Assembly: GCA_038045765.1 (NCBI GenBank)
Contig: JBBSXN010000005.1
Location: forward strand, 30,905-94,904
Direction of reading: 5' to 3'
From: Nanobdellota archaeon
GTDB lineage: Archaea > Nanobdellota > Nanobdellia > Pacearchaeales > GW2011-AR1
Length of the DNA: 64,000 nucleotides
Shown: piece after piece, positions 1 to 64,000 of the stretch
Position numbering within the stretch: the stretch's first letter is position 1
How the letters are laid out: each line of letters opens with the position of its first letter
Program-made: the position numbers and the translations under genes
Notes under the pieces: generated by a model
The model's input: the letters and a program-made list of their open reading frames with translations, nothing else
What the model was told of the DNA's origin: nothing
The model's database searches: none

Positions 1-236
1 CCTTCATTAATCATTTCTCTAACTTCTGCAATTTTTTTCTCTCTATTTGAACTGTCATCTCTGAATTTAGTAAGAATAGAATCTTCTACAAAATAGAATG
101 CACTATCTGGAGTTATTCCTGCACTTTCTGATAATTCAGGATTATCAGTAGATTCTTGAGCAACAACAAAAGAAGATGATAGCAATACTGCTGATAATAT
201 TAATGCAAGAAATACCCAACTGTCTCTTTTATGCAT
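1..236 (-). CDS. secreted protein, 5' portion only (gene continues past left edge), DUF5667-like N-terminus
   Basis: Own translation of the minus strand from ATG 236-234: MHKRDSWVFLALILSAVLLSSSFVVAQESTDNPELSESAGITPDSAFYFVEDSIL... Signal peptide plus an 'ITPDSxFYF' motif recalled from DUF5667 proteins. Absent from the ORF track because it is truncated. Confidence 0.4.
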   Translation of the reverse strand, partial: MHKRDSWVFLALILSAVLLSSSFVVAQESTDNPELSESAGITPDSAFYFVEDSILTKFRDDSSNREKKIAEVREMINE

Positions 237-274
237 GTTTATTATTAGATATTAGTTAGTATTTAATTGTTTTT

Positions 275-284
275 ATCTTGACAT
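275..284 (+). promoter_or_regulatory. ATCTTGACAT box upstream of the TATA element of gene 327
   Basis: TTTTATCTTGACAT is identical over 14 nt to 22142-22155. It lies 43 nt upstream of ATG 327 and upstream of AAGGTTTATAAC (294-305). Confidence 0.3.
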
Positions 285-326
285 AATTAGGCTAAGGTTT
301 ATAACGCCTATAAATTCCAAGAATTT

Positions 327-686
327 ATGGATGATAATGATAGTTATTTGATAGCTGGAACTTTTGGAGCTTTAGCTATGGGTCTTACTTTTTATCAGGT
401 TCATATGAAACCTATGATTAGATTTCAAAGACAATCTGGATTGAGTTTAAAGAAATTGAATTTAACTCATGCTATGAAATTAGACAGACTGATTAATGTT
501 CTTAATGTAAGTGGTATTAGTGAAGGTAAAAAAGAAGAGTTAGAAGAAACTGTTAGTAGATTACCTCTTCGAGTCCAGACTGCTTTTAAGGAATTTAAAG
601 CATGTTATCAACATCGTGAAGAAGTTGCTAAAGCATTATATAGAAGACCTGAAGTAAGAGAGTATCTTAATGAAAGGGAAGATTAA
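327..686 (+). CDS. hypothetical small membrane protein
   Basis: 119-aa ORF with one N-terminal hydrophobic helix (LIAGTFGALAMGLTFY). TATA-like TTTATAA at 298-304 sits about 23 nt before the ATG. No family recognised. Confidence 0.4.
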   Translation: MDDNDSYLIAGTFGALAMGLTFYQVHMKPMIRFQRQSGLSLKKLNLTHAMKLDRLINVLNVSGISEGKKEELEETVSRLPLRVQTAFKEFKACYQHREEVAKALYRRPEVREYLNERED

Positions 687-1411
687 TCTTCCTGTTCGAT
701 TCTAGGGGCTAAGATGAATGAAAGCATGACATTTCCTGTTGGGAAGTCTATTCTTGCAGGTTTGCTATCTGAAAATGAAATTGTTACTCTGCTTGATATT
801 TTTGAGCCTTTAATAAATTTGTTTAGATATTCTAGAGAATATCTTGCTTTTGAAGTGTCTGAGTAAATTTCTACTTCTTCAGAAGAAAATTCTGCTTTTG
901 CTGAGTTTAATCCATGTGCTTCCAATGTGAATCTATTAGGCTCTGAGAAGAAAGTACAGGCATCTGAAACTACTAAGCAATCTTCAACTGCTTCTGTAAA
1001 TGCTTCTGAGTCCATTTTTATAACTGATTTGAATTCGAGATTAAGAAGTTCTTTTTCTTCTGCATCTATGTCTAATAAAGCTAATGTGAAGTCTCTCTTT
1101 ATTCTGTCGTGTATTCCTAATTTAAGAAAATTTTCTGCCTTTTGAATAGTTAATGAACTTCCTGGCTTACATCTTCTTAAAACTGCTTTAAGATTATCAA
1201 GATTAAGACCTAGAGAGTGCTCTTGAGAAACGTCAAATTGAATGAATAAATCTGAAGGTATTCTAAAGTGAACCATAGCTACATTTGCAGGGTCAATTGC
1301 TGTTAATTGAAGGCCTGTGGAATTAACCTTTAATCTTACCTCTGTAACGAGTTCAGATATGATGCTTATAAGGTCTGAGAATAATTTTGGATTTTCAAGT
1401 TTTAGTTGCAT
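683..1411 (-). CDS. pcn: DNA polymerase sliding clamp PCNA
   Basis: 242 aa, the two-domain PCNA size. N-terminus MQLKLENPKLFSDLISIISELVTEVRLKVNSTGLQLTAIDPANVAMVHF fits the archaeal PCNA pattern. Acidic C-terminal end. Confidence 0.85.
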   Translation of the reverse strand: MQLKLENPKLFSDLISIISELVTEVRLKVNSTGLQLTAIDPANVAMVHFRIPSDLFIQFDVSQEHSLGLNLDNLKAVLRRCKPGSSLTIQKAENFLKLGIHDRIKRDFTLALLDIDAEEKELLNLEFKSVIKMDSEAFTEAVEDCLVVSDACTFFSEPNRFTLEAHGLNSAKAEFSSEEVEIYSDTSKARYSLEYLNKFIKGSKISSRVTISFSDSKPARIDFPTGNVMLSFILAPRIEQED

Positions 1412-1503
1412 TTATCTATCCATTATATTGAGCTTTTAAGTTTTATTATAGTGAAAAGATACAATCAAAAGCACGATGTAAATGATACTCGTGCTTTGGA
1501 TGC

Positions 1504-1524
1504 TCAAGGAACATGGTTCCTTGA
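1504..1524. promoter_or_regulatory. perfect 9-bp inverted repeat TCAAGGAAC-ATG-GTTCCTTGA in the PCNA/primase divergent spacer
   Basis: Read directly. The right arm continues into CCTTGACAT (1519-1527), related to the ATCTTGACA boxes. A second hairpin GCACGA-N12-TCGTGC lies just upstream (about 1471-1494). Confidence 0.35.
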
Positions 1525-1563
1525 CATAATAAATGCTATAAAGTGAGAAAGATGGTAATTTTA

Positions 1564-3165
1564 ATGGAAGATAAGTCTAATTTGAAAGAGGATAGAATAA
1601 GAGCGATTACTAAATTATATTATTCAAATCCTAAAGTTCAGCAAGTTTTACTTGAATTTGCTCAAAATAGAGAAACTGTTCCAAGATATTTTGAGGGATT
1701 TGGAAAAAGACCCGATACATTGCAATATATATCAGATATTATGAATTTGGTAAATAAGGGCGCTACTAGCTTTCATGCATCTGAAGAAATATGGAATGAT
1801 CCTCTCTTACTTAATACTGATTTAAGTGAAAAAGAATATAATGAAATAAGGAAAGGTTGGGATTTACTTATTGATATAGATTCACAATGGTTAGATTTCT
1901 CAAAGATTGCTGCAAGACTTTTAATTGAACAACTTGAAAATTATGGTATAAAAAATTATGGTATTAAATTTTCTGGAAGCAAAGGCTTTCATATAATCAT
2001 TGGAAATAAAGCCTTTCCTAAAGAGTATGAAGGAGAGAAAATGAAAGAAAAATTCCCACAGTGGCCTAGGGCAATTTGTGAATATTTAATGAGTCAAATA
2101 TTACCTAAATTTAATAAAGAAAATAGGAGTATCACAGATATAGCTGCTTTAGAATTAAGAACAAATAAAGATAGAAAAGAACTTATGGATGTCGTCTGTC
2201 CAGAATGTGGTAAACCTGTTGTAAAAGATAAAATGATAACTTTCAAGTGTGATTACTGCTCAAATGAAATAAGACTGAAGTATAGTATAATCGCAAAAAA
2301 AAGAATTATGAGGTGCGAAAGGTGTGTCGGTGAATTGACTAAAATACATGAAGAAGAATTTTTAGAATGTAAAAATTGTGGAATTTCTAATATTTCAAAA
2401 ATGAAAGATAATAACTTTGGAATAACTAAACATACTAAAGATGCTTTGGTAGAGAATGTTTCAGAAATGAATGAGAATATTCATAATTCAGGAGGGTTTG
2501 ATTTAGTTCTTGTAGCTCCGAGACATTTATTCAGAATGCCTTATTCTTTGCATGAGAAGACTTCTCTTGCGTCAGTTGTATTAACTAAAGAAGAACTGAG
2601 TAGTTTTAACCCGAAAGATGCAGATCCTATGAAGATAAATATAAGAAATTTTCTTCCAAGTAATTTCGAAAATGAAGCTGGAAGGCTTTTGAAAGATGCC
2701 TTACACTGGAAAAAAGCTAAAGATGCCGAAGAAGAAAAATCAAATAATAATAGATTTCAGGGAAAGAGTTTTGAAAAAGATAAAAAAGACAAAGAGTATG
2801 AAGAATTTAAGTTTGAGAATGTAAATGAAAAAGATTTCCCAGAGCCTATTAAAAAACTGCTAAAAGGATTGGAAGATGGTAAAAAAAGAGGATTATTTAT
2901 TTTAATAACTTTCTTGAGATGTATTAATTATACTCCTGAACAAATTAATGAATTGTGTAGGGAATGGAATAAGAGGAATCCTATTCCATTAAAAGAAGGA
3001 TACATAAGAAGTCAGATTGAGTGGCATTTGAAACAAAAGAGAAAAATACTTCCCCCTAATTATGCTAATGATAGTTTCTACAAAGATTTAATGCTTCTTG
3101 ATAAAAAACCAGAGACAAAGAATCCTTTGGTTGATATGATTAGGAATGTGAGGAATAAGAGATAA
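1564..3165 (+). CDS. priS: archaeo-eukaryotic DNA primase catalytic subunit with double Zn-ribbon insert and PriL/PriX-like C-terminal helical domain (fused form)
   Basis: AEP motifs DLLIDIDS (DxD), SGSKGFHII and APRHLFRMPYSLH. Four CxxC pairs (CPEC, CDYC, CERC, CKNC; nt about 2196-2385). C-terminal KKRGLFILITFLRCINYTPEQINELCREW resembles the PriL-CTD 'R..F.L..FL...G....I' helix. Start moved to ATG 1564, 21 nt after CTATAAAG (1536-1543). The ORF-track start at 1543 is GTG; ATG 1552 is an alternative. Confidence 0.75.
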   Translation: MEDKSNLKEDRIRAITKLYYSNPKVQQVLLEFAQNRETVPRYFEGFGKRPDTLQYISDIMNLVNKGATSFHASEEIWNDPLLLNTDLSEKEYNEIRKGWDLLIDIDSQWLDFSKIAARLLIEQLENYGIKNYGIKFSGSKGFHIIIGNKAFPKEYEGEKMKEKFPQWPRAICEYLMSQILPKFNKENRSITDIAALELRTNKDRKELMDVVCPECGKPVVKDKMITFKCDYCSNEIRLKYSIIAKKRIMRCERCVGELTKIHEEEFLECKNCGISNISKMKDNNFGITKHTKDALVENVSEMNENIHNSGGFDLVLVAPRHLFRMPYSLHEKTSLASVVLTKEELSSFNPKDADPMKINIRNFLPSNFENEAGRLLKDALHWKKAKDAEEEKSNNNRFQGKSFEKDKKDKEYEEFKFENVNEKDFPEPIKKLLKGLEDGKKRGLFILITFLRCINYTPEQINELCREWNKRNPIPLKEGYIRSQIEWHLKQKRKILPPNYANDSFYKDLMLLDKKPETKNPLVDMIRNVRNKR

Positions 3166-3201
3166 AGAAAAGTATAAAAGTTGAATGTATTGTTATTTTT
3201 A

Positions 3202-4533
3202 ATGAAGTTTATTAAATGGGCTACGCGTCCAAGTGCAGTTCAAAGAGAGACTCCAGTTGCATTCTATATGACTCTGAATGGTTTAAAACAGTTCTATGTA
3301 ATCCCTGTTGACCTGGAAAAATCAGATTATTATGTTGAAAAAGAATCTTACTTTAAGCTTTTAGATAAAATCATGTCTGAAGTTATGGTTAATCCTGAAA
3401 AGCATCTAGTAGATTATAATAAGGCTGGTGAAATATTTATAGAAAAAGCTAAAAATGTTTTTAAAAATTTAAATTCTTCACCGAAAGACTTATTGAAAGC
3501 TTACGAAGAATATTTTAACTATGTTACCGAATATAGTGTGTATTTCATAGCTACTTTTGCTGCTGAAGAAATTATCGTCCCGAGGCTTGAGGCTTTATTC
3601 AAAGATAAAATGGTCCTCATCACTTCTCCTGGTAAGCCCCTTACTTATCAGAAAATGCAAAGGGCATTATTTGAAAAGAGTTTAGAAGAAGTAAAAAAGG
3701 AATATGGGTGGATGAATCTCTATAATTATCAAGAAGAGGAGTATGATTTAAATTACTTTAAAGAATTAAAGAAGAACTTATCTAAAGAAAAAGTTGATAA
3801 AGTTTTTGAAGAAATAGAAAAGAATAAAGAGGATTTTAACAATTTTTTAAGTACTGTTAATGATAAAAAAATCAAAGAGCAAGTTCATCTTATGCATGAA
3901 TATGCATTTATTAAAACAGATAGAGTAGATTATTGGAGAAGAGCACAATCTTATGTTGTGCATTTCTTTAGGAAATTAGCTAAAGAAAATAATCTTAATA
4001 TAAAAGAAACTACAAATCTGACTTTAGAAGAAATAAGTGATATTATCTTAAAAAAAATAATTCCGGATAAAAAAAGTCTTAAGTTGAGGGCAGAAAAAAG
4101 ATTTGTTATGAGCATGCAGAAAAATAAAGTTGCTTTAATATATGATGAAAAAGAAATTGATAAAATAAAGAAAATGGTTGAAGATAAAATTGTTAATCAA
4201 ACAGAGTTTAAGGGTGTAACTGCGTGTGGAGGATATGCTAGAGGACCTGCGAAAATAATTACTGATAAATCTAAGCTTAATAAGATAAGAAAAGGAGATA
4301 TCTTAATAAGTATCTGGACCACGCCAGATTATTTGACTGCTATGCATCTTGCTGAAGGCATAATAACTGAAGAGGGTGGCTTAACGAGTCACGCAGCCGT
4401 TACCTCTAGAGAACTAAAAAAACCATGTATTATGAATATTAAGAATGCCAGTAAGATAATAAAAGATGGTGATTTAGTTGAAGTTGATGCTGATAAAGGG
4501 ATAGTTAGGATATTAAAGGAAAGAGATAAATGA
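3202..4533 (+). CDS. PEP-utilising-enzyme mobile (swivel phosphohistidine) domain protein, no ATP-grasp domain (paralog 1)
   Basis: The C-terminal ~105 aa read GGYARGPAKII...GDILISIWTTPDY...EEGGLTSHAAVTSRELKKPCI...GDLVEVDADKGIVRIL, which is the PPDK/PEPS swivel His domain. The N-terminal ~330 aa are helical and lack a GGK ATP-grasp motif. Start moved to ATG 3202 (AGTATAAAAG at 3171-3180). Confidence 0.7.
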   Translation: MKFIKWATRPSAVQRETPVAFYMTLNGLKQFYVIPVDLEKSDYYVEKESYFKLLDKIMSEVMVNPEKHLVDYNKAGEIFIEKAKNVFKNLNSSPKDLLKAYEEYFNYVTEYSVYFIATFAAEEIIVPRLEALFKDKMVLITSPGKPLTYQKMQRALFEKSLEEVKKEYGWMNLYNYQEEEYDLNYFKELKKNLSKEKVDKVFEEIEKNKEDFNNFLSTVNDKKIKEQVHLMHEYAFIKTDRVDYWRRAQSYVVHFFRKLAKENNLNIKETTNLTLEEISDIILKKIIPDKKSLKLRAEKRFVMSMQKNKVALIYDEKEIDKIKKMVEDKIVNQTEFKGVTACGGYARGPAKIITDKSKLNKIRKGDILISIWTTPDYLTAMHLAEGIITEEGGLTSHAAVTSRELKKPCIMNIKNASKIIKDGDLVEVDADKGIVRILKERDK

Positions 4534-6047
4534 AAAAGCTTACAAAAGCAGAAATTAATTTAAAAGAATGGGAGTTTGAATTTCTCCAGAGAAATAAAAA
4601 TTGTATTTTAATGGCTGATTTGCATTGTAGAGGGCTTTATAATAACTTCAAGACAGAAATTAAATTAGATGTAGAACCGTATGATTATATATTTACTAAT
4701 TTTGATAAAGGATATGTAAAAAAGGCTAAGAAAGCTAAAGTGCTTAATCTTTTAAGAAAAGCCAGTGAAGATCATCTATATTTAGAATATGTTTTTAAAA
4801 ATAGTCTATTGAAAATGCAGAATCTGGATAAAGTAATGAATGAGCTTAATTCAAAAATAAAAATGCCTATGAATGATGGTGAACTGACTGATTTATGGGA
4901 AAAATTTGAACAAGGTTATCTAGAAGCAATGCCTTGGTTTTATATTCCATGGTATCTGTCAGAAGAGAATATCTTGACAGATAAAGTAAAGAATAAGTTA
5001 AATAAATATAAAAAAGAGATAGAAAAAATAACGGATTTTGACGAAGCTCTTAGAATTCTTATATTTCCTATAAAAAAAGCTGCTTTTCAAGAAGAACAGG
5101 AATTATTTTTTGAATTACTAAAAATAGCTGAAAAAGATGTGAGTTTTGAAAAAGATAAAGAGTTTAAAGAAAAAATGCAGATTTATCTTAAGAGATTTTC
5201 CTTTTTTCCAACTTTCTATTTTCTACCTATTAGCCCTACAAATGAAAAGATTTTGATAAAAAATATCAAAGAGGCTATGAAAAATAATTTCAAAGTTGAT
5301 TTTGAAATTAAAATTAAGATGCAGATGGAAAATGCCAGAAAATTAAAAAAATTAATGCAGATTATTAATAATGATATAGCCTTGATTAAGGATATTGAAC
5401 TTGCTAGGGAGTTGGGTTGGGTTTTGACAGCGAGTGTTGATGAAGCCCATAGGGCTGGCTCTAAATTTGCTCCTTTTCTTAAAAAAATAGAAGGGAGTAT
5501 TGGAATAAAAAGTGGAAATATTATATTTATGACTTCTAATGAAATAAAATTAGGTCTAAGCAAAAAAGGAGTAGAAAAAATTGATTTTGAAAAAAGAAAA
5601 ATTGGTCAGATATTTGCTTGTTTAAATGGAGAGATATTTGCCGAATTTGGTGAGAAGGGCATTGAATTAAGTAAATGGATTGAGGAATCAAATCAAAAAC
5701 AAAATGTTAATATTTCTGAATTTAAAGGACAGTCTGCCTCAAAAGGATTTGTTCGTGGTAAAATAAAACTTGCTCTTCTCCCAAAAGACTCGTATCGATT
5801 AAAAGAAGGCGAGATTTTGGTTTGTTCTATGACTAGCCCCGATTATGTTCGGGCTATGAAAAGAGCGGCTGCAATAATCACAGATGAAGGAGGTCTTCTT
5901 TCACACGCAGCGATCATGTCTCGTGAATTTGGTAAACCCTGTATTATTGGAACTAAAATTGCAACTAAAGTTCTTAAAGATGGTGATTTAGTTGAAGTTG
6001 ATGCTGATAAAGGAATTGTAAGAATACTCCAAAAGAATAAAGATTAA
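4530..6047 (+). CDS. PEP-utilising-enzyme mobile (swivel phosphohistidine) domain protein (paralog 2, tandem)
   Basis: ATGA overlap with paralog 1. Motifs GQSASKGFVRGKIKL...GEILVCSMTSPDY...DEGGLLSHAAIMSREFGKPCI...GDLVEVDADKGIVRIL. The 38-nt block 5976-6013 is identical to 4462-4499. Confidence 0.7.
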   Translation: MKKLTKAEINLKEWEFEFLQRNKNCILMADLHCRGLYNNFKTEIKLDVEPYDYIFTNFDKGYVKKAKKAKVLNLLRKASEDHLYLEYVFKNSLLKMQNLDKVMNELNSKIKMPMNDGELTDLWEKFEQGYLEAMPWFYIPWYLSEENILTDKVKNKLNKYKKEIEKITDFDEALRILIFPIKKAAFQEEQELFFELLKIAEKDVSFEKDKEFKEKMQIYLKRFSFFPTFYFLPISPTNEKILIKNIKEAMKNNFKVDFEIKIKMQMENARKLKKLMQIINNDIALIKDIELARELGWVLTASVDEAHRAGSKFAPFLKKIEGSIGIKSGNIIFMTSNEIKLGLSKKGVEKIDFEKRKIGQIFACLNGEIFAEFGEKGIELSKWIEESNQKQNVNISEFKGQSASKGFVRGKIKLALLPKDSYRLKEGEILVCSMTSPDYVRAMKRAAAIITDEGGLLSHAAIMSREFGKPCIIGTKIATKVLKDGDLVEVDADKGIVRILQKNKD

Positions 6048-6072
6048 TAAACTTGATAAAACAAATTAAATA

Positions 6073-7110
6073 ATGGCTGAAAATAAAAGGGGAAGTTTTT
6101 CTGCAGATTATATTAGACATAGTAAGGCAGGGTATCCCACATATGCAGGCATAATGATGAGTGATGATCCTACTGCTCCTTTTAATCCTGAGAGGCAAGT
6201 GGAAAGAGATTTAACTCCTGATGGAATTAAAATAGCTCAAGCATCTGCTAGAAAATATTTTGATAATCTGGATCCTAAAAAAGATAAGTTGTATATGCTT
6301 GCAAGTAATGAAGTTAGAGCTTTAGAAACTGCGAAAGTTTACAAAGATGAGGCTATTAGCCGAGGATTTACAATCATCTCTGTGCCTAAACAGGAGAATG
6401 ATATAGGTTATAGGATTACGGGAGGAGGTGTAAGGACTTCGAGCAAATTATCTATAAATTCAAAGAACTTAGTAGCAGATAATGTTTTCATGCCTGCTGA
6501 TAAAAGATTCAAAGTCAATTCTGATAAACTTGCTCCTGAAGTAAGAGCAAAATATCAACAAGCTTTAGCCATAGTTGATAGAGATAATAAGGGAAGTTAT
6601 GGTGCTAACTTGGTCGCTTATGGAGATGAAGTTAAGAAATTATTCCCTGAAGTTAGAACTTCTGAACAAATAGAAAAAGAAAAACTTGGTGTTTTAATAA
6701 ACACATTTGGAAATTATTCTAAAAGACATCAAGAGAGTGGAGCTGCAGATCATATTAAAGTTTTAGCATTTGGACATCAGGACCAGATGGTTGGATTCTT
6801 AAATAGGAATTTTGGTAAGGCTGAACTAGATAATTGTGAAGCTGTGAGTTTTAACTTTGATAATGCTGATAGAAAAGTAGAAGTATCCTATAGAGGGGAT
6901 AAGAAGAAATTGGAAGAGAGATTTTTGATTTTGGGTGCTTTAGGCTCGCTTATGTTCTCATTGATTGGAAGTTTATATCCGAGTTTGACTGGTTTTGCTA
7001 TTGCCCGGGAAAAATTGTTTGAAGTAGGTAGCTTTAGTGAGCTCTGGTTTGTAGTAGGGATGATATTATTTCTAAGTCTCACGATTAGACAGATAAAATA
7101 TAGTAAATAA
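6073..7110 (+). CDS. histidine-phosphatase-superfamily protein with C-terminal double TM anchor
   Basis: Motifs YIRHSKAGY (RHG-type), LTPDGIKIAQASARKYF, LASNEVRALETAKVY (compare SSPxxRAxQTA) and LAFGHQDQMVGFL (second His). The last ~60 aa form two hydrophobic helices. Confidence 0.5.
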   Translation: MAENKRGSFSADYIRHSKAGYPTYAGIMMSDDPTAPFNPERQVERDLTPDGIKIAQASARKYFDNLDPKKDKLYMLASNEVRALETAKVYKDEAISRGFTIISVPKQENDIGYRITGGGVRTSSKLSINSKNLVADNVFMPADKRFKVNSDKLAPEVRAKYQQALAIVDRDNKGSYGANLVAYGDEVKKLFPEVRTSEQIEKEKLGVLINTFGNYSKRHQESGAADHIKVLAFGHQDQMVGFLNRNFGKAELDNCEAVSFNFDNADRKVEVSYRGDKKKLEERFLILGALGSLMFSLIGSLYPSLTGFAIAREKLFEVGSFSELWFVVGMILFLSLTIRQIKYSK

Positions 7111-7156
7111 AAATCTTCTCGGGAAGATTTTTAAAGAAGTAAAGCATCTGAAAAGT

Positions 7157-9064
7157 ATGAAAAGAGGATTTCTCCTGATTGGTATTTTTGTCTCATTTAT
7201 GTTATTGATCATGGGAGTTCATGCGCAAGCTAATAATTCTGGAAATTCTGGAGGAGTTATAGCGAGTGGAAGTGGTGTTAATGTAAATAGTGCTGCCGAT
7301 AAAGCATACGCTTGTTTGAAGGAACAGATAGATGATAAAAGAGAATTATCGCTTGAAGAGGCAATATTTAGTGCTCTGGCTATTGGAAATTATGGAAATG
7401 TCTCTAAAGTTATTGATAATGGAAAGAGTGCTAGTGAAAACTGCTGGCCTAAGAATGGATGTAAATTAAAAGAAACTGCGCAAGTTGCTTTGGCTTATCA
7501 ATCAATGGGAAAGAACACTGATGGTATAAAGAGCTGGTTGCTTTCCAAGTCAAAAAATGCTATTGATTTAGCATGGTATCTTGAAGTTGGAATTGAAAAT
7601 CAAAAAGCTAGTGAATGTACTTTGAAATATGATGCTGGAAATTATAAAATAAATATTGATGCTGACCAGAAAATAACGGGAAGTTCTGGTCCGTGTTTAA
7701 GTGTAAGTAGTTCTGGATATTTACTTAAAGTAAGGAATACTTGTTTAGATAGAACGTTTGAAGTTAGTTGTAAAGAAAGTTTTATTTCAACTTTAATTTA
7801 TCAAAGAGATTTAGGAAATGGTGCTGATTGCCTTGATGAAAATAACTTGACTTGTTTTGTATTGCCTGATACACATTCTGCTTCTTCTCTTGGAACTACA
7901 AGTGAAAAAGTTGATGCGCAATGCTTTACAACTGGAACTAATTGTGACTTTGAGGGAACTTTATGGACTACCCTTGCTTTAAATAAATTAAATGCTAGAA
8001 ATAATGCTACTAGGACTCTTCCTTATTTAACAGCTTTAATTAATGATTATAAAAGATATATGCCTGAAGCTTTTCTTCTAATATTGACTGGAAATGATGA
8101 TTATTATAATATATTAATACAAAATAGAAAGCAGGGACTTTATTGGGAAGCTGATAATAGTTTGAATAATAGATTTTATGATACTAGTGTGGGGATGCTT
8201 GGAATTGGAAGTAGTTCTTCAAAATCTGAGATTGCTTCAACCCAAGGTTATCTTGCTGGAATTCAGACTAAAGAGGGTTGTTGGAATAATAATAATGTAA
8301 GAGATACTGCATTTATACTTTATAGCGGTTGGCCTAAAAATACTATAAAATCTGGGGGAAGTGGGGGAAGCGATGCTCTTTGTCAAGAAGCTGGATTTTC
8401 ATGTGAGAGAATTGGAGATTGTCAAAATGCTGGTGGAAATGTATTAGATAATTTCCAGTGTGTTGGCGTTGGAAAGTGTTGTTCAATTAAAATAGAAAAA
8501 GCGAGTTGCAGTTCACAAAATGGAAATGTCTGCACTTTAAGTCAGGAATGTAATGGGAAGAATGTTGAAAGCAAAGAAGGTGCTTGCTGTGTTGGAAGTT
8601 GTGTTGCAATAACAAGTAATGTATGTGAATTGGCTACTGATGCTTTATGTAAGAGCGAGTGTGGAGATGGAGAGGTAGCTACGAGTGATAGTTGTGGAAG
8701 CTCGGGAGGGGTGTGCTGTGTTGTATTCAAAGAAAGTAGCGGAAGTAATTGGTGGATATGGGTTCTTGTAGTATTAGTCTTGTTAGTTATATTAGGAATT
8801 GTCTTTAAAGATAAATTAAGATTGTTCTTGTTTAAATTTAAAAATGATGTAAAGAGTGAAAGTGTTAGTCGACCTGGGCCAAGTAATAATGCTGGTAGGC
8901 CTGCAGGTCCTGGACCAAGACCTCTAACTGGACCAAGATTTGGTTCTCCTCCAAGAAGCATGCCTCCACAGAGAGCACCAGTCAGACCATTACAAAGATT
9001 AGGAAATACTGTTGATAAAGAAATGAGTGAAACACTTAGAAAATTGAAAGAAATGAGTGAATAG
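7157..9064 (+). CDS. surface protein: signal peptide, alpha/alpha-toroid (prenyltransferase/terpene-cyclase-like repeat) ectodomain, three Cys-rich knots, TM helix, Pro/Arg-rich cytoplasmic tail
   Basis: Signal MKRGFLLIGIFVSFMLLIMGVHAQA. Repeat-like GYLAGIQTKEGCWNNNNVRDTAFILYSGWP. Three C-x4-G-x-C...CC modules at nt 8381-8725. TM WWIWVLVVLVLLVILGIVF. Tail SRPGPSNNAGRPAGPGPRPLTGPRFGSPPRSMPPQRAPVRP. Confidence 0.5.
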   Translation: MKRGFLLIGIFVSFMLLIMGVHAQANNSGNSGGVIASGSGVNVNSAADKAYACLKEQIDDKRELSLEEAIFSALAIGNYGNVSKVIDNGKSASENCWPKNGCKLKETAQVALAYQSMGKNTDGIKSWLLSKSKNAIDLAWYLEVGIENQKASECTLKYDAGNYKINIDADQKITGSSGPCLSVSSSGYLLKVRNTCLDRTFEVSCKESFISTLIYQRDLGNGADCLDENNLTCFVLPDTHSASSLGTTSEKVDAQCFTTGTNCDFEGTLWTTLALNKLNARNNATRTLPYLTALINDYKRYMPEAFLLILTGNDDYYNILIQNRKQGLYWEADNSLNNRFYDTSVGMLGIGSSSSKSEIASTQGYLAGIQTKEGCWNNNNVRDTAFILYSGWPKNTIKSGGSGGSDALCQEAGFSCERIGDCQNAGGNVLDNFQCVGVGKCCSIKIEKASCSSQNGNVCTLSQECNGKNVESKEGACCVGSCVAITSNVCELATDALCKSECGDGEVATSDSCGSSGGVCCVVFKESSGSNWWIWVLVVLVLLVILGIVFKDKLRLFLFKFKNDVKSESVSRPGPSNNAGRPAGPGPRPLTGPRFGSPPRSMPPQRAPVRPLQRLGNTVDKEMSETLRKLKEMSE

Positions 9065-9110
9065 ACTCAAGAAAGATTATATTTATATAAGTAATTTGTT
9101 TAGAGAAAAT

Positions 9111-10385
9111 ATGAAAAAAATAGGTATTTTTGCTTTTCTTTTTTTGATTCTATCAATATCATTTGTCAGTGCTATTAGTACCACATTAAAAGAGAATTAT
9201 GATAAGAAAGAAAATATTATTATTGAAGTGAAAGGAAATATATTGAGTCCTATAAATGTGGAAGATATTGAATTTAAGAGAAAAAATGTTGGAGTTCCTT
9301 TAGATTATGGTGTATTGAATTTAGAAGATAAACACTTTATCTGGGCAATTGCACCTGATAAAAACGAGACATATACGCTATTGATAAATAACTTAGAAAC
9401 TACGGTTAATGGACAGAATAGTATGATAAATTATACTCAGAATTTTAATGTTCTTGAAAATCTAACTGATTATAGCATTAAACCTGGAATTATTACTGCT
9501 AAAGGAGATTTTGAAGTTGAGATAAATTCTTATCTAGATAATGAGATAAGCATATTAGTTAATTTCCCTTACGAAAATAATCTTATAATTAAACCAGGTA
9601 ATAATAAGTTTACTTTTTTAACTAATACAATTAAAGAAGATTTGTTTACTTCTATAAGGATCGGTAAATATAGCGTTCCATTAAACTTAGACATTGATGA
9701 TAAAAATACTATTACTAAAAAGAAAGGTATTTATTTTGAGCCAGTTAGTATAAAAAGAGATGTTTCTCTTGGAGATAGGCCGGTTTACTTGATCAAAGTT
9801 AGAAATACTGATGATAAAGCTTATCAAAATATTAAAATAAAATATGATAAGGAAATATTTTTTATTACTCCTGATCAATCATTTAACCTTGATAAACAAG
9901 GGATATTTAATTTCAATCTAACATTCAAAAAAGCCGTTGACAAAAATATAAAAAACCAAGTTGAAATTATATTTGATAATTCTAGTGTTATTTTGCCTGT
10001 TGAAATAACACTAAGTGAAAATGTAATTCCTATAAACACTAATAATAGTGAAGGATTTCAGTATTTCTGTTCTGAACTGGCAGGAGTTAAATGTATATCT
10101 GGAGAAAGTTGTTCTGGAGAAGAAAAAGAAGGATTAGATGGACTTTGTTGTTTAGGGGTATGTCAAGCAGTAGCTGTTGAAGAGGAAGGCAATACTTCTG
10201 AGATAATAGGGTATGTATTGGCATTAGGAATATTTTTGATATTAGGATATCTTATTTATAGATTTAAAAAAGCTAAGAAAGAAGGTAATGATGAAATTAC
10301 TGAAAAACTTGGTCCAAGTAGATTATCGAAAATGAAAGCTGCAGGCATTGTAGAAGAAAAAACTCCTAGAAAAGATCTACCTTAA
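9111..10385 (+). CDS. surface protein with Ig-like regions, one Cys-rich knot, TM anchor and short cytoplasmic tail
   Basis: Start moved to ATG 9111 (MKKIGIFAFLFLILSISFVSA; ATTTATATAA at 9081-9090). Knot CSELAGVKCISGESCSGEEKEGLDGLCCLGVC at nt 10068-10166. TM IIGYVLALGIFLILGYLIY. Confidence 0.45.
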   Translation: MKKIGIFAFLFLILSISFVSAISTTLKENYDKKENIIIEVKGNILSPINVEDIEFKRKNVGVPLDYGVLNLEDKHFIWAIAPDKNETYTLLINNLETTVNGQNSMINYTQNFNVLENLTDYSIKPGIITAKGDFEVEINSYLDNEISILVNFPYENNLIIKPGNNKFTFLTNTIKEDLFTSIRIGKYSVPLNLDIDDKNTITKKKGIYFEPVSIKRDVSLGDRPVYLIKVRNTDDKAYQNIKIKYDKEIFFITPDQSFNLDKQGIFNFNLTFKKAVDKNIKNQVEIIFDNSSVILPVEITLSENVIPINTNNSEGFQYFCSELAGVKCISGESCSGEEKEGLDGLCCLGVCQAVAVEEEGNTSEIIGYVLALGIFLILGYLIYRFKKAKKEGNDEITEKLGPSRLSKMKAAGIVEEKTPRKDLP

Positions 10386-10387
10386 TT

Positions 10388-10900
10388 TTATTTCTTTTTC
10401 TTCTTTGATTTAGGCTTCTTTGATTCTTTTTTCTGTTCTTTACTCTGATCAATTACTTGGTTAGTATTAGGATTCTGTTTGAATAAATGAGGCGCCACTT
10501 CATATAGTTTCTTCATAAGAAAATCTTTCTCTGAAAGAGCATTCTTAGCTATGGCATCATATTGATGCATTCTGTGCATAAGTTGATTAGTCATCTGATT
10601 TAAATCTTGATTTGAAATATTTATCTTTTCAGGATAGCTTATTTCTATGTTCGCAGGCATATAAACGAATAAGAAGCTAAATAGATGGTTCAAAGAAGGA
10701 AGCTCTAACTCAACTTCTACGAATGAAGTGAATAAGTCTTGTGAGTCTTTTACTGGTACTGGTTCATGAATATTATAAGATACAACTTTTAGCTCTTTTT
10801 CTGCCTTCATTTTATCTACTATAATTTTTAATGCATCAGTTACATTTTCTGCAGGTCTTCCTAAGACTTCTAAGATAGTATGAACTTTCAAAGCTTCCAT
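10388..10900 (-). CDS. hypothetical cytoplasmic protein with poly-Lys C-terminal tail
   Basis: 170-aa ORF with no signal peptide. Ends KEQKKESKKPKSKKKKK. Family not recognised. Confidence 0.4.
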   Translation of the reverse strand: MEALKVHTILEVLGRPAENVTDALKIIVDKMKAEKELKVVSYNIHEPVPVKDSQDLFTSFVEVELELPSLNHLFSFLFVYMPANIEISYPEKINISNQDLNQMTNQLMHRMHQYDAIAKNALSEKDFLMKKLYEVAPHLFKQNPNTNQVIDQSKEQKKESKKPKSKKKKK

Positions 10901-10924
10901 TTTCTAAACTGGAATTATTAGTTT

Positions 10925-11575
10925 TTAAAGCTTCCTTAGGATGATGAGTATAATTAGTATTAAAGATAAAAATGCGAAGAAATATGATAAATATAACCTT
11001 ATTTTTGCATCTTTAGATAGGATAGTTTGATTTTCTTTATTATTGAGAAATATCTTATCGTTGGTTATAATCTGGGAGAGATTATCTTGATTTTGTTTGG
11101 AAGAGATTATTTTTTCAGACTGACAGATATTATCCTTGCCTTTTGATGATTCTGAGAGTATAAATGAATCTGGACATTTGCTAAAAGTTAGATTATTATT
11201 CTTTGAGTCTGATAATTCAGGAGTTTGAATTATGGTGTTGTTTTTCTGTTTTAGATAAATTATGACTTTTGAATTATCAAGCCATTGCTTTTGAAAATTT
11301 ATTACTAAATAACCTTCTATCGTTCCATTTAAATTAAAAATATCACCATCTTCGTTTTCAAGATAAAATCCATCTAAGTTAGATAGATTTTCTGAATATA
11401 ATTCAATCCATTCATTTCCAGCATCTGAATCAGCAGGATTTAACTCGATCTCATTTATTGAAATTGATGAAGATAAATGGACTTGAAGAATTATAATGAT
11501 TAGACTAATAACCGTAAGACTTATGAAATGCGAGATTTCCTTCTTTATCGAATAGATATAAAGTGTCTCGGTCAT
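10925..11575 (-). CDS. membrane-anchored lamin-tail-domain (LTD) protein
   Basis: ISINEIELNPADSDAGNEWIELYSENLSNLDGFYLENEDGD is the classic LTD motif. N-terminal anchor LTVISLIIIILQV and C-terminal TM FFAFLSLILIILIIL. First ATG after the upstream gene's domain end is at 11575, still 71 nt inside the upstream gene. The ORF-track start at 11632 is unlikely. Confidence 0.5.
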   Translation of the reverse strand: MTETLYIYSIKKEISHFISLTVISLIIIILQVHLSSSISINEIELNPADSDAGNEWIELYSENLSNLDGFYLENEDGDIFNLNGTIEGYLVINFQKQWLDNSKVIIYLKQKNNTIIQTPELSDSKNNNLTFSKCPDSFILSESSKGKDNICQSEKIISSKQNQDNLSQIITNDKIFLNNKENQTILSKDAKIRLYLSYFFAFLSLILIILIILRKL

Positions 11576-12251
11576 TATTCCAAATATCTGTCTTTTCATT
11601 CCAGAAGATATCTGTTGAGTTATCATTTCCAATTGATGAGTGTAGGGATAGCCTATTTTTGATAATTGTGTTAAATTTATATTGTTTTCTACTCTCGTCT
11701 TTTATAATCCAACCAGACAAATCAACAGAAGCGCATGAATTTTCTATTTTCAAGATTTCTTCTTTAGGATATATTTCTATAGAGATACAATATTTATATT
11801 TAGATTCTTTCCATATCCCTAATTGATTTTCTACTGCTTTTTCTTCTGCTTTATCAAAATCTTTTAATTCTGAGTCGTCAACAAGAAATTTTGAAGCTAG
11901 ACCTAAGTTTATGAGTTCTAGATTAACATAAAGATTATCTTGGGTGTATAATCTTCCTAGAGTTCTTCCATACTTTTCTAGTTTTATTTTATCTAAATAT
12001 AATGATTTATTTATGAAAGATGAAAGGTAGTCTTTTGAAACCTTAGAAGATTCTGAGTCTTTTTCTGGTGAATTTATATTTGCTAATCTAACTGTCTCCC
12101 CTTCTGAAGTTACCAAAGTATCTCCATCTATAACTCTCGCAACTGTGATTGATGTAATTTCATATTTGTCTGATTGCGAGAATAAAAATACTGTATTTGA
12201 AAGAAGAAGAGTTAATAAAAATGCTAATATTATTGCGTGTTTTTTGTGCAT
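11505..12251 (-). CDS. secreted staphylococcal-nuclease (SNase/thermonuclease) - LTD fusion
   Basis: Signal MHKKHAIILAFLLTLLLSNTVFLFS. SNase motifs VIDGDTLVT..GETVRLANINSPE...EKYGRTLGRLY. C-terminal LTD-like SVDLSGWIIKDES...DTLYLFDKEGNL. Confidence 0.7.
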   Translation of the reverse strand: MHKKHAIILAFLLTLLLSNTVFLFSQSDKYEITSITVARVIDGDTLVTSEGETVRLANINSPEKDSESSKVSKDYLSSFINKSLYLDKIKLEKYGRTLGRLYTQDNLYVNLELINLGLASKFLVDDSELKDFDKAEEKAVENQLGIWKESKYKYCISIEIYPKEEILKIENSCASVDLSGWIIKDESRKQYKFNTIIKNRLSLHSSIGNDNSTDIFWNEKTDIWNNDRDTLYLFDKEGNLAFHKSYGY

Positions 12252-12252
12252 T

Positions 12253-12741
12253 TTATAATTTTATTATTAATGGACTGCAATTTAAACTATCTATGTATTT
12301 TTTCAATGAAGCATTATTTATTTCGAGTGTAGATGTATTGATGTTTGGATGAAAACCGGATGATTTTGCCAGCCAAATGTCTTCATCAATAACTAAATTG
12401 ATATTTTTTGCATAAATCATTGTGAATATAGAAACTGAACCAGGTTTAACATTTAATTGTGCTTTTAATTCTTCAGGTGAAGCGAATTTTAATTTATTTA
12501 TATTAAACTTGTCTTTTATGGTATTCATATCTAATCTTTTGAATGCGTTCATGCATATTAGATAAAAATTATCATTTTCATCTTTTAGAAAAAGGCATTT
12601 AGTGTGCATTGCAGGAATACTCTCCTTTAGAGATTTTGATTCTTCTACTCTGAAAACTGGCTGATGTTTGTGCTCTTTGTAGATTATTTTATGCTCTTGT
12701 AAATATTTCTCAAGATTTTTATCCATTGTAATGTCTAACAA
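12253..12741 (-). CDS. YbaK/ProX-type aminoacyl-tRNA editing domain protein
   Basis: 162 aa. HTKCLFLKDENDNFYLI and KPGSVSIF motifs are typical of prolyl-tRNA-synthetase-associated (YbaK/EbsC) domains. Confidence 0.65.
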   Translation of the reverse strand: MLDITMDKNLEKYLQEHKIIYKEHKHQPVFRVEESKSLKESIPAMHTKCLFLKDENDNFYLICMNAFKRLDMNTIKDKFNINKLKFASPEELKAQLNVKPGSVSIFTMIYAKNINLVIDEDIWLAKSSGFHPNINTSTLEINNASLKKYIDSLNCSPLIIKL

Positions 12742-12774
12742 ATGATTTATATAAGTATTTTGATTATTATATAT

Positions 12775-13008
12775 ATGAAAGTTACAGTCTATGGGACTAA
12801 AACTTGTATTTGGTGTGTTAAAACAAGGGAATTCTTAAAAGAACATAAGATTAAATTCAATGATATCGATATTGAAAAGAGTAAAAAGGCTGAAAAAATC
12901 ATGATAAAGATATCTGGACAGGAGGGATTTCCAGTTATCGATATTGGTGGAAAGATAGTTTTGGGGTATGATAAGGACAAGTTAAGAAGATTATTGGCTA
13001 AAAAATAG
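12775..13008 (+). CDS. glutaredoxin/NrdH-like small redoxin
   Basis: MKVTVYGTKTCIWCVKTREFLKEHKIKF...GFPVIDIGGKIVLGYD has a CxxC (CIWC) in a Grx fold pattern. Start moved to ATG 12775. Confidence 0.65.
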   Translation: MKVTVYGTKTCIWCVKTREFLKEHKIKFNDIDIEKSKKAEKIMIKISGQEGFPVIDIGGKIVLGYDKDKLRRLLAKK

Positions 13009-13038
13009 ATTTAAATAATATATTAATTCTGAATTCTG

Positions 13039-14004
13039 ATGAAAGATAAAAATGAAAAATATGATTTTATAATAATTGGTGCTGGAGTAGCTGGCTTGGC
13101 TGCTGCTATGTATGGTGCAAGACTTGGATTAAAAACATTATGTTTAGGTTATACTCATAGTAGTGAGTTATCCATTGGTGGAGTCATTACAACAACTAAT
13201 ATTGTTGAAAACTATCCAGGTTTCATTAAATTAAGTGGGAGTGAACTTGCTGAAGCAATTGAGAAACATGCTAAAAGCTATGAGCTTGTAACTATTCTTG
13301 AAGAGAAAGTTATAGATGTAGAAAAAATAAAGAAAGATTTTTCTGTAAAAACTGAAAATAATGAATATATTGGTAAAACAATTCTATTTGCAACTGGGAC
13401 AAAATGGAGGAAACTGGAAGTTCCTGGAAGTAATGAGTTTGAAAATAAAGGAGTTGCTTATTGTGCTTTGTGTGATGCTCCTTTATTCAAAAACAAGATA
13501 GTGGGCCTTGTTGGAGGGAGCGATAGTGCTGCTAAAGATGCTTTAGTTCTAGCAGAACATGCAAAAAAAGTTTATATTATTTATAGAGGTCAGGAGATAA
13601 GGCCAGAGCCAATTAATCTAAAGAGAGTTTATGATAAAGTTAAAATTGGAAAGATTGAGATAATTAATAATGCTAATGTTAAAGAAATTAAAGGCAGTAA
13701 ATTTATTGAAAAAGTTATATTAGATAGAGAATTTAATGGAAGTAAAGAACTTGCCTTGCAGGGATTATTCATTGCTATTGGACATATCGCTCTTACTGAT
13801 TTAGCTAAGAATTTAGGTGTAAATCTCGATAAGAAAGGTGAGATAATACTAGACCATAAGACTTCTGAGACTAATTTACCTGGAGTATTTGGTGCAGGAG
13901 ACTGTGCTGATAAACCATTTAAACAGGCTATAACTGGTGTAGCTGAAGGTTGCACTGCCGCTTATTCTGCTTATGAGTATGTCAATAATCATCTTAAAGG
14001 ATGA
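13039..14004 (+). CDS. trxB: thioredoxin-disulfide reductase
   Basis: FAD motif DFIIIGAGVAGLAAAMYGAR. Redox-active CALCDA. NAD(P)H motif GGSDSAAKDA. C-terminal GVFGAGDCAD. 321 aa. Confidence 0.85.
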   Translation: MKDKNEKYDFIIIGAGVAGLAAAMYGARLGLKTLCLGYTHSSELSIGGVITTTNIVENYPGFIKLSGSELAEAIEKHAKSYELVTILEEKVIDVEKIKKDFSVKTENNEYIGKTILFATGTKWRKLEVPGSNEFENKGVAYCALCDAPLFKNKIVGLVGGSDSAAKDALVLAEHAKKVYIIYRGQEIRPEPINLKRVYDKVKIGKIEIINNANVKEIKGSKFIEKVILDREFNGSKELALQGLFIAIGHIALTDLAKNLGVNLDKKGEIILDHKTSETNLPGVFGAGDCADKPFKQAITGVAEGCTAAYSAYEYVNNHLKG

Positions 14005-14005
14005 T

Positions 14006-14023
14006 TCTTGAGCATGCTCAAGA
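14006..14023 (+). terminator. perfect 18-bp palindrome TCTTGAGCATGCTCAAGA right after the trxB stop, followed by TTTAT
   Basis: Read directly. Stop TGA at 14002-14004. The arms contain the TCAAGA/TCTTGA core shared with other repeats in the pilus block. Confidence 0.45.
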
Positions 14024-14030
14024 TTTATAG

Positions 14031-14040
14031 AATCTTGACA
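14031..14040 (+). promoter_or_regulatory. AATCTTGACA box upstream of the pilin operon
   Basis: Lies 59 nt upstream of ATG 14099 and upstream of the TATA-like AAGTTTTTAAAG. Confidence 0.3.
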
Positions 14041-14098
14041 CATTAACAAAAACAATTTAACCAATTAAGTTTTTAAAGAATGAAATGTTTCATGCTGG

Positions 14099-14542
14099 AT
14101 GAATAAAAAGGGGTTGTCACCTGCGATTGCTACTGCATTACTTATTTCATTAGCATTGGTGCTTGCTGCTTTGATATTCATATGGGCTAGTAGTTTATTG
14201 AAAGAAAAAAACCAGAAGTTTGGTGAACCTATAGAAAATGCTTGTGAAGATATTAATTTCGCTGCAGAAGCTTATGGTGGACAATTACACATAGTTAACA
14301 GAGGCAAAGTTCCTATACAGAGTTTTGAAATAAAGAAGAAAACTGCTGGAAGTGTTGAAAGCTTGGGAATCATCGAAGGTACGAAAACACTAATAGAAGG
14401 CGAATCAGATGCATTCACATTGGATAGTGTTTCAGCAGGAGATGAGATTCTAGCAACTCCGATTATCTATGGTAAGCAAAAAGGGCAGAGAGCACCTCAT
14501 GTTTGTGATAAAGCTGAATTGAATATTAAAGTTGAAGCTTAA
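14099..14542 (+). CDS. archaeal type IV pilin (class III signal peptide)
   Basis: MNKKG|LSPAIATALLISLALVLAALIF: a short basic leader, Gly, then a hydrophobic helix, as in archaeal DUF361-type pilin N-termini. Small beta-rich C-domain with a Cys pair. Confidence 0.65.
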   Translation: MNKKGLSPAIATALLISLALVLAALIFIWASSLLKEKNQKFGEPIENACEDINFAAEAYGGQLHIVNRGKVPIQSFEIKKKTAGSVESLGIIEGTKTLIEGESDAFTLDSVSAGDEILATPIIYGKQKGQRAPHVCDKAELNIKVEA

Positions 14543-14549
14543 AATAAAT

Positions 14550-15056
14550 ATGATAAATAAAAAAGGTATTTCTAATGTAATTGCGAGTGTTGTTTTAGTA
14601 GCACTTACAATCGTTGCTTTAGTGATTATCGCACAGTTTGTTGTGCCTTTTGTTAAAAATAATTTACAAAAAAGTGGAGAGTGTTTAGATTATCAAAGAT
14701 ATTTTGTGTTAGATAATAGCTTTGGATATAATTGTAAGAAAAATGGAATAGGTTATGTTATCTCTGTTAAAGCCGAAGGGCAAAAAGATCTTGAGGATAA
14801 AGTTAGTGGGTTGAAATTAGTTTTATATAATGGAGCGATTACCACTCCTTTAGAAGTAAAAGATGGGAAAACTAGAGAGGCAACATTCTTTATGATAGAC
14901 CCTGGAAATTTTAAGGTTCCTAAGACTGGAGAGATACGGAGTTATGCATATAATGTTAGTCAGACTTTTGATAGAGTAGAAATATATACATTACTTAAAT
15001 CTGGAAGGACCTGTGAAACTCCGAATGATCAGGGAAGTTTAGGAGCGTGTAGATAA
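14550..15056 (+). CDS. archaeal type IV pilin (class III signal peptide)
   Basis: Start moved to ATG 14550: MINKKG|ISNVIASVVLVALTIVALVII. Cys pair in the globular part. Confidence 0.65.
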   Translation: MINKKGISNVIASVVLVALTIVALVIIAQFVVPFVKNNLQKSGECLDYQRYFVLDNSFGYNCKKNGIGYVISVKAEGQKDLEDKVSGLKLVLYNGAITTPLEVKDGKTREATFFMIDPGNFKVPKTGEIRSYAYNVSQTFDRVEIYTLLKSGRTCETPNDQGSLGACR

Positions 15057-15593
15057 ATGGCTAGTAGAAAGAAAGGACAGATTTGGATTGAAACGGTACT
15101 TTATACTTTGATAGGATTGGCTTTGATAGGTATGATTCTTGCTTTTACTCTTCCCAAGATTACTAAAACGCAAGAAAAAATACTTATTGAACAGACTATC
15201 AGCTCTCTTAAAACATTAGATCAGACAATAAGTAGTGTTGTCTCAAGTGGCCCGGATAATATTAGAAGCTATGAATTAAGCTTTAAAGAAGGAGAATTAT
15301 TTATAGATGGGAGAAATGATAAAATTTATTTCCAGATAGATGATTTAAAGGATTATTATTCACAGCCAGATGTTTCTATTGAAGATGGAAGAGTTAAAAT
15401 ATTATCTTTTGGTAAAGAGGGTGCTTCAAGTGTTAAGCTTGAATTAAATTATACTAATTATGCTAATATTACTTACAACGGTGCTGATGTTGAACAAAAA
15501 ATAACAAAATCAGCAGTATCTTATAAATTTTTCTTAAGTAACTTAGGAAGTCAGAATGGTAATCCGATAAAAATTGATATAAAATTGGGGTAG
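15057..15593 (+). CDS. pilin/pseudopilin-like protein with Glu at +5
   Basis: MASRKKG|QIWIETVLYTLIGLALIGMILAF has Glu at +5 after the predicted cleavage Gly. ATG immediately follows the upstream TAA. Confidence 0.6.
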   Translation: MASRKKGQIWIETVLYTLIGLALIGMILAFTLPKITKTQEKILIEQTISSLKTLDQTISSVVSSGPDNIRSYELSFKEGELFIDGRNDKIYFQIDDLKDYYSQPDVSIEDGRVKILSFGKEGASSVKLELNYTNYANITYNGADVEQKITKSAVSYKFFLSNLGSQNGNPIKIDIKLG

Positions 15594-15630
15594 AGAGAAG
15601 TTTTATATATTGCTAGTGTTTTTAACTAAA

Positions 15631-17154
15631 ATGTCGCAGATTAATCTGAATCCAATAATTCCAGTTCTACCTAAAAATGAAGATAAGACTAAAATTGATG
15701 TTAGGTATATGCTTATGCCTCCTTATGCTTCTGCACATATATATTGGAATAAAGAAATAAATGAACTTGCATATGACCTTGAAGAACCTGTTTTAGATGA
15801 AAATGAAAAAAATATTCTATCTGAATTGGAGAAAGCAATGTATGAACTGATAAATGTTAATGTTGCTGTTGAAAAATCAGTAGAAGCGACTACCATTTAT
15901 GTTGATAAAACTGCAAGGCTGCTCATAGAAGAGTTGAATATTAAAATATCTGATGATTCATATAATAAGCTTTTTTATTATTTATTTAGAGATTTTATTG
16001 GGTTGAATATGGTTGATCCATTACTGAGAGATTATTTTATAGAAGATATAGAATGTAATGGAGTTAATAGCCCCGTTTATGTTATCCATAGAAGCTATAG
16101 AAACCTTAGAACTAATCTGGTCTTTAAAGATATTGATGAATTAGCTAGTTTTGTTGAAAAATTGGCTCAGAGAACTGGAAGATATATTTCATATGCTCAG
16201 CCCTTGCTTGATGGAAGTTTACCCGATGGAAGTAGAGTTAATGCAAGTTATACTAAAGACGTAACTAGTAAGGGTCCAACTTTCACAATAAGAAAATTCA
16301 CTAAAACTCCTTGGACACCCATCCAATTAATTACATATAATACATTAAGTCCGGAGATGTTAGCTTATTTTTGGATATTAATGCAGTATAAATCAAATAT
16401 ATTAGTTGCTGGAGGAACTGGCTCTGGTAAAACCACTCTTCTTAATGCGTTAGCCTTTTTCATACCTCCTGAAGCGAGAGTAGTAAGTATTGAAGATACT
16501 AGGGAAATAAATTTACCTAGGGAGAATTGGCTTCCTGCAGTTGCAAGACCAAGCATTGGAATTGGGAAAGTGGGTGAAGTTGATTTATTTGATTTACTTA
16601 AAAGTTCATTTAGACAGATGCCTGATTATTTGATAGTTGGAGAAGTTAGAGGTAAAGAAGCCTCTGTTCTTTTCCAAGGAATGGCTTCTGGACACCCTTC
16701 TTTGAGTACAATGCACGCGGATTCTGTTGATACTTTAATTAGAAGATTACAAACTCCACCAATAGAACTTTCTCCGAGTTTAGTTAACTCTTTAGATTGC
16801 GTAGTTATTATGTCTCATGTTGTTGTTAACAAACAAGAGACTAGAAGATTGAGAGAAGTTGTAGAAATTGTAAATGTTAATAATGATGGCACTGCTTTGA
16901 TTAATACTCCTATGAAATGGGATCCGATAAGTGATAAATTCTTCTTTAAAAAACAGAGCAAGATATTTGAGAAAATATCTGCTAAAAATGGAATAAGTCT
17001 TGAAAAACTACAAAAAGAATTTGATACTAGAACCAAACTTATATATGAACTCTATAAACGAAAGATTTTTGAGTTTAATGAGGTGGGTAAGATTGTAAAT
17101 GAGTACTATAAGAATCCAATAGAGATTCTTAGTAGGTTTAAAATACAAGAGTAG
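15631..17154 (+). CDS. type IV filament assembly ATPase (FlaI/PilB/TadA/VirB11 superfamily)
   Basis: Walker A LVAGGTGSGKTTLLNAL, SIEDTREINL, Walker B/Asp box DYLIVGEVRGKEA, His box GHPSLSTMHADS. Start moved to ATG 15631. Confidence 0.85.
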   Translation: MSQINLNPIIPVLPKNEDKTKIDVRYMLMPPYASAHIYWNKEINELAYDLEEPVLDENEKNILSELEKAMYELINVNVAVEKSVEATTIYVDKTARLLIEELNIKISDDSYNKLFYYLFRDFIGLNMVDPLLRDYFIEDIECNGVNSPVYVIHRSYRNLRTNLVFKDIDELASFVEKLAQRTGRYISYAQPLLDGSLPDGSRVNASYTKDVTSKGPTFTIRKFTKTPWTPIQLITYNTLSPEMLAYFWILMQYKSNILVAGGTGSGKTTLLNALAFFIPPEARVVSIEDTREINLPRENWLPAVARPSIGIGKVGEVDLFDLLKSSFRQMPDYLIVGEVRGKEASVLFQGMASGHPSLSTMHADSVDTLIRRLQTPPIELSPSLVNSLDCVVIMSHVVVNKQETRRLREVVEIVNVNNDGTALINTPMKWDPISDKFFFKKQSKIFEKISAKNGISLEKLQKEFDTRTKLIYELYKRKIFEFNEVGKIVNEYYKNPIEILSRFKIQE

Positions 17155-17196
17155 TATTAATGAAAGGTATTTAAAGAATATATCCTTTTTTTTATT

Positions 17197-17358
17197 ATGA
17201 ATAAAGATTACATAAACTCTGTCGCCCATTTACTTAGTGTTATGAAAGAAGATGCTGAAAAATTGGAAGAAGCGGTAGGGAAAAAAGATGCTGAGAAGGT
17301 AGCTAGCTTAAAACAGGAGATTCTTAACTTATATTCACAAATTAACTCTTTAATATGA
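17197..17358 (+). CDS. unannotated 53-aa helical micro-ORF between ATPase and platform genes
   Basis: Own translation: MNKDYINSVAHLLSVMKEDAEKLEEAVGKKDAEKVASLKQEILNLYSQINSLI. Its stop overlaps the next start (ATGA at 17355-17358). Below the ORF-track size cutoff. Confidence 0.3.
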   Translation: MNKDYINSVAHLLSVMKEDAEKLEEAVGKKDAEKVASLKQEILNLYSQINSLI

Positions 17359-18623
17359 TCGAAGAACTAATAAAAAATATAGATACTGAAATTGACATTC
17401 TTAGGGAGATATCTACATATAATCAAAGAATTGAAAATACCAATTCATCTGAAAGAAGGCTTTTATTTGAAGTAAATGAATCTTTAGTTAATAGAATGAG
17501 GATAGTCAACTCTGCTATCCCGAATATATTAAAGAATATCTCTGTTGCTAAAAAATTAAATGAAAAAGAAATTAATACTAATCTTGAAAAAATTAATATT
17601 AAAATTAATGGTGGTGGTGAAAAATCTGTTGTTTTAAATAAAGGAGATAAAGAAAAGTTTCTTAACGAGCTAAGTATTTCTGAAAAATATATATCTAACT
17701 TAAGACATATAGTTAAAAAAGAAGTGGAAGATACTGCTGGTTTCCAAAAATCTAGAGGCTATATCAAGTTTGCAAATAAAATATTTTTTAACTATGTTAG
17801 AAAAATGACTAAAGATGGTGGATTTAAAGATCTTAATAGATTTCTTAGAAAAGCTAATATAGAGATTCTTTTGGAAAGCTATATATCTCTTATATTTCTT
17901 ACAACATTAATAGCAAGCGTATTCTCAATTATAGGTGGTGCCGTATTCTTTTACATGTATACTGGAGCAATTACTCAGAGAATAATTATAAGTCTTGCAA
18001 TTATTTTTTTAATTCCAGTCGCGACTTACTTCATTCTTTATTTTTATCCTTCTACTGAAAAAGATTCTCTGGAAGGGAAGATAGATCAAGAATTGCCCTT
18101 TGCAGTTATTCATATGAGTGCGATATCTGGCTCTGGAATAGAACCTAGTAGTATTTTTAAGATAATTGGCCTTAGTAAAGAATATCCTAATCTGGCAAAG
18201 GAGATAAGAAAAATATTAAATCAAATAAATATTTATGGATATGACTTAGTTACTGCTTTAAATAACGTATCAAGAAATACTCCTAGTGCTAAGTTGGCAG
18301 AATTACTTCTTGGACTTTCAACAAATATAAGTTCTGGCGGAGCGTTACAAACCTTCTTTGAGAAAAGAGCTGAAACATTATTATTAACTTATAGACTTGA
18401 AAGAGAAAAATTTACTAAAACGGCTGAAACATTTATGGATATTTATATTACAGTAGTAATTGCTGCACCTATGATTCTTCTTTTGATATTCATATTATTA
18501 TCTGTTGGTGACTTTAATATAGGAATAAGTCCTCAGCTTGGAACAGTAGTATTAATATTACTAGTAGGGTTAGTCAATTTGGTATTTTTAGGTATAATCC
18601 ACCTAAAACAACCCGCATACTAA
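17355..18623 (+). CDS. type IV filament platform protein, T2SS-F domain (TadC/FlaJ-like) with extra N-terminal cytoplasmic domain
   Basis: ELPFAVIHMSAISGSGIEPSSIFKII...YGYDLVTALNNVS...LSTNISSGGALQTFFEKRAE is the T2SF/FlaJ pattern. TM helices flank it. The N-terminal ~170 aa are soluble. Confidence 0.75.
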   Translation: MIEELIKNIDTEIDILREISTYNQRIENTNSSERRLLFEVNESLVNRMRIVNSAIPNILKNISVAKKLNEKEINTNLEKINIKINGGGEKSVVLNKGDKEKFLNELSISEKYISNLRHIVKKEVEDTAGFQKSRGYIKFANKIFFNYVRKMTKDGGFKDLNRFLRKANIEILLESYISLIFLTTLIASVFSIIGGAVFFYMYTGAITQRIIISLAIIFLIPVATYFILYFYPSTEKDSLEGKIDQELPFAVIHMSAISGSGIEPSSIFKIIGLSKEYPNLAKEIRKILNQINIYGYDLVTALNNVSRNTPSAKLAELLLGLSTNISSGGALQTFFEKRAETLLLTYRLEREKFTKTAETFMDIYITVVIAAPMILLLIFILLSVGDFNIGISPQLGTVVLILLVGLVNLVFLGIIHLKQPAY

Positions 18624-18624
18624 A

Positions 18625-19488
18625 ATGGAACTTCAAAAAATGCATTGGATTGGAATTATCTTTGGAGGAATATTAGTCTTAGTTAGCTTAATATTCTTTT
18701 ACACTGAGGTAGAAAAAAATCTATTTATTTTCTTAATTGGGCTAGGTATCGCAACTATGGCTTTTCCTTTCATAGTTGGAGTTGTAAATGAAGGTAAGAA
18801 AGAACAAGAATTAAATGAGATGTTTCTTGAATTCTCAAGAAACCTTGCTGAAAGTGTAAATATTGGTACTCCGGTAAGCAAGAGCATTATTAATATGGCT
18901 AGAAAGAAATATGGTGCACTTACTCCTCATATTGAAAAACTTGGAAATCAAATAGGCCTTGGAATCCCGGTGCATAGAGCTTTTGAAAATTTTGCTCGAG
19001 ACATTAATAATCCAGTTATAAGTAGAGCAGTTACTTTAATAAGTGAAGCAGAAAGAGCTGGAGGCGAAATAGATTATATTCTTGACTCGGTGGCTGAATC
19101 TATTTCTCAAATTGAAAAACTTAAAATTGAAAGAAAAACGGCTGTTTCAAGTTTAGTAGTCCAAGGATATATTATTTACTTTATATTTATTGGAATTATG
19201 TTGATGATGGAGTTCCAGATATTGCCTCTTGCCGCACAGGTAAGCTCATTGAAAGGACTTTCAACTAACTCACTTACTCTAGCAGAAGGAGCTTTACAAA
19301 CTCCAGTTTTCTCTAAAGATAATCTCGCTAGTTTGTTCTTATCTTTGCTTCTTGCTCAAGGATTTTTCTGTGGTTTTGCAATTGGAAAATTAACGGAAGG
19401 AAATTTGAAAGCTGGAATAAAACACTCATTTATAATGATGATATCTGCGTTCCTTATAACTAGCGGAATACATCTATTCAAAGTCTAA
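18625..19488 (+). CDS. second T2SS-F-domain platform protein (TadB-like)
   Basis: FLEFSRNLAESVNIGTPVSKSI...LGIPVHRAFENFARDINNPVISRAVTLISEAERAGGEI. N- and C-terminal TM helices. ATG follows 1 nt after the upstream TAA. Confidence 0.7.
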   Translation: MELQKMHWIGIIFGGILVLVSLIFFYTEVEKNLFIFLIGLGIATMAFPFIVGVVNEGKKEQELNEMFLEFSRNLAESVNIGTPVSKSIINMARKKYGALTPHIEKLGNQIGLGIPVHRAFENFARDINNPVISRAVTLISEAERAGGEIDYILDSVAESISQIEKLKIERKTAVSSLVVQGYIIYFIFIGIMLMMEFQILPLAAQVSSLKGLSTNSLTLAEGALQTPVFSKDNLASLFLSLLLAQGFFCGFAIGKLTEGNLKAGIKHSFIMMISAFLITSGIHLFKV

Positions 19489-19498
19489 TCTTTTAATG

Positions 19499-19550
19499 TC
19501 AAGATTCTTAAGTGTCGAATCTTGAGCACAGAAAATCAGTAGATTTTCTG
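19499..19550. terminator. double hairpin between convergent genes
   Basis: TCAAGATTC-N9-GAATCTTGA (19499-19525) and CAGAAAATC-AGTA-GATTTTCTG (19529-19550). Both are perfect 9-bp stems, read directly. Confidence 0.45.
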
Positions 19551-19551
19551 G

Positions 19552-20364
19552 TCAGGAAACTAACGGATAGTTTCCTGCATCCAAAAAACTATTCGTTTTT
19601 TTGATAAGGTAAAAAATCTCATTTTTTGTTTTAAATGACTCGTAGCTATAATTTAAACGTTTTAACAGTTGCTCTATCCATCCTCTTTGAGGATGGTTCA
19701 TGGGTTTTCCTGAGAGAGTTTTTGTTGAAAAACTCACTAATAGATATTTGCATTGGATGAATTTTATAATCTTCTCTGCAAGTTTATGCCCTCTCTCTTC
19801 AAGAACATCGAAAACCTTCAGTATTAGACATAAATCTACTTTAGGAAGGGGAGAATTGAGATTTCTTAAGTCGTATAAAAAAGCTTCTCCAGAAATATTA
19901 TTCATATTAAAGTATTCTTTAACTAAATCTAAATCATTTTGATTTATATCCGTTGCATAGTATTTTATTCCTTTGCTAGCAATGGCAATTGGATTAAGAC
20001 CGCAACCTAAATCTAAGATAGATTTAACATGTAATGAGGCAATTTTATCTTTTAAAAAAGAATAATCTGAAATCCTTTCTTCTGCTGATGAATGTGTCTT
20101 TAGCAAGTCTTCTATCTTTCCAGATTCTAATAACTCTTGCTGAAGACTAGAGGTATTTTGGAATCTTCCAGACATCTTTCTTAAATTGCCTCTAACTTCC
20201 TTTATAATTAGCTTTTTTTCTTTTTCAGATAAATCTTTCTTACTTACTTTATTCTTATCAAAATATGAAATTATTGCTTCTTGTACAATTGAATTTGCTA
20301 AACCGGACAATTCTTTCTTTTCTTTTACTGAAAAGCATAAAGATTTTATTAATTCTTCTTCCAT
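19552..20364 (-). CDS. FmrO/ArmA/RmtB-family 16S rRNA (guanine-N7) methyltransferase homolog
   Basis: LLKTHSSAEER, SILDLGCGLNPIAI, YYATDIN, LLVSFSTKTLSGKPMNHPQRGW and EIFYLIKK parallel remembered ArmA/RmtB motifs (LLKIHSSTNER; LDIACGLNPLAL; VSFPTRSLGGRGKGM; ELIYLIKK). 270 aa, the family-typical length. Confidence 0.6.
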   Translation of the reverse strand: MEEELIKSLCFSVKEKKELSGLANSIVQEAIISYFDKNKVSKKDLSEKEKKLIIKEVRGNLRKMSGRFQNTSSLQQELLESGKIEDLLKTHSSAEERISDYSFLKDKIASLHVKSILDLGCGLNPIAIASKGIKYYATDINQNDLDLVKEYFNMNNISGEAFLYDLRNLNSPLPKVDLCLILKVFDVLEERGHKLAEKIIKFIQCKYLLVSFSTKTLSGKPMNHPQRGWIEQLLKRLNYSYESFKTKNEIFYLIKKTNSFLDAGNYPLVS

Positions 20365-20431
20365 ATTGCAGAGTTAGATTATTATTTATGGGGAACAGAA
20401 GCTATATAAATTTAGTTGGGGGTTATATTAA

Positions 20432-21148
20432 ATGGAAAAGAGAGGAATCAGTAATGTAGAGATGGTATTAGCTTTTTTGATATTTATAGGGGCAGTTTTA
20501 TTCGCAATTTATTTCTTTGCTGGACAATTTAGCCAACGTGAAAAGTCAGAGAGTATCGATTATATCTATAATGTTATAATAGACAATGCTAAAGATGAAT
20601 TTAAGACTTATTCTATAAAAGTTAACCGAACTTCTTTACCTAGCCAAGTAGAAATAATTGCTATTGATCTAGATGTTGATTTTAATCTTGATGAAAACGT
20701 TGCTGCTTATGATTTTTCTGAAAATAAATTATCTTTAAAACTGATTAGTAATATTATTTATCTAAATATTAGTGATAGTGAAGATATAATTAATTTAAGA
20801 ATAAGTAAAAGTATATTGAATAATTACACACAGTTTTCTGATTCTCCTGTGCATAATCCTTCTAATTATGAAATTGCGAGTAGTAATAGAAATACTTTAA
20901 CTTCGGAAAAAATGTTGCGTGATTTAATTAGGGAATATAATTTAGATTATAATAGATTAAAGAGTAGACTGGGTGTGAGTAGGGGATTTGAGTTTGGCTT
21001 CGGAGTAAAGTTTTCAGAAACAGAATTTATTGAAACTAATAAAGAAATACCAAAACAAGTACAATTGTTTACTAAAAATGAAAGAAAAGAAATATTAAAA
21101 GAAGATGGAAGAATTGTTTTCTCAGACTTTAAGGTGAGTGTATGGTAA
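20432..21148 (+). CDS. pilin-like protein (class III signal peptide, Glu +5)
   Basis: MEKRG|ISNVEMVLAFLIFIGAVLFAIYFF. 238 aa. TATA-like GCTATATAAATT ends about 22 nt before the ATG. Confidence 0.5.
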   Translation: MEKRGISNVEMVLAFLIFIGAVLFAIYFFAGQFSQREKSESIDYIYNVIIDNAKDEFKTYSIKVNRTSLPSQVEIIAIDLDVDFNLDENVAAYDFSENKLSLKLISNIIYLNISDSEDIINLRISKSILNNYTQFSDSPVHNPSNYEIASSNRNTLTSEKMLRDLIREYNLDYNRLKSRLGVSRGFEFGFGVKFSETEFIETNKEIPKQVQLFTKNERKEILKEDGRIVFSDFKVSVW

Positions 21149-21182
21149 ATAAAATGAAATTTAGTAAAACTTCAAGGACTAA

Positions 21183-21219
21183 AATCCTTGAAAGCCGTCA
21201 AGATTTAAAAAATCTTGAG
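21183..21219. promoter_or_regulatory. triple AATCTTGA-type repeat in the spacer before pilin-like gene 21244
   Basis: AATCCTTGA (21183-21191), TCAAGATTT (21198-21206) and AATCTTGAG (21211-21219), read directly. They lie inside the spurious N-terminal extension of ORF 21142. Confidence 0.35.
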
Positions 21220-21243
21220 GTTTCAAATATCCATTCAAGAAGA

Positions 21244-21660
21244 ATGGATAAGAGAGGATTTTTGAGAATATTAGAAGCTATTTTGGCGGTTTTGATAATA
21301 CTTGGGGCTTTGCTTTTTGTAGTAATGAAAAATAATGCTCAAGATGCTGAAAACTCGGGAGATTCTCTTTGCAAAGAGGCAGAAGGAATATTAGAAGAAA
21401 TAAGCAAGAACAATAGTTTAAGAGAAAGTGTGCTTGATAGAGATGACTTAGCGATACATAATTTCTTAAGAATTAGAATAAATAATCCTTTAATTGATTA
21501 TAGAGTTAAAATATGTAATCCTGATGAATTATGCTCTTTGAGTGAAGGAGGTCTTGACAAAATAGATGTATGTGCTTCTGAAAGGTTGATAACAACAACA
21601 CCTTCAAGAACTGAATTCCAGCCAAAGAAGCTTAAAGTTTTCTTATTTAGACTACGGTAA
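21244..21660 (+). CDS. pilin-like protein (class III signal peptide)
   Basis: Start moved to ATG 21244: MDKRG|FLRILEAILAVLIILGALLFVV. Two Cys in the globular part. Confidence 0.5.
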   Translation: MDKRGFLRILEAILAVLIILGALLFVVMKNNAQDAENSGDSLCKEAEGILEEISKNNSLRESVLDRDDLAIHNFLRIRINNPLIDYRVKICNPDELCSLSEGGLDKIDVCASERLITTTPSRTEFQPKKLKVFLFRLR

Positions 21661-21725
21661 ATCTAATTGGCACATTTATTAAAAATGTAGATAATATTTA
21701 TATAGTTTGTATTTCTATTTTAAAT

Positions 21726-22139
21726 ATGAAGATTGAGGTGAATTTAAAGAAAAGATATTTTATTTTTATATTAGCATCTGCTTTATTGCTTGGTAGCATG
21801 ATTGCAGTTTATGCTTATGGAACAAATAATCCATCTATCTTCGGCCATAGTGCTGGTGAAGTTGCTGGAGGAGGTATTCCTTCTGGAGCAATAGTTATGT
21901 TTGATGTTGCTTGTCCTACTGGTTGGACTCGTTTTGCTGGTTTGGATGGAAAAGTTGCAAAAGGATCTGCAACATATGGCGGTATTGGTGGGTCTGATAC
22001 TCATACTCATACTCATCAGGATAGTTTTGCAACTAATCTTGACGGAGGGAGTTGGAGAACGGCTATCAGCACCTTAACTATTGATCCTTCTTCTAGTTGG
22101 CCTCCTTATGTTGAAGTTGTTTGGTGCAAGAAAAATTAA
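21726..22139 (+). CDS. N-terminally anchored protein with phage-tail-collar-like domain
   Basis: Anchor YFIFILASALLLGSMIAVYAY. Then GGIPSGAIVMFDVACPTGWTRFAGLDGKVAKGSATYGGIGGSDTHTHTH...SWPPYVEVVWCKK resembles the collar/MdpB pattern (G.I..f....P.GW..cdG...G....gGs.tHtl...PpY..l.f.ik). Confidence 0.35.
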   Translation: MKIEVNLKKRYFIFILASALLLGSMIAVYAYGTNNPSIFGHSAGEVAGGGIPSGAIVMFDVACPTGWTRFAGLDGKVAKGSATYGGIGGSDTHTHTHQDSFATNLDGGSWRTAISTLTIDPSSSWPPYVEVVWCKKN

Positions 22140-22145
22140 ATTTTT

Positions 22146-22155
22146 ATCTTGACAT
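22146..22155 (+). promoter_or_regulatory. ATCTTGACAT box upstream of the first giant surface gene
   Basis: Lies 64 nt upstream of ATG 22219 and upstream of AATATTTATAAAG. The 14-nt TTTTATCTTGACAT is identical to 271-284. Confidence 0.3.
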
Positions 22156-22218
22156 TCTGTTGTGGCGAGATAATTTACATCTATAAATATTTATAAAGTT
22201 GTATCTGCATTCTGAAAT

Positions 22219-25212
22219 ATGAATAAGGTGATGTTTTTTCTTTTTGGATTTTTTTCATTCGTATTAATTATGAATTTAGTTTCAGCTGAGACTATCGTAT
22301 TTGATTATAGTAGTGCGAGTTCTTCTACTGGTGTAGTTAATAATGGAAATGGGCAATATAGTTGGACAGTACCTGCAGGTGTAACTGAGATAAGTGTTAA
22401 GATTTGGGGGGGAGGAGGAGGGGGAAGTGGAGGAGATAATTATGAAGATGGAAGCGGAGGAGGAGGAGGAGGATTAATTGTGACTACCGTTCCAGCGATT
22501 TCTGGACAAATATATGAAATTAAAGTAGGTAATTCTGGTGGAATTAATATTGATGGTGAAGAATCGTATCTGAGAAGAGGATTTAGTGTTGACATATCTG
22601 CTCAAGGTGGTGGGGGAGCTAGAATTGGTTTGAATGGGCGCGGGGCAGGAGGAAGTATATTTTCTTCCGTAGGTAATACTGGATTTACCAATTATTCTGG
22701 CGGGGATGGAGGTTTAGCTGGAGGTGCTAGTCCTTCTGGTTGTGGGGGAGGGGGAAGTGGAGGAGGGGGAAGTGGAGGATCTTCAGGTTTTGCAGATACT
22801 TGTCCTGGTAATAATGGTGCTGGTTCCGCAGTATTTGGTGGAGGTAATGGTGGGAACCATGGGTCTCCTGGATCTCTGCCTGGAGGAGGAGGAGCTGGAA
22901 GTTTACAATCTCAACCAGTAGTTTATAGAACGCCTGCTACTGCGGGCGCTCCAGGAAGAATTATTTTAACTTATACAATTAATTCAATAGTAAATCCTAT
23001 CTGTGGAAGTAATGGATGTGAGGTGGGAGAAACTCCTGCTAATTGTCCTTTAGATTGTTCATCTACTTCTTCCGAGATTAATACTTGTTCTTCACCTAAC
23101 CAGATTATCTTCTCTTTATATCAAAATAATAATTCTCATGTTGCTTTATGGAATAATGAAAGTTATAACTATAAAATATGTTATAATCAGATATTTGGTA
23201 GAGATTATGCTATGAGTAATATGCGTGTGTGTAACGGTAAAAATAGTGTTTTGAATATTAGTTCTATCGATAATGCTCATGCTGAAAAACCTTATGGATT
23301 AAATTATCCTGTTGGAATCTGTTATGGTGAAATGGCCTGTTCAGTTAGAACTGCAAGGTGCAACCCTGGTGGTGAAAAAATAGTTGTTAGATTATCTGGA
23401 GAAACAAACGCACATATATCTAATTCTAGTTTCCCTTCATATGATAATTTATTGTGCTGTTCTGAAAAACCTCTTGGATTTAATAGATTGGGTTGGAAAG
23501 ATTCTAGTGAGGTAAATTTTATTTCCAATGCTAAAAATGGAGACTCTATTTTCTTATATGCTGTAACTAATTTTACGATTGGTACAAATGTAAATTTTGA
23601 GATCTATGAAGATGATCTTGGTCCTGACGATCCTATAAGGACTGGAAGCAATAATCTTTCTGGAATTGTTGACGCTAATGGAATAGCTAAAGCCTCTTGG
23701 ACTATAACTCAAGCAGATATCGATGCTGGTGATGGTCTTGGTGAAGGTGATTTTGTAGAATTTTATTCATTTGCTAATGTTAATGGTTTCTATAATAAAA
23801 TTTCTGATGAATTAATTACTAATAAAAATAGAGATACAGTTATACCAGCGAATTGTAATATAGATATAGTTAGTGGACCTGGTAAATTAAATCATCGTGG
23901 AATTTATTTTGCAAATAAGAGCATTGAATTCAATCAAACCAGAATTAGTGAAAGTAATATAAATGTTCAGTGGGTAATTGAAGGGGAGAATGAAGCTACA
24001 ATTAGTAAAACTGAAAAGAGCTTTTTAATGAACTTTTCTAGAGCTGGGCAGAAGACAATTACTCTTAACGCTAATATTCCTGGATGTGCTGAACAAAACA
24101 GACAAGTTTCAATATTAGTTACTGATGGTCCTGGATTATTTACTTTTATTAATGCTCCATTCAATATGCAGGTGTTCAAGTTTATTGACGATAATATTAA
24201 TGTTTACTATAGTGGAAATGAAAGTTATGTTGTTAATAGTACTGGAAATGTATGTCCTACCTCGCCTACAGTTACTTGTTTAGCAGGTAATTGTCCTTTA
24301 ACAACTTCTAATGTACCTGTTGGATGTTCGGGTAATAATGTTGTTGTAACTGCTAATCCTTCTATTGATAAATTCGCTAATATTAATTTTACTTGGAGTA
24401 AAATTAAGAGAGTTGGCGAAGATATATTGACTAGAGGACATGGCATTGTAAATGCTAGCGGATATACTAATTATAATAGAGCTAATGATAGATCTAAGGC
24501 AATTGGAGACAAGCAGATAAAACTTATTGCTAATTATACTGTTGGTACGGTTAGTTTGCAGAATACTTTCTTGAGGAACTTTACACTTGGAACATGCATA
24601 AATAATGGCTATCAGAGATTGAATATTGATAGTTTGGGAAGAGTAAAAAATATTACTAATACAAGGGAAAGTGGAATTGCTTGTGGAAATTCTGGAGATG
24701 GAATCTGTTGTCCTGTTGGAGAAATTTGTGGGGCTAATGGGTGTGAAAGAACAGAGAATCCTATAACCACTTGTTCAAATTATACTCTAAGGGATTATTG
24801 CTTATCTGATCCATATAGTGCTAAAGAATTTGAATATTCTTCATTTGTTCAGAGAAATGGTTTGAGTCCAGAGTGTAATGTTAATTATAATTGTGTATGG
24901 AATCAAACTGCTTGTAACTTTAATATAACTCAAGTAGATAATTTAGGTAACTTTGGTGGAAGTTGTTTAGAAAGTGCTATTCCAGTTGTTGATAGTAGTT
25001 GTGATAATGGTGAACTGACTAAGTTAATTAATATAACTTCTACTAGTTCAGGACAACTAGCATGTTTGACTTGCCAGAGCGGTGTGTTTGAAGTTCCATG
25101 TGGAAGGCCTAGTATTGAATTGCCTTTCTTTGGAATTCAACAGATAGTGTTATCGTTAATTTCTATAATTGGAGTTTACTTATTTATGTTTAGAAGAAAG
25201 AAAGTCAATTAG
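22219..25212 (+). CDS. 997-aa surface protein: glycine-rich domain, threefold 'NAH' repeat, Ig-like region, shared Cys-rich C-terminal module with TM anchor
   Basis: Signal FFLFGFFSFVLIMNLVSAE. YSWTVPAGVTEISVKIWGGGGGGSGG...GRIILTY is the 'glycine-rich domain' pattern. Three repeats of L..x.N[AS]H...Y...[IL]C[YC] (nt 23080-23460). The C-terminal ~450 aa are paralogous to the end of 32073-36011. Confidence 0.6.
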   Translation: MNKVMFFLFGFFSFVLIMNLVSAETIVFDYSSASSSTGVVNNGNGQYSWTVPAGVTEISVKIWGGGGGGSGGDNYEDGSGGGGGGLIVTTVPAISGQIYEIKVGNSGGINIDGEESYLRRGFSVDISAQGGGGARIGLNGRGAGGSIFSSVGNTGFTNYSGGDGGLAGGASPSGCGGGGSGGGGSGGSSGFADTCPGNNGAGSAVFGGGNGGNHGSPGSLPGGGGAGSLQSQPVVYRTPATAGAPGRIILTYTINSIVNPICGSNGCEVGETPANCPLDCSSTSSEINTCSSPNQIIFSLYQNNNSHVALWNNESYNYKICYNQIFGRDYAMSNMRVCNGKNSVLNISSIDNAHAEKPYGLNYPVGICYGEMACSVRTARCNPGGEKIVVRLSGETNAHISNSSFPSYDNLLCCSEKPLGFNRLGWKDSSEVNFISNAKNGDSIFLYAVTNFTIGTNVNFEIYEDDLGPDDPIRTGSNNLSGIVDANGIAKASWTITQADIDAGDGLGEGDFVEFYSFANVNGFYNKISDELITNKNRDTVIPANCNIDIVSGPGKLNHRGIYFANKSIEFNQTRISESNINVQWVIEGENEATISKTEKSFLMNFSRAGQKTITLNANIPGCAEQNRQVSILVTDGPGLFTFINAPFNMQVFKFIDDNINVYYSGNESYVVNSTGNVCPTSPTVTCLAGNCPLTTSNVPVGCSGNNVVVTANPSIDKFANINFTWSKIKRVGEDILTRGHGIVNASGYTNYNRANDRSKAIGDKQIKLIANYTVGTVSLQNTFLRNFTLGTCINNGYQRLNIDSLGRVKNITNTRESGIACGNSGDGICCPVGEICGANGCERTENPITTCSNYTLRDYCLSDPYSAKEFEYSSFVQRNGLSPECNVNYNCVWNQTACNFNITQVDNLGNFGGSCLESAIPVVDSSCDNGELTKLINITSTSSGQLACLTCQSGVFEVPCGRPSIELPFFGIQQIVLSLISIIGVYLFMFRRKKVN
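23854..25212 (+). repeat. copy A of the 1.36-kb shared C-terminal module
   Basis: Aligns with 34647-36011. Blocks 24031-24145 and 34821-34935 are identical (115 nt). Blocks 24871-25168 and 35667-35964 differ at a single position (298 nt). The segments between them are divergent. Confidence 0.9.
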
Positions 25213-25265
25213 TTGTTACTTTATAATAGGAACAAATAGAAACATTTAAATAGTTCTTTTTATGT

Positions 25266-25544
25266 ATGAAAATAATGGAAATGAGAAGTTATGTTCCTAG
25301 AAATCTTTCAAGATATGTAGCTCCTGCTTTAGTAGCTGGTGGTTTACTTTTAGTTAGCGGATGTGCGACAACTGGAAATAATCAAAAAAATAATTTAGAT
25401 AATAAGGTAGTTTATGGTCAAAAATATAACAGTTATAAAGGTGAAGATATAAAGAAAGATAATAATAGTGGTTGGAATGGTGCTAGTAATTTTGTAGGAG
25501 ACCTTATTTTTGAAGGTTTACTTCGTGCTCTTTTCCGTCAATAA
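25266..25544 (+). CDS. small secreted protein with lipobox-like signal (LLVSGC)
   Basis: MKIMEMRSYVPRNLSRYVAPALVAGGLLLVSGCATTGNN has a positive n-region, an h-region and [LV][AS][GA]C. 92 aa. Confidence 0.4.
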   Translation: MKIMEMRSYVPRNLSRYVAPALVAGGLLLVSGCATTGNNQKNNLDNKVVYGQKYNSYKGEDIKKDNNSGWNGASNFVGDLIFEGLLRALFRQ

Positions 25545-25608
25545 TAGTTTTATTATATTTACAGAAAATTGTTAAAGTATTTAAAGGAATTATCTCTATT
25601 TTATTAGC

Positions 25609-28600
25609 ATGAGAGTTGATAAAAAAAGGGTAATAATTTATATTATATTTACATCAATTATTCTGTCTTCATTATTTTTCTTATTTCCTTCTTCTGTTGA
25701 AGCACAGGGTGCTTGCTCTCTAGGGTGTGCTTTAGGACAAATATGCCGTTCAAATATATGCACAGATATTTGTAATGATGGTACTCCAGTAGGAACTTGC
25801 TCTTTTAGAAAACCTTTATTTTGTAACCCTGATCAAAGATTAATTAATAATATAGCGCAGTGTGGTTGTCCTATAGGAAAGGTTCCTTTGCCTTCAGGAT
25901 ATTGTGGTATAAGGATAAATGAGACTTCTTTTCTTTCAGAGCATTTTGAAGCTGGAAGAGTTGAAAATCTTGATATTTTGCCTCTTCGTGCTGGTCTTCC
26001 TAATCTTGCTTCAGATGCAAGTATAAATGTAGTTGGATTTATCTGTCCTAATCCAGGAGTTAGATTGACTTCTCCTCCTAACCCTAGCGATCTTAATAAT
26101 GTTGTTATTGATTTTACCAGTTACTATGGTGTTAATGGTGAAAAAATATTGAATGATTTTATGTCTGCTCCAATCCGTCTAGATAAGTGGCTTATCAGTT
26201 CGCCTGGTAATATTTTAGATGGGAGAGAATTTATCTATCCTAGACAAAGTGAAGTATGTTATATTCCTAATAATGTTACAAGCCCATATATACAACTTGA
26301 CTTGGGTAGTATAAAATCTTTTAGTGAAGTGACTCTTTCTCTTAGTTATCCATTTATAACTGATTATCAGATTCTTTATTCAAGAGATAATACTAATTGG
26401 AATGTTGCATATACTGGACATGATGAATTAAGTTTAAAAAATACATATACTGATTACTGGAGCTTTGGAACTTATGGGTCAAATGATTTGGGGTACACTA
26501 AAGTACATAGAGACTTAAAAACTAGGGGAGCAATATCTTTCCAAACTGAGATTGGAGGTATAAATTATCAAACTCATCAATTTAGTCATAGTTTTAATCC
26601 TGTTTCTGGACGTTATGTTAGATTTGTTCCTAAAAATTGGTTTGAAAGAGCAGGAGTATATGAAATAGAAATACGCAATCCTGATTCACAATTGCAGTTG
26701 AAAACTAAATGGGATAATGCTATTCAGAAAACTAGATATTTACCTAATGGTTCATATGAATCTCCTGTACTTTTTGCTAATGTCTCTCCTGCAGATCTTT
26801 CTTATCAAAAAATATCTTGGAATTTAGGAAGTAATCAGTTTGCTGATAAAAATATATTAAGAAATGCTGGTCTTGATGTTCCTGAATATGGTTTTATACA
26901 ATTTGATACTGGGAATGTTAATGATTTTTATACATCTACACGTCTTAGTAATGACTTAAGTGATAGAAGCTATGGTTATCCTGGAAACGCTGGTAATGGA
27001 AATATTGGAGGTTCTCCAAATGCTGGTGCAGTGCCTTTAACATTAGCAAATAGACCTAATGATATTTGGGGTGGTAGCATAGCTAATAATGCTCAGTTAA
27101 CTAATCAGGGAATAGGTAATAGCGCCCTTTCTCTGGATGGTGTTGATGATTATGCATTTGCTACTGCTGATCCTTTACTTAGATTAGAAGATAATTTTAC
27201 AATAAGTGCTTGGGTGAAACCTGAAAATGGAGGACCTGTGTTATCTAAAGGTACTGGAAATGGTGTTACGACAGATTATTCTTTTGCAGTTACTACCTTT
27301 GGAATGCAAGGTCAAATAGGCTTCTTTGTAAGAGGACAATTATATCAAACTCCTGCTGATTTATCTATTGATAGTAATTGGCATCATGTTATTGTAACTT
27401 ATGAAAAACCTGGGACATTAAAATTTTATTTAGATAATGCTCTTGTTTATACTGATAATACTGTAAATGGGAATTACGCCGCTGTGCCTTATAACAATCC
27501 GTATTCTGAATATTATAGTGAGACTCTAACTTGGGAAGATTCATTTCTTGTTGGTGCTCATGGAAGATCTGGTGTGACTCCATTTAAAGGTAAGATTGAT
27601 GAGATTATGATCTACGATAGATCTCTTTCTCTTTCAGAGATACAACAAATTAGAAGCTTACAAGTGCCTAAATTAAATGTTGCTGGTGCAGTTGGGAATT
27701 TGCCAGACAATTTGAACAAACTTCTTCTTGCTTACTGGGATTTTTCAGGTTCAGTTATTCCTAGCACTTATAAACCGTACCAGTATTGGACTTCGTATAC
27801 AACAAGTAGATGGAATAATGGAAATAAAATACCTAATAGAGTCGCTCCGCAATATTCTCAAATTTTAAGTGGTAGTTATCCGGAAGCAGGACATGCTAAT
27901 GTTGCTTATGGCGGTCCAAAATGTGCATTCGATGATAAATGGGCTGGACAGCTAACTAGTAGCGGTGGTGTTCCTAATTTACCTTGTGTCTATCATCCTG
28001 CAGAAGCTGCTTTTCAAAAACCTGGCTATGAAGGTACTGTTTCCTGGGCTTTGGATACAAGTAGTCATAGACTAGATTTAGGAGTTGCTTTTGGTGCAAA
28101 TACTACTAGTGATTCTGTTAAAGGGAGAGCTTTAATTCTGGATGGAGTTGATGATTATCTTTCAAGACCTTTTCCACCACTTTTTCTTACTCAAAGTGGA
28201 GAAGTTAATCATCTTAATATCGGAACTGGAGATTTCTCAGGTTCAGTTTGGATTAAAGATCCATCTGTCCAATGGTCAGGAGTATTTTCCAAAGGTAGAG
28301 GTAATCCAGGGTTTGATGGTCTTCTTTCTGGTGCTTATGATTTATTTGTTAGTCGTAATGGCGATTCTGCAGGAGTTGCTTTTAGAATTATTGACGCAAA
28401 TAGAAATGTCCGAATTGTTGAAACAAGTTATAGTGGTGCTAGTCAGTGGCATCATATCTCTTTCACTCTTAATAGGGCTAGTCAAGAAATGAAAATATAT
28501 GTAGATGGAAATCTTGCAAGCACATATACGGGAGGTATTTCTACTGCTTCAATGGTTAATAATTATCCTTTTGTTATTGGCGCTCAGCAATTTATGCAAG

Positions 28601-30840
28601 AAGATCTTCCAATGCATACAAATTATGCTGGTAAAATTGATGAGCTTAGATTATATGGAAGAATGTTAAGTGTGAGCGAGATTCAACAGCTTGCAAATGA
28701 AAGAACCTCTCCTGTGCAGGCAGGCACAGATATTGGTCTTAAGGGATTTTGGAAATTTGATGAATCAGATTATGTTTACTTTCCTAAAGATATAAGTGTT
28801 GCACATGGAATTAGATTTGTCTTGCCTGCTGGATCTAGTTTTGATAGAGTTGCTATAAGTGAACTTCAAGATAGAATCTCTTATATTGATCTTAGAGGTA
28901 TTATTACTCTTGCTAAGGAACCTACTGGAAACTATAATACTGTAACTGTTTTTGATTTACCACAAAGACAAACTGCTGAAGCAGGAGGCGAATGGTACAC
29001 TATTTTATTATATACTAGAGTTGTTCCAGGATTACACGAAAGAACTCCATTAGTTTGGGAAATTGGATTATTAGAAACTGCTAATGCTGGTTCTTTACCT
29101 CCAGTTAATTTTGGAGATTTACACGCTAAATTTCAGTTTAGATCTGGAGATAGTGAAAGTGCTGTCTTGAGTGCTCCGTGGACTGGATCTGATGGGACTA
29201 GTGCAACATTTTATGATTCCTCTGGTCAGGCAATTAATTCTATTCATAATGGTAATTCTTATTATCAGTATAGATTTATAGCTTCTACAGAAGATAATAG
29301 ATATACTCCTGTTGTTGATAATGTTACAGTCACTTATGCTGGGAAGATAAATTTAGCCCCTAGGGCTTATATAAAAAATCCTGGGAAAATTTTTACATTT
29401 GAGAATACTGAATTTGATGCATCATTAAGTAGAGATGATGCATTTATTGAAAGATACGACTGGGATTTCGGAGATGGAACAGTTGCTTCTGGAGGAAATG
29501 AAGTTAAAAGAACCAATCATCAATATTCATCTCCTGGAGAATATACTGTTCATCTTACAGTTTATGATTCTGCTGGATTTTCTGGAGAAACTTATCTTAC
29601 TGTTAATGTTGATCCCTTTGACTGCATGACTCCAGATACAGTTGGAAATGCAGATACTGAAATTTTTGGAGCTATATCTGGTTCAAATGTAGAAGAAATG
29701 GTAGGTAATGCTCTTATTGAATATGCTGAAAAACACGATATGGTTAGTATAGCCTCTATTGACACTTCTGAAGAATATATGGATGCTGCACTTGAATATC
29801 TTGAAGAGCATATGAGTTATCTTACTCCTAGACGACAATGTTTTGAAACTCATGGAGGATTACCTCGCTGGCCGGTCTCACTTGATAGAATTACGGACGT
29901 TACACCTCAATGTGGATGTCCTGAAGGAGCTGATTTCTGTGGTAATTGTCAAGACTTCTCTATTGCTTATACTACTCTAGTAAGGGCGATGGGTGTAAAT
30001 AGTAAATGTGTGTATAGTGCAATTACTGAATCAATATTACCATTTCAAACTAAAGGTACTCATGCATATAATGTTATTTTGTATAAGGGTAAATATAGAA
30101 TGGTAGAACCTCAAGGGAATAGTTTAACTTCCAAATTTAGAATAAACAGCTTAGAATGGTCTAATGGGGAATTGCCTTATTATTTGACGGGCTCTATCTC
30201 TAATGATCAAATAGGTAGACAGGAAGATGGTGCTTTGCCTATAACAACAAGACAAACAATACTTGCTTCTAAGATTAAAAACTATCCAGGATCTACGGGA
30301 CTTCCAGATTCTGGAAGAAGATGTGTACCTGCAGGATATTTGAATCTTAGCACTGAAACTCAAAGATTAAATTTTGTTGCTCAGCAAATGTATTTGTTAA
30401 CTTATGTTTATAATTCTGCAGAATATGAAGCAGCTCCTGATAAATGCACTTATTCTGTTAATTTTAATTTAAGAAAGATATTGGGCAGGGCACCTACAAC
30501 TAGTGAAATTGGAAGATTTGAAACTTGTACAAGCACAGGAAATGGGATAAAATGGAATGAATATAATAGGTATATGAGTGAAATTGATTTTAAGAATACA
30601 TTTAAACAATCTTTTACTTTATTTGCTACTGGTGCTAATGGTGATTTTATGGCTATAAATGAAAATATATTTTTAGAAAAACTTTACGCGTATTTAATGG
30701 GTTTTCCAATTACTGATACTGTTAATCAGAATAAAGAAGATCTTGCTAGAGGATGGCATAGAGATACTAAGTATTCTTTCTATAGATCTTTCTATTCAGG
30801 TTATGATCCTTTGGAGGTGTTTGAAGATGTTTGTCCGTAA
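25609..30840 (+). CDS. 1743-aa secreted multidomain protein: Cys-rich N-module, discoidin (F5/8C)-like, 2x LamG, PKD, C-terminal transglutaminase-like core
   Basis: Signal IIFTSIILSSLFFLFPSSVEAQ. YIQLDLGSIKSF...YQILYSRDNTNW...GRYVRFVP..YEIEI (discoidin, about 26170-26680). LSLDGVDDYAF...WHHVIVTY...GKIDEIMIYDRSLS (about 27100-27660) and LILDGVDDYLS...WHHISFTL...GKIDELRLYGRMLS (about 28110-28700) are LamG. YDWDFGDGT...GEYTVHLTVYDSAG (PKD, about 29380-29615). GNCQDFSIAYTTLVRAMGV...THAYNVILYKGKYRMVEPQ (transglutaminase-like Cys/His core, about 29900-30120). No C-terminal TM. Confidence 0.7.
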   Translation: MRVDKKRVIIYIIFTSIILSSLFFLFPSSVEAQGACSLGCALGQICRSNICTDICNDGTPVGTCSFRKPLFCNPDQRLINNIAQCGCPIGKVPLPSGYCGIRINETSFLSEHFEAGRVENLDILPLRAGLPNLASDASINVVGFICPNPGVRLTSPPNPSDLNNVVIDFTSYYGVNGEKILNDFMSAPIRLDKWLISSPGNILDGREFIYPRQSEVCYIPNNVTSPYIQLDLGSIKSFSEVTLSLSYPFITDYQILYSRDNTNWNVAYTGHDELSLKNTYTDYWSFGTYGSNDLGYTKVHRDLKTRGAISFQTEIGGINYQTHQFSHSFNPVSGRYVRFVPKNWFERAGVYEIEIRNPDSQLQLKTKWDNAIQKTRYLPNGSYESPVLFANVSPADLSYQKISWNLGSNQFADKNILRNAGLDVPEYGFIQFDTGNVNDFYTSTRLSNDLSDRSYGYPGNAGNGNIGGSPNAGAVPLTLANRPNDIWGGSIANNAQLTNQGIGNSALSLDGVDDYAFATADPLLRLEDNFTISAWVKPENGGPVLSKGTGNGVTTDYSFAVTTFGMQGQIGFFVRGQLYQTPADLSIDSNWHHVIVTYEKPGTLKFYLDNALVYTDNTVNGNYAAVPYNNPYSEYYSETLTWEDSFLVGAHGRSGVTPFKGKIDEIMIYDRSLSLSEIQQIRSLQVPKLNVAGAVGNLPDNLNKLLLAYWDFSGSVIPSTYKPYQYWTSYTTSRWNNGNKIPNRVAPQYSQILSGSYPEAGHANVAYGGPKCAFDDKWAGQLTSSGGVPNLPCVYHPAEAAFQKPGYEGTVSWALDTSSHRLDLGVAFGANTTSDSVKGRALILDGVDDYLSRPFPPLFLTQSGEVNHLNIGTGDFSGSVWIKDPSVQWSGVFSKGRGNPGFDGLLSGAYDLFVSRNGDSAGVAFRIIDANRNVRIVETSYSGASQWHHISFTLNRASQEMKIYVDGNLASTYTGGISTASMVNNYPFVIGAQQFMQEDLPMHTNYAGKIDELRLYGRMLSVSEIQQLANERTSPVQAGTDIGLKGFWKFDESDYVYFPKDISVAHGIRFVLPAGSSFDRVAISELQDRISYIDLRGIITLAKEPTGNYNTVTVFDLPQRQTAEAGGEWYTILLYTRVVPGLHERTPLVWEIGLLETANAGSLPPVNFGDLHAKFQFRSGDSESAVLSAPWTGSDGTSATFYDSSGQAINSIHNGNSYYQYRFIASTEDNRYTPVVDNVTVTYAGKINLAPRAYIKNPGKIFTFENTEFDASLSRDDAFIERYDWDFGDGTVASGGNEVKRTNHQYSSPGEYTVHLTVYDSAGFSGETYLTVNVDPFDCMTPDTVGNADTEIFGAISGSNVEEMVGNALIEYAEKHDMVSIASIDTSEEYMDAALEYLEEHMSYLTPRRQCFETHGGLPRWPVSLDRITDVTPQCGCPEGADFCGNCQDFSIAYTTLVRAMGVNSKCVYSAITESILPFQTKGTHAYNVILYKGKYRMVEPQGNSLTSKFRINSLEWSNGELPYYLTGSISNDQIGRQEDGALPITTRQTILASKIKNYPGSTGLPDSGRRCVPAGYLNLSTETQRLNFVAQQMYLLTYVYNSAEYEAAPDKCTYSVNFNLRKILGRAPTTSEIGRFETCTSTGNGIKWNEYNRYMSEIDFKNTFKQSFTLFATGANGDFMAINENIFLEKLYAYLMGFPITDTVNQNKEDLARGWHRDTKYSFYRSFYSGYDPLEVFEDVCP

Positions 30841-32086
30841 TTTTATTTTAACTTTTATTTTTGCTTTGGCGTTTATGAGTTTCTCTACTTCAGCCGTTTC
30901 ATATTATAATGGAAATGTGAGTGTAGAACAGATTATAGGATATACTCTCATTAATGATACTCAATCTGCACAAGTAGTTATGTCATATGCTTTAAAAAAT
31001 TCAGGTAGCTCTTCTACACAAATAACTATATCATTTCCAGGTTTTCCAGATGATGCGAAATATAATGTTTCTGAAACAAGAGGAAGAGATTTGAGAATTA
31101 ATCTTCCTGTTGGTGTTACAAATGTTCTTGTGTCTTTCAATCAGGATTTTGACTCTTCTTCAAAACTATCTTTAAGTCCTGGATATCGTTTGGATGATAA
31201 ATTACCTGTAAATAAAGTTTTACAACAGCAATATACTTTTGAATTAAAATCTAATGAAATTTCTTTGCTTTCGAGTGAACCTGAGATTGCTGCTGTTGGG
31301 GGAAAGATATATAATTTTATTGCGAGCAATTCCTATACTCAAAAACTAAGAATAGAAATAGTTAGTAAAAATTTACAAGCTTATGCTTATAGAACGGTTA
31401 GTGCATATAGTCAAGTTGGAGATATAATTAATCTTGCTACTACTGTAATTAATACTGGTAGCGCTCCTTTAGATGGTTTAAGTTTAGAAGATAGTATCTT
31501 TGCAACTTATTTTGAGCCAGTTTCTTCAGGATTCACTTCTTATGCTCCTCAAGAAGCAAGTGAACCTTTGTATATCTACTCTGCTTCATTGCCTACTCTC
31601 TCTCCTGGAGAAAATCATACTATTAATTATTCTGTTAAAGTTATAAGAATGGGAAGTCTTCCATTTACTGGCGCTAGAATATTGTATAAAGGAAATTTCT
31701 TAACTTCTACAGATGCTAGCGAACCAATAATATTCCCATTACAAGTTGCTCAGCAAATAAATCCTGTTAATGTAAGTAATGCTCAAGCTAGTGTGAAAGA
31801 AGAAATTTTACCTCCGAGGGAAGATTTTCTAAATGATACAATTCCTCCTGGAGAACAACCACCAATATTCAGACCTGAAGAAAAGGAAATGTTCTTTCAA
31901 CAAGTGGAAAAAGAAAATAAGAGTGAAAATATATTCATGATAATTATAATTTTATTTATGGTATTATTACTTTCTCTAGGATATTTTGCTTGGCATAGGT
32001 ATAAAGAGATTATAATGGAAAGTTTTTCAGATTTGGATTTATCATCACTAAAATTCTGGGAGAAAAATCAAAATGAAAAAGAATAA
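30827..32086 (+). CDS. 419-aa anchored surface protein (DUF11/CARDB-like region), translationally coupled to the 1743-aa gene
   Basis: Start moved to ATG 30827 (MFVRNFILTFIFALAFMSFSTSAVS), overlapping the upstream stop by 14 nt. GDIINLATTVINTGSAPLDGLSLEDS is DUF11/CARDB-like. C-terminal TM IFMIIIILFMVLLLSLGYFAW plus a tail. Confidence 0.5.
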   Translation: MFVRNFILTFIFALAFMSFSTSAVSYYNGNVSVEQIIGYTLINDTQSAQVVMSYALKNSGSSSTQITISFPGFPDDAKYNVSETRGRDLRINLPVGVTNVLVSFNQDFDSSSKLSLSPGYRLDDKLPVNKVLQQQYTFELKSNEISLLSSEPEIAAVGGKIYNFIASNSYTQKLRIEIVSKNLQAYAYRTVSAYSQVGDIINLATTVINTGSAPLDGLSLEDSIFATYFEPVSSGFTSYAPQEASEPLYIYSASLPTLSPGENHTINYSVKVIRMGSLPFTGARILYKGNFLTSTDASEPIIFPLQVAQQINPVNVSNAQASVKEEILPPREDFLNDTIPPGEQPPIFRPEEKEMFFQQVEKENKSENIFMIIIILFMVLLLSLGYFAWHRYKEIIMESFSDLDLSSLKFWEKNQNEKE

Positions 32087-35000
32087 TTTATATAATCAGA
32101 TAATTGCCTTTCTTTTTATTTTTCTTTTATTAAGTTCTAATGTTTATGCAAGTGTTTTCCAAGGTTCATCTGATAATGACAATGGGGGTATGAATGAGGC
32201 TGGAGGAGATAATCTTCCACCAGATACTAGCGATTCTAGTTCTGAACCTGTTTACGCTCAGCCAGATCCTGTTATAGAAGCGATTGCTATTGCTGCCCAG
32301 GCTGCTGGAGATTCTCATGTTAGTGCGGAAACTGTGGAAGCGGCTACTGCTGCTGTGGAAGCAGCTATTGCAGAAGCAGTTAGTTCTGGAGCATCTGAAC
32401 AAGTTGCTCAAGAAGCGGCTATCGCTGCTGCTAGAGTAATTATTGAAGGAGGTAGTAGTGTTGAGGCTGCACAAGTTGCAAGTGCGATAATTACAAGCGA
32501 TACTTCTGTTGCTGATAATGATAATCGTCCTACAGCAGATACTAATCAACAAGGGCGTGCTGAAGCAACATCTACTGCAAATCAGGTACAAGTAAATACA
32601 GATAAAAGTGATTCTGAACAGGCTAAACAAGCTACAAAAGGAATTAAAGAAAGAACAAATCAAGAGATTAGAAATAAATTAGCAGAAGGAGATCCAGATG
32701 CTAAAAAAACTTTAATACAAAGAGCAGTAGAATTTTTTAAAAATATTCCTAAGAGAGTTGCTCAAGCTGCTAGAGATGCCGTTATGCTACCAGTTAATAT
32801 TGTCAATGCAATTCGTGCAGGTGATTGGGGGGAAGTTGCTAGATTAGTAACTACTACTGCTGTTACTGTTGCTGGGCTTTTGCTTGGCGCTCCTCCAGGT
32901 CTTACAACGGCTGTTAATGAACTAATAAATCGAGTTGTGGATCAAAATAGAAATTTCAATAATATATTTCCCAACGGAGTTCCCCCATTAGATGTAAGTA
33001 CATTAAGTCCTGCTGCTGCTGAAGCCCTTGCTAATAAACTGAGGTCTGATGGTAATACTGTTCAAGTTCATACTGAAACTATTATCAATAATCGTGGTGA
33101 AACTCAAATAGTTGTTACAAGTATTCAAATTATTGGTGCTGGGGAAGGTGAAAGTAGAAGCACTCAAGTAAATATTAATGGTATAACTCATACAGTTACT
33201 ATTTCTGGTGATGGGACTGGAGTGAGTGTAAGTGCTCCTAGCCAACATCCCGAAGTGAATTTTCTTCAACCTGGTTGGGATTTTGGTGCATTCTCTCCAT
33301 TGATTGCTCCTGTTTGCGGTGATGGAAATATTGTTTTACCTGAGCAGTGTGAGATTGCTGATATTTCAGAAATATTAAGTAATCCTAGTTGTCCTAACCC
33401 TCTTACTTGTTCTGGTCGTTTAACTGCAGTGGTGCCTCCATTCGCAGCATGTATTGATACATGTCAGTGTCTTTATGATGTTCCTTCTGTTGACGATTGG
33501 CAATATATTGTGGATAGTTGTGGAGCAGAGTGCAATGCTACTAATACTATTAATTGTCTTGCAGGAGAAGTCTGTAGTAATGGTGAATGTACTACTAGTA
33601 ACTTCTGTGGAAATGGAGTTGTTGATATTGTACAAGGAGAAGAATGTGATACTGGATTGGGAGCCGTTCTTTCTTGTGCCATAGGTGAAATTTGTAATAG
33701 CTGTCAATGTATTTCTGTAACTACTAATTGTAATGATGGAATGCAGCAAGTAGGTGAAGTTTGTGATACTGGAATTCCTAGTCAGAGAATTAGATTTACT
33801 CCTCCCGTTGCTGGTAATATTGGAATCTGTAGAGCTGCTTGTGAAGATTGTATTTGTTCTGGTGGAACAAGTAATTATGGTCATATTGGGACTCCGACTT
33901 CTGGACAGATAGGTGTTGGTCCTGCACTTGGTGGTGAAGCTTGTCAAGCTAAAAATTTAGATGGAAATTATGATTTGGCTAGGGATGAAGATTGCGATGG
34001 TGGAATTGATGAAGGATGTGCGTGTGCTGTTGGAGATACTAGGGCTTGTGGAGAAAGAGGTGGTGCTTGTGGAATTGGTGGAACTCAAACATGCGTCTTA
34101 GATGCAACTTTAGGAGAAGGAAGATGGGGTGTTTGCACAGGAACTTACCAGCCTCAAAATGAAATTTGTAATGGTATAGATGATGATTGCGATTTAGAAG
34201 TAGATGAATGTGGTTGTCAAAACTTTTTCTATTTCAATAGAGCATTTTGGGAAAGTTATGATGGGCTTAGTTTTAGTCCAGTTTCTACCGTGTCAGTAAA
34301 TAATACTGTCTATTTGACTGTTGATACTAATTTAACTTATGGTGCGCCTGTTAATTTAACTATATATGAATCTGATTGTTCTAGCGGGAATTTATTTGCT
34401 ACGAGCTGTTCTCAAAAAGTAGCTGGATTGAATACTACTATAACCAACAGTTTAACAAAAATAGGAAAGATTGACTGGAATGTTAGTGATCAGGTTATTG
34501 CTTCTACAAGCGGTGCTGCTCCTGGAGGGATAGCTGATGGATTGTTGAATAGAACTTTCTTCTTTATTGCTAATACTAGTGGTCAGACAATAACTAGTAG
34601 TATGTTATTTGTTGATTTGATTAATATTATAACTCCTCCTGGAAGTTGCAATATAGATATCGTTACTGGTGTTGGTAAGTTAAATCATCGTGGAATTTAT
34701 TTCGCAAATAAGAGTATTGAATTCAATCAGAGTAGAGTTGGAGAAAATGTAAATGTTCAGTGGGTAATTGAAGGAGAAAATGAACCTATTGTAAATAAAA
34801 ATGAAAAGAGTTTTGTAATGAACTTTTCTAGAGCTGGGCAGAAGACAATTACTCTTAACGCTAATATTCCTGGATGTGCTGAACAAAACAGACAAGTTTC
34901 AATATTAGTTACTGATGGTCCTGGATTATTTACTTATATTAATGCACCATTCCATAAGCAAGTGTTCAAGTTTGCTACTGATACTATTAGTGTTAATTAT

Positions 35001-36011
35001 AGGGGTAATGAAAGTTATGTTATACAAAGTTCTGGAAGTAGTTGCCCTACTACTTTGCCTACGGTTACTTGTCTAGCTGGAAATTGTCCTAGTTCTACTT
35101 CTAATGTACCTGTAAGTTGTTCTGGTAATGGAATTACTTTAACTAATACATTAACTGGCGATAAATTTACAAATATTAATTTTAGCTGGAGTAGAAAAAT
35201 TAATGGGAATGAAAGAGTATTCAATTATGGAAATGGAAGTGCAAATGCAAGTGGGAGTATAAATTATAACCGAGCTAATGATAAATCAAATGCAATTGGT
35301 GATAAGCAGATAAAACTTATTGCTAATTATACTGTTGGTGTAATTAGTTTACAGAATACTTTCTTGAGGAACTTTACACTTGGAACTTGTATTGCGAACG
35401 GTTATCAGAGATTAAATGTCGATAGTTTGGGAAGAGTAAAAAATATTACTAATACGAGAGAAAGTGGAATTGCTTGTGGTAATTCTGGAGGAGATGGATT
35501 CTGCTGTCCTGTTGGAGAAATTTGTGGAACTAATGGATGTATACAAATAGAAAACCCTATAACCACATGTTCGAATTATACTTTAAGAGATGATTGCTTA
35601 TCTGATCCATATAGTGCTAAAGAATTTGAATATTCTTCATTTGCTCAAAGAAACGGTTTAAGTCCAGAGTGTAATGTTAATTACAATTGTGTATGGAATC
35701 AAACTGCTTGTAACTTTAATATAACTCAAGTAGATAATTTAGGTAACTTTGGTGGAAGTTGTTTAGAAAGTGCTATTCCAGTTGTTGATAGTAGTTGTGA
35801 TAATGGTGAACTGACTAAGTTAATTAATATAACTTCTACTAGTTCAGGACAACTAGCATGTTTGACTTGCCAGAGCGGTGTGTTTGAAGTTCCATGTGGA
35901 AGGCCTAGTATTGAATTGCCTTTCTTTGGAATTCAACAGATAGTGTTATCGTTAATTTCTATAACTGGGTTGTATTTGTTCCTATTTAGACGAAGGGTGT
36001 TTAGAAAATAA
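32073..36011 (+). CDS. 1312-aa surface protein: Ala-rich helical N-region, Myxococcus-type Cys-rich repeats, MopE-like metal-binding motifs, shared C-terminal module with TM anchor
   Basis: Signal IIAFLFIFLLLSSNVYAS. Ala-rich EAIAIAAQAAG...AAVEAAIAEAV (about 32265-32520). CGDGNIVLPEQCE, CGNGVVDIVQGEECDTG and CNDGMQQVGEVCDTG (about 33300-33900). DEDCDGGIDEGC and EICNGIDDDCDLEVDEC (about 33975-34212). The start overlaps the upstream gene by 14 nt. Confidence 0.6.
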   Translation: MKKNNLYNQIIAFLFIFLLLSSNVYASVFQGSSDNDNGGMNEAGGDNLPPDTSDSSSEPVYAQPDPVIEAIAIAAQAAGDSHVSAETVEAATAAVEAAIAEAVSSGASEQVAQEAAIAAARVIIEGGSSVEAAQVASAIITSDTSVADNDNRPTADTNQQGRAEATSTANQVQVNTDKSDSEQAKQATKGIKERTNQEIRNKLAEGDPDAKKTLIQRAVEFFKNIPKRVAQAARDAVMLPVNIVNAIRAGDWGEVARLVTTTAVTVAGLLLGAPPGLTTAVNELINRVVDQNRNFNNIFPNGVPPLDVSTLSPAAAEALANKLRSDGNTVQVHTETIINNRGETQIVVTSIQIIGAGEGESRSTQVNINGITHTVTISGDGTGVSVSAPSQHPEVNFLQPGWDFGAFSPLIAPVCGDGNIVLPEQCEIADISEILSNPSCPNPLTCSGRLTAVVPPFAACIDTCQCLYDVPSVDDWQYIVDSCGAECNATNTINCLAGEVCSNGECTTSNFCGNGVVDIVQGEECDTGLGAVLSCAIGEICNSCQCISVTTNCNDGMQQVGEVCDTGIPSQRIRFTPPVAGNIGICRAACEDCICSGGTSNYGHIGTPTSGQIGVGPALGGEACQAKNLDGNYDLARDEDCDGGIDEGCACAVGDTRACGERGGACGIGGTQTCVLDATLGEGRWGVCTGTYQPQNEICNGIDDDCDLEVDECGCQNFFYFNRAFWESYDGLSFSPVSTVSVNNTVYLTVDTNLTYGAPVNLTIYESDCSSGNLFATSCSQKVAGLNTTITNSLTKIGKIDWNVSDQVIASTSGAAPGGIADGLLNRTFFFIANTSGQTITSSMLFVDLINIITPPGSCNIDIVTGVGKLNHRGIYFANKSIEFNQSRVGENVNVQWVIEGENEPIVNKNEKSFVMNFSRAGQKTITLNANIPGCAEQNRQVSILVTDGPGLFTYINAPFHKQVFKFATDTISVNYRGNESYVIQSSGSSCPTTLPTVTCLAGNCPSSTSNVPVSCSGNGITLTNTLTGDKFTNINFSWSRKINGNERVFNYGNGSANASGSINYNRANDKSNAIGDKQIKLIANYTVGVISLQNTFLRNFTLGTCIANGYQRLNVDSLGRVKNITNTRESGIACGNSGGDGFCCPVGEICGTNGCIQIENPITTCSNYTLRDDCLSDPYSAKEFEYSSFAQRNGLSPECNVNYNCVWNQTACNFNITQVDNLGNFGGSCLESAIPVVDSSCDNGELTKLINITSTSSGQLACLTCQSGVFEVPCGRPSIELPFFGIQQIVLSLISITGLYLFLFRRRVFRK
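34647..36011 (+). repeat. copy B of the 1.36-kb shared C-terminal module
   Basis: See copy A (23854-25212). The mosaic of identical and divergent blocks was read directly from both copies. Confidence 0.9.
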
Positions 36012-36059
36012 GAGGATTAATGGCGCTATGTTTTTAAACCAGAAAAGGTATTAGAGAAT

Positions 36060-38729
36060 ATGAAAAATAGGATGATTTTTTTAGTATTAATTTCAATTAT
36101 ATTTGTTAGTGCTTTCTCTAGTGCAAGTTATAAATATGTTAGTGAAGATATTGTAAAGTCTTATTCGGGTGGAGAGAATGTGAGGGGTAATGTTATTTTA
36201 AGTTTTAATAATGAAAATGCTAACTCTCTGATTACCAGTAGTTATGCTGGTAGCATTAAATTAATTGATTTAATAAGATCTAATGGGTATACTATTGGAG
36301 ATTATAATTGCGATAGTGCAAATTGTGGTAAAAATTATCGTGCTACTGGAGATACTAATCAATTAGATATTAGTTCTGAAAGTCAGGCTAGTAGAATTGG
36401 AATATATTTTGAAGGTAGAGAAGTTTATGTTAGAAGTGCAGATTTTTCTATAACTAGTAATGTCGGTCTTGCTTGCTCAAAACAGATAACAATCGATGTT
36501 GGAGAAAATAATCAGTTCTTGATTCAAAATAACCTGTTTAATAGAGAAGCTATATGTAGTGATGAAAAAGAATATGGATGTTTTGATAGAAATTTAGCTA
36601 GTGGTTCATATTCTAAATTACTTATTACCCAAGAAGGAGTATGCGAGAGAGTTAATTTGAGAGATGCGCCTGCGTATGAATTTGGAGCAATGATTGAAAA
36701 TACTACTAATGGTGTTAAAGGTGATTTGAAGATGGAACTTTTTAATAATGAAAGTGCATTTGTTGGTGAGTGTAATTTACCAGCATTAGACGTTGCTGTT
36801 GGTGAGAAAAAATGTATAATTGAAAAACCAATTCTAACTAATGGAAAATATTATGCTTGTATCTCTTTGAAGGGTGGAAATGCTAAATATCAAATTAAAG
36901 CCGAAACATCTGGACAAGTATGTGGAACTGGAGATATTCTTGGTGTGCAAGAAGGTGACTTCGATTATGAAATATTTGCAAAACCATTACCTTATGATTT
37001 TATTAGAAATTTAAGTATTGCGAATGCTTTTTCAAGAAGTACTGGGGATCAGATTGAAGATTACTTAGATGATTATATCTCTGAGAATTATGAAAGAAAT
37101 TGCACTTCCGGATGCATAGTTCCAGTTGCTTTCTATGGAGTTAATCAACATCTAGATTTCAATAATATATCTATTGAATATGATGCTAGTCCTGGAAATG
37201 TCGTAACTAGAAATATATTGAAAGAAATAACTCAGACTGATTCTAAAATATCTAGTGGGAATTTGAGTCTTGAATTAAGTTATGCCAAATTTAAAACACC
37301 TAGTAAGACAGTAAATAATAAAACTAGTTTTAACTTATTTATTACTGGAAAACCTTTGTTTACTACTCCTTTAAATTTAGACTTAACACCTGGTTTTGAT
37401 TTTAATGTAAATCCTAAATTTGCATTTATAGGTCTTCCGACAAGTTTTGTTGCATTGACTAGTGAGAATATTACTTCGGGAGTTTGGAAGTTTGGTGATG
37501 GAGAACAAAAAACGGCTAGTGGTAAAGTTGTTGAACATATATATGGTTCTCCAGGAAATTATAATCTAGATGTAAGCTTAACAAATACTCGAGGATTTAC
37601 TGCTAGAAAAACTTTCTCGATTAGTGTTGGAAATGCTAGTGAATCTGCAGGAATACTTCTTAATTTGAGTAAAATTAAGATAAATAAGATGAATAGCTAC
37701 ACTAAACAACAACCTATCTGGATACAGAATTATATTAATAAAAAATTAAATGTAAGTGAAGCTGAAAAAGAGATTATTGTTCTTGATGGTCGATTAAGAA
37801 ATGCAAGAAATGAGTCAGATTATATCAATATAGTTGAAGGTTTAATTGGATTAAACCTAGTTGATGGATTTAAGGTTGGTAAAAAGGGAGTTTTACCGTT
37901 TAGTCTAGGATTTTCAAGTATCGACGTCTCTTATATTGAGAATATATCTAACTATAAAGTCCCTGAAGACAAGAGAGAATTATTAAAAGAAAATATTATA
38001 TTTCTAAATGGGGAGAATTATGATTCTCAAATTAGTTTTGAAGAGGTCGTTTTAGTTTCTGGTTCAAGTGAAGAGGGCCTGTATACTAAAATTAATATAA
38101 ATCCTGGTGTAAAAATTGCTAGTAAAGGTAAAGATTATCTTATCATTGACTATCCTTTAGAGCAAATAACTTTCTCCAAAGATTACAAAGCAGAAAGCAT
38201 TTCAGGAGATTATCAGTCTGGTACATATATTCCTCTTGCTGGGGAGAATATAGAATTTATACTTCCTGGGAAAGTTAGTTTTATTGATCTTGGTGCTTAT
38301 ATATCTCCAATTGTATCTGAAGTAGGAGAATATGAGGAAGATATTTTTATAGCTAAAAAATATCCTACTAGTTGGGTAGTTATTGGTTTGATTACGATAT
38401 TTATTATCACATTTATTTTGTATATTGCCTTACAGGAATGGTATAAAAAACATTATGAATCTTATTTATTCCCTAATAAAGATGATTTATACAACCTTAT
38501 AAATTTCATATATAATTCTAGGAATAGTAGATTAAATGATGATGTTATTAAGAAGAAACTTAATGCTAATAAATGGAATGGTGAACAGATAAGCTATGCT
38601 TTCAAAAAGATTGATAGAAAGAGAACTGGAATGTTTGAAATCCCTCTATTTAGAGGTAGAGAACAAGAGAAGATAAGGGAGGAAATAGCTAAAAGACAAC
38701 CTGGTTTTAGAGATGGGAAGATTTATTAA
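36060..38729 (+). CDS. 889-aa type-I membrane surface protein with PKD domain and ~110-aa cytoplasmic tail domain
   Basis: Signal MIFLVLISIIFVSAFSSAS. GVWKFGDGEQKTASGKVVEHIYGSPGNYNLDVSLTNTRG (PKD). TM WVVIGLITIFIITFILYIAL followed by QEWYKKHYESYLFPNKDDLYNLINFIYNSRN... Confidence 0.6.
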   Translation: MKNRMIFLVLISIIFVSAFSSASYKYVSEDIVKSYSGGENVRGNVILSFNNENANSLITSSYAGSIKLIDLIRSNGYTIGDYNCDSANCGKNYRATGDTNQLDISSESQASRIGIYFEGREVYVRSADFSITSNVGLACSKQITIDVGENNQFLIQNNLFNREAICSDEKEYGCFDRNLASGSYSKLLITQEGVCERVNLRDAPAYEFGAMIENTTNGVKGDLKMELFNNESAFVGECNLPALDVAVGEKKCIIEKPILTNGKYYACISLKGGNAKYQIKAETSGQVCGTGDILGVQEGDFDYEIFAKPLPYDFIRNLSIANAFSRSTGDQIEDYLDDYISENYERNCTSGCIVPVAFYGVNQHLDFNNISIEYDASPGNVVTRNILKEITQTDSKISSGNLSLELSYAKFKTPSKTVNNKTSFNLFITGKPLFTTPLNLDLTPGFDFNVNPKFAFIGLPTSFVALTSENITSGVWKFGDGEQKTASGKVVEHIYGSPGNYNLDVSLTNTRGFTARKTFSISVGNASESAGILLNLSKIKINKMNSYTKQQPIWIQNYINKKLNVSEAEKEIIVLDGRLRNARNESDYINIVEGLIGLNLVDGFKVGKKGVLPFSLGFSSIDVSYIENISNYKVPEDKRELLKENIIFLNGENYDSQISFEEVVLVSGSSEEGLYTKININPGVKIASKGKDYLIIDYPLEQITFSKDYKAESISGDYQSGTYIPLAGENIEFILPGKVSFIDLGAYISPIVSEVGEYEEDIFIAKKYPTSWVVIGLITIFIITFILYIALQEWYKKHYESYLFPNKDDLYNLINFIYNSRNSRLNDDVIKKKLNANKWNGEQISYAFKKIDRKRTGMFEIPLFRGREQEKIREEIAKRQPGFRDGKIY

Positions 38730-38750
38730 AAGCTATTAATTTAAAAAAAC

Positions 38751-39389
38751 ATGTTAAGAATACTGAAGAATTTTTCTGTAAGAATGTTGGGTGCTATTTT
38801 TGGGAAAAAGAGAAATGTAAAGATTGGTTTCTATGGTCCTCCAAATGCTGGAAAAACTAGCTTAGCAAATAGAATATGTAAGGACTGGACTGGTGAAGAG
38901 ATTGGAATGGTCAGTAAAGTCCCTCATGAAACAAGGCATGTTCAATTTAAAGAAAAAGTCGAAATTAATCATAAAGGCAAAACCATGATTTTCAAAATGG
39001 TTGATACTCCTGGAATTGCTACCAAAATTGACTATGAAGACTTTCTTAAGTTTGGAGTTAAAAAATCTGATGCTAAGAAGAGGGCTAAGGAAGCTACACA
39101 AGGAATAATTGAATCTATTCAATGGTTAGACGACATGGAAGCAGTTGTTGTTGTCTTGGATGCTTCTTTGAATCCTTATTCTCAAGTTAATATTACTATA
39201 ATTGGTAACCTCGTTGCTAGAAAGATACCTATCTTGATAGTTGCTAACAAGATTGATTTAAAGAAAGCAGATATAAAAAAGATTGAAGCTGCTTTTCCAG
39301 AATATGAAACTGTAGGTATTTCAGCTAAAGATGGGATAAATATGGATGAATTTTATGAAGCTTTATTTAGATTAGCTAATAAGACATAA
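38751..39389 (+). CDS. small GTPase (Ras/Arf-like, archaeal)
   Basis: G1 GPPNAGKTS, G3 DTPG, G4 NKID, G5 SAK. 212 aa. Confidence 0.75.
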   Translation: MLRILKNFSVRMLGAIFGKKRNVKIGFYGPPNAGKTSLANRICKDWTGEEIGMVSKVPHETRHVQFKEKVEINHKGKTMIFKMVDTPGIATKIDYEDFLKFGVKKSDAKKRAKEATQGIIESIQWLDDMEAVVVVLDASLNPYSQVNITIIGNLVARKIPILIVANKIDLKKADIKKIEAAFPEYETVGISAKDGINMDEFYEALFRLANKT

Positions 39390-39391
39390 AA

Positions 39392-39781
39392 ATGAAAAAC
39401 AAAAAAATAAGAGGTTTGAGCTTGCACGTAATTCCTTTCTCGGAAGTCAAAGACATGGGTATAAGTGAAAGAGTAAAGAAAATACTGACTCTTATTTTAA
39501 GTAATAAAATAGTTATCTTGCATGGTAGATTGAGAGCAGAGGAAGAAGCAAGGTTAATTGAAGATACTATGGCTATGGTCGATCATATTAAAAATTTTAA
39601 AGGTATTGAACTTGCCGTTATTGAACCAGATATGAGGAAAGAATCAATATTTGGAAAGCTAAGATATAGCATTGCTAAAAGTCTTGTAGGAGACAGTAGT
39701 GCAATCACATTAATAGGTCCTGCTTCTGTTGTTAAAGAAATAAGAAGAGATCCTAAGAAACTTGAATTGATGTTGAGCTAA
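39392..39781 (+). CDS. DUF2073-like archaeal protein
   Basis: VILHGRLRAEEEARLIEDTMAMVDHIKNFKGIELAVIEP fits my recollection of DUF2073. Its position directly after the GTPase matches the conserved archaeal neighbourhood. Confidence 0.55.
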   Translation: MKNKKIRGLSLHVIPFSEVKDMGISERVKKILTLILSNKIVILHGRLRAEEEARLIEDTMAMVDHIKNFKGIELAVIEPDMRKESIFGKLRYSIAKSLVGDSSAITLIGPASVVKEIRRDPKKLELMLS

Positions 39782-39801
39782 CTTCAATCTAATTTGAAGT
39801 T
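39780..39801 (+). terminator. hairpin AACTTCAA-TCTAAT-TTGAAGTT overlapping the stop codon
   Basis: Perfect 8-bp stem read directly. Stop TAA at 39779-39781. Confidence 0.35.
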
Positions 39802-39839
39802 AAAAATAGGTTTATTAATGTTAAATGTATTTGTTAGTT

Positions 39840-40124
39840 ATGAAAAAGCAATATTGGTTTGTTCTTGCTTTTATTTTAATTGTAGTATTAAGTTTATTGA
39901 TAGTTAAGTACTATAATATTAAAGAGAATGCTAAGATAATAAAAAAGTGTACTTATCAGAGTGAAACAGTATATTATAAAATTACTAATTGTTGCGATAA
40001 TTATAACTCCCTATATAGTATATGGGGGAATTTGATATGTTCTCCCGATGGTGGTTTGACAGGTAAAGGTGATGGAAGATGCTTAGGTGAGATATCTAAT
40101 TGTACTACTATCTTTGAAAAGTAA
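39840..40124 (+). CDS. small anchored/secreted Cys-rich protein
   Basis: Start moved to ATG 39840: MKKQYWFVLAFILIVVLSLLIV, then 7 Cys in about 70 aa (CTYQ..NCCDNY..LICSPDGG..GRCLGEISNC). Confidence 0.4.
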   Translation: MKKQYWFVLAFILIVVLSLLIVKYYNIKENAKIIKKCTYQSETVYYKITNCCDNYNSLYSIWGNLICSPDGGLTGKGDGRCLGEISNCTTIFEK

Positions 40125-40170
40125 ATCTTATCATCTAAATCTTTATAATCCCTTTCAGATTATTAGTATT

Positions 40171-40563
40171 ATGGCATATAAGTGCGTGCATTGTAATAAG
40201 GTGTATAAAGATGGTTCTAGAGAAGTATTACAAGGGTGTACTGGATGCCATGGTAAATTCTTTTTTTATGTAAGGGAAGATAAACTAAAAGATATAATTG
40301 AGAATAAACCTGAAGGATTTGATTTAAGTGAAATTGAAAAGAGTCAAATTGAGGAAGATGTGAGAGAGATTGCTGGAATAACTGATGACGAAGAGCCAGT
40401 TTTCCTTGATTTTGAAAGCATAAGGATAGTCAAACCAGGTAAGTATCTCATTGATTTAGGTAAATTATTTGAGAAAAATAAACCTAGAATCTACCAGCTT
40501 GAAGATGGTAAATATATAGTAGATTTAGCTGGTAAAAACTTATTGGATAAGAAGAGAGAATAA
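40171..40563 (+). CDS. Zn-ribbon protein, DUF2072-like
   Basis: Start moved to ATG 40171: MAYKCVHCNKVYKDGSREVLQGCTGCHGKFFFYV (CxxC...CxxC). The acidic middle and the size fit the archaeal DUF2072 family as I recall it. Confidence 0.55.
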   Translation: MAYKCVHCNKVYKDGSREVLQGCTGCHGKFFFYVREDKLKDIIENKPEGFDLSEIEKSQIEEDVREIAGITDDEEPVFLDFESIRIVKPGKYLIDLGKLFEKNKPRIYQLEDGKYIVDLAGKNLLDKKRE

Positions 40564-40595
40564 ACAATTAAAAAGCCAGAATACATTAGTGTTTA

Positions 40596-41849
40596 ATGAA
40601 AGATGTTATTGATTCTAGCAATTTATCTCCTCCAGAAGATAAATTAAAAATTATTAAAAAAGAAGTTAATGATTTACTAATTATTATAAAAAATGTTTTG
40701 AGAAAAGAAAAAATAAAAGCAGAGATATTTGTCGGGGGAAGTTATGCTAAACAGACTTTAATGAGAAAAGATAATTATGATATAGATGTGTATGTAAGAT
40801 TTGATAAAAAATATGAAAAGATATCTGACTTGCTTGAAAGAGTAATAAAAAAGTCTAAATTAAACTTTGTCAAAGTACATGGAAGCAGAGATTACTTTCA
40901 AATACAGAAAGATAATGGGTTATTATTTGAGATTATACCTGTAAGGAAAATAAGTAAGCCTAATGAAGCTGAAAACGTAACTGATTTGAGCTATTTGCAT
41001 GTTAATTATGTGAAGAAAAATATTAATGAAAAAATAAAGAGAGAGATTTTGATTATGAAGGCTTTTTGTGTTGCTAATAACTGCTATGGTGCTGAATCTT
41101 ATGTTAGAGGATTTTCAGGTTATGCTATTGAGTGCTTATTGATACATTATAAAGGTTTTAATAAAACTTTGAAGGAATTGTGTAAATCTGAAGATAAGTT
41201 GTATCTTGATGGTAAAAAACATTACAAAAATAAGAATGATATTTCTATTCAAATGAATGAAAGTAAGCAAAGATCTCCGGTAGTGTTAGTTGATCCTACA
41301 TTTAAGGAAAGAAATGTATTAAGCGCTTTATCTGAAGAAACTTTTAGAAAATTCCAGAAAGTTGCTAGTAATTATCTTAAAAATCCAAGTGCTAAATATT
41401 TTGAGATTAAGATTTTAGATTTAGGTAAATTGGAGGGTAAAGCTGATAAAAATAAAGGTCAGTTATTGAAGATAAAATTGGAAACACATAAACAAGCAGG
41501 AGATATTGCTGGAGCTAAGTTGGTCAAAGCCAGCAATTATATTGAAGATAATCTAAAGAAATTCTTTGACATATTAAATAAAGAATTTCAGTACGATGAA
41601 GCTCAAAATGCTGAATTATACTTAATCGTTAAACCGAAAAAAGAAGTGGTCCTTACTGGACCTCCAATTGAGATGACAAAACATGCTTCAGTATTCAAAA
41701 AAGCACATAAAAAAACATATGCACATAAAGGGAGATTATACACTAAGCTGGAAGTTCCTCAGAATGCCTTGCATTACACCTCTCACTTTTTAGATAAAAA
41801 TAAACATCATTTTACTGGAATGGATGTTGTTAAATTGGAAGTTAATTAA
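40596..41849 (+). CDS. cca: archaeal class-I CCA-adding tRNA nucleotidyltransferase
   Basis: FVGGSYAKQTLMRKDNYDIDVYVRF (the GS...DxD nucleotidyltransferase motif of archaeal CCA enzymes), YAIECLLIHY, 417 aa. Confidence 0.8.
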   Translation: MKDVIDSSNLSPPEDKLKIIKKEVNDLLIIIKNVLRKEKIKAEIFVGGSYAKQTLMRKDNYDIDVYVRFDKKYEKISDLLERVIKKSKLNFVKVHGSRDYFQIQKDNGLLFEIIPVRKISKPNEAENVTDLSYLHVNYVKKNINEKIKREILIMKAFCVANNCYGAESYVRGFSGYAIECLLIHYKGFNKTLKELCKSEDKLYLDGKKHYKNKNDISIQMNESKQRSPVVLVDPTFKERNVLSALSEETFRKFQKVASNYLKNPSAKYFEIKILDLGKLEGKADKNKGQLLKIKLETHKQAGDIAGAKLVKASNYIEDNLKKFFDILNKEFQYDEAQNAELYLIVKPKKEVVLTGPPIEMTKHASVFKKAHKKTYAHKGRLYTKLEVPQNALHYTSHFLDKNKHHFTGMDVVKLEVN

Positions 41850-42622
41850 TTCCTCATACTTCTTTCTACAATATCATGCAATGAATCTGTGAAGAACTCT
41901 GAGTTCAACCAAACAGACATTTCTTCTTCTGCGTTTTCAGGTGTTATCATCAACATAGCTTGTTTTCTGTCTGATATGAACATTCTTGTGTTTGAGTCTA
42001 CGTACTTTGCTTTTAGACCGTGTTTGATGTTCAATTTCTTTACTTTTTCAGGATCGCCTGATAGAGCAATTTTAACTTTAACATTATTCTTTGCTAACTT
42101 TTCAAGTGAAGGTATCAAAACTCTTGATTTATCTTCAAAGTCCATAGCTGAAGTACAGATAAGAACTTCTTTTTCTGAATTTTCTACTAGTTCACGTAAT
42201 TTTGCAATTATGTTAGAACGGCCTTTAAGAGAACCAGTAATATCATGTGCTCTTACTGGTGAAATGCCTGTAGAGTGTAATTGTTCAAGTTCAGTGTATT
42301 CGTTAGTTGTTTTCAATGCTACTAATGATTTAACTTTGTCCTGAGCTTCTTGCATTGTTTCATTCTTCATTTTTTCAATAACTTCAGTAGGTTTTACTGC
42401 AATGTATTTAACTGGTTTTCCAATCTTAGTAATAGCAAATCCTCTCTTCTCCAAACTTTCCAAAACATCGTATGTTCTTGATCTTGGTACAGAAGATAAT
42501 TCAGCTACTTCACCTGCAGAAGCTATGCCTTTTGAAAGCAAAGCTAACCAGACTTTTGTCTCGTATATATTAAGATTAAAGTATTCCTTTATTCTCTTAA
42601 CTAATTCTTGTTTTATTATCAT
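41846..42622 (-). CDS. TrmB-family transcriptional regulator
   Basis: N-terminal wHTH YETKVWLALLSKGIASAGEVAELSSVPRSRTYDVLESLEKRGF. 258 aa with a C-terminal effector-type domain. Confidence 0.75.
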   Translation of the reverse strand: MIIKQELVKRIKEYFNLNIYETKVWLALLSKGIASAGEVAELSSVPRSRTYDVLESLEKRGFAITKIGKPVKYIAVKPTEVIEKMKNETMQEAQDKVKSLVALKTTNEYTELEQLHSTGISPVRAHDITGSLKGRSNIIAKLRELVENSEKEVLICTSAMDFEDKSRVLIPSLEKLAKNNVKVKIALSGDPEKVKKLNIKHGLKAKYVDSNTRMFISDRKQAMLMITPENAEEEMSVWLNSEFFTDSLHDIVERSMRN

Positions 42623-42697
42623 GTTTAAGTGATAAAAATAGGGTATTTAAATGTTTCTCTTGTTGTAACTATGTAATAAGAACAATAGCAGTAATTG

Positions 42698-43621
42698 CTA
42701 GTTAATCAAATAAACAATTCCCAGTGCTATGAAACATCCTGCTGAGATAAATGGCATGGCTGGGTAGAACTTGCCTTTTTCTGAATAGTGGAATAATATG
42801 GCAAGTGCTACGGTTGCTCCTAAAGATATTATTATTGCTGAAAGCAAGCCGAATACATTCAATACTGCTCCTGCAAGTATAATTGGGAATATAACATCTC
42901 CTCCGCCCAGTATTGCTACGCTCATTTTTATCTTCTTGTTCTTTAATTTTGATTTCTTTGCTTTTTCTAAAGCAATTTTATCTTTTGGTAAAAGATATGG
43001 GATGAAGAAACCTGAAAATACCTTTACTTGATTTATCTGATATTTAGCCATTTTCTGCATAAACTTTGCGTGCCAGACTGCATACATGTCATATATTGAA
43101 ATTAAAATAAGTAATGAGACTGTTGTCCAAATATTTAGAAGAGGAACAAATATGGCTGCTATTCCTGGATAAATAAGAAGTTCAGTTATATTATGTAAGA
43201 GAATATCTCTTTGAAAGACTTTTAGATAAGCCAAAGGAATAGCTATAATTACTGAAATTATTAGAGCATAGTTTGTAAATCCTAAAAGGCCTGCATTTAA
43301 AGTCAAAATTAAAGCAATTATTATTACTAAAAAGAACCAGAATCTTAATATTAATTCTGCTTTAAAATTCATTAGAATAAGCATTATTACTATTGCAAAG
43401 AAAAAGGCAATTACTATTGAAAGAATATTTGCTTTAGGATTTGTGTCTTGTGGTGGTTCTAAGCCAAGAGGTAAATTGTATGATGTTTGATTTACCGCGG
43501 TTCCATTTATTTCTATCTGTGTGACTTCTGGTGAATAAACTCCTACAACAAAAAGACCTATGAATTGTGCAACTAAAAACATACCAAGCAGAATAAGAGT
43601 TATTTTAATAGAGTGCTTCAC
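42698..43621 (-). CDS. presenilin/signal-peptide-peptidase homolog (GxGD intramembrane aspartyl protease, A22 family)
   Basis: ISIYDMYAVW (YD), ILGGGDVIFPI (GxGD), YPAMPFISAG (PAL-like). About 9 hydrophobic helices. GTG start at 43621; an internal ATG alternative exists. Confidence 0.7.
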   Translation of the reverse strand: MKHSIKITLILLGMFLVAQFIGLFVVGVYSPEVTQIEINGTAVNQTSYNLPLGLEPPQDTNPKANILSIVIAFFFAIVIMLILMNFKAELILRFWFFLVIIIALILTLNAGLLGFTNYALIISVIIAIPLAYLKVFQRDILLHNITELLIYPGIAAIFVPLLNIWTTVSLLILISIYDMYAVWHAKFMQKMAKYQINQVKVFSGFFIPYLLPKDKIALEKAKKSKLKNKKIKMSVAILGGGDVIFPIILAGAVLNVFGLLSAIIISLGATVALAILFHYSEKGKFYPAMPFISAGCFIALGIVYLIN

Positions 43622-43711
43622 TCAAGAACCTCTCCGGGTTCTTCTGAACTCCAGGTTTTAGATATAGACATATAGCACTATATATATCTAAGTTTAAAAG
43701 GGTATTGATAA

Positions 43712-45040
43712 TTATAGTTTTTTGACTGTGCCTTTGTCTGCATCGACTTCTATTAAATCTCCATCTTTCAAAACCTTTGTTGCAAATTTTGTTCCAATTA
43801 TGCAGGGCTTCTTCATTTCTCTGCTGATTATGGCTGCATGACAAGTTATTCCGCCTTCATCTGTAACAAAAGCTGATGCTTTTTTCATTATTGCGATCAT
43901 GTTAGGAGTAGTCATGCTTGTTACTAGAATGTCTCCTAAATTGATCTTCTTGAAATCATCTGCACTAATTATGACCTTTACAGTTCCTTTAACATAACCC
44001 TTACAGGCAGATTGGCCTTTTAGTTCGGATATACTAGAGAGATCTTGAGTAAGAAAATCTCTAATTTCTTTAGATTTATTTCCTGAAAAACATAAAAGTT
44101 TTGCATTATCAATTACGATAGCAAAGTCCTTTATTCTTGAGCCTATCTCTGCTTTTGAAGGGATTCCTTTTAATATCTCCTCAGGCATACAATATAGTAG
44201 TTCTTCATAAGTTAATGAATTGTTTTTTGCAATCTTTTTCATTTCTGGAATGTACATGCAAAAAGCTCTGTTTAATACGTCTGTTCTTTGAGTTCGGAAG
44301 TAAATTATATATTGCATTAAGTCTACATAGATATCATCCTTACCGAGAAGATTTTTTGCTTTTTTAATAGCTTTTTTCACTTCTTCCTTTTCTTTTTTAT
44401 ATTTATCTAAAAACTCATCTTTATTCATCTTACTAAGTTTTTCTTTTGCTTGTTCAATTGTATAATAATTTTCTGACCCGTATCTTGAATTTAGCCAGAT
44501 GTATTTTTTTACGTGAGCCTTCAAATCTCCATCAGTATTGCAATTTGCTAATTCATACTCTTCATTCTTATAATAATTGTCTTCTAAAGGTACATTTAAC
44601 TCCTGCATTAGTTCTTCTGTTTCACTTTTTGATAGCTTGTTTGATAACAATCTTATCATCTTTTCAGTTATCGGTTTTTCTAAATTGTAAATTACCTGTA
44701 ATGAAGGGGCAACATAAGATTCAAACTTATCTTTGAAAGTTTGAAAATCATCTTTCTCTGAATTTAGAAGAATTTTCTCTTTTTCTAAAAATAATGCCTT
44801 GCATTTAATAAAGTTCTTTTCTATCTTCCAATAGTCAAATGCTAGTTTGCCTACATTCTGTAAGTCTGAAGTAGAGTAAAGCCACTCGCCATCTGATAAA
44901 ATTAAATCTTTAAAATGAAAATCTGTTCCTAAAAATGGTCTAAATGATGCCTTTCTGATATAGCTACCAATAATCAATCCTGCTAACAGAGTGTTGTAAG
45001 GTCTCTTAACAGTTTTTGTATATTGTTCTTTCTTAAGCAT
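43712..45040 (-). CDS. PEP-utilising-enzyme mobile (swivel phosphohistidine) domain protein (paralog 3)
   Basis: GQSACKGYVKGTVKVI...GDILVTSMTTPNM...DEGGITCHAAIISREMKKPCI...GDLIEVDADKGTVKKL. N-terminal ~330 aa helical region as in paralogs 1 and 2. Confidence 0.7.
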   Translation of the reverse strand: MLKKEQYTKTVKRPYNTLLAGLIIGSYIRKASFRPFLGTDFHFKDLILSDGEWLYSTSDLQNVGKLAFDYWKIEKNFIKCKALFLEKEKILLNSEKDDFQTFKDKFESYVAPSLQVIYNLEKPITEKMIRLLSNKLSKSETEELMQELNVPLEDNYYKNEEYELANCNTDGDLKAHVKKYIWLNSRYGSENYYTIEQAKEKLSKMNKDEFLDKYKKEKEEVKKAIKKAKNLLGKDDIYVDLMQYIIYFRTQRTDVLNRAFCMYIPEMKKIAKNNSLTYEELLYCMPEEILKGIPSKAEIGSRIKDFAIVIDNAKLLCFSGNKSKEIRDFLTQDLSSISELKGQSACKGYVKGTVKVIISADDFKKINLGDILVTSMTTPNMIAIMKKASAFVTDEGGITCHAAIISREMKKPCIIGTKFATKVLKDGDLIEVDADKGTVKKL

Positions 45041-45070
45041 AGAAATTAGTATAATATAAGAATATAAACT

Positions 45071-46951
45071 TTACTTCAGTCTAATTGTTTCGAGATTCCT
45101 TGGGACAACTGTTTCAATTCTATTCATTTTGTAAAGTGAGGATGCTAGATCTAGTGAACGTGAGATTTCTCCGTGGTTGATGATGATTTTCTTTGGCTTT
45201 GGAACCATTCTACTAATATATTGAAGAAGTTCGTGTCTTCCAGAGTGAGATGAGAATCCTTCTATTGCTTCTACCTGCATAGCAATATTTACTTTTTCTC
45301 CATCTACGTATACTTCTGTTGCTCCTTCTTTAACCTGTCTTCCTAAAGAGCCTAGACCTTGATAACATCCAAATACAATTAGATTGTTTGGATTACTTGC
45401 CATGTTTTTGAAATATTCTACTGATGCTCCTCCTACTAACATACCTGAAGTTGCAATTACTAAGCAGGGTCCTCCTTCTAAAACTTCTTTTCTTTCTGTT
45501 GGGCTACCTACTCTTTTGAAGATCTCTGAGACAAATGGATTATTATCTTGGAATATTTGATTTCTTACTGATGCTGATAAAAAGTCAGGATAAGCAGTGT
45601 GAATAGCGCAAATATCCCAAAGCATTCCGTCTAAATAAACTGGAATATTTGGTAAAGTGCCTGTTCTTATGGCTTCTTCTACTCTTAAGATGGTTTCTTG
45701 GGCGTGCCCTAGGCCTAGTTCGGGAAGAAGTATTTTACCATTTCTCGCTATTGTTTTCCTTACTAATTCTAAAAACTTACCTTCAGATTCTTCGCTTGGA
45801 GGAATGATATTATCTTTTCCGCCGTATGTAGATTCCATTTGTAAAGTTTCTACTCTTGGAAAATGATTATTTGCAGGATCTAAAAGTCTAGTTTTTCTAT
45901 AATTTGTATCTCCAGAATATACAAAATTGTGTAAACCGTTTCCTATGTTAAGGTGAACTTGTGCTGAGCCTAATACATGTCCTGCATTGTATAGAGTTAT
46001 TCTAATATCTGGAGTTATATCAGTTACTTCTCCGTAATCTAAGGTTATTGAGTGTCTTACCATTTCTTTTATGTCTTCTGCGCGATATAATGGTGAGGCT
46101 GCTTGTTTGTATGCAACACCTACAAAATCAAGAGCTACTAATGCCGCTATATCTCTTGTTGGCGGAGTTAAATAAATAGGTCCTTTGTAACCCATTTTAT
46201 ATAAATAAGGAATTAAGCCGCAATGATCGCTGTGTGCGTGTGAAAGAATTATTGCGTCAACACTGTTTAAGTCCCCTATCTCGCAAACATCAAGATAGGG
46301 GAATCTTTCCTGTCCTTCTGAATAAGCAGGGTTTATTCCACAGTCTAAAAGAACTTTTGATTTTGGAGTGTGTAACATAAGACAGGAACGACCGACTTGT
46401 CTTCCACCTCCAAGATAAGTAAGTCTTACCCACATATCCATTTTTTCTGAGCTCCAATCTGTGAATATTTTTTTACCTATATCATTTAAGAATTTTCTTC
46501 TGTAATTGTTATTTGCATATAAAACTGAACGAATCTTTTCAGTTATCTTGCTTGGAATTGCTGGACTTCTTTGAACTGATGGTGTCCAAAAAGTAGATCT
46601 CTTTATATCTGAAAGAATTGAGCCTTGTTTTCCTATTACTAGCCCTGGCTTCTTTGCTTCAATAACTACGACTGAACGCTGTACGTCGAAGATAATATTT
46701 GTTATTTCTGCTTCTTCTGGGACTAATGCTCTAATAGATTTGTCAGTGTCTTCTTCAGAAGCTAAAATTGCTTGTTCCGCTCTTAGTTCTATTCTCTTTT
46801 TTACTTTATCAACTGTTCTTTTTATATCTGCATCTCCAGATTTGAAAAATTCTTTATCTGATGTGTAAAGAACTATGTTTGCACCTTCAAATGATGCGTC
46901 ACTTACAACTTTTGGTAAGTCTTCCTTTATGCTTTTTAAGATGTCTGCCAT
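45071..46951 (-). CDS. archaeal CPSF1-type beta-CASP ribonuclease (KH + metallo-beta-lactamase + beta-CASP)
   Basis: KH motif PGLVIGKQGS. MBL HxHxDH motif ILSHAHSDHCG. 626 aa, the typical aCPSF1 length. Confidence 0.85.
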   Translation of the reverse strand: MADILKSIKEDLPKVVSDASFEGANIVLYTSDKEFFKSGDADIKRTVDKVKKRIELRAEQAILASEEDTDKSIRALVPEEAEITNIIFDVQRSVVVIEAKKPGLVIGKQGSILSDIKRSTFWTPSVQRSPAIPSKITEKIRSVLYANNNYRRKFLNDIGKKIFTDWSSEKMDMWVRLTYLGGGRQVGRSCLMLHTPKSKVLLDCGINPAYSEGQERFPYLDVCEIGDLNSVDAIILSHAHSDHCGLIPYLYKMGYKGPIYLTPPTRDIAALVALDFVGVAYKQAASPLYRAEDIKEMVRHSITLDYGEVTDITPDIRITLYNAGHVLGSAQVHLNIGNGLHNFVYSGDTNYRKTRLLDPANNHFPRVETLQMESTYGGKDNIIPPSEESEGKFLELVRKTIARNGKILLPELGLGHAQETILRVEEAIRTGTLPNIPVYLDGMLWDICAIHTAYPDFLSASVRNQIFQDNNPFVSEIFKRVGSPTERKEVLEGGPCLVIATSGMLVGGASVEYFKNMASNPNNLIVFGCYQGLGSLGRQVKEGATEVYVDGEKVNIAMQVEAIEGFSSHSGRHELLQYISRMVPKPKKIIINHGEISRSLDLASSLYKMNRIETVVPRNLETIRLK

Positions 46952-46964
46952 TTTTGAAAATTAA

Positions 46965-47684
46965 TTATTTGTATTCTGGATATATTCCTTCCGAAACAAC
47001 CTGCTTAATGCCCTCTTTGGTAATTGTGAATATGTCTATTCCATTTCCAGAACCAGAATCTCTTTGTGTTGAAGATTTTATTGCTTCCTTAGCTAAGTCA
47101 ATTGCTTCCTTTACAGTTATGTCTTTTTTATATTGTCTTTCTAAAAGACCTAAAATGTAAGGCATTCCTGATGAAAAGTTTGCGTCATATTCTTCTACTT
47201 CGTAAACTCCTCCTGCTGGTTCTATTGTATATAGGGAAGCTTTTCCATCTTCATCTACTCCTGCTGCAAGCATTCCAACTACTCCTGGAATCATGCTAGG
47301 AGTTCTTATATGTCTATAAAGCATCATTCCTAAAAGATTAGCTGCTTCTTTTACGCTCGGTCTTGATCTTGTTTTTAATTCCTTTAAACGCAGTTCAGCT
47401 GAAATTACTTTTTGATGTAAGTCAATATCTGCAGAAAGCCCTGTACCTGCTGTTGCAAAATACTCATTTACTTTAACAATTTTTTTAGAATTTTTACTCA
47501 TTACTATTGATCCTGCTGTTGCTCTTCTATCTGCTCCAAGAACTACTCCGTCTTTGCATTTAATGCCAACTAGACTAGTATTTGATTTTATTACATTCAT
47601 TCCAAGTTCATTGGTAATGTTATTCATATTATTATTCATGTTGTTCATATTATACATAAGACTAGAACCTCTGACTTTATTCAT
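46965..47684 (-). CDS. psmB: proteasome subunit beta
   Basis: Asn/Met-rich propeptide, then TSLVGIKCKDGVVLGADRRATAGS (Thr1 Ntn-hydrolase core). Confidence 0.85.
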   Translation of the reverse strand: MNKVRGSSLMYNMNNMNNNMNNITNELGMNVIKSNTSLVGIKCKDGVVLGADRRATAGSIVMSKNSKKIVKVNEYFATAGTGLSADIDLHQKVISAELRLKELKTRSRPSVKEAANLLGMMLYRHIRTPSMIPGVVGMLAAGVDEDGKASLYTIEPAGGVYEVEEYDANFSSGMPYILGLLERQYKKDITVKEAIDLAKEAIKSSTQRDSGSGNGIDIFTITKEGIKQVVSEGIYPEYK

Positions 47685-47723
47685 ATAAATTACTGGTATT
47701 TAAGGCTTTTGGTGATTTAGATT

Positions 47724-49787
47724 TTATAAAATTAAACTAGATGAATCAATTATGGAACTGTTTACCTCTTTCTTTATCTTTATTACATGATCTACGAAAC
47801 CTTCGATTATTTGTTCGTGGCTGACAAGGATTAATTGTTTGACTTTTAATTGTTCAAAGATTTCTCTTATTCTTTCTATTTGAGTTGCAGAAAAACCTTC
47901 AGTAGGCTCATCTAAGATTATTATGTCTTTAGTCTTTATACTGCTGAATACTGAATTAATTGTCTGATTTAATGCTAGTCTATATGCTAAGGCTACTGCT
48001 GTTCTTTCTCCACCAGAAAGATATGAATAATCCATTTCTATTCCATTTTGAATTATTAAAGGGGTGAAGTTTTCGTCTAAATGAACTTCGAAAGATTCGG
48101 AAGTGATCATTGCAAACCAGCTTCTGAATAGCCTGGAGAATTCCTGTCTAAGTTTCATCATAACTTGTCTTTCTATATGATTTATAAGACTTAGAAATTG
48201 ATTTGAAAGCCAATCATGCAAGTCTATTAAAGAAGAGAGTGATGTTTTCAATTTTTCTTTTGACTCTATTTCTTCTTTCAATTTAGCTATTTCTATATGA
48301 GTCAATTGGAGTTCCTTCTTTAGTTCTGCTCTAGAAATCTCTACATCTTTCTCATCTGCAAATGCTTGCTTCAATTCGAGGTTTTTTCTCTTGAAAATTA
48401 GATCATTAGGAGAAGATTTGAAAATCTGCTCTTTTAATTCCGTAATATGATTTATTAATAGTTCTATGTCCTTTACTGTTTTCTCCTTTGATTTTCTCAT
48501 TTCTGTAAGCTTTAGCTTGGCTTTCTCAAGATAAGTTGCTTTTGACCTTAATATTTCCAAGTAGGATCTCTGAGATTCTAACTTTTGAACTAATGCCTTT
48601 GAAAGATACATTTTATTTAAGATTGCGGTGTTTTCGTCCTTGAGAAGAGCCTCTTTCTTTTTTGCCTCACTTATCTTGTTTTCAGTTTCATTCAATATAA
48701 TGTGCTTATGATTCTGAGAGACATCTTGAAGACAAGTTGGACAAATATCAATTGAAAATATACTTTCTTTTTTCTTTGAAACTTCATCTTTCATAGCTAG
48801 AAGAGACTTTAGAGAGCTTTCATTATTTATGTATAAAAGGTTTAATTCTTCAAGTATTTTTTTCTGATTAATTATTTCCTGATTAATTGAATTATATATC
48901 TCTTCATCGAACTTTTCTTTAAACTCTTCAATTGCTCTTTTTATCTCTAATTCCTCCATCTCCAATCCTCTTAGGAGGTCATGCTTTGATGTTGAGAAAA
49001 CTTTTGCTTTTTCAAGCTCAGTTTCAAGCTTTTCCCTTTCTTTTATATATCCTGTTAGGACAATTATCTCTCCTTCTATTGATTTTCTAAAGGAAATCTT
49101 TTCTTTTAGAAGACTTTCCACATTAACTATTTTAGTTTCAAGAACGGTTATCTTTGACTCTGAATTTATCAAATTGAGTTTATCCGTCTCTAAGTCTTTA
49201 AGAGTTATTTGAATTTCCTTTACCTTGTCTTTTATTCTAATTAAAATAAGGGCTAAATTTGACCTTATTGTCTTGTATTTATCTATGCCGAAAACGTGCC
49301 TTAAGATAGAGAACCTTGTCTCTGCATCCTCTAAAATTATATTCTTCATCTGTTCTTGGGGAGTGTAAAGAGTGTATTTGTAAAGAAGGTTGTTTTTCTT
49401 TACGAACTCAGAAGGATAACCTATTAATTCCAGAATTTTTGTCTTTAGTTCAGTTGTTGAGCATTCTTTCTTCTCACCATTTATAGTAATTGCTGAATAG
49501 TCGTTAGTTATAGATTTCGAGTCTTTCTTTAAACGCCTTTCTATGATTATCGCATTACCATCTATTTCTAACTCTAAGCTAACTTCACCTTCTTCAGTAT
49601 TGTTTCTTAGTAATGCGGAGCCCCTCTGACCTGCCTGAAGACCGAATAAAGCATATTCAATAGCTAAAAGGATAGTGGTTTTTCCAGAGCCTACATTGCC
49701 TGAAAGAAGTAGAGAACCTGCTGGAAATTCTATCTCCTGTTCTTCATAACTTCTAAGATTTTTAATTTTTAATTTTTTGAATTGCAT
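47724..49787 (-). CDS. rad50: Rad50 ATPase (short coiled-coil form)
   Basis: Walker A GNVGSGKTT, zinc hook CPTC mid-protein in heptad-rich sequence, signature LSGGERTAVALAYRLAL, Walker B IIILDEPT. 687 aa. Confidence 0.85.
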   Translation of the reverse strand: MQFKKLKIKNLRSYEEQEIEFPAGSLLLSGNVGSGKTTILLAIEYALFGLQAGQRGSALLRNNTEEGEVSLELEIDGNAIIIERRLKKDSKSITNDYSAITINGEKKECSTTELKTKILELIGYPSEFVKKNNLLYKYTLYTPQEQMKNIILEDAETRFSILRHVFGIDKYKTIRSNLALILIRIKDKVKEIQITLKDLETDKLNLINSESKITVLETKIVNVESLLKEKISFRKSIEGEIIVLTGYIKEREKLETELEKAKVFSTSKHDLLRGLEMEELEIKRAIEEFKEKFDEEIYNSINQEIINQKKILEELNLLYINNESSLKSLLAMKDEVSKKKESIFSIDICPTCLQDVSQNHKHIILNETENKISEAKKKEALLKDENTAILNKMYLSKALVQKLESQRSYLEILRSKATYLEKAKLKLTEMRKSKEKTVKDIELLINHITELKEQIFKSSPNDLIFKRKNLELKQAFADEKDVEISRAELKKELQLTHIEIAKLKEEIESKEKLKTSLSSLIDLHDWLSNQFLSLINHIERQVMMKLRQEFSRLFRSWFAMITSESFEVHLDENFTPLIIQNGIEMDYSYLSGGERTAVALAYRLALNQTINSVFSSIKTKDIIILDEPTEGFSATQIERIREIFEQLKVKQLILVSHEQIIEGFVDHVIKIKKEVNSSIIDSSSLIL

Positions 49788-49788
49788 T

Positions 49789-50937
49789 TTATATCTCTAT
49801 TACCTTCTTTATTTCCTCATATAATCTCTCTTCAAATACTGCTGACTTTTCTTCTTCCATCTGCTCTATTTGTAGAGTACGAAGAAGATTATTTATTGAA
49901 GGATTGAACTTACTCTGATTTTTTGAAGTAAATTGATCTATAATTAAAGATTCAAGTTGATTAGCTTCTGCTTCTTCAAATACAATTTCTGAGTCTGGAT
50001 GCCTTAATTTAGTTGTGCTTTTGAGAAAAGAAAAAGCTCCTTTCTTCCTTGCAAAATTTTCTATTTTGTTGAAATCTACATCTGAAATTCTACCTTTCTC
50101 CAATATTCCAGATAAGTTTAGAATTATGATTCTTTCTAATAAATCTTGTTGATCTAGAAAAGAGATTATTTGTTGTGTTGAATTTAAAGCATCATTTATT
50201 TCGAGATTGAATGCTGATACTTTCTTTAAAGCAATTATTTCTCTCTTTATCTTACCATTGTTGAATATGCAGAAAGAACCTGATTGAAGCTCTTCTAATT
50301 CTGATATATTATTTGGGAAGATTGGACCCGAATAAGCTCTATTTTCCTTTGTGTAGAATATATGTAAGTGAGATAACGCTAGATAATCTATTTTTGGCAA
50401 CATATTTTCCTCTACGGCTGGAATTGGCAGTGTTCCTACTGCATCTCTTATTGCTGTATGTAACATAAGAATTTTAAAAAGCCCTGGAGAGTCTTGTAGT
50501 TTCATTCTTGCTATATCTTGAACTTCCATGCCTGACTTTCTTCCCGGATAGCCGTAAATTGCTACGTTTTTGTAAATTGTAGGTTGAAGATAAATAATAT
50601 TATTTTTCTCTTCAAATATTGAAACATTTTTGCAGAATCCTGAAGTTTCTAAAACGTCTAAAAAAGTCTTTCCAGAAGCAGAATAATCGTGGCTTCCAGC
50701 TATAAGAAAGACTGGAATCTTTGCTTCTTTTAACTTTCTAAATTCATTGAATGCTTCTTTCAGAGAATCTATTGGTGGATAAGCAGAATCAAATAAGTCT
50801 CCAGTTATAAGAATAAATTCTACTTTTTCTCTTAAACAGTAATTAATTGCTTGTTGAAAATATTGGAAATTTAAAGCTCTAAGCTCTGGCTGTCTCCATC
50901 CTCCTAAATGGCAATCACCTAAATGTGCAAACTTCAT
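49789..50937 (-). CDS. mre11: Mre11 nuclease
   Basis: Phosphoesterase motifs LGDCHLG, GDLFDS, AGSHD, MLHTAI and LSHLH. Immediately upstream of rad50. Confidence 0.85.
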   Translation of the reverse strand: MKFAHLGDCHLGGWRQPELRALNFQYFQQAINYCLREKVEFILITGDLFDSAYPPIDSLKEAFNEFRKLKEAKIPVFLIAGSHDYSASGKTFLDVLETSGFCKNVSIFEEKNNIIYLQPTIYKNVAIYGYPGRKSGMEVQDIARMKLQDSPGLFKILMLHTAIRDAVGTLPIPAVEENMLPKIDYLALSHLHIFYTKENRAYSGPIFPNNISELEELQSGSFCIFNNGKIKREIIALKKVSAFNLEINDALNSTQQIISFLDQQDLLERIIILNLSGILEKGRISDVDFNKIENFARKKGAFSFLKSTTKLRHPDSEIVFEEAEANQLESLIIDQFTSKNQSKFNPSINNLLRTLQIEQMEEEKSAVFEERLYEEIKKVIEI

Positions 50938-50993
50938 AAAATAATCTGAAACGGGAGTTATAAATAGATTATTGTAGTGTGAAATGGACTAAA

Positions 50994-51545
50994 TTAACTA
51001 CAAGTTATTGTCTGGACAATTGTGGCTTTTTCACAAATAGTTAACTTATTTGATGTGCCCACTGCTGGTTGGATTTCTATTCCGTAATTTCCTGAGTGAT
51101 TAAGTATACCTGGATGATAAATTCTAGTTGTTGAAGCTCCTGGTGCTAGGCCTGTGAAAGCAGAGGTTACTGTGCCAGGCGTTGTTGGAGCTTGCAAGCC
51201 TGCTGATAGATAGAAACTAGATGCGTTTGCTCCTCGTGCTCTTGGATCATTAATTAAATCTTTTACCTCTCGGTTTTCTCCACCAACTCTTATGTATGCT
51301 GCATTTAATGTAAAAAGGCCATTATTTTTTAGAGTTAAAGAAAGATTTGAAGGCCTTCCAGTAGAAGAATTTTGACATGAATAACTTTCTATTATTATTG
51401 AAGTATCATCTGGACAGGTGGCTTTATCTTTTGGAACATAAACTTGTAAATAAACAAAAACTATAGATCCTATTCCTATTGCAATTATAACTAATAGAAC
51501 ATAGCTTACCATCTCACTTAACCCTTTTTTATTTATTCTATTCAT
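50994..51545 (-). CDS. archaeal type IV pilin-like protein (class III signal peptide)
   Basis: MNRINKKG|LSEMVSYVLLVIIAIGIGSIVFVYL. Cys pairs in the globular part. Confidence 0.55.
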   Translation of the reverse strand: MNRINKKGLSEMVSYVLLVIIAIGIGSIVFVYLQVYVPKDKATCPDDTSIIIESYSCQNSSTGRPSNLSLTLKNNGLFTLNAAYIRVGGENREVKDLINDPRARGANASSFYLSAGLQAPTTPGTVTSAFTGLAPGASTTRIYHPGILNHSGNYGIEIQPAVGTSNKLTICEKATIVQTITCS

Positions 51546-51546
51546 T

Positions 51547-52077
51547 TTATCTTGATATTACGAATTGCTCGTTTTTAATCTTCTTCTTTACAACGAGATA
51601 AAGATTTTGGCCTTTTTGCACTTCAAAATCTCTTACCACTTCTTTATCTTTGTCTTTTGAATTCATTTTCACTCTTACTTTTCTTTTTTGACTTGTATCT
51701 GAAAATTGTGAATCTTCAGTTGTAAATGGAATGGAGTTTGATACTGCTCTTCCTAATTCATAATTGTAAGAAATCTCTTGTAGATGATTTGCCGAATCTG
51801 GATTTCCATATACTATACTTATATCGCTGTCAGGATTTATTTTTGAATAATACTCTGTTAAATTAGATAATTCTTCTGTAATGTCTTCTTGAGTTTTTTC
51901 ATTGAAAACTCCATTATCTATCACCTGGCTAGCTTCATAATAAACTTCATTTGATAAATCATAAGCAATTGTTTCATGAGGTTCAACTGATGAACTTGTG
52001 AATGTCTGAGACAAAGCAAGAATTATTCCTGCAATTATTAAAGCAGCTATAAGAAAAAACTGGGCCTTTTTGTTCAT
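51547..52077 (-). CDS. N-terminally anchored pilin-like/accessory protein
   Basis: MNKKAQFFLIAALIIAGIILAL has a basic leader plus a hydrophobic helix, with Ala instead of Gly at the putative cleavage site. 1-nt spacer to the downstream pilin. Confidence 0.35.
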   Translation of the reverse strand: MNKKAQFFLIAALIIAGIILALSQTFTSSSVEPHETIAYDLSNEVYYEASQVIDNGVFNEKTQEDITEELSNLTEYYSKINPDSDISIVYGNPDSANHLQEISYNYELGRAVSNSIPFTTEDSQFSDTSQKRKVRVKMNSKDKDKEVVRDFEVQKGQNLYLVVKKKIKNEQFVISR

Positions 52078-52120
52078 GATGAATTAAGATAAAAGATGTT
52101 TTTATATGTTATTGGAAGAG

Positions 52121-52876
52121 CTACTTCTTAGATATCTTCCAGAGAGTGTTAAAATAATGCATAAAACTGCTACTTACTTCTTTGCTTTCTATTAAAAAGA
52201 CATAGGGTTCAACTGCAAAAATTATAATGGCTACTTTATTTCTATAAATAACAATTTCCATGTTAGTTATAAGATTTTGTGGTAAAAATCTTAATTCTTT
52301 AGCCCAGCTATTAGGCTCAATGATTGATTCTCTTACGTCATGATTAGCCAACATTTTAACTCTTATTTTCTTTTCAGCTCTTTTTTTGTGATGAATATGA
52401 AAAAAATCTTTCAACTTTTCAACATCGTGAAAACCATATCCTGCCCCCATAACATAATAAGTTTCTCCTTTTTTCAGCTCTTCTCTCAAATTATTAAAAA
52501 TATTTGTAACTCCTTTATACCCGAAGTAAATTGCTGCTTCTGGTTGTTTTCCTGCATTCTCTAATTCCTTTTCTAGTTTTGGAAGAAGCTCTTCCATGAC
52601 TTTCTTCTTTTCTTCCAATTCTCTCTCTTTTTCTTCAATATATCTTATTATGTTTCTAGGTTCCATCGCCCTATAGTTCTTGACTTTTCCTTTCATAATG
52701 AATCCTACAAGTCCTTTCTTCTCCAATCTATCAAGAATTTTATATACTTTGGAAGAAGAAACACTTGCTTCTTTTGCAAGCTTTCCTGTCTTGCATAATC
52801 CTAGCCTGGTAAGTGCAAGGTATACTTTACTCTCTCCAACAGTCAAACCAATCTCTTCAAGTGCTTTGATTTCCAT
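52121..52876 (-). CDS. TrmB-family transcriptional regulator
   Basis: LEEIGLTVGESKVYLALTRLGLCKTGKLAKEASVSSSKVYKILDRLEKKGLV forms a wHTH. 251 aa. Confidence 0.7.
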   Translation of the reverse strand: MEIKALEEIGLTVGESKVYLALTRLGLCKTGKLAKEASVSSSKVYKILDRLEKKGLVGFIMKGKVKNYRAMEPRNIIRYIEEKERELEEKKKVMEELLPKLEKELENAGKQPEAAIYFGYKGVTNIFNNLREELKKGETYYVMGAGYGFHDVEKLKDFFHIHHKKRAEKKIRVKMLANHDVRESIIEPNSWAKELRFLPQNLITNMEIVIYRNKVAIIIFAVEPYVFLIESKEVSSSFMHYFNTLWKISKK

Positions 52877-52963
52877 AAATTTACCTCTTTTTCTAACTAT
52901 ATATAACTTACGACCCCCTTAGGTAACAATAATATTCAAATATGCCCTTTTTTGGCTATTTTT

Positions 52964-53605
52964 ATGACAAAGATAAAAAGAATATTGAAGTTAGTATCTT
53001 TAGCAGGAGCATTATTAGTTTCTAACGTTAATAGCAATGCTCAATCAGTGAAAGGTTCTTTGGAAGTTCTTGCAGGAGACAAAGCTGTAACTACAGATTT
53101 AAAGGTAGATACTAAACTATCAGATGAATTCAGTTTATTTGCTAGAAATAGAGTTGAAAATCCTTACCAAAAATTATCCGTTCCCCTAACATTAATAGAT
53201 TTGAAGTATAATGCTGGAAGCGGATTTTCTCCCCTAGTTGAAGGTTTATTTACTCAGAAGGATGGTGCAATCCCTAGAGTCGGTTTTACTTATCAAACTA
53301 AAGTCGGTGCATTTAATTTAGCTTATTTGAATATTTTTGATTTAAAGGATAATCCTTCCGTTGATTTACACCCTATAATTTCTTATTCGTATAGATTAAA
53401 TGGTAGATTGAATGCATTTACTCAATTAGAAGTATTATCCAACTTAAGTCTGCAAAAAGGAAATCATAATTTTACAAGCGAGAGAGCGAGGTTAGGTCTT
53501 GAATATAAAGGATTTAAATTTGGAGTTGGAGCTGATTTAAAGCAGACTGGCGATAAATTCAAACCAAGCCATAATTATGGAGTATTCATTTCAAAGAATT
53601 TCTAA
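52964..53605 (+). CDS. bacterial-OMP-like beta-barrel candidate with Sec signal peptide
   Basis: Start moved to ATG 52964: MTKIKRILKLVSLAGALLVSNVNSNAQS. Amphipathic alternating segments (RVGFTYQTKVGAFNLAYLNIF, ARLGLEYKGFKFGVGADLK). Ends NYGVFISKNF with a C-terminal Phe. Confidence 0.4.
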   Translation: MTKIKRILKLVSLAGALLVSNVNSNAQSVKGSLEVLAGDKAVTTDLKVDTKLSDEFSLFARNRVENPYQKLSVPLTLIDLKYNAGSGFSPLVEGLFTQKDGAIPRVGFTYQTKVGAFNLAYLNIFDLKDNPSVDLHPIISYSYRLNGRLNAFTQLEVLSNLSLQKGNHNFTSERARLGLEYKGFKFGVGADLKQTGDKFKPSHNYGVFISKNF

Positions 53606-53608
53606 ATT

Positions 53609-54187
53609 ATGAAAAATAGAATTGATTTGCTTGAAAAGATAATGCGAGATTTAAGAATTGAAGAGATACAGTATAAACCTGACTGCGATATGTCTAAAGT
53701 AAAAAATCTTGAAGAACAAGCAGATATATATGATCGTTTTGCAAGAAAAAAATTAAAAAGAGAATATTTAGATCTTGATTTACTTAAACAATCTGTAGCT
53801 GATGCTGTGGATATTGCTTTAAGACAAACTACATTCTTATTCAATGGAGAGCTTAATTGCGCTGTTAGTAGAATAAAGAATTTAACAAATGCTATTAATA
53901 ATACTAGTCTTGTAGATATGAATAAAAAATTAAAGTCTGATGGTAGGTATAAAGTTGAAGAATTTGGTAAAGTCATCAGAGAGTGTGCTGTAGAAAATTC
54001 TAGATTTGTTCAAGTTGATGTAGGAGATGTTAATGTCTCATATTCTAATGGAATAGATGCTGGTTGTAAATCTAATCAGTTAATTTACTTTAGAGATTTA
54101 CGTGCCGTGTATAAATCTTTAGGAAAAGGATTTACTAGTATCAGACCTTCATTAACTGTTGAATTTGATTTTAGTAAATTAGATTAA
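53609..54187 (+). CDS. hypothetical protein
   Basis: 192-aa ORF starting 3 nt after the upstream stop. No motif recognised. Confidence 0.4.
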   Translation: MKNRIDLLEKIMRDLRIEEIQYKPDCDMSKVKNLEEQADIYDRFARKKLKREYLDLDLLKQSVADAVDIALRQTTFLFNGELNCAVSRIKNLTNAINNTSLVDMNKKLKSDGRYKVEEFGKVIRECAVENSRFVQVDVGDVNVSYSNGIDAGCKSNQLIYFRDLRAVYKSLGKGFTSIRPSLTVEFDFSKLD

Positions 54188-54190
54188 AAA

Positions 54191-54452
54191 ATGTAGATGG
54201 GGAGATTGCCTGGTTTTCATATGGCAGTTGATCTCGAGTCATTCTCGGCTTTGCAACCCTGTAAGCACCATACTTCCTGCTTAGGGCTGCTCCGATCAAG
54301 GCCTGACCCATTTCACAAGAGTACGATCGAACAGGACAAAGCGTCAACGTTTGATACGAGACTGCAATATGTCTGCCTCACGCACTCCTTTAAGCTCCGC
54401 CATAAAGCCCGTTTGCGGATTGCATGGGGCTAGCATGCAAGCTCTTCTACAT
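54191..54452 (-). ncRNA. signal recognition particle RNA (7S/SRP RNA), ~262 nt
   Basis: GC-rich island in AT-rich DNA. The minus strand reads ...GGGUCAGGCCUUGAUCGGAGCAGCCCUAAGCAGG..., matching the helix-8 core (UCAGGNCC-loop-GGNAGCAGCC-AAGGCAG). Terminal helix AUGUAGA/UCUACAU. Alu-type hairpin loops AGCCC and GGGCU are complementary. TATA lies ~20 nt upstream and T5 follows the 3' end. Confidence 0.75.
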
Positions 54453-54471
54453 TTTAGACGAGATTAGAAGG

Positions 54472-54479
54472 TTTATAAG
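54472..54479 (-). promoter_or_regulatory. TATA box of the SRP RNA gene
   Basis: Minus strand CTTATAAA, with 19 nt between TTATAAA and the first nucleotide of the terminal helix. Confidence 0.4.
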
Positions 54480-54481
54480 CG

Positions 54482-54501
54482 TTTTGCCAACCTTGGCAAA
54501 A
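54482..54501 (-). terminator. 20-bp perfect palindrome TTTTGCCAACCTTGGCAAAA after the pyruvyl-transferase-like gene
   Basis: Read directly. Lies 8 nt downstream of the stop at 54510-54512 (minus strand). The stem is flanked by T/A runs. Confidence 0.4.
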
Positions 54502-54509
54502 TGAGGAAT

Positions 54510-55307
54510 TCATTCAAACTTATCATACGGAAATGAATCTAACAATGCTTTGTAGTTGAAATCTTTTATTTTTTCCTTTCCTTTCATTTTCAAAGCTTGT
54601 TCTATTGTTGATGCGTAGTCATTTAATGAACGATTTGTGCTTGCATAATAGTCATTGTATTTGAATGTGCCTTCATTCTTGAAGCTTGGTAGATTAGAAC
54701 TGTGAAGCCAACGTGCAGGAATTCCAAATGCTTCTGCTACTATTAATCCGTGTAATGAGCTGGAAATTATTAATTTACATTTTAATATGGATTTTATTAC
54801 TTTTTTCCAGTCTCCTGAAGGAGAGATTAAGTTAGGATTGTCTAAAAATAATGGCAAGTCTTTTACGTGTGGAATGATACCATATTCTTTTTTAGGGTTT
54901 GGCTTTAATTTTGGGAATAGATTTGGAAGAAGTAATGCAGGGTCTCCGTAAACTTCTGGGCAATCTATATTCATCTTCTGTTCGAGGTATCTTCTTGTTA
55001 ACGGACCTCTTACTGCTCTTATGTCTAAATCTTTCAAAGGATTGAAAAAAAGAGATAATCTCTTTTGTTTTTGCCAGCGAGGGTTTATGCCCGTACCCCA
55101 GATAATGTCTTGAGATTTAGCATAGTGAAATATAGAGCCAAGTGCAAGTAGCTTTCCAGATATATTTTTATCATTTGCGAGATTTATTGTTTTAATTTCT
55201 CTTTTGAGCAATTTTTCTACAATTACTCTAGATAACTGATCTCCGAAGTTAGAGAAACGAGTTTCATAATATCCTAATATCATTTTAGTAATATTCTTCG
55301 GAATCAT
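54510..55307 (-). CDS. polysaccharide pyruvyl transferase family protein (tentative)
   Basis: KCKLIISSSLHGLIVAEAFGIPARWL resembles the C-terminal 'RLHg.I.a...g.P' motif of CsaB/WcaK-type pyruvyl transferases. 265 aa. Confidence 0.5.
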   Translation of the reverse strand: MIPKNITKMILGYYETRFSNFGDQLSRVIVEKLLKREIKTINLANDKNISGKLLALGSIFHYAKSQDIIWGTGINPRWQKQKRLSLFFNPLKDLDIRAVRGPLTRRYLEQKMNIDCPEVYGDPALLLPNLFPKLKPNPKKEYGIIPHVKDLPLFLDNPNLISPSGDWKKVIKSILKCKLIISSSLHGLIVAEAFGIPARWLHSSNLPSFKNEGTFKYNDYYASTNRSLNDYASTIEQALKMKGKEKIKDFNYKALLDSFPYDKFE

Positions 55308-55455
55308 CCTGAACTATCTGCCTTTTTATTCTTCTTAAATCAGAAGTTATATTTCTTCTTTGTTTTGGTTTTTTAGAAAGAAAAACTATTAGCACTATGA
55401 AGAAAACTAATAAAAGTAAAGTTGTTGAAGTCAAAAGAACGCTTATTAATTCCAT
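55285..55455 (-). CDS. unannotated 56-aa single-TM micro-ORF
   Basis: Own translation: MELISVLLTSTTLLLLVFFIVLIVFLSKKPKQRRNITSDLRRIKRQIVQDDSEEYY. Overlaps the start of the downstream gene by 23 nt. Confidence 0.3.
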   Translation of the reverse strand: MELISVLLTSTTLLLLVFFIVLIVFLSKKPKQRRNITSDLRRIKRQIVQDDSEEYY

Positions 55456-55497
55456 GTTTCTTCTGACAATTTAAGGTATATAAAATTAATTGTATTA

Positions 55498-57147
55498 TTA
55501 CATTTCATCTACTGGTGTTATTCCTATTAGATTCAAAGAAGTATTAAGAGTAATTTGAAAAGATTTTATCAAAGAAAGTCTAAAGGATTCTTCTTCCGAA
55601 CCTATAACCTGACATGAATGATAAAACTCATTAAAACATTGTGCTAATTCATAAGAGTATTCTGCTATTGTGTGTGGTGAATAATCTCTTGCTGATTTTT
55701 CCACTACTTCTGGAAATGAATTTATTTTCTTTGCAAGTAAAAATTCTTTCTCAGCTATTGATTTAGGAAAGGATAATTTGCCTGTTTTTTTCTTGACTTT
55801 GCTTAAAATTGATGAGGCTCTTGCGTAAGTGTATAATATATAGGGTCCAGATTTACCTTCAAAACTTAATGCCGTTTTCCAGTCAAATATTATGTCGTGC
55901 AATCTGTTATTCTGTAAATCATGATAAATAATTGATGCTAGTGCTACCTGCTTAGCAATTTTGTCTTTATTCTTCAAAGAAGGATTCTTTTCGTTAATTA
56001 TTTTTTTTATCTCCTCTTCTGCCTTTTCAAGAAGAGATTCAAATAATATTATATTGCCGGTTCTTGTAGACATTTGTGAATCTTCAAAACGTAACCTTCC
56101 AAATTTTACATGTTCTAATTTATTTCTATTTATTCCTAATCTCTCTGCAGCCTCGAAAACTTGTTCAAAATGCAGTGATTGTGCATTGTCTACCACATAA
56201 AGAATCTTATCAGGTTTTGACTTCATTCTCTCTACAATTGCTGCTAAATCTCTTGAAGCGTATGTAGATGCTTCATCAGATTTTTGTAGTATCAATGGGG
56301 GTCTTTCTCCAGGTTGTTTAATCACTAAAGCACCTTCGCTTTCTTCTGCAATATGTCTTTGCTTTAAATCAGCCACTAATGTCTTTACAGAATCTTTGAA
56401 ATAGCTTTCTCCTTTAATTTCATCAAATTTAATACCAAGTATCTTATAGGTTTTATCAAACTCCTTTAGTGATATCTCTCTAAATAACTTCCAGAGTTTG
56501 AGATTTTCTTTATCTCCTAATTCAAGTTTTTTAAATTCATTTCGGGCATTTTCCTCTAATTCTGGATTCTTTTCTGCTTCAGTGTGAAACTTAATGTATA
56601 GTTCATTTAATGATTCTATATTATTTATATTTAATTTTCCTCTGAATTTTTTATATGCTACGAGAAGCTTTCCAAATTGAGTACCCCAATCTCCTAGATG
56701 ATTTATACTCCTCACTTTGTATCCTGAAAATTCTAAAGTGTTGTAGATTGCATGCCCTATTAGGGTTGAACGAAGATTGTGTATTCCGAAGTGTTTCGCG
56801 ACATTAGGATGAGAGTAATCAATCAAAATCTTGCCCTTTAGTTTAGATTTTCCAAAATCTTTTTTTCCAGATTCTTTTAAAGCTGTTTTCACAAAATTAG
56901 ATTTGTTTACAAAGAAATTAACATAGGGTCCTTTTGCCTCTATTTTTTCAAATTCAGAAGATTTTATTCTTTTTGATAGGTCTTCTGCTATATGTATCGG
57001 AGATTTCTTCAATTCTTTTGCTAATGTAAAACAAGGGAAAGCATAATCTCCGAGTTCTGGTGAGGGAGGAATTTCTATTAACTTTTCTATATCTTCTTTA
57101 TTTAAGCTGATATTTTTAGATAGTAATTGTGCTATTTCAGATTTCAT
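55498..57147 (-). CDS. argS: arginine--tRNA ligase
   Basis: SHPNVAKHFGIHNLRSTLIG (HIGH-type ArgRS signature). 549 aa. DALR-type C-terminus ending ...DEM. Confidence 0.9.
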   Translation of the reverse strand: MKSEIAQLLSKNISLNKEDIEKLIEIPPSPELGDYAFPCFTLAKELKKSPIHIAEDLSKRIKSSEFEKIEAKGPYVNFFVNKSNFVKTALKESGKKDFGKSKLKGKILIDYSHPNVAKHFGIHNLRSTLIGHAIYNTLEFSGYKVRSINHLGDWGTQFGKLLVAYKKFRGKLNINNIESLNELYIKFHTEAEKNPELEENARNEFKKLELGDKENLKLWKLFREISLKEFDKTYKILGIKFDEIKGESYFKDSVKTLVADLKQRHIAEESEGALVIKQPGERPPLILQKSDEASTYASRDLAAIVERMKSKPDKILYVVDNAQSLHFEQVFEAAERLGINRNKLEHVKFGRLRFEDSQMSTRTGNIILFESLLEKAEEEIKKIINEKNPSLKNKDKIAKQVALASIIYHDLQNNRLHDIIFDWKTALSFEGKSGPYILYTYARASSILSKVKKKTGKLSFPKSIAEKEFLLAKKINSFPEVVEKSARDYSPHTIAEYSYELAQCFNEFYHSCQVIGSEEESFRLSLIKSFQITLNTSLNLIGITPVDEM

Positions 57148-57177
57148 GATAATAGATTAGAAAGATAATTAATAAAA

Positions 57178-57465
57178 CTATTCTTTGAGCTGGTGGCCGC
57201 ACTCTGTACAAAACTTCTCATTTTCATCTATAGGTTTTTTGCATCCTGGGCAATTAGTTAGTGGAACAACCATCTTTCCTCCACATTGAGGACAGAACTT
57301 TTGATCTGGGTCTCCACCTCGACCACATTTACTGCATTTTGGAGGAACTTTCTTTCTTTCTACAATTGTTTTATAACCTGCCTTACCACCAGATACTATT
57401 TTCGAAAAGGCATCTTGGATAGAGTCGGTATTTTGAAATTTTCTTAAGTCTAAATTGCTTCCCAT
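57178..57465 (-). CDS. double zinc-ribbon protein
   Basis: CSKCG...CPQCG...CPGC...CTECG: four CxxC pairs in the C-terminal 55 aa. Confidence 0.5.
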   Translation of the reverse strand: MGSNLDLRKFQNTDSIQDAFSKIVSGGKAGYKTIVERKKVPPKCSKCGRGGDPDQKFCPQCGGKMVVPLTNCPGCKKPIDENEKFCTECGHQLKE

Positions 57466-57512
57466 TTTATCTCTTTTTTATGAAAAACAGATAGAAACTA
57501 GTTTTATAAATA

Positions 57513-57836
57513 TTATTGTTGTTTTGAACTATTTAACGGATATTTATTTCTAATCATCTCTAACTTATTTATAAATGCCTTTTCTAAATTAATATTTGTT
57601 TGGTTTGATAATTTTAGTATTAAATATAATATGTCTCCTAGTTCTTCATCCATATTTATATTTGAGTTTGAAGTATGTTGTCCTCCATAATTCTTCATTT
57701 TCAGAACATTTCTTGCAATCTCTCCTAGCTCTTCAATTATATGTAATACTGTATCTGTCTCAGTAGTTTGCCAATTTCTCTCTTTGACAAAGATATCGAT
57801 CATCTCTTGAGCTTGTTTTATAGTAACATTTTCCAT
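57513..57836 (-). CDS. MazG-type nucleoside triphosphate pyrophosphohydrolase
   Basis: EELGEIARNV and EELGDILYLILKLSN are the paired EExx(E/D) helices of the MazG fold. 107 aa. Confidence 0.75.
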   Translation of the reverse strand: MENVTIKQAQEMIDIFVKERNWQTTETDTVLHIIEELGEIARNVLKMKNYGGQHTSNSNINMDEELGDILYLILKLSNQTNINLEKAFINKLEMIRNKYPLNSSKQQ

Positions 57837-57880
57837 ATAGTTCCTACATTTTTCTTCTTTTTAATGTTTGTTAATATCGA

Positions 57881-57952
57881 AGCCTCTACCGGGGATTGAA
57901 CCCGGGACCCCAAGTTTACGAAACTTGTACTCTACCGCTGAGCTATAGAGGC
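57881..57952 (-). tRNA. tRNA-Thr (anticodon CGU)
   Basis: Minus strand GCCUCUA-UA-GCUC-AGCGGUA-GAGU-A-CAAGU-UUCGUAA-ACUUG-GGGUC-CCGGG-UUCAAUC-CCCGG-UAGAGGC-U. A full cloverleaf was folded by hand. CCA is not encoded. Confidence 0.9.
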
Positions 57953-57957
57953 AAATT

Positions 57958-57971
57958 AGAACCAAGGTTCT
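57958..57971. promoter_or_regulatory. palindrome AGAACC-AA-GGTTCT 5 nt upstream of the tRNA 5' end
   Basis: Read directly. A related AAGAACC-N6-GGTTCTT sits at 43624-43643. Confidence 0.3.
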
Positions 57972-58226
57972 AAGACTCCTTGTTTTAAGACTTCTTTTAA
58001 TTCCTATAAATAATTGAGTTTTTAAGGTTTTTAGATAAATAATAACTAATCCTATTTCCACATTCTAGATAATTAAAAATAAAAGTTAATTATTGTAATT
58101 ATATTTTATATTCGATGAAATTGAATTTTTTTTTAACATAGATTGTATTAATTGATTAAAATTTATGCTGGCTTGAATTTGGAAAAGGTTTATATACTAA
58201 TAGTTAGTAGTTAATTTTGTAAAAAG

Positions 58227-60197
58227 ATGGTTTCAAAAAAAGAGAGTTTAATTTTATTCGGCTTTGCTTTAGTTTTGACGGTGTTGTTATCAATAAGTTT
58301 TGTCGCTTCAACCGTTGTTTTAGTTAATCCATTAAATAATACTCTTGGACAAAATATTTCAAAAACTAACATTTTCTTCAACGTTACTGCTATTAACTCT
58401 TCACTGGGTATTGCGAATCCTCTAAACGTTACATTCTATGCTAGTCCTAATGGTAATGGCACTTGGTTGCTTATAGGAAATCATACTGCTGGATGCGTTC
58501 CAGTTGTTGCGACTGCCGCTTATAACATGTCTTGTGGGATATTATTGAATATAACTAACAGTCAAATTACAGATGGAAACTATACTATTAATGCTACTGT
58601 GTCTAATGCGACAGGTAATATGAGTGGGACCATGGGTGTTAATTTGACTATGAGTGTAACTATTGATGGTACTGCTCCTGCAGTTGTTGCTAACTTGACT
58701 CCTAGAACAGGGTATAATTTATCTAATGCAACTACTGGTGCATATACTATTAATGTTTCAATAATTGATGCTTTATCTAATTTGGGCTCAGTTTACTTTA
58801 ATATAACTAATGCTTCTAGTACTCAAGTTGCTTATTTAACTGCAACAAATGCCAGCGCTGGAGCGGCTTATAATAATAGGTATTTCAATGCTACTTGGAA
58901 CGTTACTGCATTTAATGATGGTTTGTATAATATAACAATATTAGCTAATGATACTTTAGGTAATATGAATTCTTCTGTTAGATTACAAATTAGATTAGAT
59001 TCTGTTAATCCTAATGCTGTAGCTGCTAACATTACATCTGTGGGTACTGGGCATAATATAACTGGTACTTATGTGTTTAATTTCTCAGTATCTGATTTGA
59101 ATAGTAGTATCGGAAGTGTTACTCTCGGTATAGTCAATGGTACTAATTCAACTAATGTTTCTGCTACCTTTTTGGCTGATAATCGTTGGTCTGCTTCTGT
59201 AAATACTGCATCTTATGCTGATGGAAGTTATAATATTACGATTGTTGTAAATGATACTGCTGGAAATCAAAATAGCACTAATGTCCTTGATCTTAGATTT
59301 GATAATACTGCCCCTTCAGTTTCTTTGTCTTGTACTCCTAATCCTGTTGAACAGGGAGATACTATAACTTGTACATGTTCTTCTAGTGATGCACATTCTG
59401 GAATAAGAAGCACTGGTTCTGCAAGTACTACTGATACTGCTAGTAGTGGACCACACACATCTACTTGTTCAGCCACAAACATGGCTAACTTAACTGGAAG
59501 TACTACTTATGATTATACTGTTTCAGGTGGAAGCACAGGATCTGGCTCTTCCGGAAGTGGAAGTGGATCTAGTGGAACTACAACTGGTGCTTCGACTGGA
59601 AAAGTTCAAAGAACTTTTGAATCTATAAGTGCTGGAGATTCTAAGACTATCTCAGGGTTAGATTCTAGTTTTGGTTTAAAGAGTTTAGAAATAACTGTAA
59701 ATAATAAAGTTCAAGATGTTAAAGTTACCATTAATAAGTTTAATGATAAACCTAGTGGTGCAGTTAGTAAGGGTGGAAAAGTTTACAAATATTTAGAAAT
59801 AAGTGCTACAAATGTTGATGGAAAGATTAGTAGTGCAACTATAACTACATTAGTTAGTAAGAAATGGGTTACAGATAATCAATTGAGTAAAGATAAAGTT
59901 GCTTTATTTAGACTAGTGAATAGTGCTTGGGTAGAATTGCCTACAACGATCACTGAAGAAGGAGATAATTATGTATTAGCTTCTATTTCTCCTGGATTTA
60001 GCTTCTTTAGTATAGCTGAGAAGGTTACTCCTGCTAAAGATGCTGAAGCTGTTGCTAAAGATACTGCTCCTGCTGGAACGCCTGAAGTCGTTAAGTCGAG
60101 TAATTCAATGAAATGGATAATTGGAATAGTAGTATTGCTAGTAATTGTATTGGTTGTCTTTTTAGTTAAAAAAAAAGTGACTTCGGGGAAAAAGTAA
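58227..60197 (+). CDS. S-layer/surface glycoprotein candidate: three Ig-like repeats, Ser/Gly linker, PGF-pre-PGF-type domain, TM anchor
   Basis: Signal LILFGFALVLTVLLSISFVAS. More than 30 N-x-S/T sequons in the first ~420 aa (my count). Repeats G.YNITI..ND..GN.NS x3. VYKYLEISATN...VALFRLVNSAWVELPT...YVLASISPGFSFFSIAEK matches the PGF-pre-PGF pattern. C-terminal TM plus KKKV. Confidence 0.65.
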   Translation: MVSKKESLILFGFALVLTVLLSISFVASTVVLVNPLNNTLGQNISKTNIFFNVTAINSSLGIANPLNVTFYASPNGNGTWLLIGNHTAGCVPVVATAAYNMSCGILLNITNSQITDGNYTINATVSNATGNMSGTMGVNLTMSVTIDGTAPAVVANLTPRTGYNLSNATTGAYTINVSIIDALSNLGSVYFNITNASSTQVAYLTATNASAGAAYNNRYFNATWNVTAFNDGLYNITILANDTLGNMNSSVRLQIRLDSVNPNAVAANITSVGTGHNITGTYVFNFSVSDLNSSIGSVTLGIVNGTNSTNVSATFLADNRWSASVNTASYADGSYNITIVVNDTAGNQNSTNVLDLRFDNTAPSVSLSCTPNPVEQGDTITCTCSSSDAHSGIRSTGSASTTDTASSGPHTSTCSATNMANLTGSTTYDYTVSGGSTGSGSSGSGSGSSGTTTGASTGKVQRTFESISAGDSKTISGLDSSFGLKSLEITVNNKVQDVKVTINKFNDKPSGAVSKGGKVYKYLEISATNVDGKISSATITTLVSKKWVTDNQLSKDKVALFRLVNSAWVELPTTITEEGDNYVLASISPGFSFFSIAEKVTPAKDAEAVAKDTAPAGTPEVVKSSNSMKWIIGIVVLLVIVLVVFLVKKKVTSGKK

Positions 60198-60251
60198 AGT
60201 ATAATCCTTCTGGAAGTAAAAGTATAAAAGTCCATTAGTTCTTATTTTGTT

Positions 60252-60461
60252 ATGGATAATATAAGTTATTGGAAAAACCCCCTAGATTTTTTTAAAAAGG
60301 CCGGACCTGGTGCTTTATTTCTCATTATTGCTTTAGCTTTGATGTTTATAGGGGCTCTAGTTCCTGCATTAAGCTTGTTATATAAGTCAGGATTAGTAAT
60401 ATTTGGATTTCTTTTTTTAGTTGTGGTTATCTGGATAGTCTTTAGTTGGTTTCATTTATAG
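60252..60461 (+). CDS. small membrane protein (2 TM)
   Basis: 69 aa with two hydrophobic helices. Confidence 0.4.
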   Translation: MDNISYWKNPLDFFKKAGPGALFLIIALALMFIGALVPALSLLYKSGLVIFGFLFLVVVIWIVFSWFHL

Positions 60462-60503
60462 TATGGAAAGGCTTAAATAAGATATATTTCTAAATAAAGT
60501 TGC

Positions 60504-60938
60504 ATGATTAAGAAAGGAGATAAAGTCAAAGTAGATTATGAGGGAAGATTTGAGTCTGGAGAAGTTTTCGACTCTTCAAGTCATGGAGACCATAATCATC
60601 CACTTGAGTTTACAATTGAGGAAGGACAGATGATTCCTGGCTTTGAAAAAAATATTATTGGAATGAAAAAAGGCGAGGAAAAAGAATTTGTAATTGAAGC
60701 TAAAGAAGGTTATGGTGAAATAAATTCTCATTTAATCAATAATGTTCCTAGAAATGCCTTGCCTCAAGACCAAGAACCTAAAGAAAATATGCAACTAATG
60801 GTAGGAACACCTGATGGAAGACAATTTCCTGCTAGAATAACTAAAGTTACTAATGATTTTGTTACTATTGATTTAAATCATCCTCTTGCTGGTAAAAAAC
60901 TAATATTCAAAGTTAAGATTCTTGAAATTTCTAACTGA
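60504..60938 (+). CDS. FKBP-type peptidyl-prolyl cis-trans isomerase (SlyD-like, with insert-in-flap)
   Basis: GDKVKVDYEGRFESGEVFDSS, IPGFEKNIIGMKKGEEKEF, DLNHPLAGKKLIFKVKILEI. Confidence 0.8.
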   Translation: MIKKGDKVKVDYEGRFESGEVFDSSSHGDHNHPLEFTIEEGQMIPGFEKNIIGMKKGEEKEFVIEAKEGYGEINSHLINNVPRNALPQDQEPKENMQLMVGTPDGRQFPARITKVTNDFVTIDLNHPLAGKKLIFKVKILEISN

Positions 60939-60940
60939 GG

Positions 60941-61207
60941 TTATTCTTCTAAAGACTTTATCATAATCCAAATTATGATGACGCTGAAAATGGTTACTGT
61001 TAATGAAGTCAAAACACTTAATACGTTTAAACTTTGAACTGATATAATTGATTGGATAAAGCTTTTTGTCGCATTAAATACTGTTTCTCTCCAGGAAAAT
61101 GCTATTGTGAAAGCTAAAGTTAATATGACTAAGTATTTTATCTGGTGTATAAAATCTTTTTTAAATGAATCTCCGCCGAATAAAAATCTTTTAATATGTT
61201 CTTTCAT
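60941..61207 (-). CDS. small membrane protein
   Basis: 88 aa with two hydrophobic helices. 4-nt overlap with the upstream gene. Confidence 0.4.
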   Translation of the reverse strand: MKEHIKRFLFGGDSFKKDFIHQIKYLVILTLAFTIAFSWRETVFNATKSFIQSIISVQSLNVLSVLTSLTVTIFSVIIIWIMIKSLEE

Positions 61208-61932
61208 CTTTTATCATCGATCCAATGACCTATGCCTGCTCCGATTCCAAAGAAAATTAACATTAAAACTAGGGTTATTGGTAATCCAATTGTAATTGCA
61301 AAGAAGAATGTAGAGATAAAATTGGAAATATGTACTGAAACATATTCTCTAAATGAATCGCATCCTCCACCACCCCATGATTGCAGAAAATTACTTTCTT
61401 CACAACTTGTATCAAAAAGAGAAGGCACCACGACTAATGCAATAAGAACTGCTATTCCTATAAATCCTCCCTTTAACCAGTGTCTTAAATTTCTATGAGG
61501 TTTTATTTCGTGTCTGTGATATTTATGAATGTGCATACCTATAAAATTTATTATAATTGGTATGAATAGAAAACCTGAGAAATTTGATGTACCTGCTAAA
61601 ATCATCATGAAAATTGCGCTGATATTCGTGTTTTGATAAATGGCGTTTTCTTTTGCAAATTCATTTAATATAAGAATTGATGAAAAAGTTATAAATATGT
61701 TTATTATAAACCAGATAATTACTAGATAACTACCTGTAACAAGAAAGCTGTTTTGTTTCTTATTCTTAATCTTATCTCTTTCTAAGATAAATGCTAATAT
61801 TATGAAAATTAGCGCACATAAATCTGAAACTGAATTAAGTAACGTACCTTTCCATATATCTAAGACTATCTTAGTTATGAAAACAAGAGCAATTATGCCT
61901 GCAGAAGTATAGTATATTTTTCTAGCTTCCAT
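61204..61932 (-). CDS. polytopic membrane protein
   Basis: 242 aa with at least 6 hydrophobic helices. No motif recognised. Confidence 0.45.
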   Translation of the reverse strand: MEARKIYYTSAGIIALVFITKIVLDIWKGTLLNSVSDLCALIFIILAFILERDKIKNKKQNSFLVTGSYLVIIWFIINIFITFSSILILNEFAKENAIYQNTNISAIFMMILAGTSNFSGFLFIPIIINFIGMHIHKYHRHEIKPHRNLRHWLKGGFIGIAVLIALVVVPSLFDTSCEESNFLQSWGGGGCDSFREYVSVHISNFISTFFFAITIGLPITLVLMLIFFGIGAGIGHWIDDKR

Positions 61933-61960
61933 CTTTTTATTATTAAAGAGAGGTGATTTA

Positions 61961-61984
61961 AATAGTTATTGGGCAATAACTATT
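61961..61984. promoter_or_regulatory. perfect 10-bp inverted repeat AATAGTTATT-GGGC-AATAACTATT in a divergent promoter region
   Basis: Read directly. Lies between 61932 (minus-strand gene) and 62030 (plus-strand gene encoding an HTH-containing protein). Confidence 0.4.
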
Positions 61985-62029
61985 TGGTTTTACCAGTATC
62001 TTTTTATAGCTTGATTTAACCTAAATAAT

Positions 62030-62641
62030 ATGGGTAGAAAAAGAAAAGAAACAGATGAAAAAGGACCTGGAATAGCTGATAGAGAATTTGAAAATCTGAG
62101 GGCTCCTGAGGACGTTCATATGGATGTACTTGATTTTCTTATTCCTAATGTGGAAGGAGGTAATCGGTTGTATTCTGCTGCTCAGGGTTTAAAGATTGAA
62201 GCAGTTCATCAATTTGGGAGATACACTGGAAAAGAATTAGTCGCGAAAGGGGCTAAAAGAGAAGATATAGGTAATTTGGAAAAGGCCTTAGAACCTTTGG
62301 GAATAAGACTTAAAGATTCTGATAGTGGTAAAGTAAAAGGGTATAAAAGATTAGAACATAATAATAGAAAGACTTATGCTTTAGTAAATTATAAGGTTAA
62401 ATTAGAGGGGGCAGATAAAGTCTGGGTGAATGATGTTTATGTGTCTGTTCCTAAAACTGGAAGACATGTTTTGACTCAAGACCAACTCTATAAAATGTTT
62501 GAAGGGTATAAGAAAAATCCTGACTTTGATGCCTTGGCTAGCAAAGTTGGAGTAAGTCGTTTTACAGTTATTGTTTACTTAAACAAATCAGGAATATTGA
62601 GAAGAGCAGAAGACTTGAGGGCTGAAGGTTTGTTAAAATAG
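62030..62641 (+). CDS. putative DNA-binding protein (HhH-like middle region, C-terminal HTH)
   Basis: C-terminal ALASKVGVSRFTVIVYLNKSGI is HTH-like. Basic N-terminus MGRKRKE. No family recognised. Confidence 0.4.
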   Translation: MGRKRKETDEKGPGIADREFENLRAPEDVHMDVLDFLIPNVEGGNRLYSAAQGLKIEAVHQFGRYTGKELVAKGAKREDIGNLEKALEPLGIRLKDSDSGKVKGYKRLEHNNRKTYALVNYKVKLEGADKVWVNDVYVSVPKTGRHVLTQDQLYKMFEGYKKNPDFDALASKVGVSRFTVIVYLNKSGILRRAEDLRAEGLLK

Positions 62642-62675
62642 GTTAATTTTCCCTTGTAAATATCTAAAACGACGG

Positions 62676-62924
62676 TTAATGAAGCTTGTGCGAACCTTTT
62701 TTTGACTTTTTAATATCGAGTGTGGTTGAATTATCTTTAAACTTACTCCAAAGAGCAAAACCTAAATAAACCAACCATAGAATTACTCCAATAATACCAA
62801 AAATAAAGTATAAAAATATACCTATTGCATAACCTTCTGTAGTTCCATCTATAATGAATAAGACTAATCCTATGGCTGTGATTGTATATATTACATTAAA
62901 CCAAAACATTTTTGAATATTTCAT
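62676..62924 (-). CDS. small membrane protein (2 TM)
   Basis: 82 aa with two hydrophobic helices and a basic tail. Confidence 0.4.
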   Translation of the reverse strand: MKYSKMFWFNVIYTITAIGLVLFIIDGTTEGYAIGIFLYFIFGIIGVILWLVYLGFALWSKFKDNSTTLDIKKSKKGSHKLH

Positions 62925-62972
62925 TTTTAGCTTAATTAAATTAATCTTTTTACATTAATATACTTTCCTATC

Positions 62973-62994
62973 GGGCGCGGAAGGCGCTTCGCGC
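62973..62994. other. isolated GC-rich hairpin GGCGCGGAAG-GCG-CTTCGCGCC (one bulge)
   Basis: Read directly. It is the only GC-rich element in an AT-rich 94-nt spacer between two minus-strand genes. Confidence 0.35.
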
Positions 62995-63018
62995 CTATTT
63001 ACTATTGTGGCTATTTTC

Positions 63019-63213
63019 TTAGTAATACTGCCCAAACAACTGTAGAACTCCGAATAGAATAAGATAGATGCCTACTCCCCAACGTAGAAGACTTGGCCAG
63101 ACTAGAACTAGAATACCTAGAATTATTGCAAGTACAGCCGAGATTGTTATTGAAATTAAGGCCATATTGTGTCTAGTTCTATGGGGTATATATAATGATG
63201 TAGTTTGGAGCAA
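63019..63213 (-). CDS. DUF3096-like small membrane protein
   Basis: AVLAIILGILVLVWPSLLRWGVGIYLILFGVLQLF fits my recollection of DUF3096. Confidence 0.5.
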   Translation of the reverse strand: MLQTTSLYIPHRTRHNMALISITISAVLAIILGILVLVWPSLLRWGVGIYLILFGVLQLFGQYY

Positions 63214-63224
63214 TACAACAAGTC

Positions 63225-63473
63225 CTATTGTTCATCTTTATGATATAAGTCTAAAACTATAATAGTCTCTTCTTCTGTGTCATATGCATATGAAAGCCTA
63301 AACGGTGGAAGATACACTTCTCGCGTACCCTTTCGATCGTGTTTCATCGGTTTTCCTATTTCGGGATTCTCTTGTATTTTAAGAATTAATTTTGCTACTC
63401 TTTCTCTGATAAGGCCATCTTTCACTTTTGCGATAGTTCTTTTGAACTGTTCATCAAAGTCTATTTTTACCAT
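63225..63473 (-). CDS. RelE/ParE-family type II toxin
   Basis: 82 aa. FKRTIAKVKD...IQENPEIGKPMKHDRKGTREVYLPPFRLSYAYD...IIVLDLYHKDE shows the RelE/StbE pattern. 7-nt overlap with the upstream antitoxin. Confidence 0.6.
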   Translation of the reverse strand: MVKIDFDEQFKRTIAKVKDGLIRERVAKLILKIQENPEIGKPMKHDRKGTREVYLPPFRLSYAYDTEEETIIVLDLYHKDEQ

Positions 63474-63736
63474 TTCTTCATTTCTTTGAGAAACTCATTC
63501 ACTTCCATTCTTTTAAACTCACCACGATCATGTCTTTTCCAGGCTTCTTCTGTTCTTCTTGCAAATTCTAGATCTTCCTTAAAATTAATATCTGCATCAG
63601 CTTCTCTTTTAATAATTAAAGTATTACCTTCTTCGATGAATATGATTGAATCTCCTTCTTTGTATTTACCTCTTAAACGTACTGGAATTACTACCTGTCC
63701 CTTCGAGCTTATTTTTCCTACTTCAAATTGTACCAT
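63467..63736 (-). CDS. AbrB/SpoVT-family antitoxin
   Basis: Start moved to ATG 63736: MVQFEVGKISSKGQVVIPVRLRGKYKEGDSIIF (looped-hinge-helix motif). Confidence 0.65.
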   Translation of the reverse strand: MVQFEVGKISSKGQVVIPVRLRGKYKEGDSIIFIEEGNTLIIKREADADINFKEDLEFARRTEEAWKRHDRGEFKRMEVNEFLKEMKKW

Positions 63737-63883
63737 GATAAGTAAGGTGCACCTTACTTTATATATTTTTCTATGCATGAAGATTTAAGCTGAATATCTT
63801 GCTCTTTTTCATGTGTATGAATTTTAGTAAGACGAATGTTTCGGTCTCTAAAGATTTATATAGTTATTTAATCTTATTTTGAT

Positions 63884-64000
63884 ATGAAAATATTAAAAGA
63901 GAAGTCTCGTGAGTACAAAGGTCAAGCTTATTATAAGTATAAAGTTAACATTCCTGAAATGGTACTGTCCAGTTCATCTTTAGAAGTAGGTGATGAATTA
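63884..64000 (+). CDS. AbrB-like protein, 5' part only (runs off right edge)
   Basis: Own translation from ATG 63884: MKILKEKSREYKGQAYYKYKVNIPEMVLSSSSLEVGDEL. The 'v.iP..v....l..GDel' pattern suggests SpoVT/AbrB. Confidence 0.35.
   Translation, partial: MKILKEKSREYKGQAYYKYKVNIPEMVLSSSSLEVGDEL

Follow-up and report, generated by a model that had tools for sequence, protein, structure and literature searches.

A member of the archaeal branch of the Arm/Rmt/FmrO family of rRNA methyltransferases, encoded antisense in a pilus locus, is probably a native ribosome modifier of Nanoarchaeota rather than an acquired resistance factor

What does a gene of the type known for aminoglycoside resistance do in an ultra-small archaeon, where it lies antisense within a pilus locus? 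The Arm/Rmt family has been studied almost solely as a clinical resistance mechanism, and a member in such a genome might reflect the import of a resistance trait, protection against the antibiotics of neighbouring organisms, a task in the surface organelle or a function in the ribosome itself. The gene is found in a 64,000-nt stretch of contig JBBSXN010000005.1 of the Nanobdellota archaeon assembly GCA_038045765.1, which we call the window. The genome is that of an 880-kb DPANN archaeon (86% complete), and a partial archaeal 16S gene is present on the same contig, so that the archaeal host assumed in an earlier interpretation of the DNA letters (the sequence-only reading) is borne out.

The minus-strand ORF at 19552-20364 is complete, with 270 codons and a stop, and it contains all four motifs quoted in the sequence-only reading, which took its product for a homologue of the ArmA/RmtB/FmrO-type enzymes. 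This assignment holds. The HMM search against Pfam FmrO (PF07091) that had been proposed as a check gave 58.7 bits for a gathering score of 27 (E 7.5e-16), and the match was also found in a whole-genome search. A PDB sequence search with the protein returned RmtB (E 2.7e-16) and ArmA (E 8.9e-13), with RmtF, RmtC and Sgm also matched, and in the PDB alignments the motif strings given there for ArmA and RmtB agree with the real proteins. We looked for a resemblance to the Kam/NpmA enzymes, which form m1A1408, and found neither NpmA nor KamB among the Pfam, NCBIfam, PDB sequence or Foldseek matches. With the NCBIfam Rmt equivalog NF000466 the protein scored 107.7 bits, below the cutoff of 250 and hence outside that resistance-gene definition, and the subfamily models for RmtB to RmtH gave 30-61 bits against cutoffs of 500-550. 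The equivalog score thus marks a distant family member that is none of the named resistance enzymes.

The predicted fold agrees with this placement. The AlphaFold2 (AF2) model, built with 66 homologues, has a pLDDT of 91.8 and a pTM of 0.88, and it shows a helical N-terminal domain of the 30S-docking type followed by a class I Rossmann domain. The 16 best Foldseek matches in the PDB are all m7G1405 methyltransferases aligned across both domains, with TM scores of 0.74-0.83 for RmtB, RmtF and Sgm and of 0.65-0.83 when RmtC is included; ArmA is also matched over its full length. Generic Rossmann enzymes come after them (E 2e-8), with TM scores of at most 0.49 when normalised to the query length. 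The N-terminal helical domain covers approximately residues 1-110 (20035-20364, minus strand), from the model helix 2-13 through the helix 98-110. It is the counterpart of the 30S-docking N1/N2 subdomains and holds motif X (H91-S93-E96-R97) as well as F68. The C-terminal Rossmann methyltransferase domain, delimited by alignments to approximately residues 111-256 (19597-20034, minus strand), carries D118/G122/N124-P125, D139, D165, K183, S211-F212, K215, K220 and M222. That the protein is a true Arm/Rmt/FmrO-family methyltransferase in an archaeon is therefore secure, given the Pfam score, the PDB sequence matches and the full-length fold matches.

Its closest counterpart in both sequence and fold is RmtB (PDB 3FRH, 3B89), with ~30% identity over residues 82-256, TM scores of 0.74 normalised to the query and 0.82 to the target, and the same two-domain architecture. 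Both proteins have the HxS(T/A)xER, LDxxCGxNP, D, D/N, K and SF(P/S)T motifs and end C-terminally in E(L/I)xYLIKK. RmtB is a bacterial, plasmid-borne and proven resistance factor, whereas the window protein, known from its sequence, falls in a distinct archaeal clade. The latter also has Arg in place of the conserved His and Glu in place of Lys20, and its loop bearing K220 and M222 is two residues shorter before the conserved Met.

The window protein is one more member of a known archaeal branch, on record since 2010, when NEQ545 of Nanoarchaeum equitans was termed the 'first archaeal ortholog' of the Arm family (Husain et al. 2010, PMC2896518). NEQ545 comes from an archaeon of the same GTDB class; its catalytic motifs are conserved, and its N-terminal domain has diverged and is reported to lack one helix (PMC2896518), whereas the N-terminal domain of the window protein is full-length. 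A Nanoarchaeum-type homologue of 217 residues, G258, is far more diverged than the window protein, with a very long branch that precludes its placement in our tree. A literature search on FmrO and 16S-RMTases in archaea yielded no follow-up to the 2010 report.

For a closer comparison, residues were mapped onto the published structure of RmtC on the 30S subunit (PDB 8GHU; PMC10288597), which supplies the mechanism assumed below. The SAM contacts are kept, namely S93 and D139 (RmtC S107 and D160) and R97, G122, D139 and D165 (Sgm R108, G135, D156 and D182), and the SAM-binding residues are invariant or nearly so in the archaeal alignments. Motif X is likewise conserved (H91/E96/R97). K183 corresponds to K204 of RmtC, which contacts the guanine N7, and is invariant in all 25 archaeal rows. 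The other residues that position the guanine, F68 and K215 (RmtC Y60 and K236), have been retained, as have K220 and M222 of the helix-44 loop (RmtC R241 and M245) and the basic docking residues R58, K51 and K55 (RmtC R50, K43 and K47). Other docking residues of N1 are altered relative to RmtC, with K20 replaced by E18, Y21 by L19 and H54 by R62. In RmtC, His54 is essential and near-universal, and K20 and Y21 are among the important N1 docking residues (PMC10288597). The replacements are consistent across the archaeal lineage: the His54 site is Arg in 19 and the Lys20 site Glu in 20 of the 25 rows, and Leu or Phe occupies the Tyr21 position. The equivalents of RmtC Asn248, Thr207 and Arg211 also differ in the window protein, from which the RmtC-specific N2 insertion (K67, R68, K71) is absent.

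We consider it likely that the gene codes for a native, vertically inherited rRNA guanine-N7 methyltransferase of an archaeal (Nanoarchaeota/DPANN) branch of the Arm/Rmt/FmrO family, and that it serves a constitutive ribosome modification and not acquired resistance. Substrate, site and role are what we infer by comparison with RmtC. The product probably acts on the decoding region of the small subunit. Judging from sequence and model, it most likely methylates N7 of a guanine at the top of helix 44 in the small-subunit rRNA, a modification that would be constitutive yet dispensable. The N-terminal helical domain would dock close to helices 44 and 45, on the side of the 30S particle that forms the subunit interface, and the C-terminal Rossmann domain would bind SAM through S93, R97, D118/G122 and D139. 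The K220/M222 loop may then pry open the top of helix 44, with the flipped guanine stacking on F68 and its N7 being methylated next to K183.

Which guanine this would be is less certain than the family name implies, with G1405 as the default candidate. The 16S gene of the window genome ends at the contig edge, at model position 705, and the assembly contains no other 3' fragment of it. Among 20 related 16S genes, one of them from the same genus, G1405, U1406, C1407, A1408, A1492/A1493, U1495, C1496 and the GGAA loop of h45 are present, and no helix-44 difference separates gene-bearing from gene-free genomes. Within the window's own family, all 15 genomes examined have an intact G1405:C1496 pair. 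Variants at 1405 were collected with a 13-nt pattern, which mostly gives chance matches; five of the 34 matches whose flanks were read, with 12 more outside this count, lie in a true 16S context. These five are Nanoarchaeota genomes from four families that have A1405 with a compensating U1496, namely G002 (L068, from the window's order), G340 (L073), G243 (L074), G255 (L075) and G527 (L088), and all five carry an FmrO-family gene. Four of their proteins were aligned, and each has kept the complete active site.

The persistence of intact enzymes where 1405 is an adenine points to a tentative alternative, in which the archaeal clade uses the same fold and chemistry to methylate another guanine of the decoding region, G1401 being the best motivated, or another RNA. 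The replacement of His54, Lys20 and Tyr21 is in keeping with it, and so are MALDI data on helix 44 of N. equitans. There the RNase T1 fragment 1406-1410 was seen, corresponding to a cut after G1405, whereas m7G is not cut by RNase T1 and stays internal (fragment UAC[m7G]CG); fragments holding nt 1402 were missing, and the authors suggest, in view of a RiboMeth-seq ambiguity, that G1401 is base-modified. Nevertheless, the N7-contacting Lys, the stacking aromatic residue and the Met and Lys of the helix-44 loop are all conserved, and the very long branch of G258 means that what was seen in N. equitans may not apply to the window's clade, in whose family G1405:C1496 is unbroken. In addition, Tyr replaces His54 in three of the four proteins from A1405 genomes but in none of 34 other archaeal proteins. 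This small sample, drawn from two independent families, is a hint that recognition by the enzyme still involves the 1405:1496 region. Because A1405 lineages have retained the enzyme and its docking residues are altered, there is a real, if minority, chance that another nucleotide is the target.

The 16S genes harbour other unusual features in and near the decoding centre. Positions 1400 and 1396 are normally universally conserved decoding-centre nucleotides; C1400U (CACUGCCCG) was observed in the 16S genes of L049, L050, L053, L054, L055 and L059-L062, and A1396U in those of L048, L049, L050, L052, L056 and L066. Position 1499 is a C (AAGUCGUCAC) in all 16S genes examined from the class, and the 1409:1491 pair of the window's family is A:U instead of C:G.

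A native enzyme might also be maintained by selection because it shields the ribosome from 4,6-disubstituted deoxystreptamine aminoglycosides released by neighbours, the self-protection proposed in the sequence-only reading. Every characterised member of the family confers resistance to such compounds, and since A1408 and G1405 are present in the related 16S genes, the ribosome has most of the bacterial-type drug pocket. We nevertheless regard this explanation as unlikely. The gene resides among housekeeping and translation genes in other orders, as described below, and it has been retained in the A1405 lineages, where m7G1405 is impossible. Furthermore, an A:U pair at 1409:1491, as in these 16S genes, should already weaken aminoglycoside binding. 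A preprint also makes the case that aminoglycoside uptake is poor in fermentative ultra-small cells. The producers' own enzymes Sgm, KgmB and FmrO (PDB 3LCU, 3LCV) are chromosomal and intrinsic and have the same fold (TM 0.76), with a lower sequence similarity to the window protein (E 2e-6 for the Sgm type). They guard against the antibiotic made by their host, whereas an unsystematic look at the window revealed no aminoglycoside biosynthesis genes.

The immediate surroundings of the gene are those of a pilus locus. Its convergent neighbour, at 18625-19488 on the plus strand, is the second T2SSF-type pilus platform gene, and its divergent neighbour, at 20432-21148 on the plus strand, codes for a 238-residue pilin-like protein and is the first gene of a second pilin/adhesin set. 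Pfam T2SSF and T2SSE assignments at the locus were taken from orthologues with 99-100% identity, that of the convergent neighbour from a 99% identical one. The sequence-only reading had placed the methyltransferase gene antisense inside this locus, and the arrangement proves to be conserved within the family: in all eight own-family contigs (48-92% protein identity), the gene is found antisense between the second T2SSF gene and a pilin-like gene of 230-242 codons.

The divergent spacer between the methyltransferase and pilin-like genes (20365-20431) is 50-67 nt long in the genomes compared, which include L016, L018 and L020-L023. Its only TATA box, TATATAAA at 20403-20410 (TTTATATA on the minus strand), is kept in the seven relatives aligned (48-92% protein identity), with one base different in L023. 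The distance from the TATA box to the pilin ATG is 21 nt; to the methyltransferase ATG it is 37-38 nt in the subgroup that includes the window, against 21 nt in the four distant relatives. These features suggest that the spacer acts as a shared bidirectional promoter, which may co-express the methyltransferase gene with the pilin set. Such a compact spacer with one TATA box in its middle would give leaderless transcripts in both directions.

On the convergent side, the sequence-only reading had described a double-hairpin terminator. The hairpins are real (19499-19525 and 19529-19550; RNA fold z scores of -3.15 on the plus strand and -4.67 on the minus strand). The idea of an ancestral convergent terminator was rejected, given that they belong to a hairpin-rich repeat of 108 nt (19489-19596) that is missing in L016 (92% identity) and L018 (67%). 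This stretch is a recent insertion of a small repeat. Its stems pair 19499-19507 with 19517-19525, 19529-19537 with 19542-19550 and 19553-19562 with 19568-19577; the first two come from the RNA folds, and the third, of 10 bp (19553-19577), was read directly from the sequence. Two further copies, ~92% identical over ~70 nt, are found in the genome at C3:24405-24474 and C2:110319-110391. The core of ~70 nt, TCTTGAGCACAGAAAATCAGTAGATTTTCTGGTCAGGAAA...TTTCCTGCATCCAAAAAAC, follows an inverted pair, ATGTCAAGA / TCTTGA, and occurs in at least three genomic copies; the outer arms of the repeat carry an ATCTTGA(C) core. Rfam gave no credible family match for the repeat region. Elsewhere in the window, positions 54246-54343 (minus strand) match the bacterial-type small SRP RNA in Rfam (40.5 bits for a threshold of 40), which may represent a partial archaeal SRP RNA or an unusually reduced one.

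The insertion has altered the end of the methyltransferase. Where it is absent, the two convergent genes of the relatives overlap tail to tail by a few bases, and the proteins stop ~0-10 residues, usually 1-5, past the conserved ...EIFYLIKK motif. In the window, the last 14 codons have been rewritten, so that …IKK-LDFE became …IKK-TNSFLDAGNYPLVS. This non-ancestral, repeat-encoded C-terminal tail (19555-19596, minus strand) is of low confidence in the AF2 model (mean pLDDT of 49 for residues 261-270, below 50 for 267-270) and is predicted to be disordered.

We then compared these surroundings with those in more distant genomes. At 20 loci of other families and orders (27-39% protein identity), no pilus ATPase or platform gene was found within ~9 kb. 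The commonest neighbour there is pelota, which is adjacent and co-directional at six of the 20 loci (L024, L027, L030, L033, L034 and L040); these pelota proteins have the eRF1_1 and eRF1_3 domains and belong to ribosome rescue. A TrmB-type regulator neighbours the gene at five of the 20 loci, and its other neighbours include an RNase D-like gene, TFS and a gene named, from its sequence only, as PheRS alpha-like. As pilus genes are close by only in the window's own family, the pilus location is a family-level inherited arrangement, and the neighbours in other families place the gene in a wider context of translation and information processing. A functional tie to the pilus system across the class was rejected on the basis of these 20 loci.

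A role of the gene in the pilus system, in which its product might methylate pilins or some other protein, or the gene might control the platform genes by antisense, is accordingly very improbable. The strict conservation of its position within the family, the TATA box common to the gene and its pilin neighbour and the convergent 3' overlap in relatives would fit such a role. That overlap, however, has been removed by the insertion in the window, pilus genes do not accompany the gene in other families, and in the model the protein superposes on rRNA methyltransferases throughout, basic RNA-docking helices included.

The distribution of the gene, its composition and its phylogeny all bear on its origin. 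The nearest proteins are from Nanoarchaeota and Pacearchaeota metagenome assemblies. The gene is present in a single copy in the window genome, with a GC content of 0.295 and a codon adaptation index (CAI) of 0.664, compared with 0.325±0.027 and 0.705±0.039 for the long ORFs of that genome; its GC, GC3 and codon adaptation all fall within ~1 standard deviation of theirs. The codon-usage comparison, which the sequence-only reading had proposed as a check for foreign origin, thus indicates a native composition with no sign of import. With a lineage-specific profile, the gene was detected in 66 of 76 high-quality genomes of the order (87%), and with a class-wide profile in 237 of 400 genomes of the phylum (59%), leaving ~41% without it. 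It is absent from all 14 control genomes. In a maximum-likelihood tree, one branch with an SH-aLRT support of 99 parts 35 archaeal from 28 bacterial sequences, the latter comprising RmtA, B, C, F, H, ArmA and 22 environmental relatives, a bacterial sample that lacks the actinomycete producer enzymes. The window's family forms a clade with a support of 100, and sequences from the same genome family pair as sisters. The gene has thus been inherited vertically, with repeated losses and no recent transfer: its native composition, conserved synteny, single archaeal clade and 87% prevalence in the order do not support horizontal acquisition and contradict the suggestion of an acquired gene in the sequence-only reading. 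A recently transferred bacterial resistance gene inserted into a pilus operon, which the renown of the family on plasmids and in antibiotic producers and the antisense orientation of the gene might bring to mind, is the least credible of the explanations considered, because the gene is native in base composition and codon usage and near-core in the order, relatives with as little as 48% protein identity have it at the same position, a well-supported branch has all the archaeal sequences to one side, and the identity of its product to RmtB and ArmA is only ~30%.

We also compared the distribution of the gene with that of KsgA/Dim1, and rejected the idea that the FmrO-type enzyme replaces KsgA/Dim1: among 201 genomes of the order it is present in 16 of the 21 that have KsgA and in 119 of the 180 that do not, with no either/or pattern (Fisher p 0.46). 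The window genome has no bona fide KsgA/Dim1, the sole match being a partial one of 24 bits to the SAM motif at C1:28627-28845. Across the order, full-length KsgA/Dim1 was found in only ~21 of the 201 genomes, while the h45 GGAA loop with A1518/A1519 is still conserved. The loss of KsgA/Dim1 has been published for N. equitans (PMC5389701), and judging from the genomes it appears to be widespread in this order.

These analyses show a family known from resistance as a long-inherited, single-copy, near-core gene in an order of ultra-small archaea, most of which do without the otherwise near-universal KsgA/Dim1. Such a gene points to a natural role of the fold other than resistance, in the function or assembly of the ribosome. 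For genome annotation, DPANN genes of this kind should not be counted as acquired aminoglycoside-resistance determinants. The persistence of the enzyme where position 1405 is an A raises the question of which nucleotide the archaeal branch methylates. It is possible, at rather less than even chances, that the whole Nanoarchaeota branch is a constitutive decoding-centre modifier directed at a guanine other than G1405, with G1401 as the best candidate because the published N. equitans data suggest a base modification there. If so, this would explain both the intact enzyme in the A1405:U1496 lineages and the docking residues unlike those of the bacterial enzymes (Arg for His54, and Tyr in the A1405 lineages), and it would represent a new site specificity and the first housekeeping role in the family.

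Follow-up and report, generated by a model that had tools for sequence, protein, structure and literature searches.

The lifestyle assumed for DPANN archaea is one of attachment to host cells, and little is known about the proteins involved or about their evolution. In Helicobacter pylori, babA/babB(/babC) are full-length, expressed paralogs that encode outer-membrane adhesins at separate loci, with highly similar ends and a diverged ligand-binding part. These genes undergo general homologous recombination and non-reciprocal conversion, giving mosaics among strains without silent cassettes. Neisseria pilE/pilS, Borrelia vlsE and Mycoplasma genitalium MgPa are organized differently, with one expression site served by many promoterless partial donors; it is the exposed region that is varied, and dedicated cis elements are often used.

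In Plasmodium falciparum, the neighbouring paralogs DBLMSP and DBLMSP2 encode merozoite surface antigens with very high diversity against a genome background of low diversity, and the part of the account cited here attributes this diversity to gene conversion between the paralogs (PMC10919680). For Nanobdella aerobiophila, TM-anchored, N-glycosylated proteins rich in Ig folds (signal peptide, 4-5 Ig/PKD-like folds, 13-17 sequons, C-terminal TM) were proposed as S-layer or stalk-type proteins (bioRxiv 10.1101/2023.10.27.564410). That archaeal machinery is efficient in gene conversion is indicated by the cited part of work on the polyploid Haloferax volcanii, in which conversion equalises the chromosome copies (PMC11276520).

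Here we analysed a 64-kb stretch of DNA, referred to as the window, in which two genes, A and D, end in a common 1.36-kb 3' module with 85.9% nucleotide identity (Table 1). We attribute the patchwork of identical and diverged stretches within this module to ectopic gene conversion between two old tandem paralogs, and not to the swapping of cassettes or heads, a reading to which we assign a probability of roughly 0.85. Both genes are complete ORFs, each with a signal peptide; the genes, first described as giant, are large (997 and 1312 aa) but not giant. The module, described at the same time as Cys-rich, has 22 cysteines in ~452 aa (4.9%).

Table 1. Genes and sub-features of the A/D locus, in window coordinates.
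Feature	Position	Strand	Description
Gene A	22219..25212	+	997 aa, from the ORF list; = MEK6910811.1 (AABW82_03480, Nanoarchaeota MAG) by exact look-up; signal peptide, Gly_rich_2 head (aa 44-252), three 'TNAH' repeats (aa ~291-414), Ig-like domain (aa 415-545), shared module ending in C-terminal TM anchor
A Gly_rich_2 head			Pfam PF21722, E=1.9e-12
A Ig-like domain	23461..23853	+	Never converted; 26% aa identity to that of D, 83% nt identity to the L022 ortholog
A shared 3' module	23854..25212	+	PKD-like domain, three more beta-sandwich domains, Cys-rich segment, LPFFG motif, TM helix, basic tail
A identical block 1	24026..24145	+	120 nt, dS=0; recent conversion tract; C-terminal half of PKD-like domain
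A domain 3	24146..24480	+	aa 643-754, 'CLAGNCP' domain; fast-evolving, paralog-specific
A identical block 2	24889..25168	+	280 nt, dS=0; last beta-sandwich domain, LPFFG motif, first half of TM helix
A unconverted 3' edge	25169..25212	+	End of TM helix, basic tail, stop codon; paralog-specific in both strains
Gene B	25609..30840	+	1743 aa; between A and D; secreted; LamG x2, F5/8-C, PKD
Gene C	30827..32086	+	419 aa as called in strain contigs; signal peptide, C-terminal TM
Gene D	32073..36011	+	1312 aa; = MEK6910815.1 (AABW82_03500); signal peptide, Ala-rich region, Cys-rich repeats, Ig-like domain (34233-34646), shared module
D shared 3' module	34647..36011	+	
D identical block 1	34816..34935	+	
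D domain 3	34936..35273	+	Paralog-specific; only 3.8% difference between two strains
D identical block 2	35685..35964	+	
Gene E	36060..38729	+	889 aa, PKD-containing membrane protein

Gene B, whose transglutaminase-like match is weak and sub-threshold, is missing from the single-copy loci of other genomes. Because gene C overlaps the stop of B and the start of D, genes B, C and D probably form one operon. Downstream of the family gene, gene E is a conserved neighbour at every related locus and marks a syntenic slot, in which other genomes have one family gene, flanked by an archaeal type IV pilus operon and by gene E. Residues 291-997 of A align end to end with a 745-aa homolog (P0001). The heads of A and D had been called unrelated, which is correct for the heads but not for the Ig-like domains adjoining the module, which are homologous. 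A 'Myxococcus repeat' proposed for D was confirmed by no HMM, the sole match being MopE-like and sub-threshold.

BLASTN aligned the two modules over 23853-25198 and 34646-35994 at 86.3% identity with 8 gap openings, and their codon alignment contains 191 differences over 1356 aligned nt. The earlier note had reported that 24031-24145 equals 34821-34935 exactly and that 24871-25168 differs from 35667-35964 at one position; both observations hold, and the first exact run is in fact 120 nt long (block 1). The heavy divergence with indels that it described between the blocks was recovered by sliding-window identity at 24146-24480, the most diverged stretch of the module (55-77% nt identity per 60-nt window). 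The longest identical run, the 280 nt of block 2, exceeds anything obtained by permutation (mean 38, maximum 92; p<5e-5), so that identity is clustered and divergence along the alignment is not uniform. Synonymous sites behave in the same way: synonymous identity extends over as many as 92 consecutive codons (permutation mean 26, maximum 75), and synonymous differences affect 1 of 136 codons within the blocks versus 58 of 234 outside. In both blocks dS is 0, versus 0.45-0.71 across the remaining module, and the blocks contain 92 and 41 consecutive degenerate codons free of synonymous differences, against a rate of ~25% elsewhere. As synonymous sites are identical too, constraint on the protein cannot give the identity of the blocks. 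Thus, the patchiness is far beyond chance and cannot be explained by protein-level selection alone. The first mismatch past block 2 in D (C at 35965) is specific to the window; every other assembly has T at this position, the same as A.

The diverged patch, which corresponds to domain 3, might be read as DNA that is older or has escaped recombination. Its dS (0.55-0.64) is the same as in the module remainder and dN alone is high (0.20-0.48), with dN/dS of ~0.9 at 24301-24450. With dS ordinary and only dN raised, the patch is a single fast-evolving, paralog-specific domain and not an unconverted relic. The domain 3 alleles of gene A in the window and in a second strain from the same groundwater population, strain 16, differ by 22% nt, and site patterns across 24146-24480 are paralog-specific at 58 sites versus 2 and 4 for the other two topologies. 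No conversion of domain 3 was seen in the window and strain-16 lineages, and its protein sequence evolves fast.

Diversity-generating retroelements have been reported in DPANN archaea, and the dN/dS of the patch, near 0.9, could suggest that such an element, or another form of targeted hypermutation, acts on it. We consider this exceedingly improbable, given that a reverse transcriptase was not found among the window ORFs scanned, that the mismatches are not specific to adenine (A accounts for 30/98 and 38/98 on the two sides, and substitutions of every one of the twelve classes occur), and that the patch has indels and a dS as high as elsewhere.

Comparison within the Hainich groundwater population revealed that tract extents vary by strain. 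An independent assembly from another sample (L017) reproduced the identical blocks, with 2 differences in 23.9 kb. In strain 16 (L016), A_16 and D_16 are identical over 545 nt (24628-25172) and block 1 is not identical (6/120 differences), while D_16 is identical to the window's A over 266 nt (23857-24122). We classified four-sequence site patterns using A and D of the window and of strain 16. Sites upstream of 23854 are exclusively paralog-type (42 sites, 0 for other topologies), those at 23854-24025 exclusively cross-type (13 and 0), and those at 24146-24627 overwhelmingly paralog-type (73, versus 2 genome-type and 4 cross-type). At 24628-25168 there are 5 genome-type and 0 paralog-type sites, and the tail (25169-25212) returns to paralog-type (16, with 0 for other topologies). 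The favoured pattern thus switches from paralog to cross, paralog, genome and again paralog type by region, with almost no conflict within any region, and the tract pattern appears to be polymorphic among co-occurring strains.

The strains are otherwise 0-0.8% diverged, versus 8-28% in gene A and 5% in the module of D. The dS between the window's A (A_w) and A_16 is 0.4-0.6, and gene A seems to have been additionally exchanged between strains as a whole divergent allele. Judging from four sequences only, transfer in the two strain-16 tracts would have run from A to D.

Mosaics of this kind might also be produced during assembly by repeat collapse, bubble-popping or chimeric strain consensus. 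All sequences come from metagenomes assembled from short reads, two at 7-8x coverage, in which variant phasing across the identical blocks rests on assembler output, and one assembly, from a replicate sample, ended exactly at the start of the 545-nt repeat. We nevertheless regard an artefact as very unlikely. The window pattern recurs in the independent L017 assembly, with two more places reported as similar, and the conversion pattern is likewise seen in the L016 and L018 assemblies; bubble merging may remove a few SNPs but cannot make contrasts of 15% versus 0%. Furthermore, the swapped segments adjoin unique head sequence with <25 nt between diagnostic sites; for a swap, the assembler would have had to change path at points with only ~11-20 nt common to the copies, so that misassembly is unlikely. 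The same architecture is also present in L014 and L012, which come from unrelated samples.

The lineage L022, ~74% identical to the window in nt sequence, shares its A-B-C-D gene order. In the Ig-like region, A-A and D-D identities to L022 are 83 and 82%, versus 42-52% for A-D. In the 5' part of the module, A and D are 84-88% identical within a genome versus 69-73% between the window lineage and L022, and in block 1 the values are 95-100% within and 87-88% between, for a comparison that took in the first 555 nt of D's module only. Heads thus group by orthology (82-83%) and the module groups by genome. This pattern indicates that the duplication predates the split from L022 and that the module has since undergone concerted evolution. 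Together with the tracts of zero dS and their strain-specific extents, it bears out the earlier claim of ongoing recombination between A and D.

One recent partial duplication, or a lone conversion event, with uneven divergence afterwards, no ongoing recombination and blocks that are simply under strong constraint, would fit the roughly uniform dS outside the blocks (as expected of one older event over the whole module) and the fact that block 1 is also the best-conserved part of the family. However, block 2 lies within the least-conserved part of the family and is only 81% identical to its L022 ortholog, and runs of degenerate codons without any synonymous difference, tract extents that vary by strain and modules that group by genome despite a gene order older than the L022 split all argue against one event. 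We therefore consider it highly improbable and retain repeated conversion as the preferred explanation.

Conversion between A and D seems to be confined by stable boundaries. The 26% aa identity of their Ig-like domains is within the range for homologs from different genomes (17-41%), and A/D identity rises to 86-95% from aa 546 on. Since the adjoining upstream Ig-like domain is homologous yet so diverged, 23854/34647 represents a recombination boundary inside homologous sequence. An AlphaFold model (pLDDT 88.6) consists of a TM helix and beta-sandwich domains arranged as a chain; residues 1-121 fold into one such sandwich, and confidence dips to pLDDT 66-72 at residues 121-140 (aa 535-554 of A), where the 5' boundary falls. 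The boundary is thus predicted to lie in the interdomain linker between the Ig-like and PKD-like domains. Neither A nor D had a Pfam PKD match (PF00801/PF18911) at E<=0.01; in homologs P0001-P0005, precomputed annotation places PF18911/PF00801 at the aligned position, where the model shows a beta-sandwich. Foldseek against the PDB returned only generic multi-beta-sandwich matches (complement C3 and alpha-2-macroglobulin MG domains, Ig-domain adhesion molecules; TM ~0.18), nothing function-specific.

Under the gene conversion reading, homologous recombination between direct copies 10.8 kb apart repeatedly copies stretches of one 3' module onto the other. Transfer is non-reciprocal, with concerted evolution as its net effect, and stays between the Ig-like/PKD-like linker and a point ~25-45 nt before the stop, where A/D homology runs out. 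The outcome is a pair of proteins with distinct outer parts (heads, Ig-like domains and domain 3) on a near-common membrane-proximal stalk and anchor. The recombination is probably carried out by the general archaeal machinery and not by a dedicated system. The boundaries could be held partly mechanically, in that conversion requires flanking identity and very diverged DNA blocks it, and may also be under selection for a common stalk with distinct ligand-facing parts.

The earlier note had inferred a constant stalk with variable exposed parts, and this survives insofar as the stalk is homogenised and the N-terminal parts are independent; its suggestions of a typical surface-variation design and of cassette-like head swapping are not supported. 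Programmed antigenic variation, in which donor cassettes are supplied by A and D or by unseen silent copies and a dedicated mechanism swaps heads or exposed segments onto a constant anchor, is in our view very unlikely. In its favour, the alternation of identical and diverged blocks is genuine and is polymorphic in one population, and diversifying pressure is plausible given the surface location. In addition, a 39-nt patch with 16 substitutions in L018 (GGAGCTGGTGAATTGTCATGTTTGAATTGTCAATCGGGA) does not derive from any donor found; this patch and a third haplotype of A_16 (at 23854-24025) suggest that there are further donors. On the other hand, the window contains two copies of the module, both in full-length genes with signal peptides, and a search for additional copies, as proposed earlier, detected no further full, partial or diverged copy in the 64 kb at the DNA or protein level (blastn and tblastn). 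No Pfam match to a reverse transcriptase, integrase, invertase or transposase, and no recombinase, was found among the 45 window ORFs scanned. Across lineages, heads and Ig-like domains follow orthology strictly, as does all sequence upstream of 23854, and are never exchanged: each head stays with its own gene in the window, in two related A-B-C-D lineages and in the L014 tandem pair. Moreover, it is the conserved membrane-proximal part that is exchanged and the fastest-evolving domain that is left unconverted, the opposite of a variation cassette.

In L014 and L012, which belong to an unrelated DPANN lineage, two tandem genes, one with a short head and the other with a long one, have 1605 nt in common at 99.25% identity, from the start of the PKD domain to 22 nt before the stop, boundaries equivalent to those of A and D. 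We considered whether this pair and A/D go back to a common duplication; bit scores of the Ig-like domains show no A~c1 / D~c2 pairing, and the L014 pair was treated as independent for this reason. In L014, the unit is divided between a head protein and an anchor protein that is secreted separately. Conversion is not a general property of the family, since two paralogs located 195 kb apart in another genome (L002p and L004p) are 37-44% identical in all regions, without homogenisation.

A and D belong to a family of uncharacterised DPANN surface proteins, with 1030 representatives in a profile search at E<=1e-30; a word-indexed protein search with the module gave only 5 distant matches, the window's own proteins not among them, and under-represents the family. 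Scans of genome and metagenome contigs with the family alignment detected no relative above 35% identity; the close strains were identified by exact cluster and contig look-ups. The layout of the family is a signal peptide, a variable head, Ig-like and PKD-like domains, further beta-sandwich or Cys-rich domains, CGxPxxxLPFFG, a TM helix and a basic tail. The CG[RK]P..[EA]LPFFG motif, TM and basic tail are kept in 62 family members. A known archaeosortase/exosortase-type C-terminal sorting signal was rejected, as NCBIfam signal models (PGF-CTERM, PEF-CTERM and others) did not match six tails even at E<=10. The A and D modules have 14 N-glycosylation sequons, ~5 beta-sandwich domains and a C-terminal TM helix. 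A and D are probably glycosylated, membrane-anchored adhesins or envelope proteins. In the literature searched, we found no description of this family, nor of gene conversion in DPANN surface proteins.

The high divergence among strains, the slot beside type IV pilus genes and the domain-level boundaries conserved across lineages make the A/D locus a concrete candidate determinant of host or virus interaction. A more speculative idea, which we put forward tentatively and consider possible but doubtful, is that tandem pairs with different heads and a common stalk are a selected, recurrent DPANN design in an envelope or adhesin family associated with the pilus locus, in which conversion keeps the stalk while the outer parts diversify. 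The independent origin of the L014 pair, its equivalent boundaries and its split into head and anchor fit this idea without proving it. If it were true, the shared stalk would have to fit one common envelope partner and be kept by conversion delimited at domain boundaries, the heads, Ig-like domain and domain 3 would diversify and be shuffled as alleles within populations, and it would be mainly this locus that determines the specificity of interactions with hosts or viruses.

Among the known systems, babA/babB resemble A/D in being full-length paralogs with mosaics formed by non-reciprocal conversion and no silent cassettes. They differ in encoding bacterial outer-membrane beta-barrels, in which chimeras switch the function of the expressed adhesin, whereas A and D lie in tandem, 10.8 kb apart, with the stalk and anchor converted and the ligand-facing parts not exchanged. 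With pilE/pilS, vlsE and MgPa, the A/D pair has in common the segmental, non-reciprocal transfer that creates mosaic surface-protein genes; those systems rely on silent donors and exchange of the exposed part, neither of which was seen for A/D within the 64-kb window. The A/D modules resemble the Nanobdella aerobiophila proteins in architecture, and that study does not describe conversion between paralogs (bioRxiv 10.1101/2023.10.27.564410). Going by the part of the Haloferax volcanii work cited above, conversion there acts on the same locus on different chromosome copies and not on tandem paralogs. As far as the cited part of the DBLMSP/DBLMSP2 account goes, those genes differ from A/D in belonging to a sexual eukaryote, in being under immune selection and in their unrelated folds; the parallel lies in the A_w and A_16 alleles and in the identity of D_16 with A_w on a background of 0-0.8% divergence. 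Overall, the process is a textbook one known elsewhere, and the value of A/D lies in the case and the family and not in a new mechanism: a clean natural case in which an uncultivated archaeon with a tiny genome displays gene conversion and concerted evolution, and an unusually well documented instance in a DPANN archaeon from groundwater.

Genes A and D, identical to MEK6910811.1 and MEK6910815.1 from a Nanoarchaeota MAG, lie 10.8 kb apart on the same strand and have in common a 3' module of patchy identity. Over this module (23853-25198 versus 34646-35994) the copies are 86.3% identical by BLASTN, with 191 differences among 1356 aligned nt in a codon-aware alignment. The sequence comparison agrees with the earlier note that 24031-24145 equals 34821-34935 exactly and that 24871-25168 and 35667-35964 carry a single mismatch; the exact runs extend to 120 nt (24026-24145 and 34816-34935, block 1) and 280 nt (24889-25168 and 35685-35964, block 2). 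No run beyond 92 nt arose in any of 20,000 permutations, for which the mean longest run was 38 nt. At degenerate codons encoding the same amino acid, the copies disagree in 1 of 136 cases within the two blocks versus 58 of 234 elsewhere, and the longest run of synonymously identical codons is 92, against a permutation maximum of 75. The patchy identity is real, and protein-level constraint cannot account for the mosaic. All sequences compared are assemblies.

Both blocks have a dS of 0, versus 0.45-0.71 in the rest of the module (Nei-Gojobori). The intervening stretch, previously described as heavily diverged, is indeed so, but is not older DNA: its dS is ordinary (0.55-0.64, within the range of the rest of the module) and dN alone is raised (0.20-0.48; dN/dS ~0.9 at 24301-24450). 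It coincides with one entire beta-sandwich domain (domain 3, A aa 643-754), a fast-evolving one. Nucleotide identity in this domain is 70-77% for every pair among the window, L016 (a second strain) and L022 (a relative), without grouping, except for the D copies of the window and L016 (96%). DGR-type mutagenesis was excluded because the substitution spectrum of the stretch shows no adenine specificity.

Directly upstream of the module, the Ig-like domains of A and D are homologous and 26% identical, no closer than those of family members from different genomes (17-41%), whereas the domains that follow are 86% and 95% identical. The switch, at 23854/34647, maps to a low-confidence Ig-like/PKD-like linker (AlphaFold model residues 121-140). 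Given such a step within homologous sequence, A and D are old paralogs whose 3' parts were overwritten, and a recent whole-gene duplication is rejected.

Hainich groundwater (0.1-um fraction) is the source of the related contigs. An independent assembly, L017 (well H43), matches the window at all but 2 of 23,939 positions; these two mismatches fall at the 3' ends of A and D. Divergence of L016 from the window is tabulated by segment, together with four-sequence site patterns (A and D of both strains) classed as paralog-type (P), genome-type (G) or cross-type (X).

Genes A and D, with segment-wise comparisons to strain L016 and to the relative L022
Feature or comparison	Position	Strand	Length or value
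ORF A	22219-25212	+	997 aa
ORF D	32073-36011	+	1312 aa
L016 (well H41) vs window, flanking genes			0-0.8% divergence
L016 vs window, A head	22219-23088		28.5% divergence
L016 vs window, A TNAH + Ig-like			8.8% divergence
L016 vs window, A module			8.2% divergence
L016 vs window, D module			5.1% divergence
L016 vs window, D Ig-like			0.2% divergence
Site patterns P:G:X	upstream of 23854		42:0:0
Site patterns P:G:X	23854-24025		0:0:13
Site patterns P:G:X	24146-24480		58:2:4
Site patterns P:G:X	24481-24627		15:0:0
Site patterns P:G:X	24628-25168		0:5:0
Site patterns P:G:X, module tail			16:0:0
Window lineage vs L022, Ig-like, A-A			83% nt
Window lineage vs L022, Ig-like, D-D			82% nt
Ig-like, A-D			42-52% nt
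Module 5' part, A-D within one genome			84-88% nt
Module 5' part, any between-lineage pair			69-73% nt
Block 1, A-D within one genome			95-100% nt
Block 1, between lineages			87-88% nt

Within L016, A and D are identical over 545 nt (24628-25172) and differ at 6 of 120 positions in block 1. Its D equals the window's A over 266 nt (23857-24122), where window D and L016 A are each 13-15% different; misassembly is an unlikely origin of this swapped segment, since diagnostic sites lie <25 nt from unique head sequence. L018, a replicate-sample contig of this strain (H41_R2), has an assembly break exactly where the 545-nt repeat begins. Compared with L016 over 7.2 kb, it carries 16 substitutions, every one inside a single 39-nt patch of D (L018 418-456, window-A coordinates 25045-25083) with perfect identity on both flanks; several of these substitutions are synonymous. 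Their confinement to the patch implies a putative short conversion tract and a further donor beyond the copies compared.

The head of A (L016 129-1010) also differs by indels, and its divergence beside near-identical intergenic flanks (0/79 and 1/396 different) indicates a sharp-edged allelic replacement of the whole gene. A signal-peptide-peptidase gene (42623-43621), 6.1% divergent between strains with an adjoining 478-nt indel and neighbours at 0-0.1%, appears to be another local hotspot of recombination or import.

L022 (SXGU01039785.1), about 74% identical to the window at the nucleotide level, has the order A, 87-aa ORF, B, C, D, and its D module could be compared over the first 555 nt only. 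By the tabulated identities, the A/D duplication is older than the split of the two lineages, and the modules were homogenised separately in each with an identical 5' boundary. The strain-specific tracts and this within-genome grouping of modules uphold the earlier proposal of ongoing recombination that keeps stalk and anchor alike.

These patterns are best explained by gene conversion: the tandem paralogs repeatedly undergo non-reciprocal homologous recombination, which results in concerted evolution. Conversion is limited 5' by very diverged sequence and 3' by the end of homology, skips domain 3, and is overlain by exchange of entire gene A alleles among strains. General recombination machinery presumably carries it out, and selection favouring a shared stalk may be at work, beyond what an identity threshold would impose mechanically. 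A cassette or head-swapping surface-variation system, as the earlier note read the locus, is not supported: the 64-kb window holds no silent or partial module copies at the DNA or protein level, no recombinase, transposase or reverse transcriptase was found among the window ORFs scanned, and in the lineages compared heads stay with their own gene.

A second tandem pair, in an unrelated DPANN lineage (L014, Ga0209501_10000067), occupies the same slot as in the window, with one short-headed and one long-headed copy. These have 1605 nt in common at 99.25%, the central 1393 nt being identical; the common stretch opens several codons upstream of PKD and closes 22 nt short of the stop. Cross-lineage Ig-like orthology with A and D was not found, which argues for a separate origin of this pair. 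L012, from another sample, has the same arrangement, its contig ending 223 nt into the second repeat. Dispersed paralogs 195 kb apart in one other genome (L002 and L004) show no homogenisation. Each unit in this lineage is divided between two ORFs (L014 1810-7649, L012 9917-14346). The first encodes a head protein of 521 or 776 aa that lacks an anchor, and the second a 309/311-aa Cys-rich anchor protein carrying a separate signal peptide, which suggests that head and stalk/anchor may work as separate subunits.

The window (G+C 32%) carries archaeal markers (PCNA, primase small subunit, Mre11/Rad50-like genes, proteasome subunit, FttA, TrmB-family regulators, OapB, OapC, archaeal-type CCA-adding enzyme) and an archaeal type IV pilus operon at 14.1-19.5 kb (pilin, T2SSE ATPase, two T2SSF genes). 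Among these clearly archaeal genes, Rfam reports 'Bacteria_small_SRP' at 54246-54343 (-) with 40.5 bits against a gathering score of 40; this is either an SRP RNA of reduced or unusual form or a marginal false positive. Three ORFs of 450, 505 and 442 aa (3181-6047 and 43712-45040), two of them adjacent, have a C-terminal PEP-utilising-enzyme mobile domain as their sole Pfam match.

Loci L001, L002, L003, L019 and L021 from other family genomes carry pilus genes, an opposite-strand FmrO-like methyltransferase, a few small ORFs, one family gene and a homolog of the downstream gene E, followed, where the contig is long enough, by GTPase, OapB and OapC; L019 additionally has Archease and RtcB between the pilus genes and the family gene. 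That slot is occupied in the window by A-B-C-D, and B and C, without counterpart at these loci, are confined to lineages with the A-B-C-D order. Lying between the paralogs (25609-32086), B (1743 aa) has two LamG domains, F5/8-C, PKD and a weak sub-threshold transglutaminase-like match, and C (419 aa) a C-terminal TM helix. The stop and start codons of B, C and D overlap one another, making co-transcription probable. The single Gly_rich_2-headed family gene immediately upstream of the E homolog in L021 (8001-13828) is either ancestral or what an A x D crossover would leave after deleting B and C.

The head of A, noted earlier as glycine-rich, matches Gly_rich_2 (PF21722); for D, whose head was described as Ala-rich with Myxococcus repeats, the sole domain match is MopE-like and sub-threshold. 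Pfam and NCBIfam gave no match in the shared module. A aa 291-997 aligns full length with 745-790-aa DPANN proteins (e.g., P0001 and P0002) ordered as signal peptide, three 'TNAH' repeats, Ig-like, PKD, Cys-rich region, CGxPxxxLPFFG, TM helix and basic tail, which D aa 741-1312 matches from the Ig-like domain to the end. A profile search recovered 1030 representatives at E<=1e-30, and >150 are nearly full-length with diverse head lengths. For A aa 415-997, AlphaFold (62-sequence input alignment; pLDDT 88.6, pTM 0.73) predicts a beta-sandwich chain, a short helical stretch rich in Cys, and a TM helix at the end; Foldseek returned only generic multi-beta-sandwich matches. The CG[RK]P..[EA]LPFFG motif, TM helix and basic tail (25120-25212, 35916-36011) are kept across 62 aligned family members and match none of the curated NCBIfam sorting-signal models, and so may be a candidate undescribed archaeal sorting or anchoring signal.

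The mechanism is thus ordinary and well supported, the organism unusual and the family uncharacterised. An adhesin or envelope function of A and D seems plausible. Proposed surface proteins of Nanobdella are Ig-fold-rich, glycosylated and C-terminally anchored (bioRxiv 10.1101/2023.10.27.564410), and the A/D family resembles them in its Ig-like folds, its sequons (14 N-glycosylation sequons in the module, alongside 22 Cys) and its C-terminal anchor.
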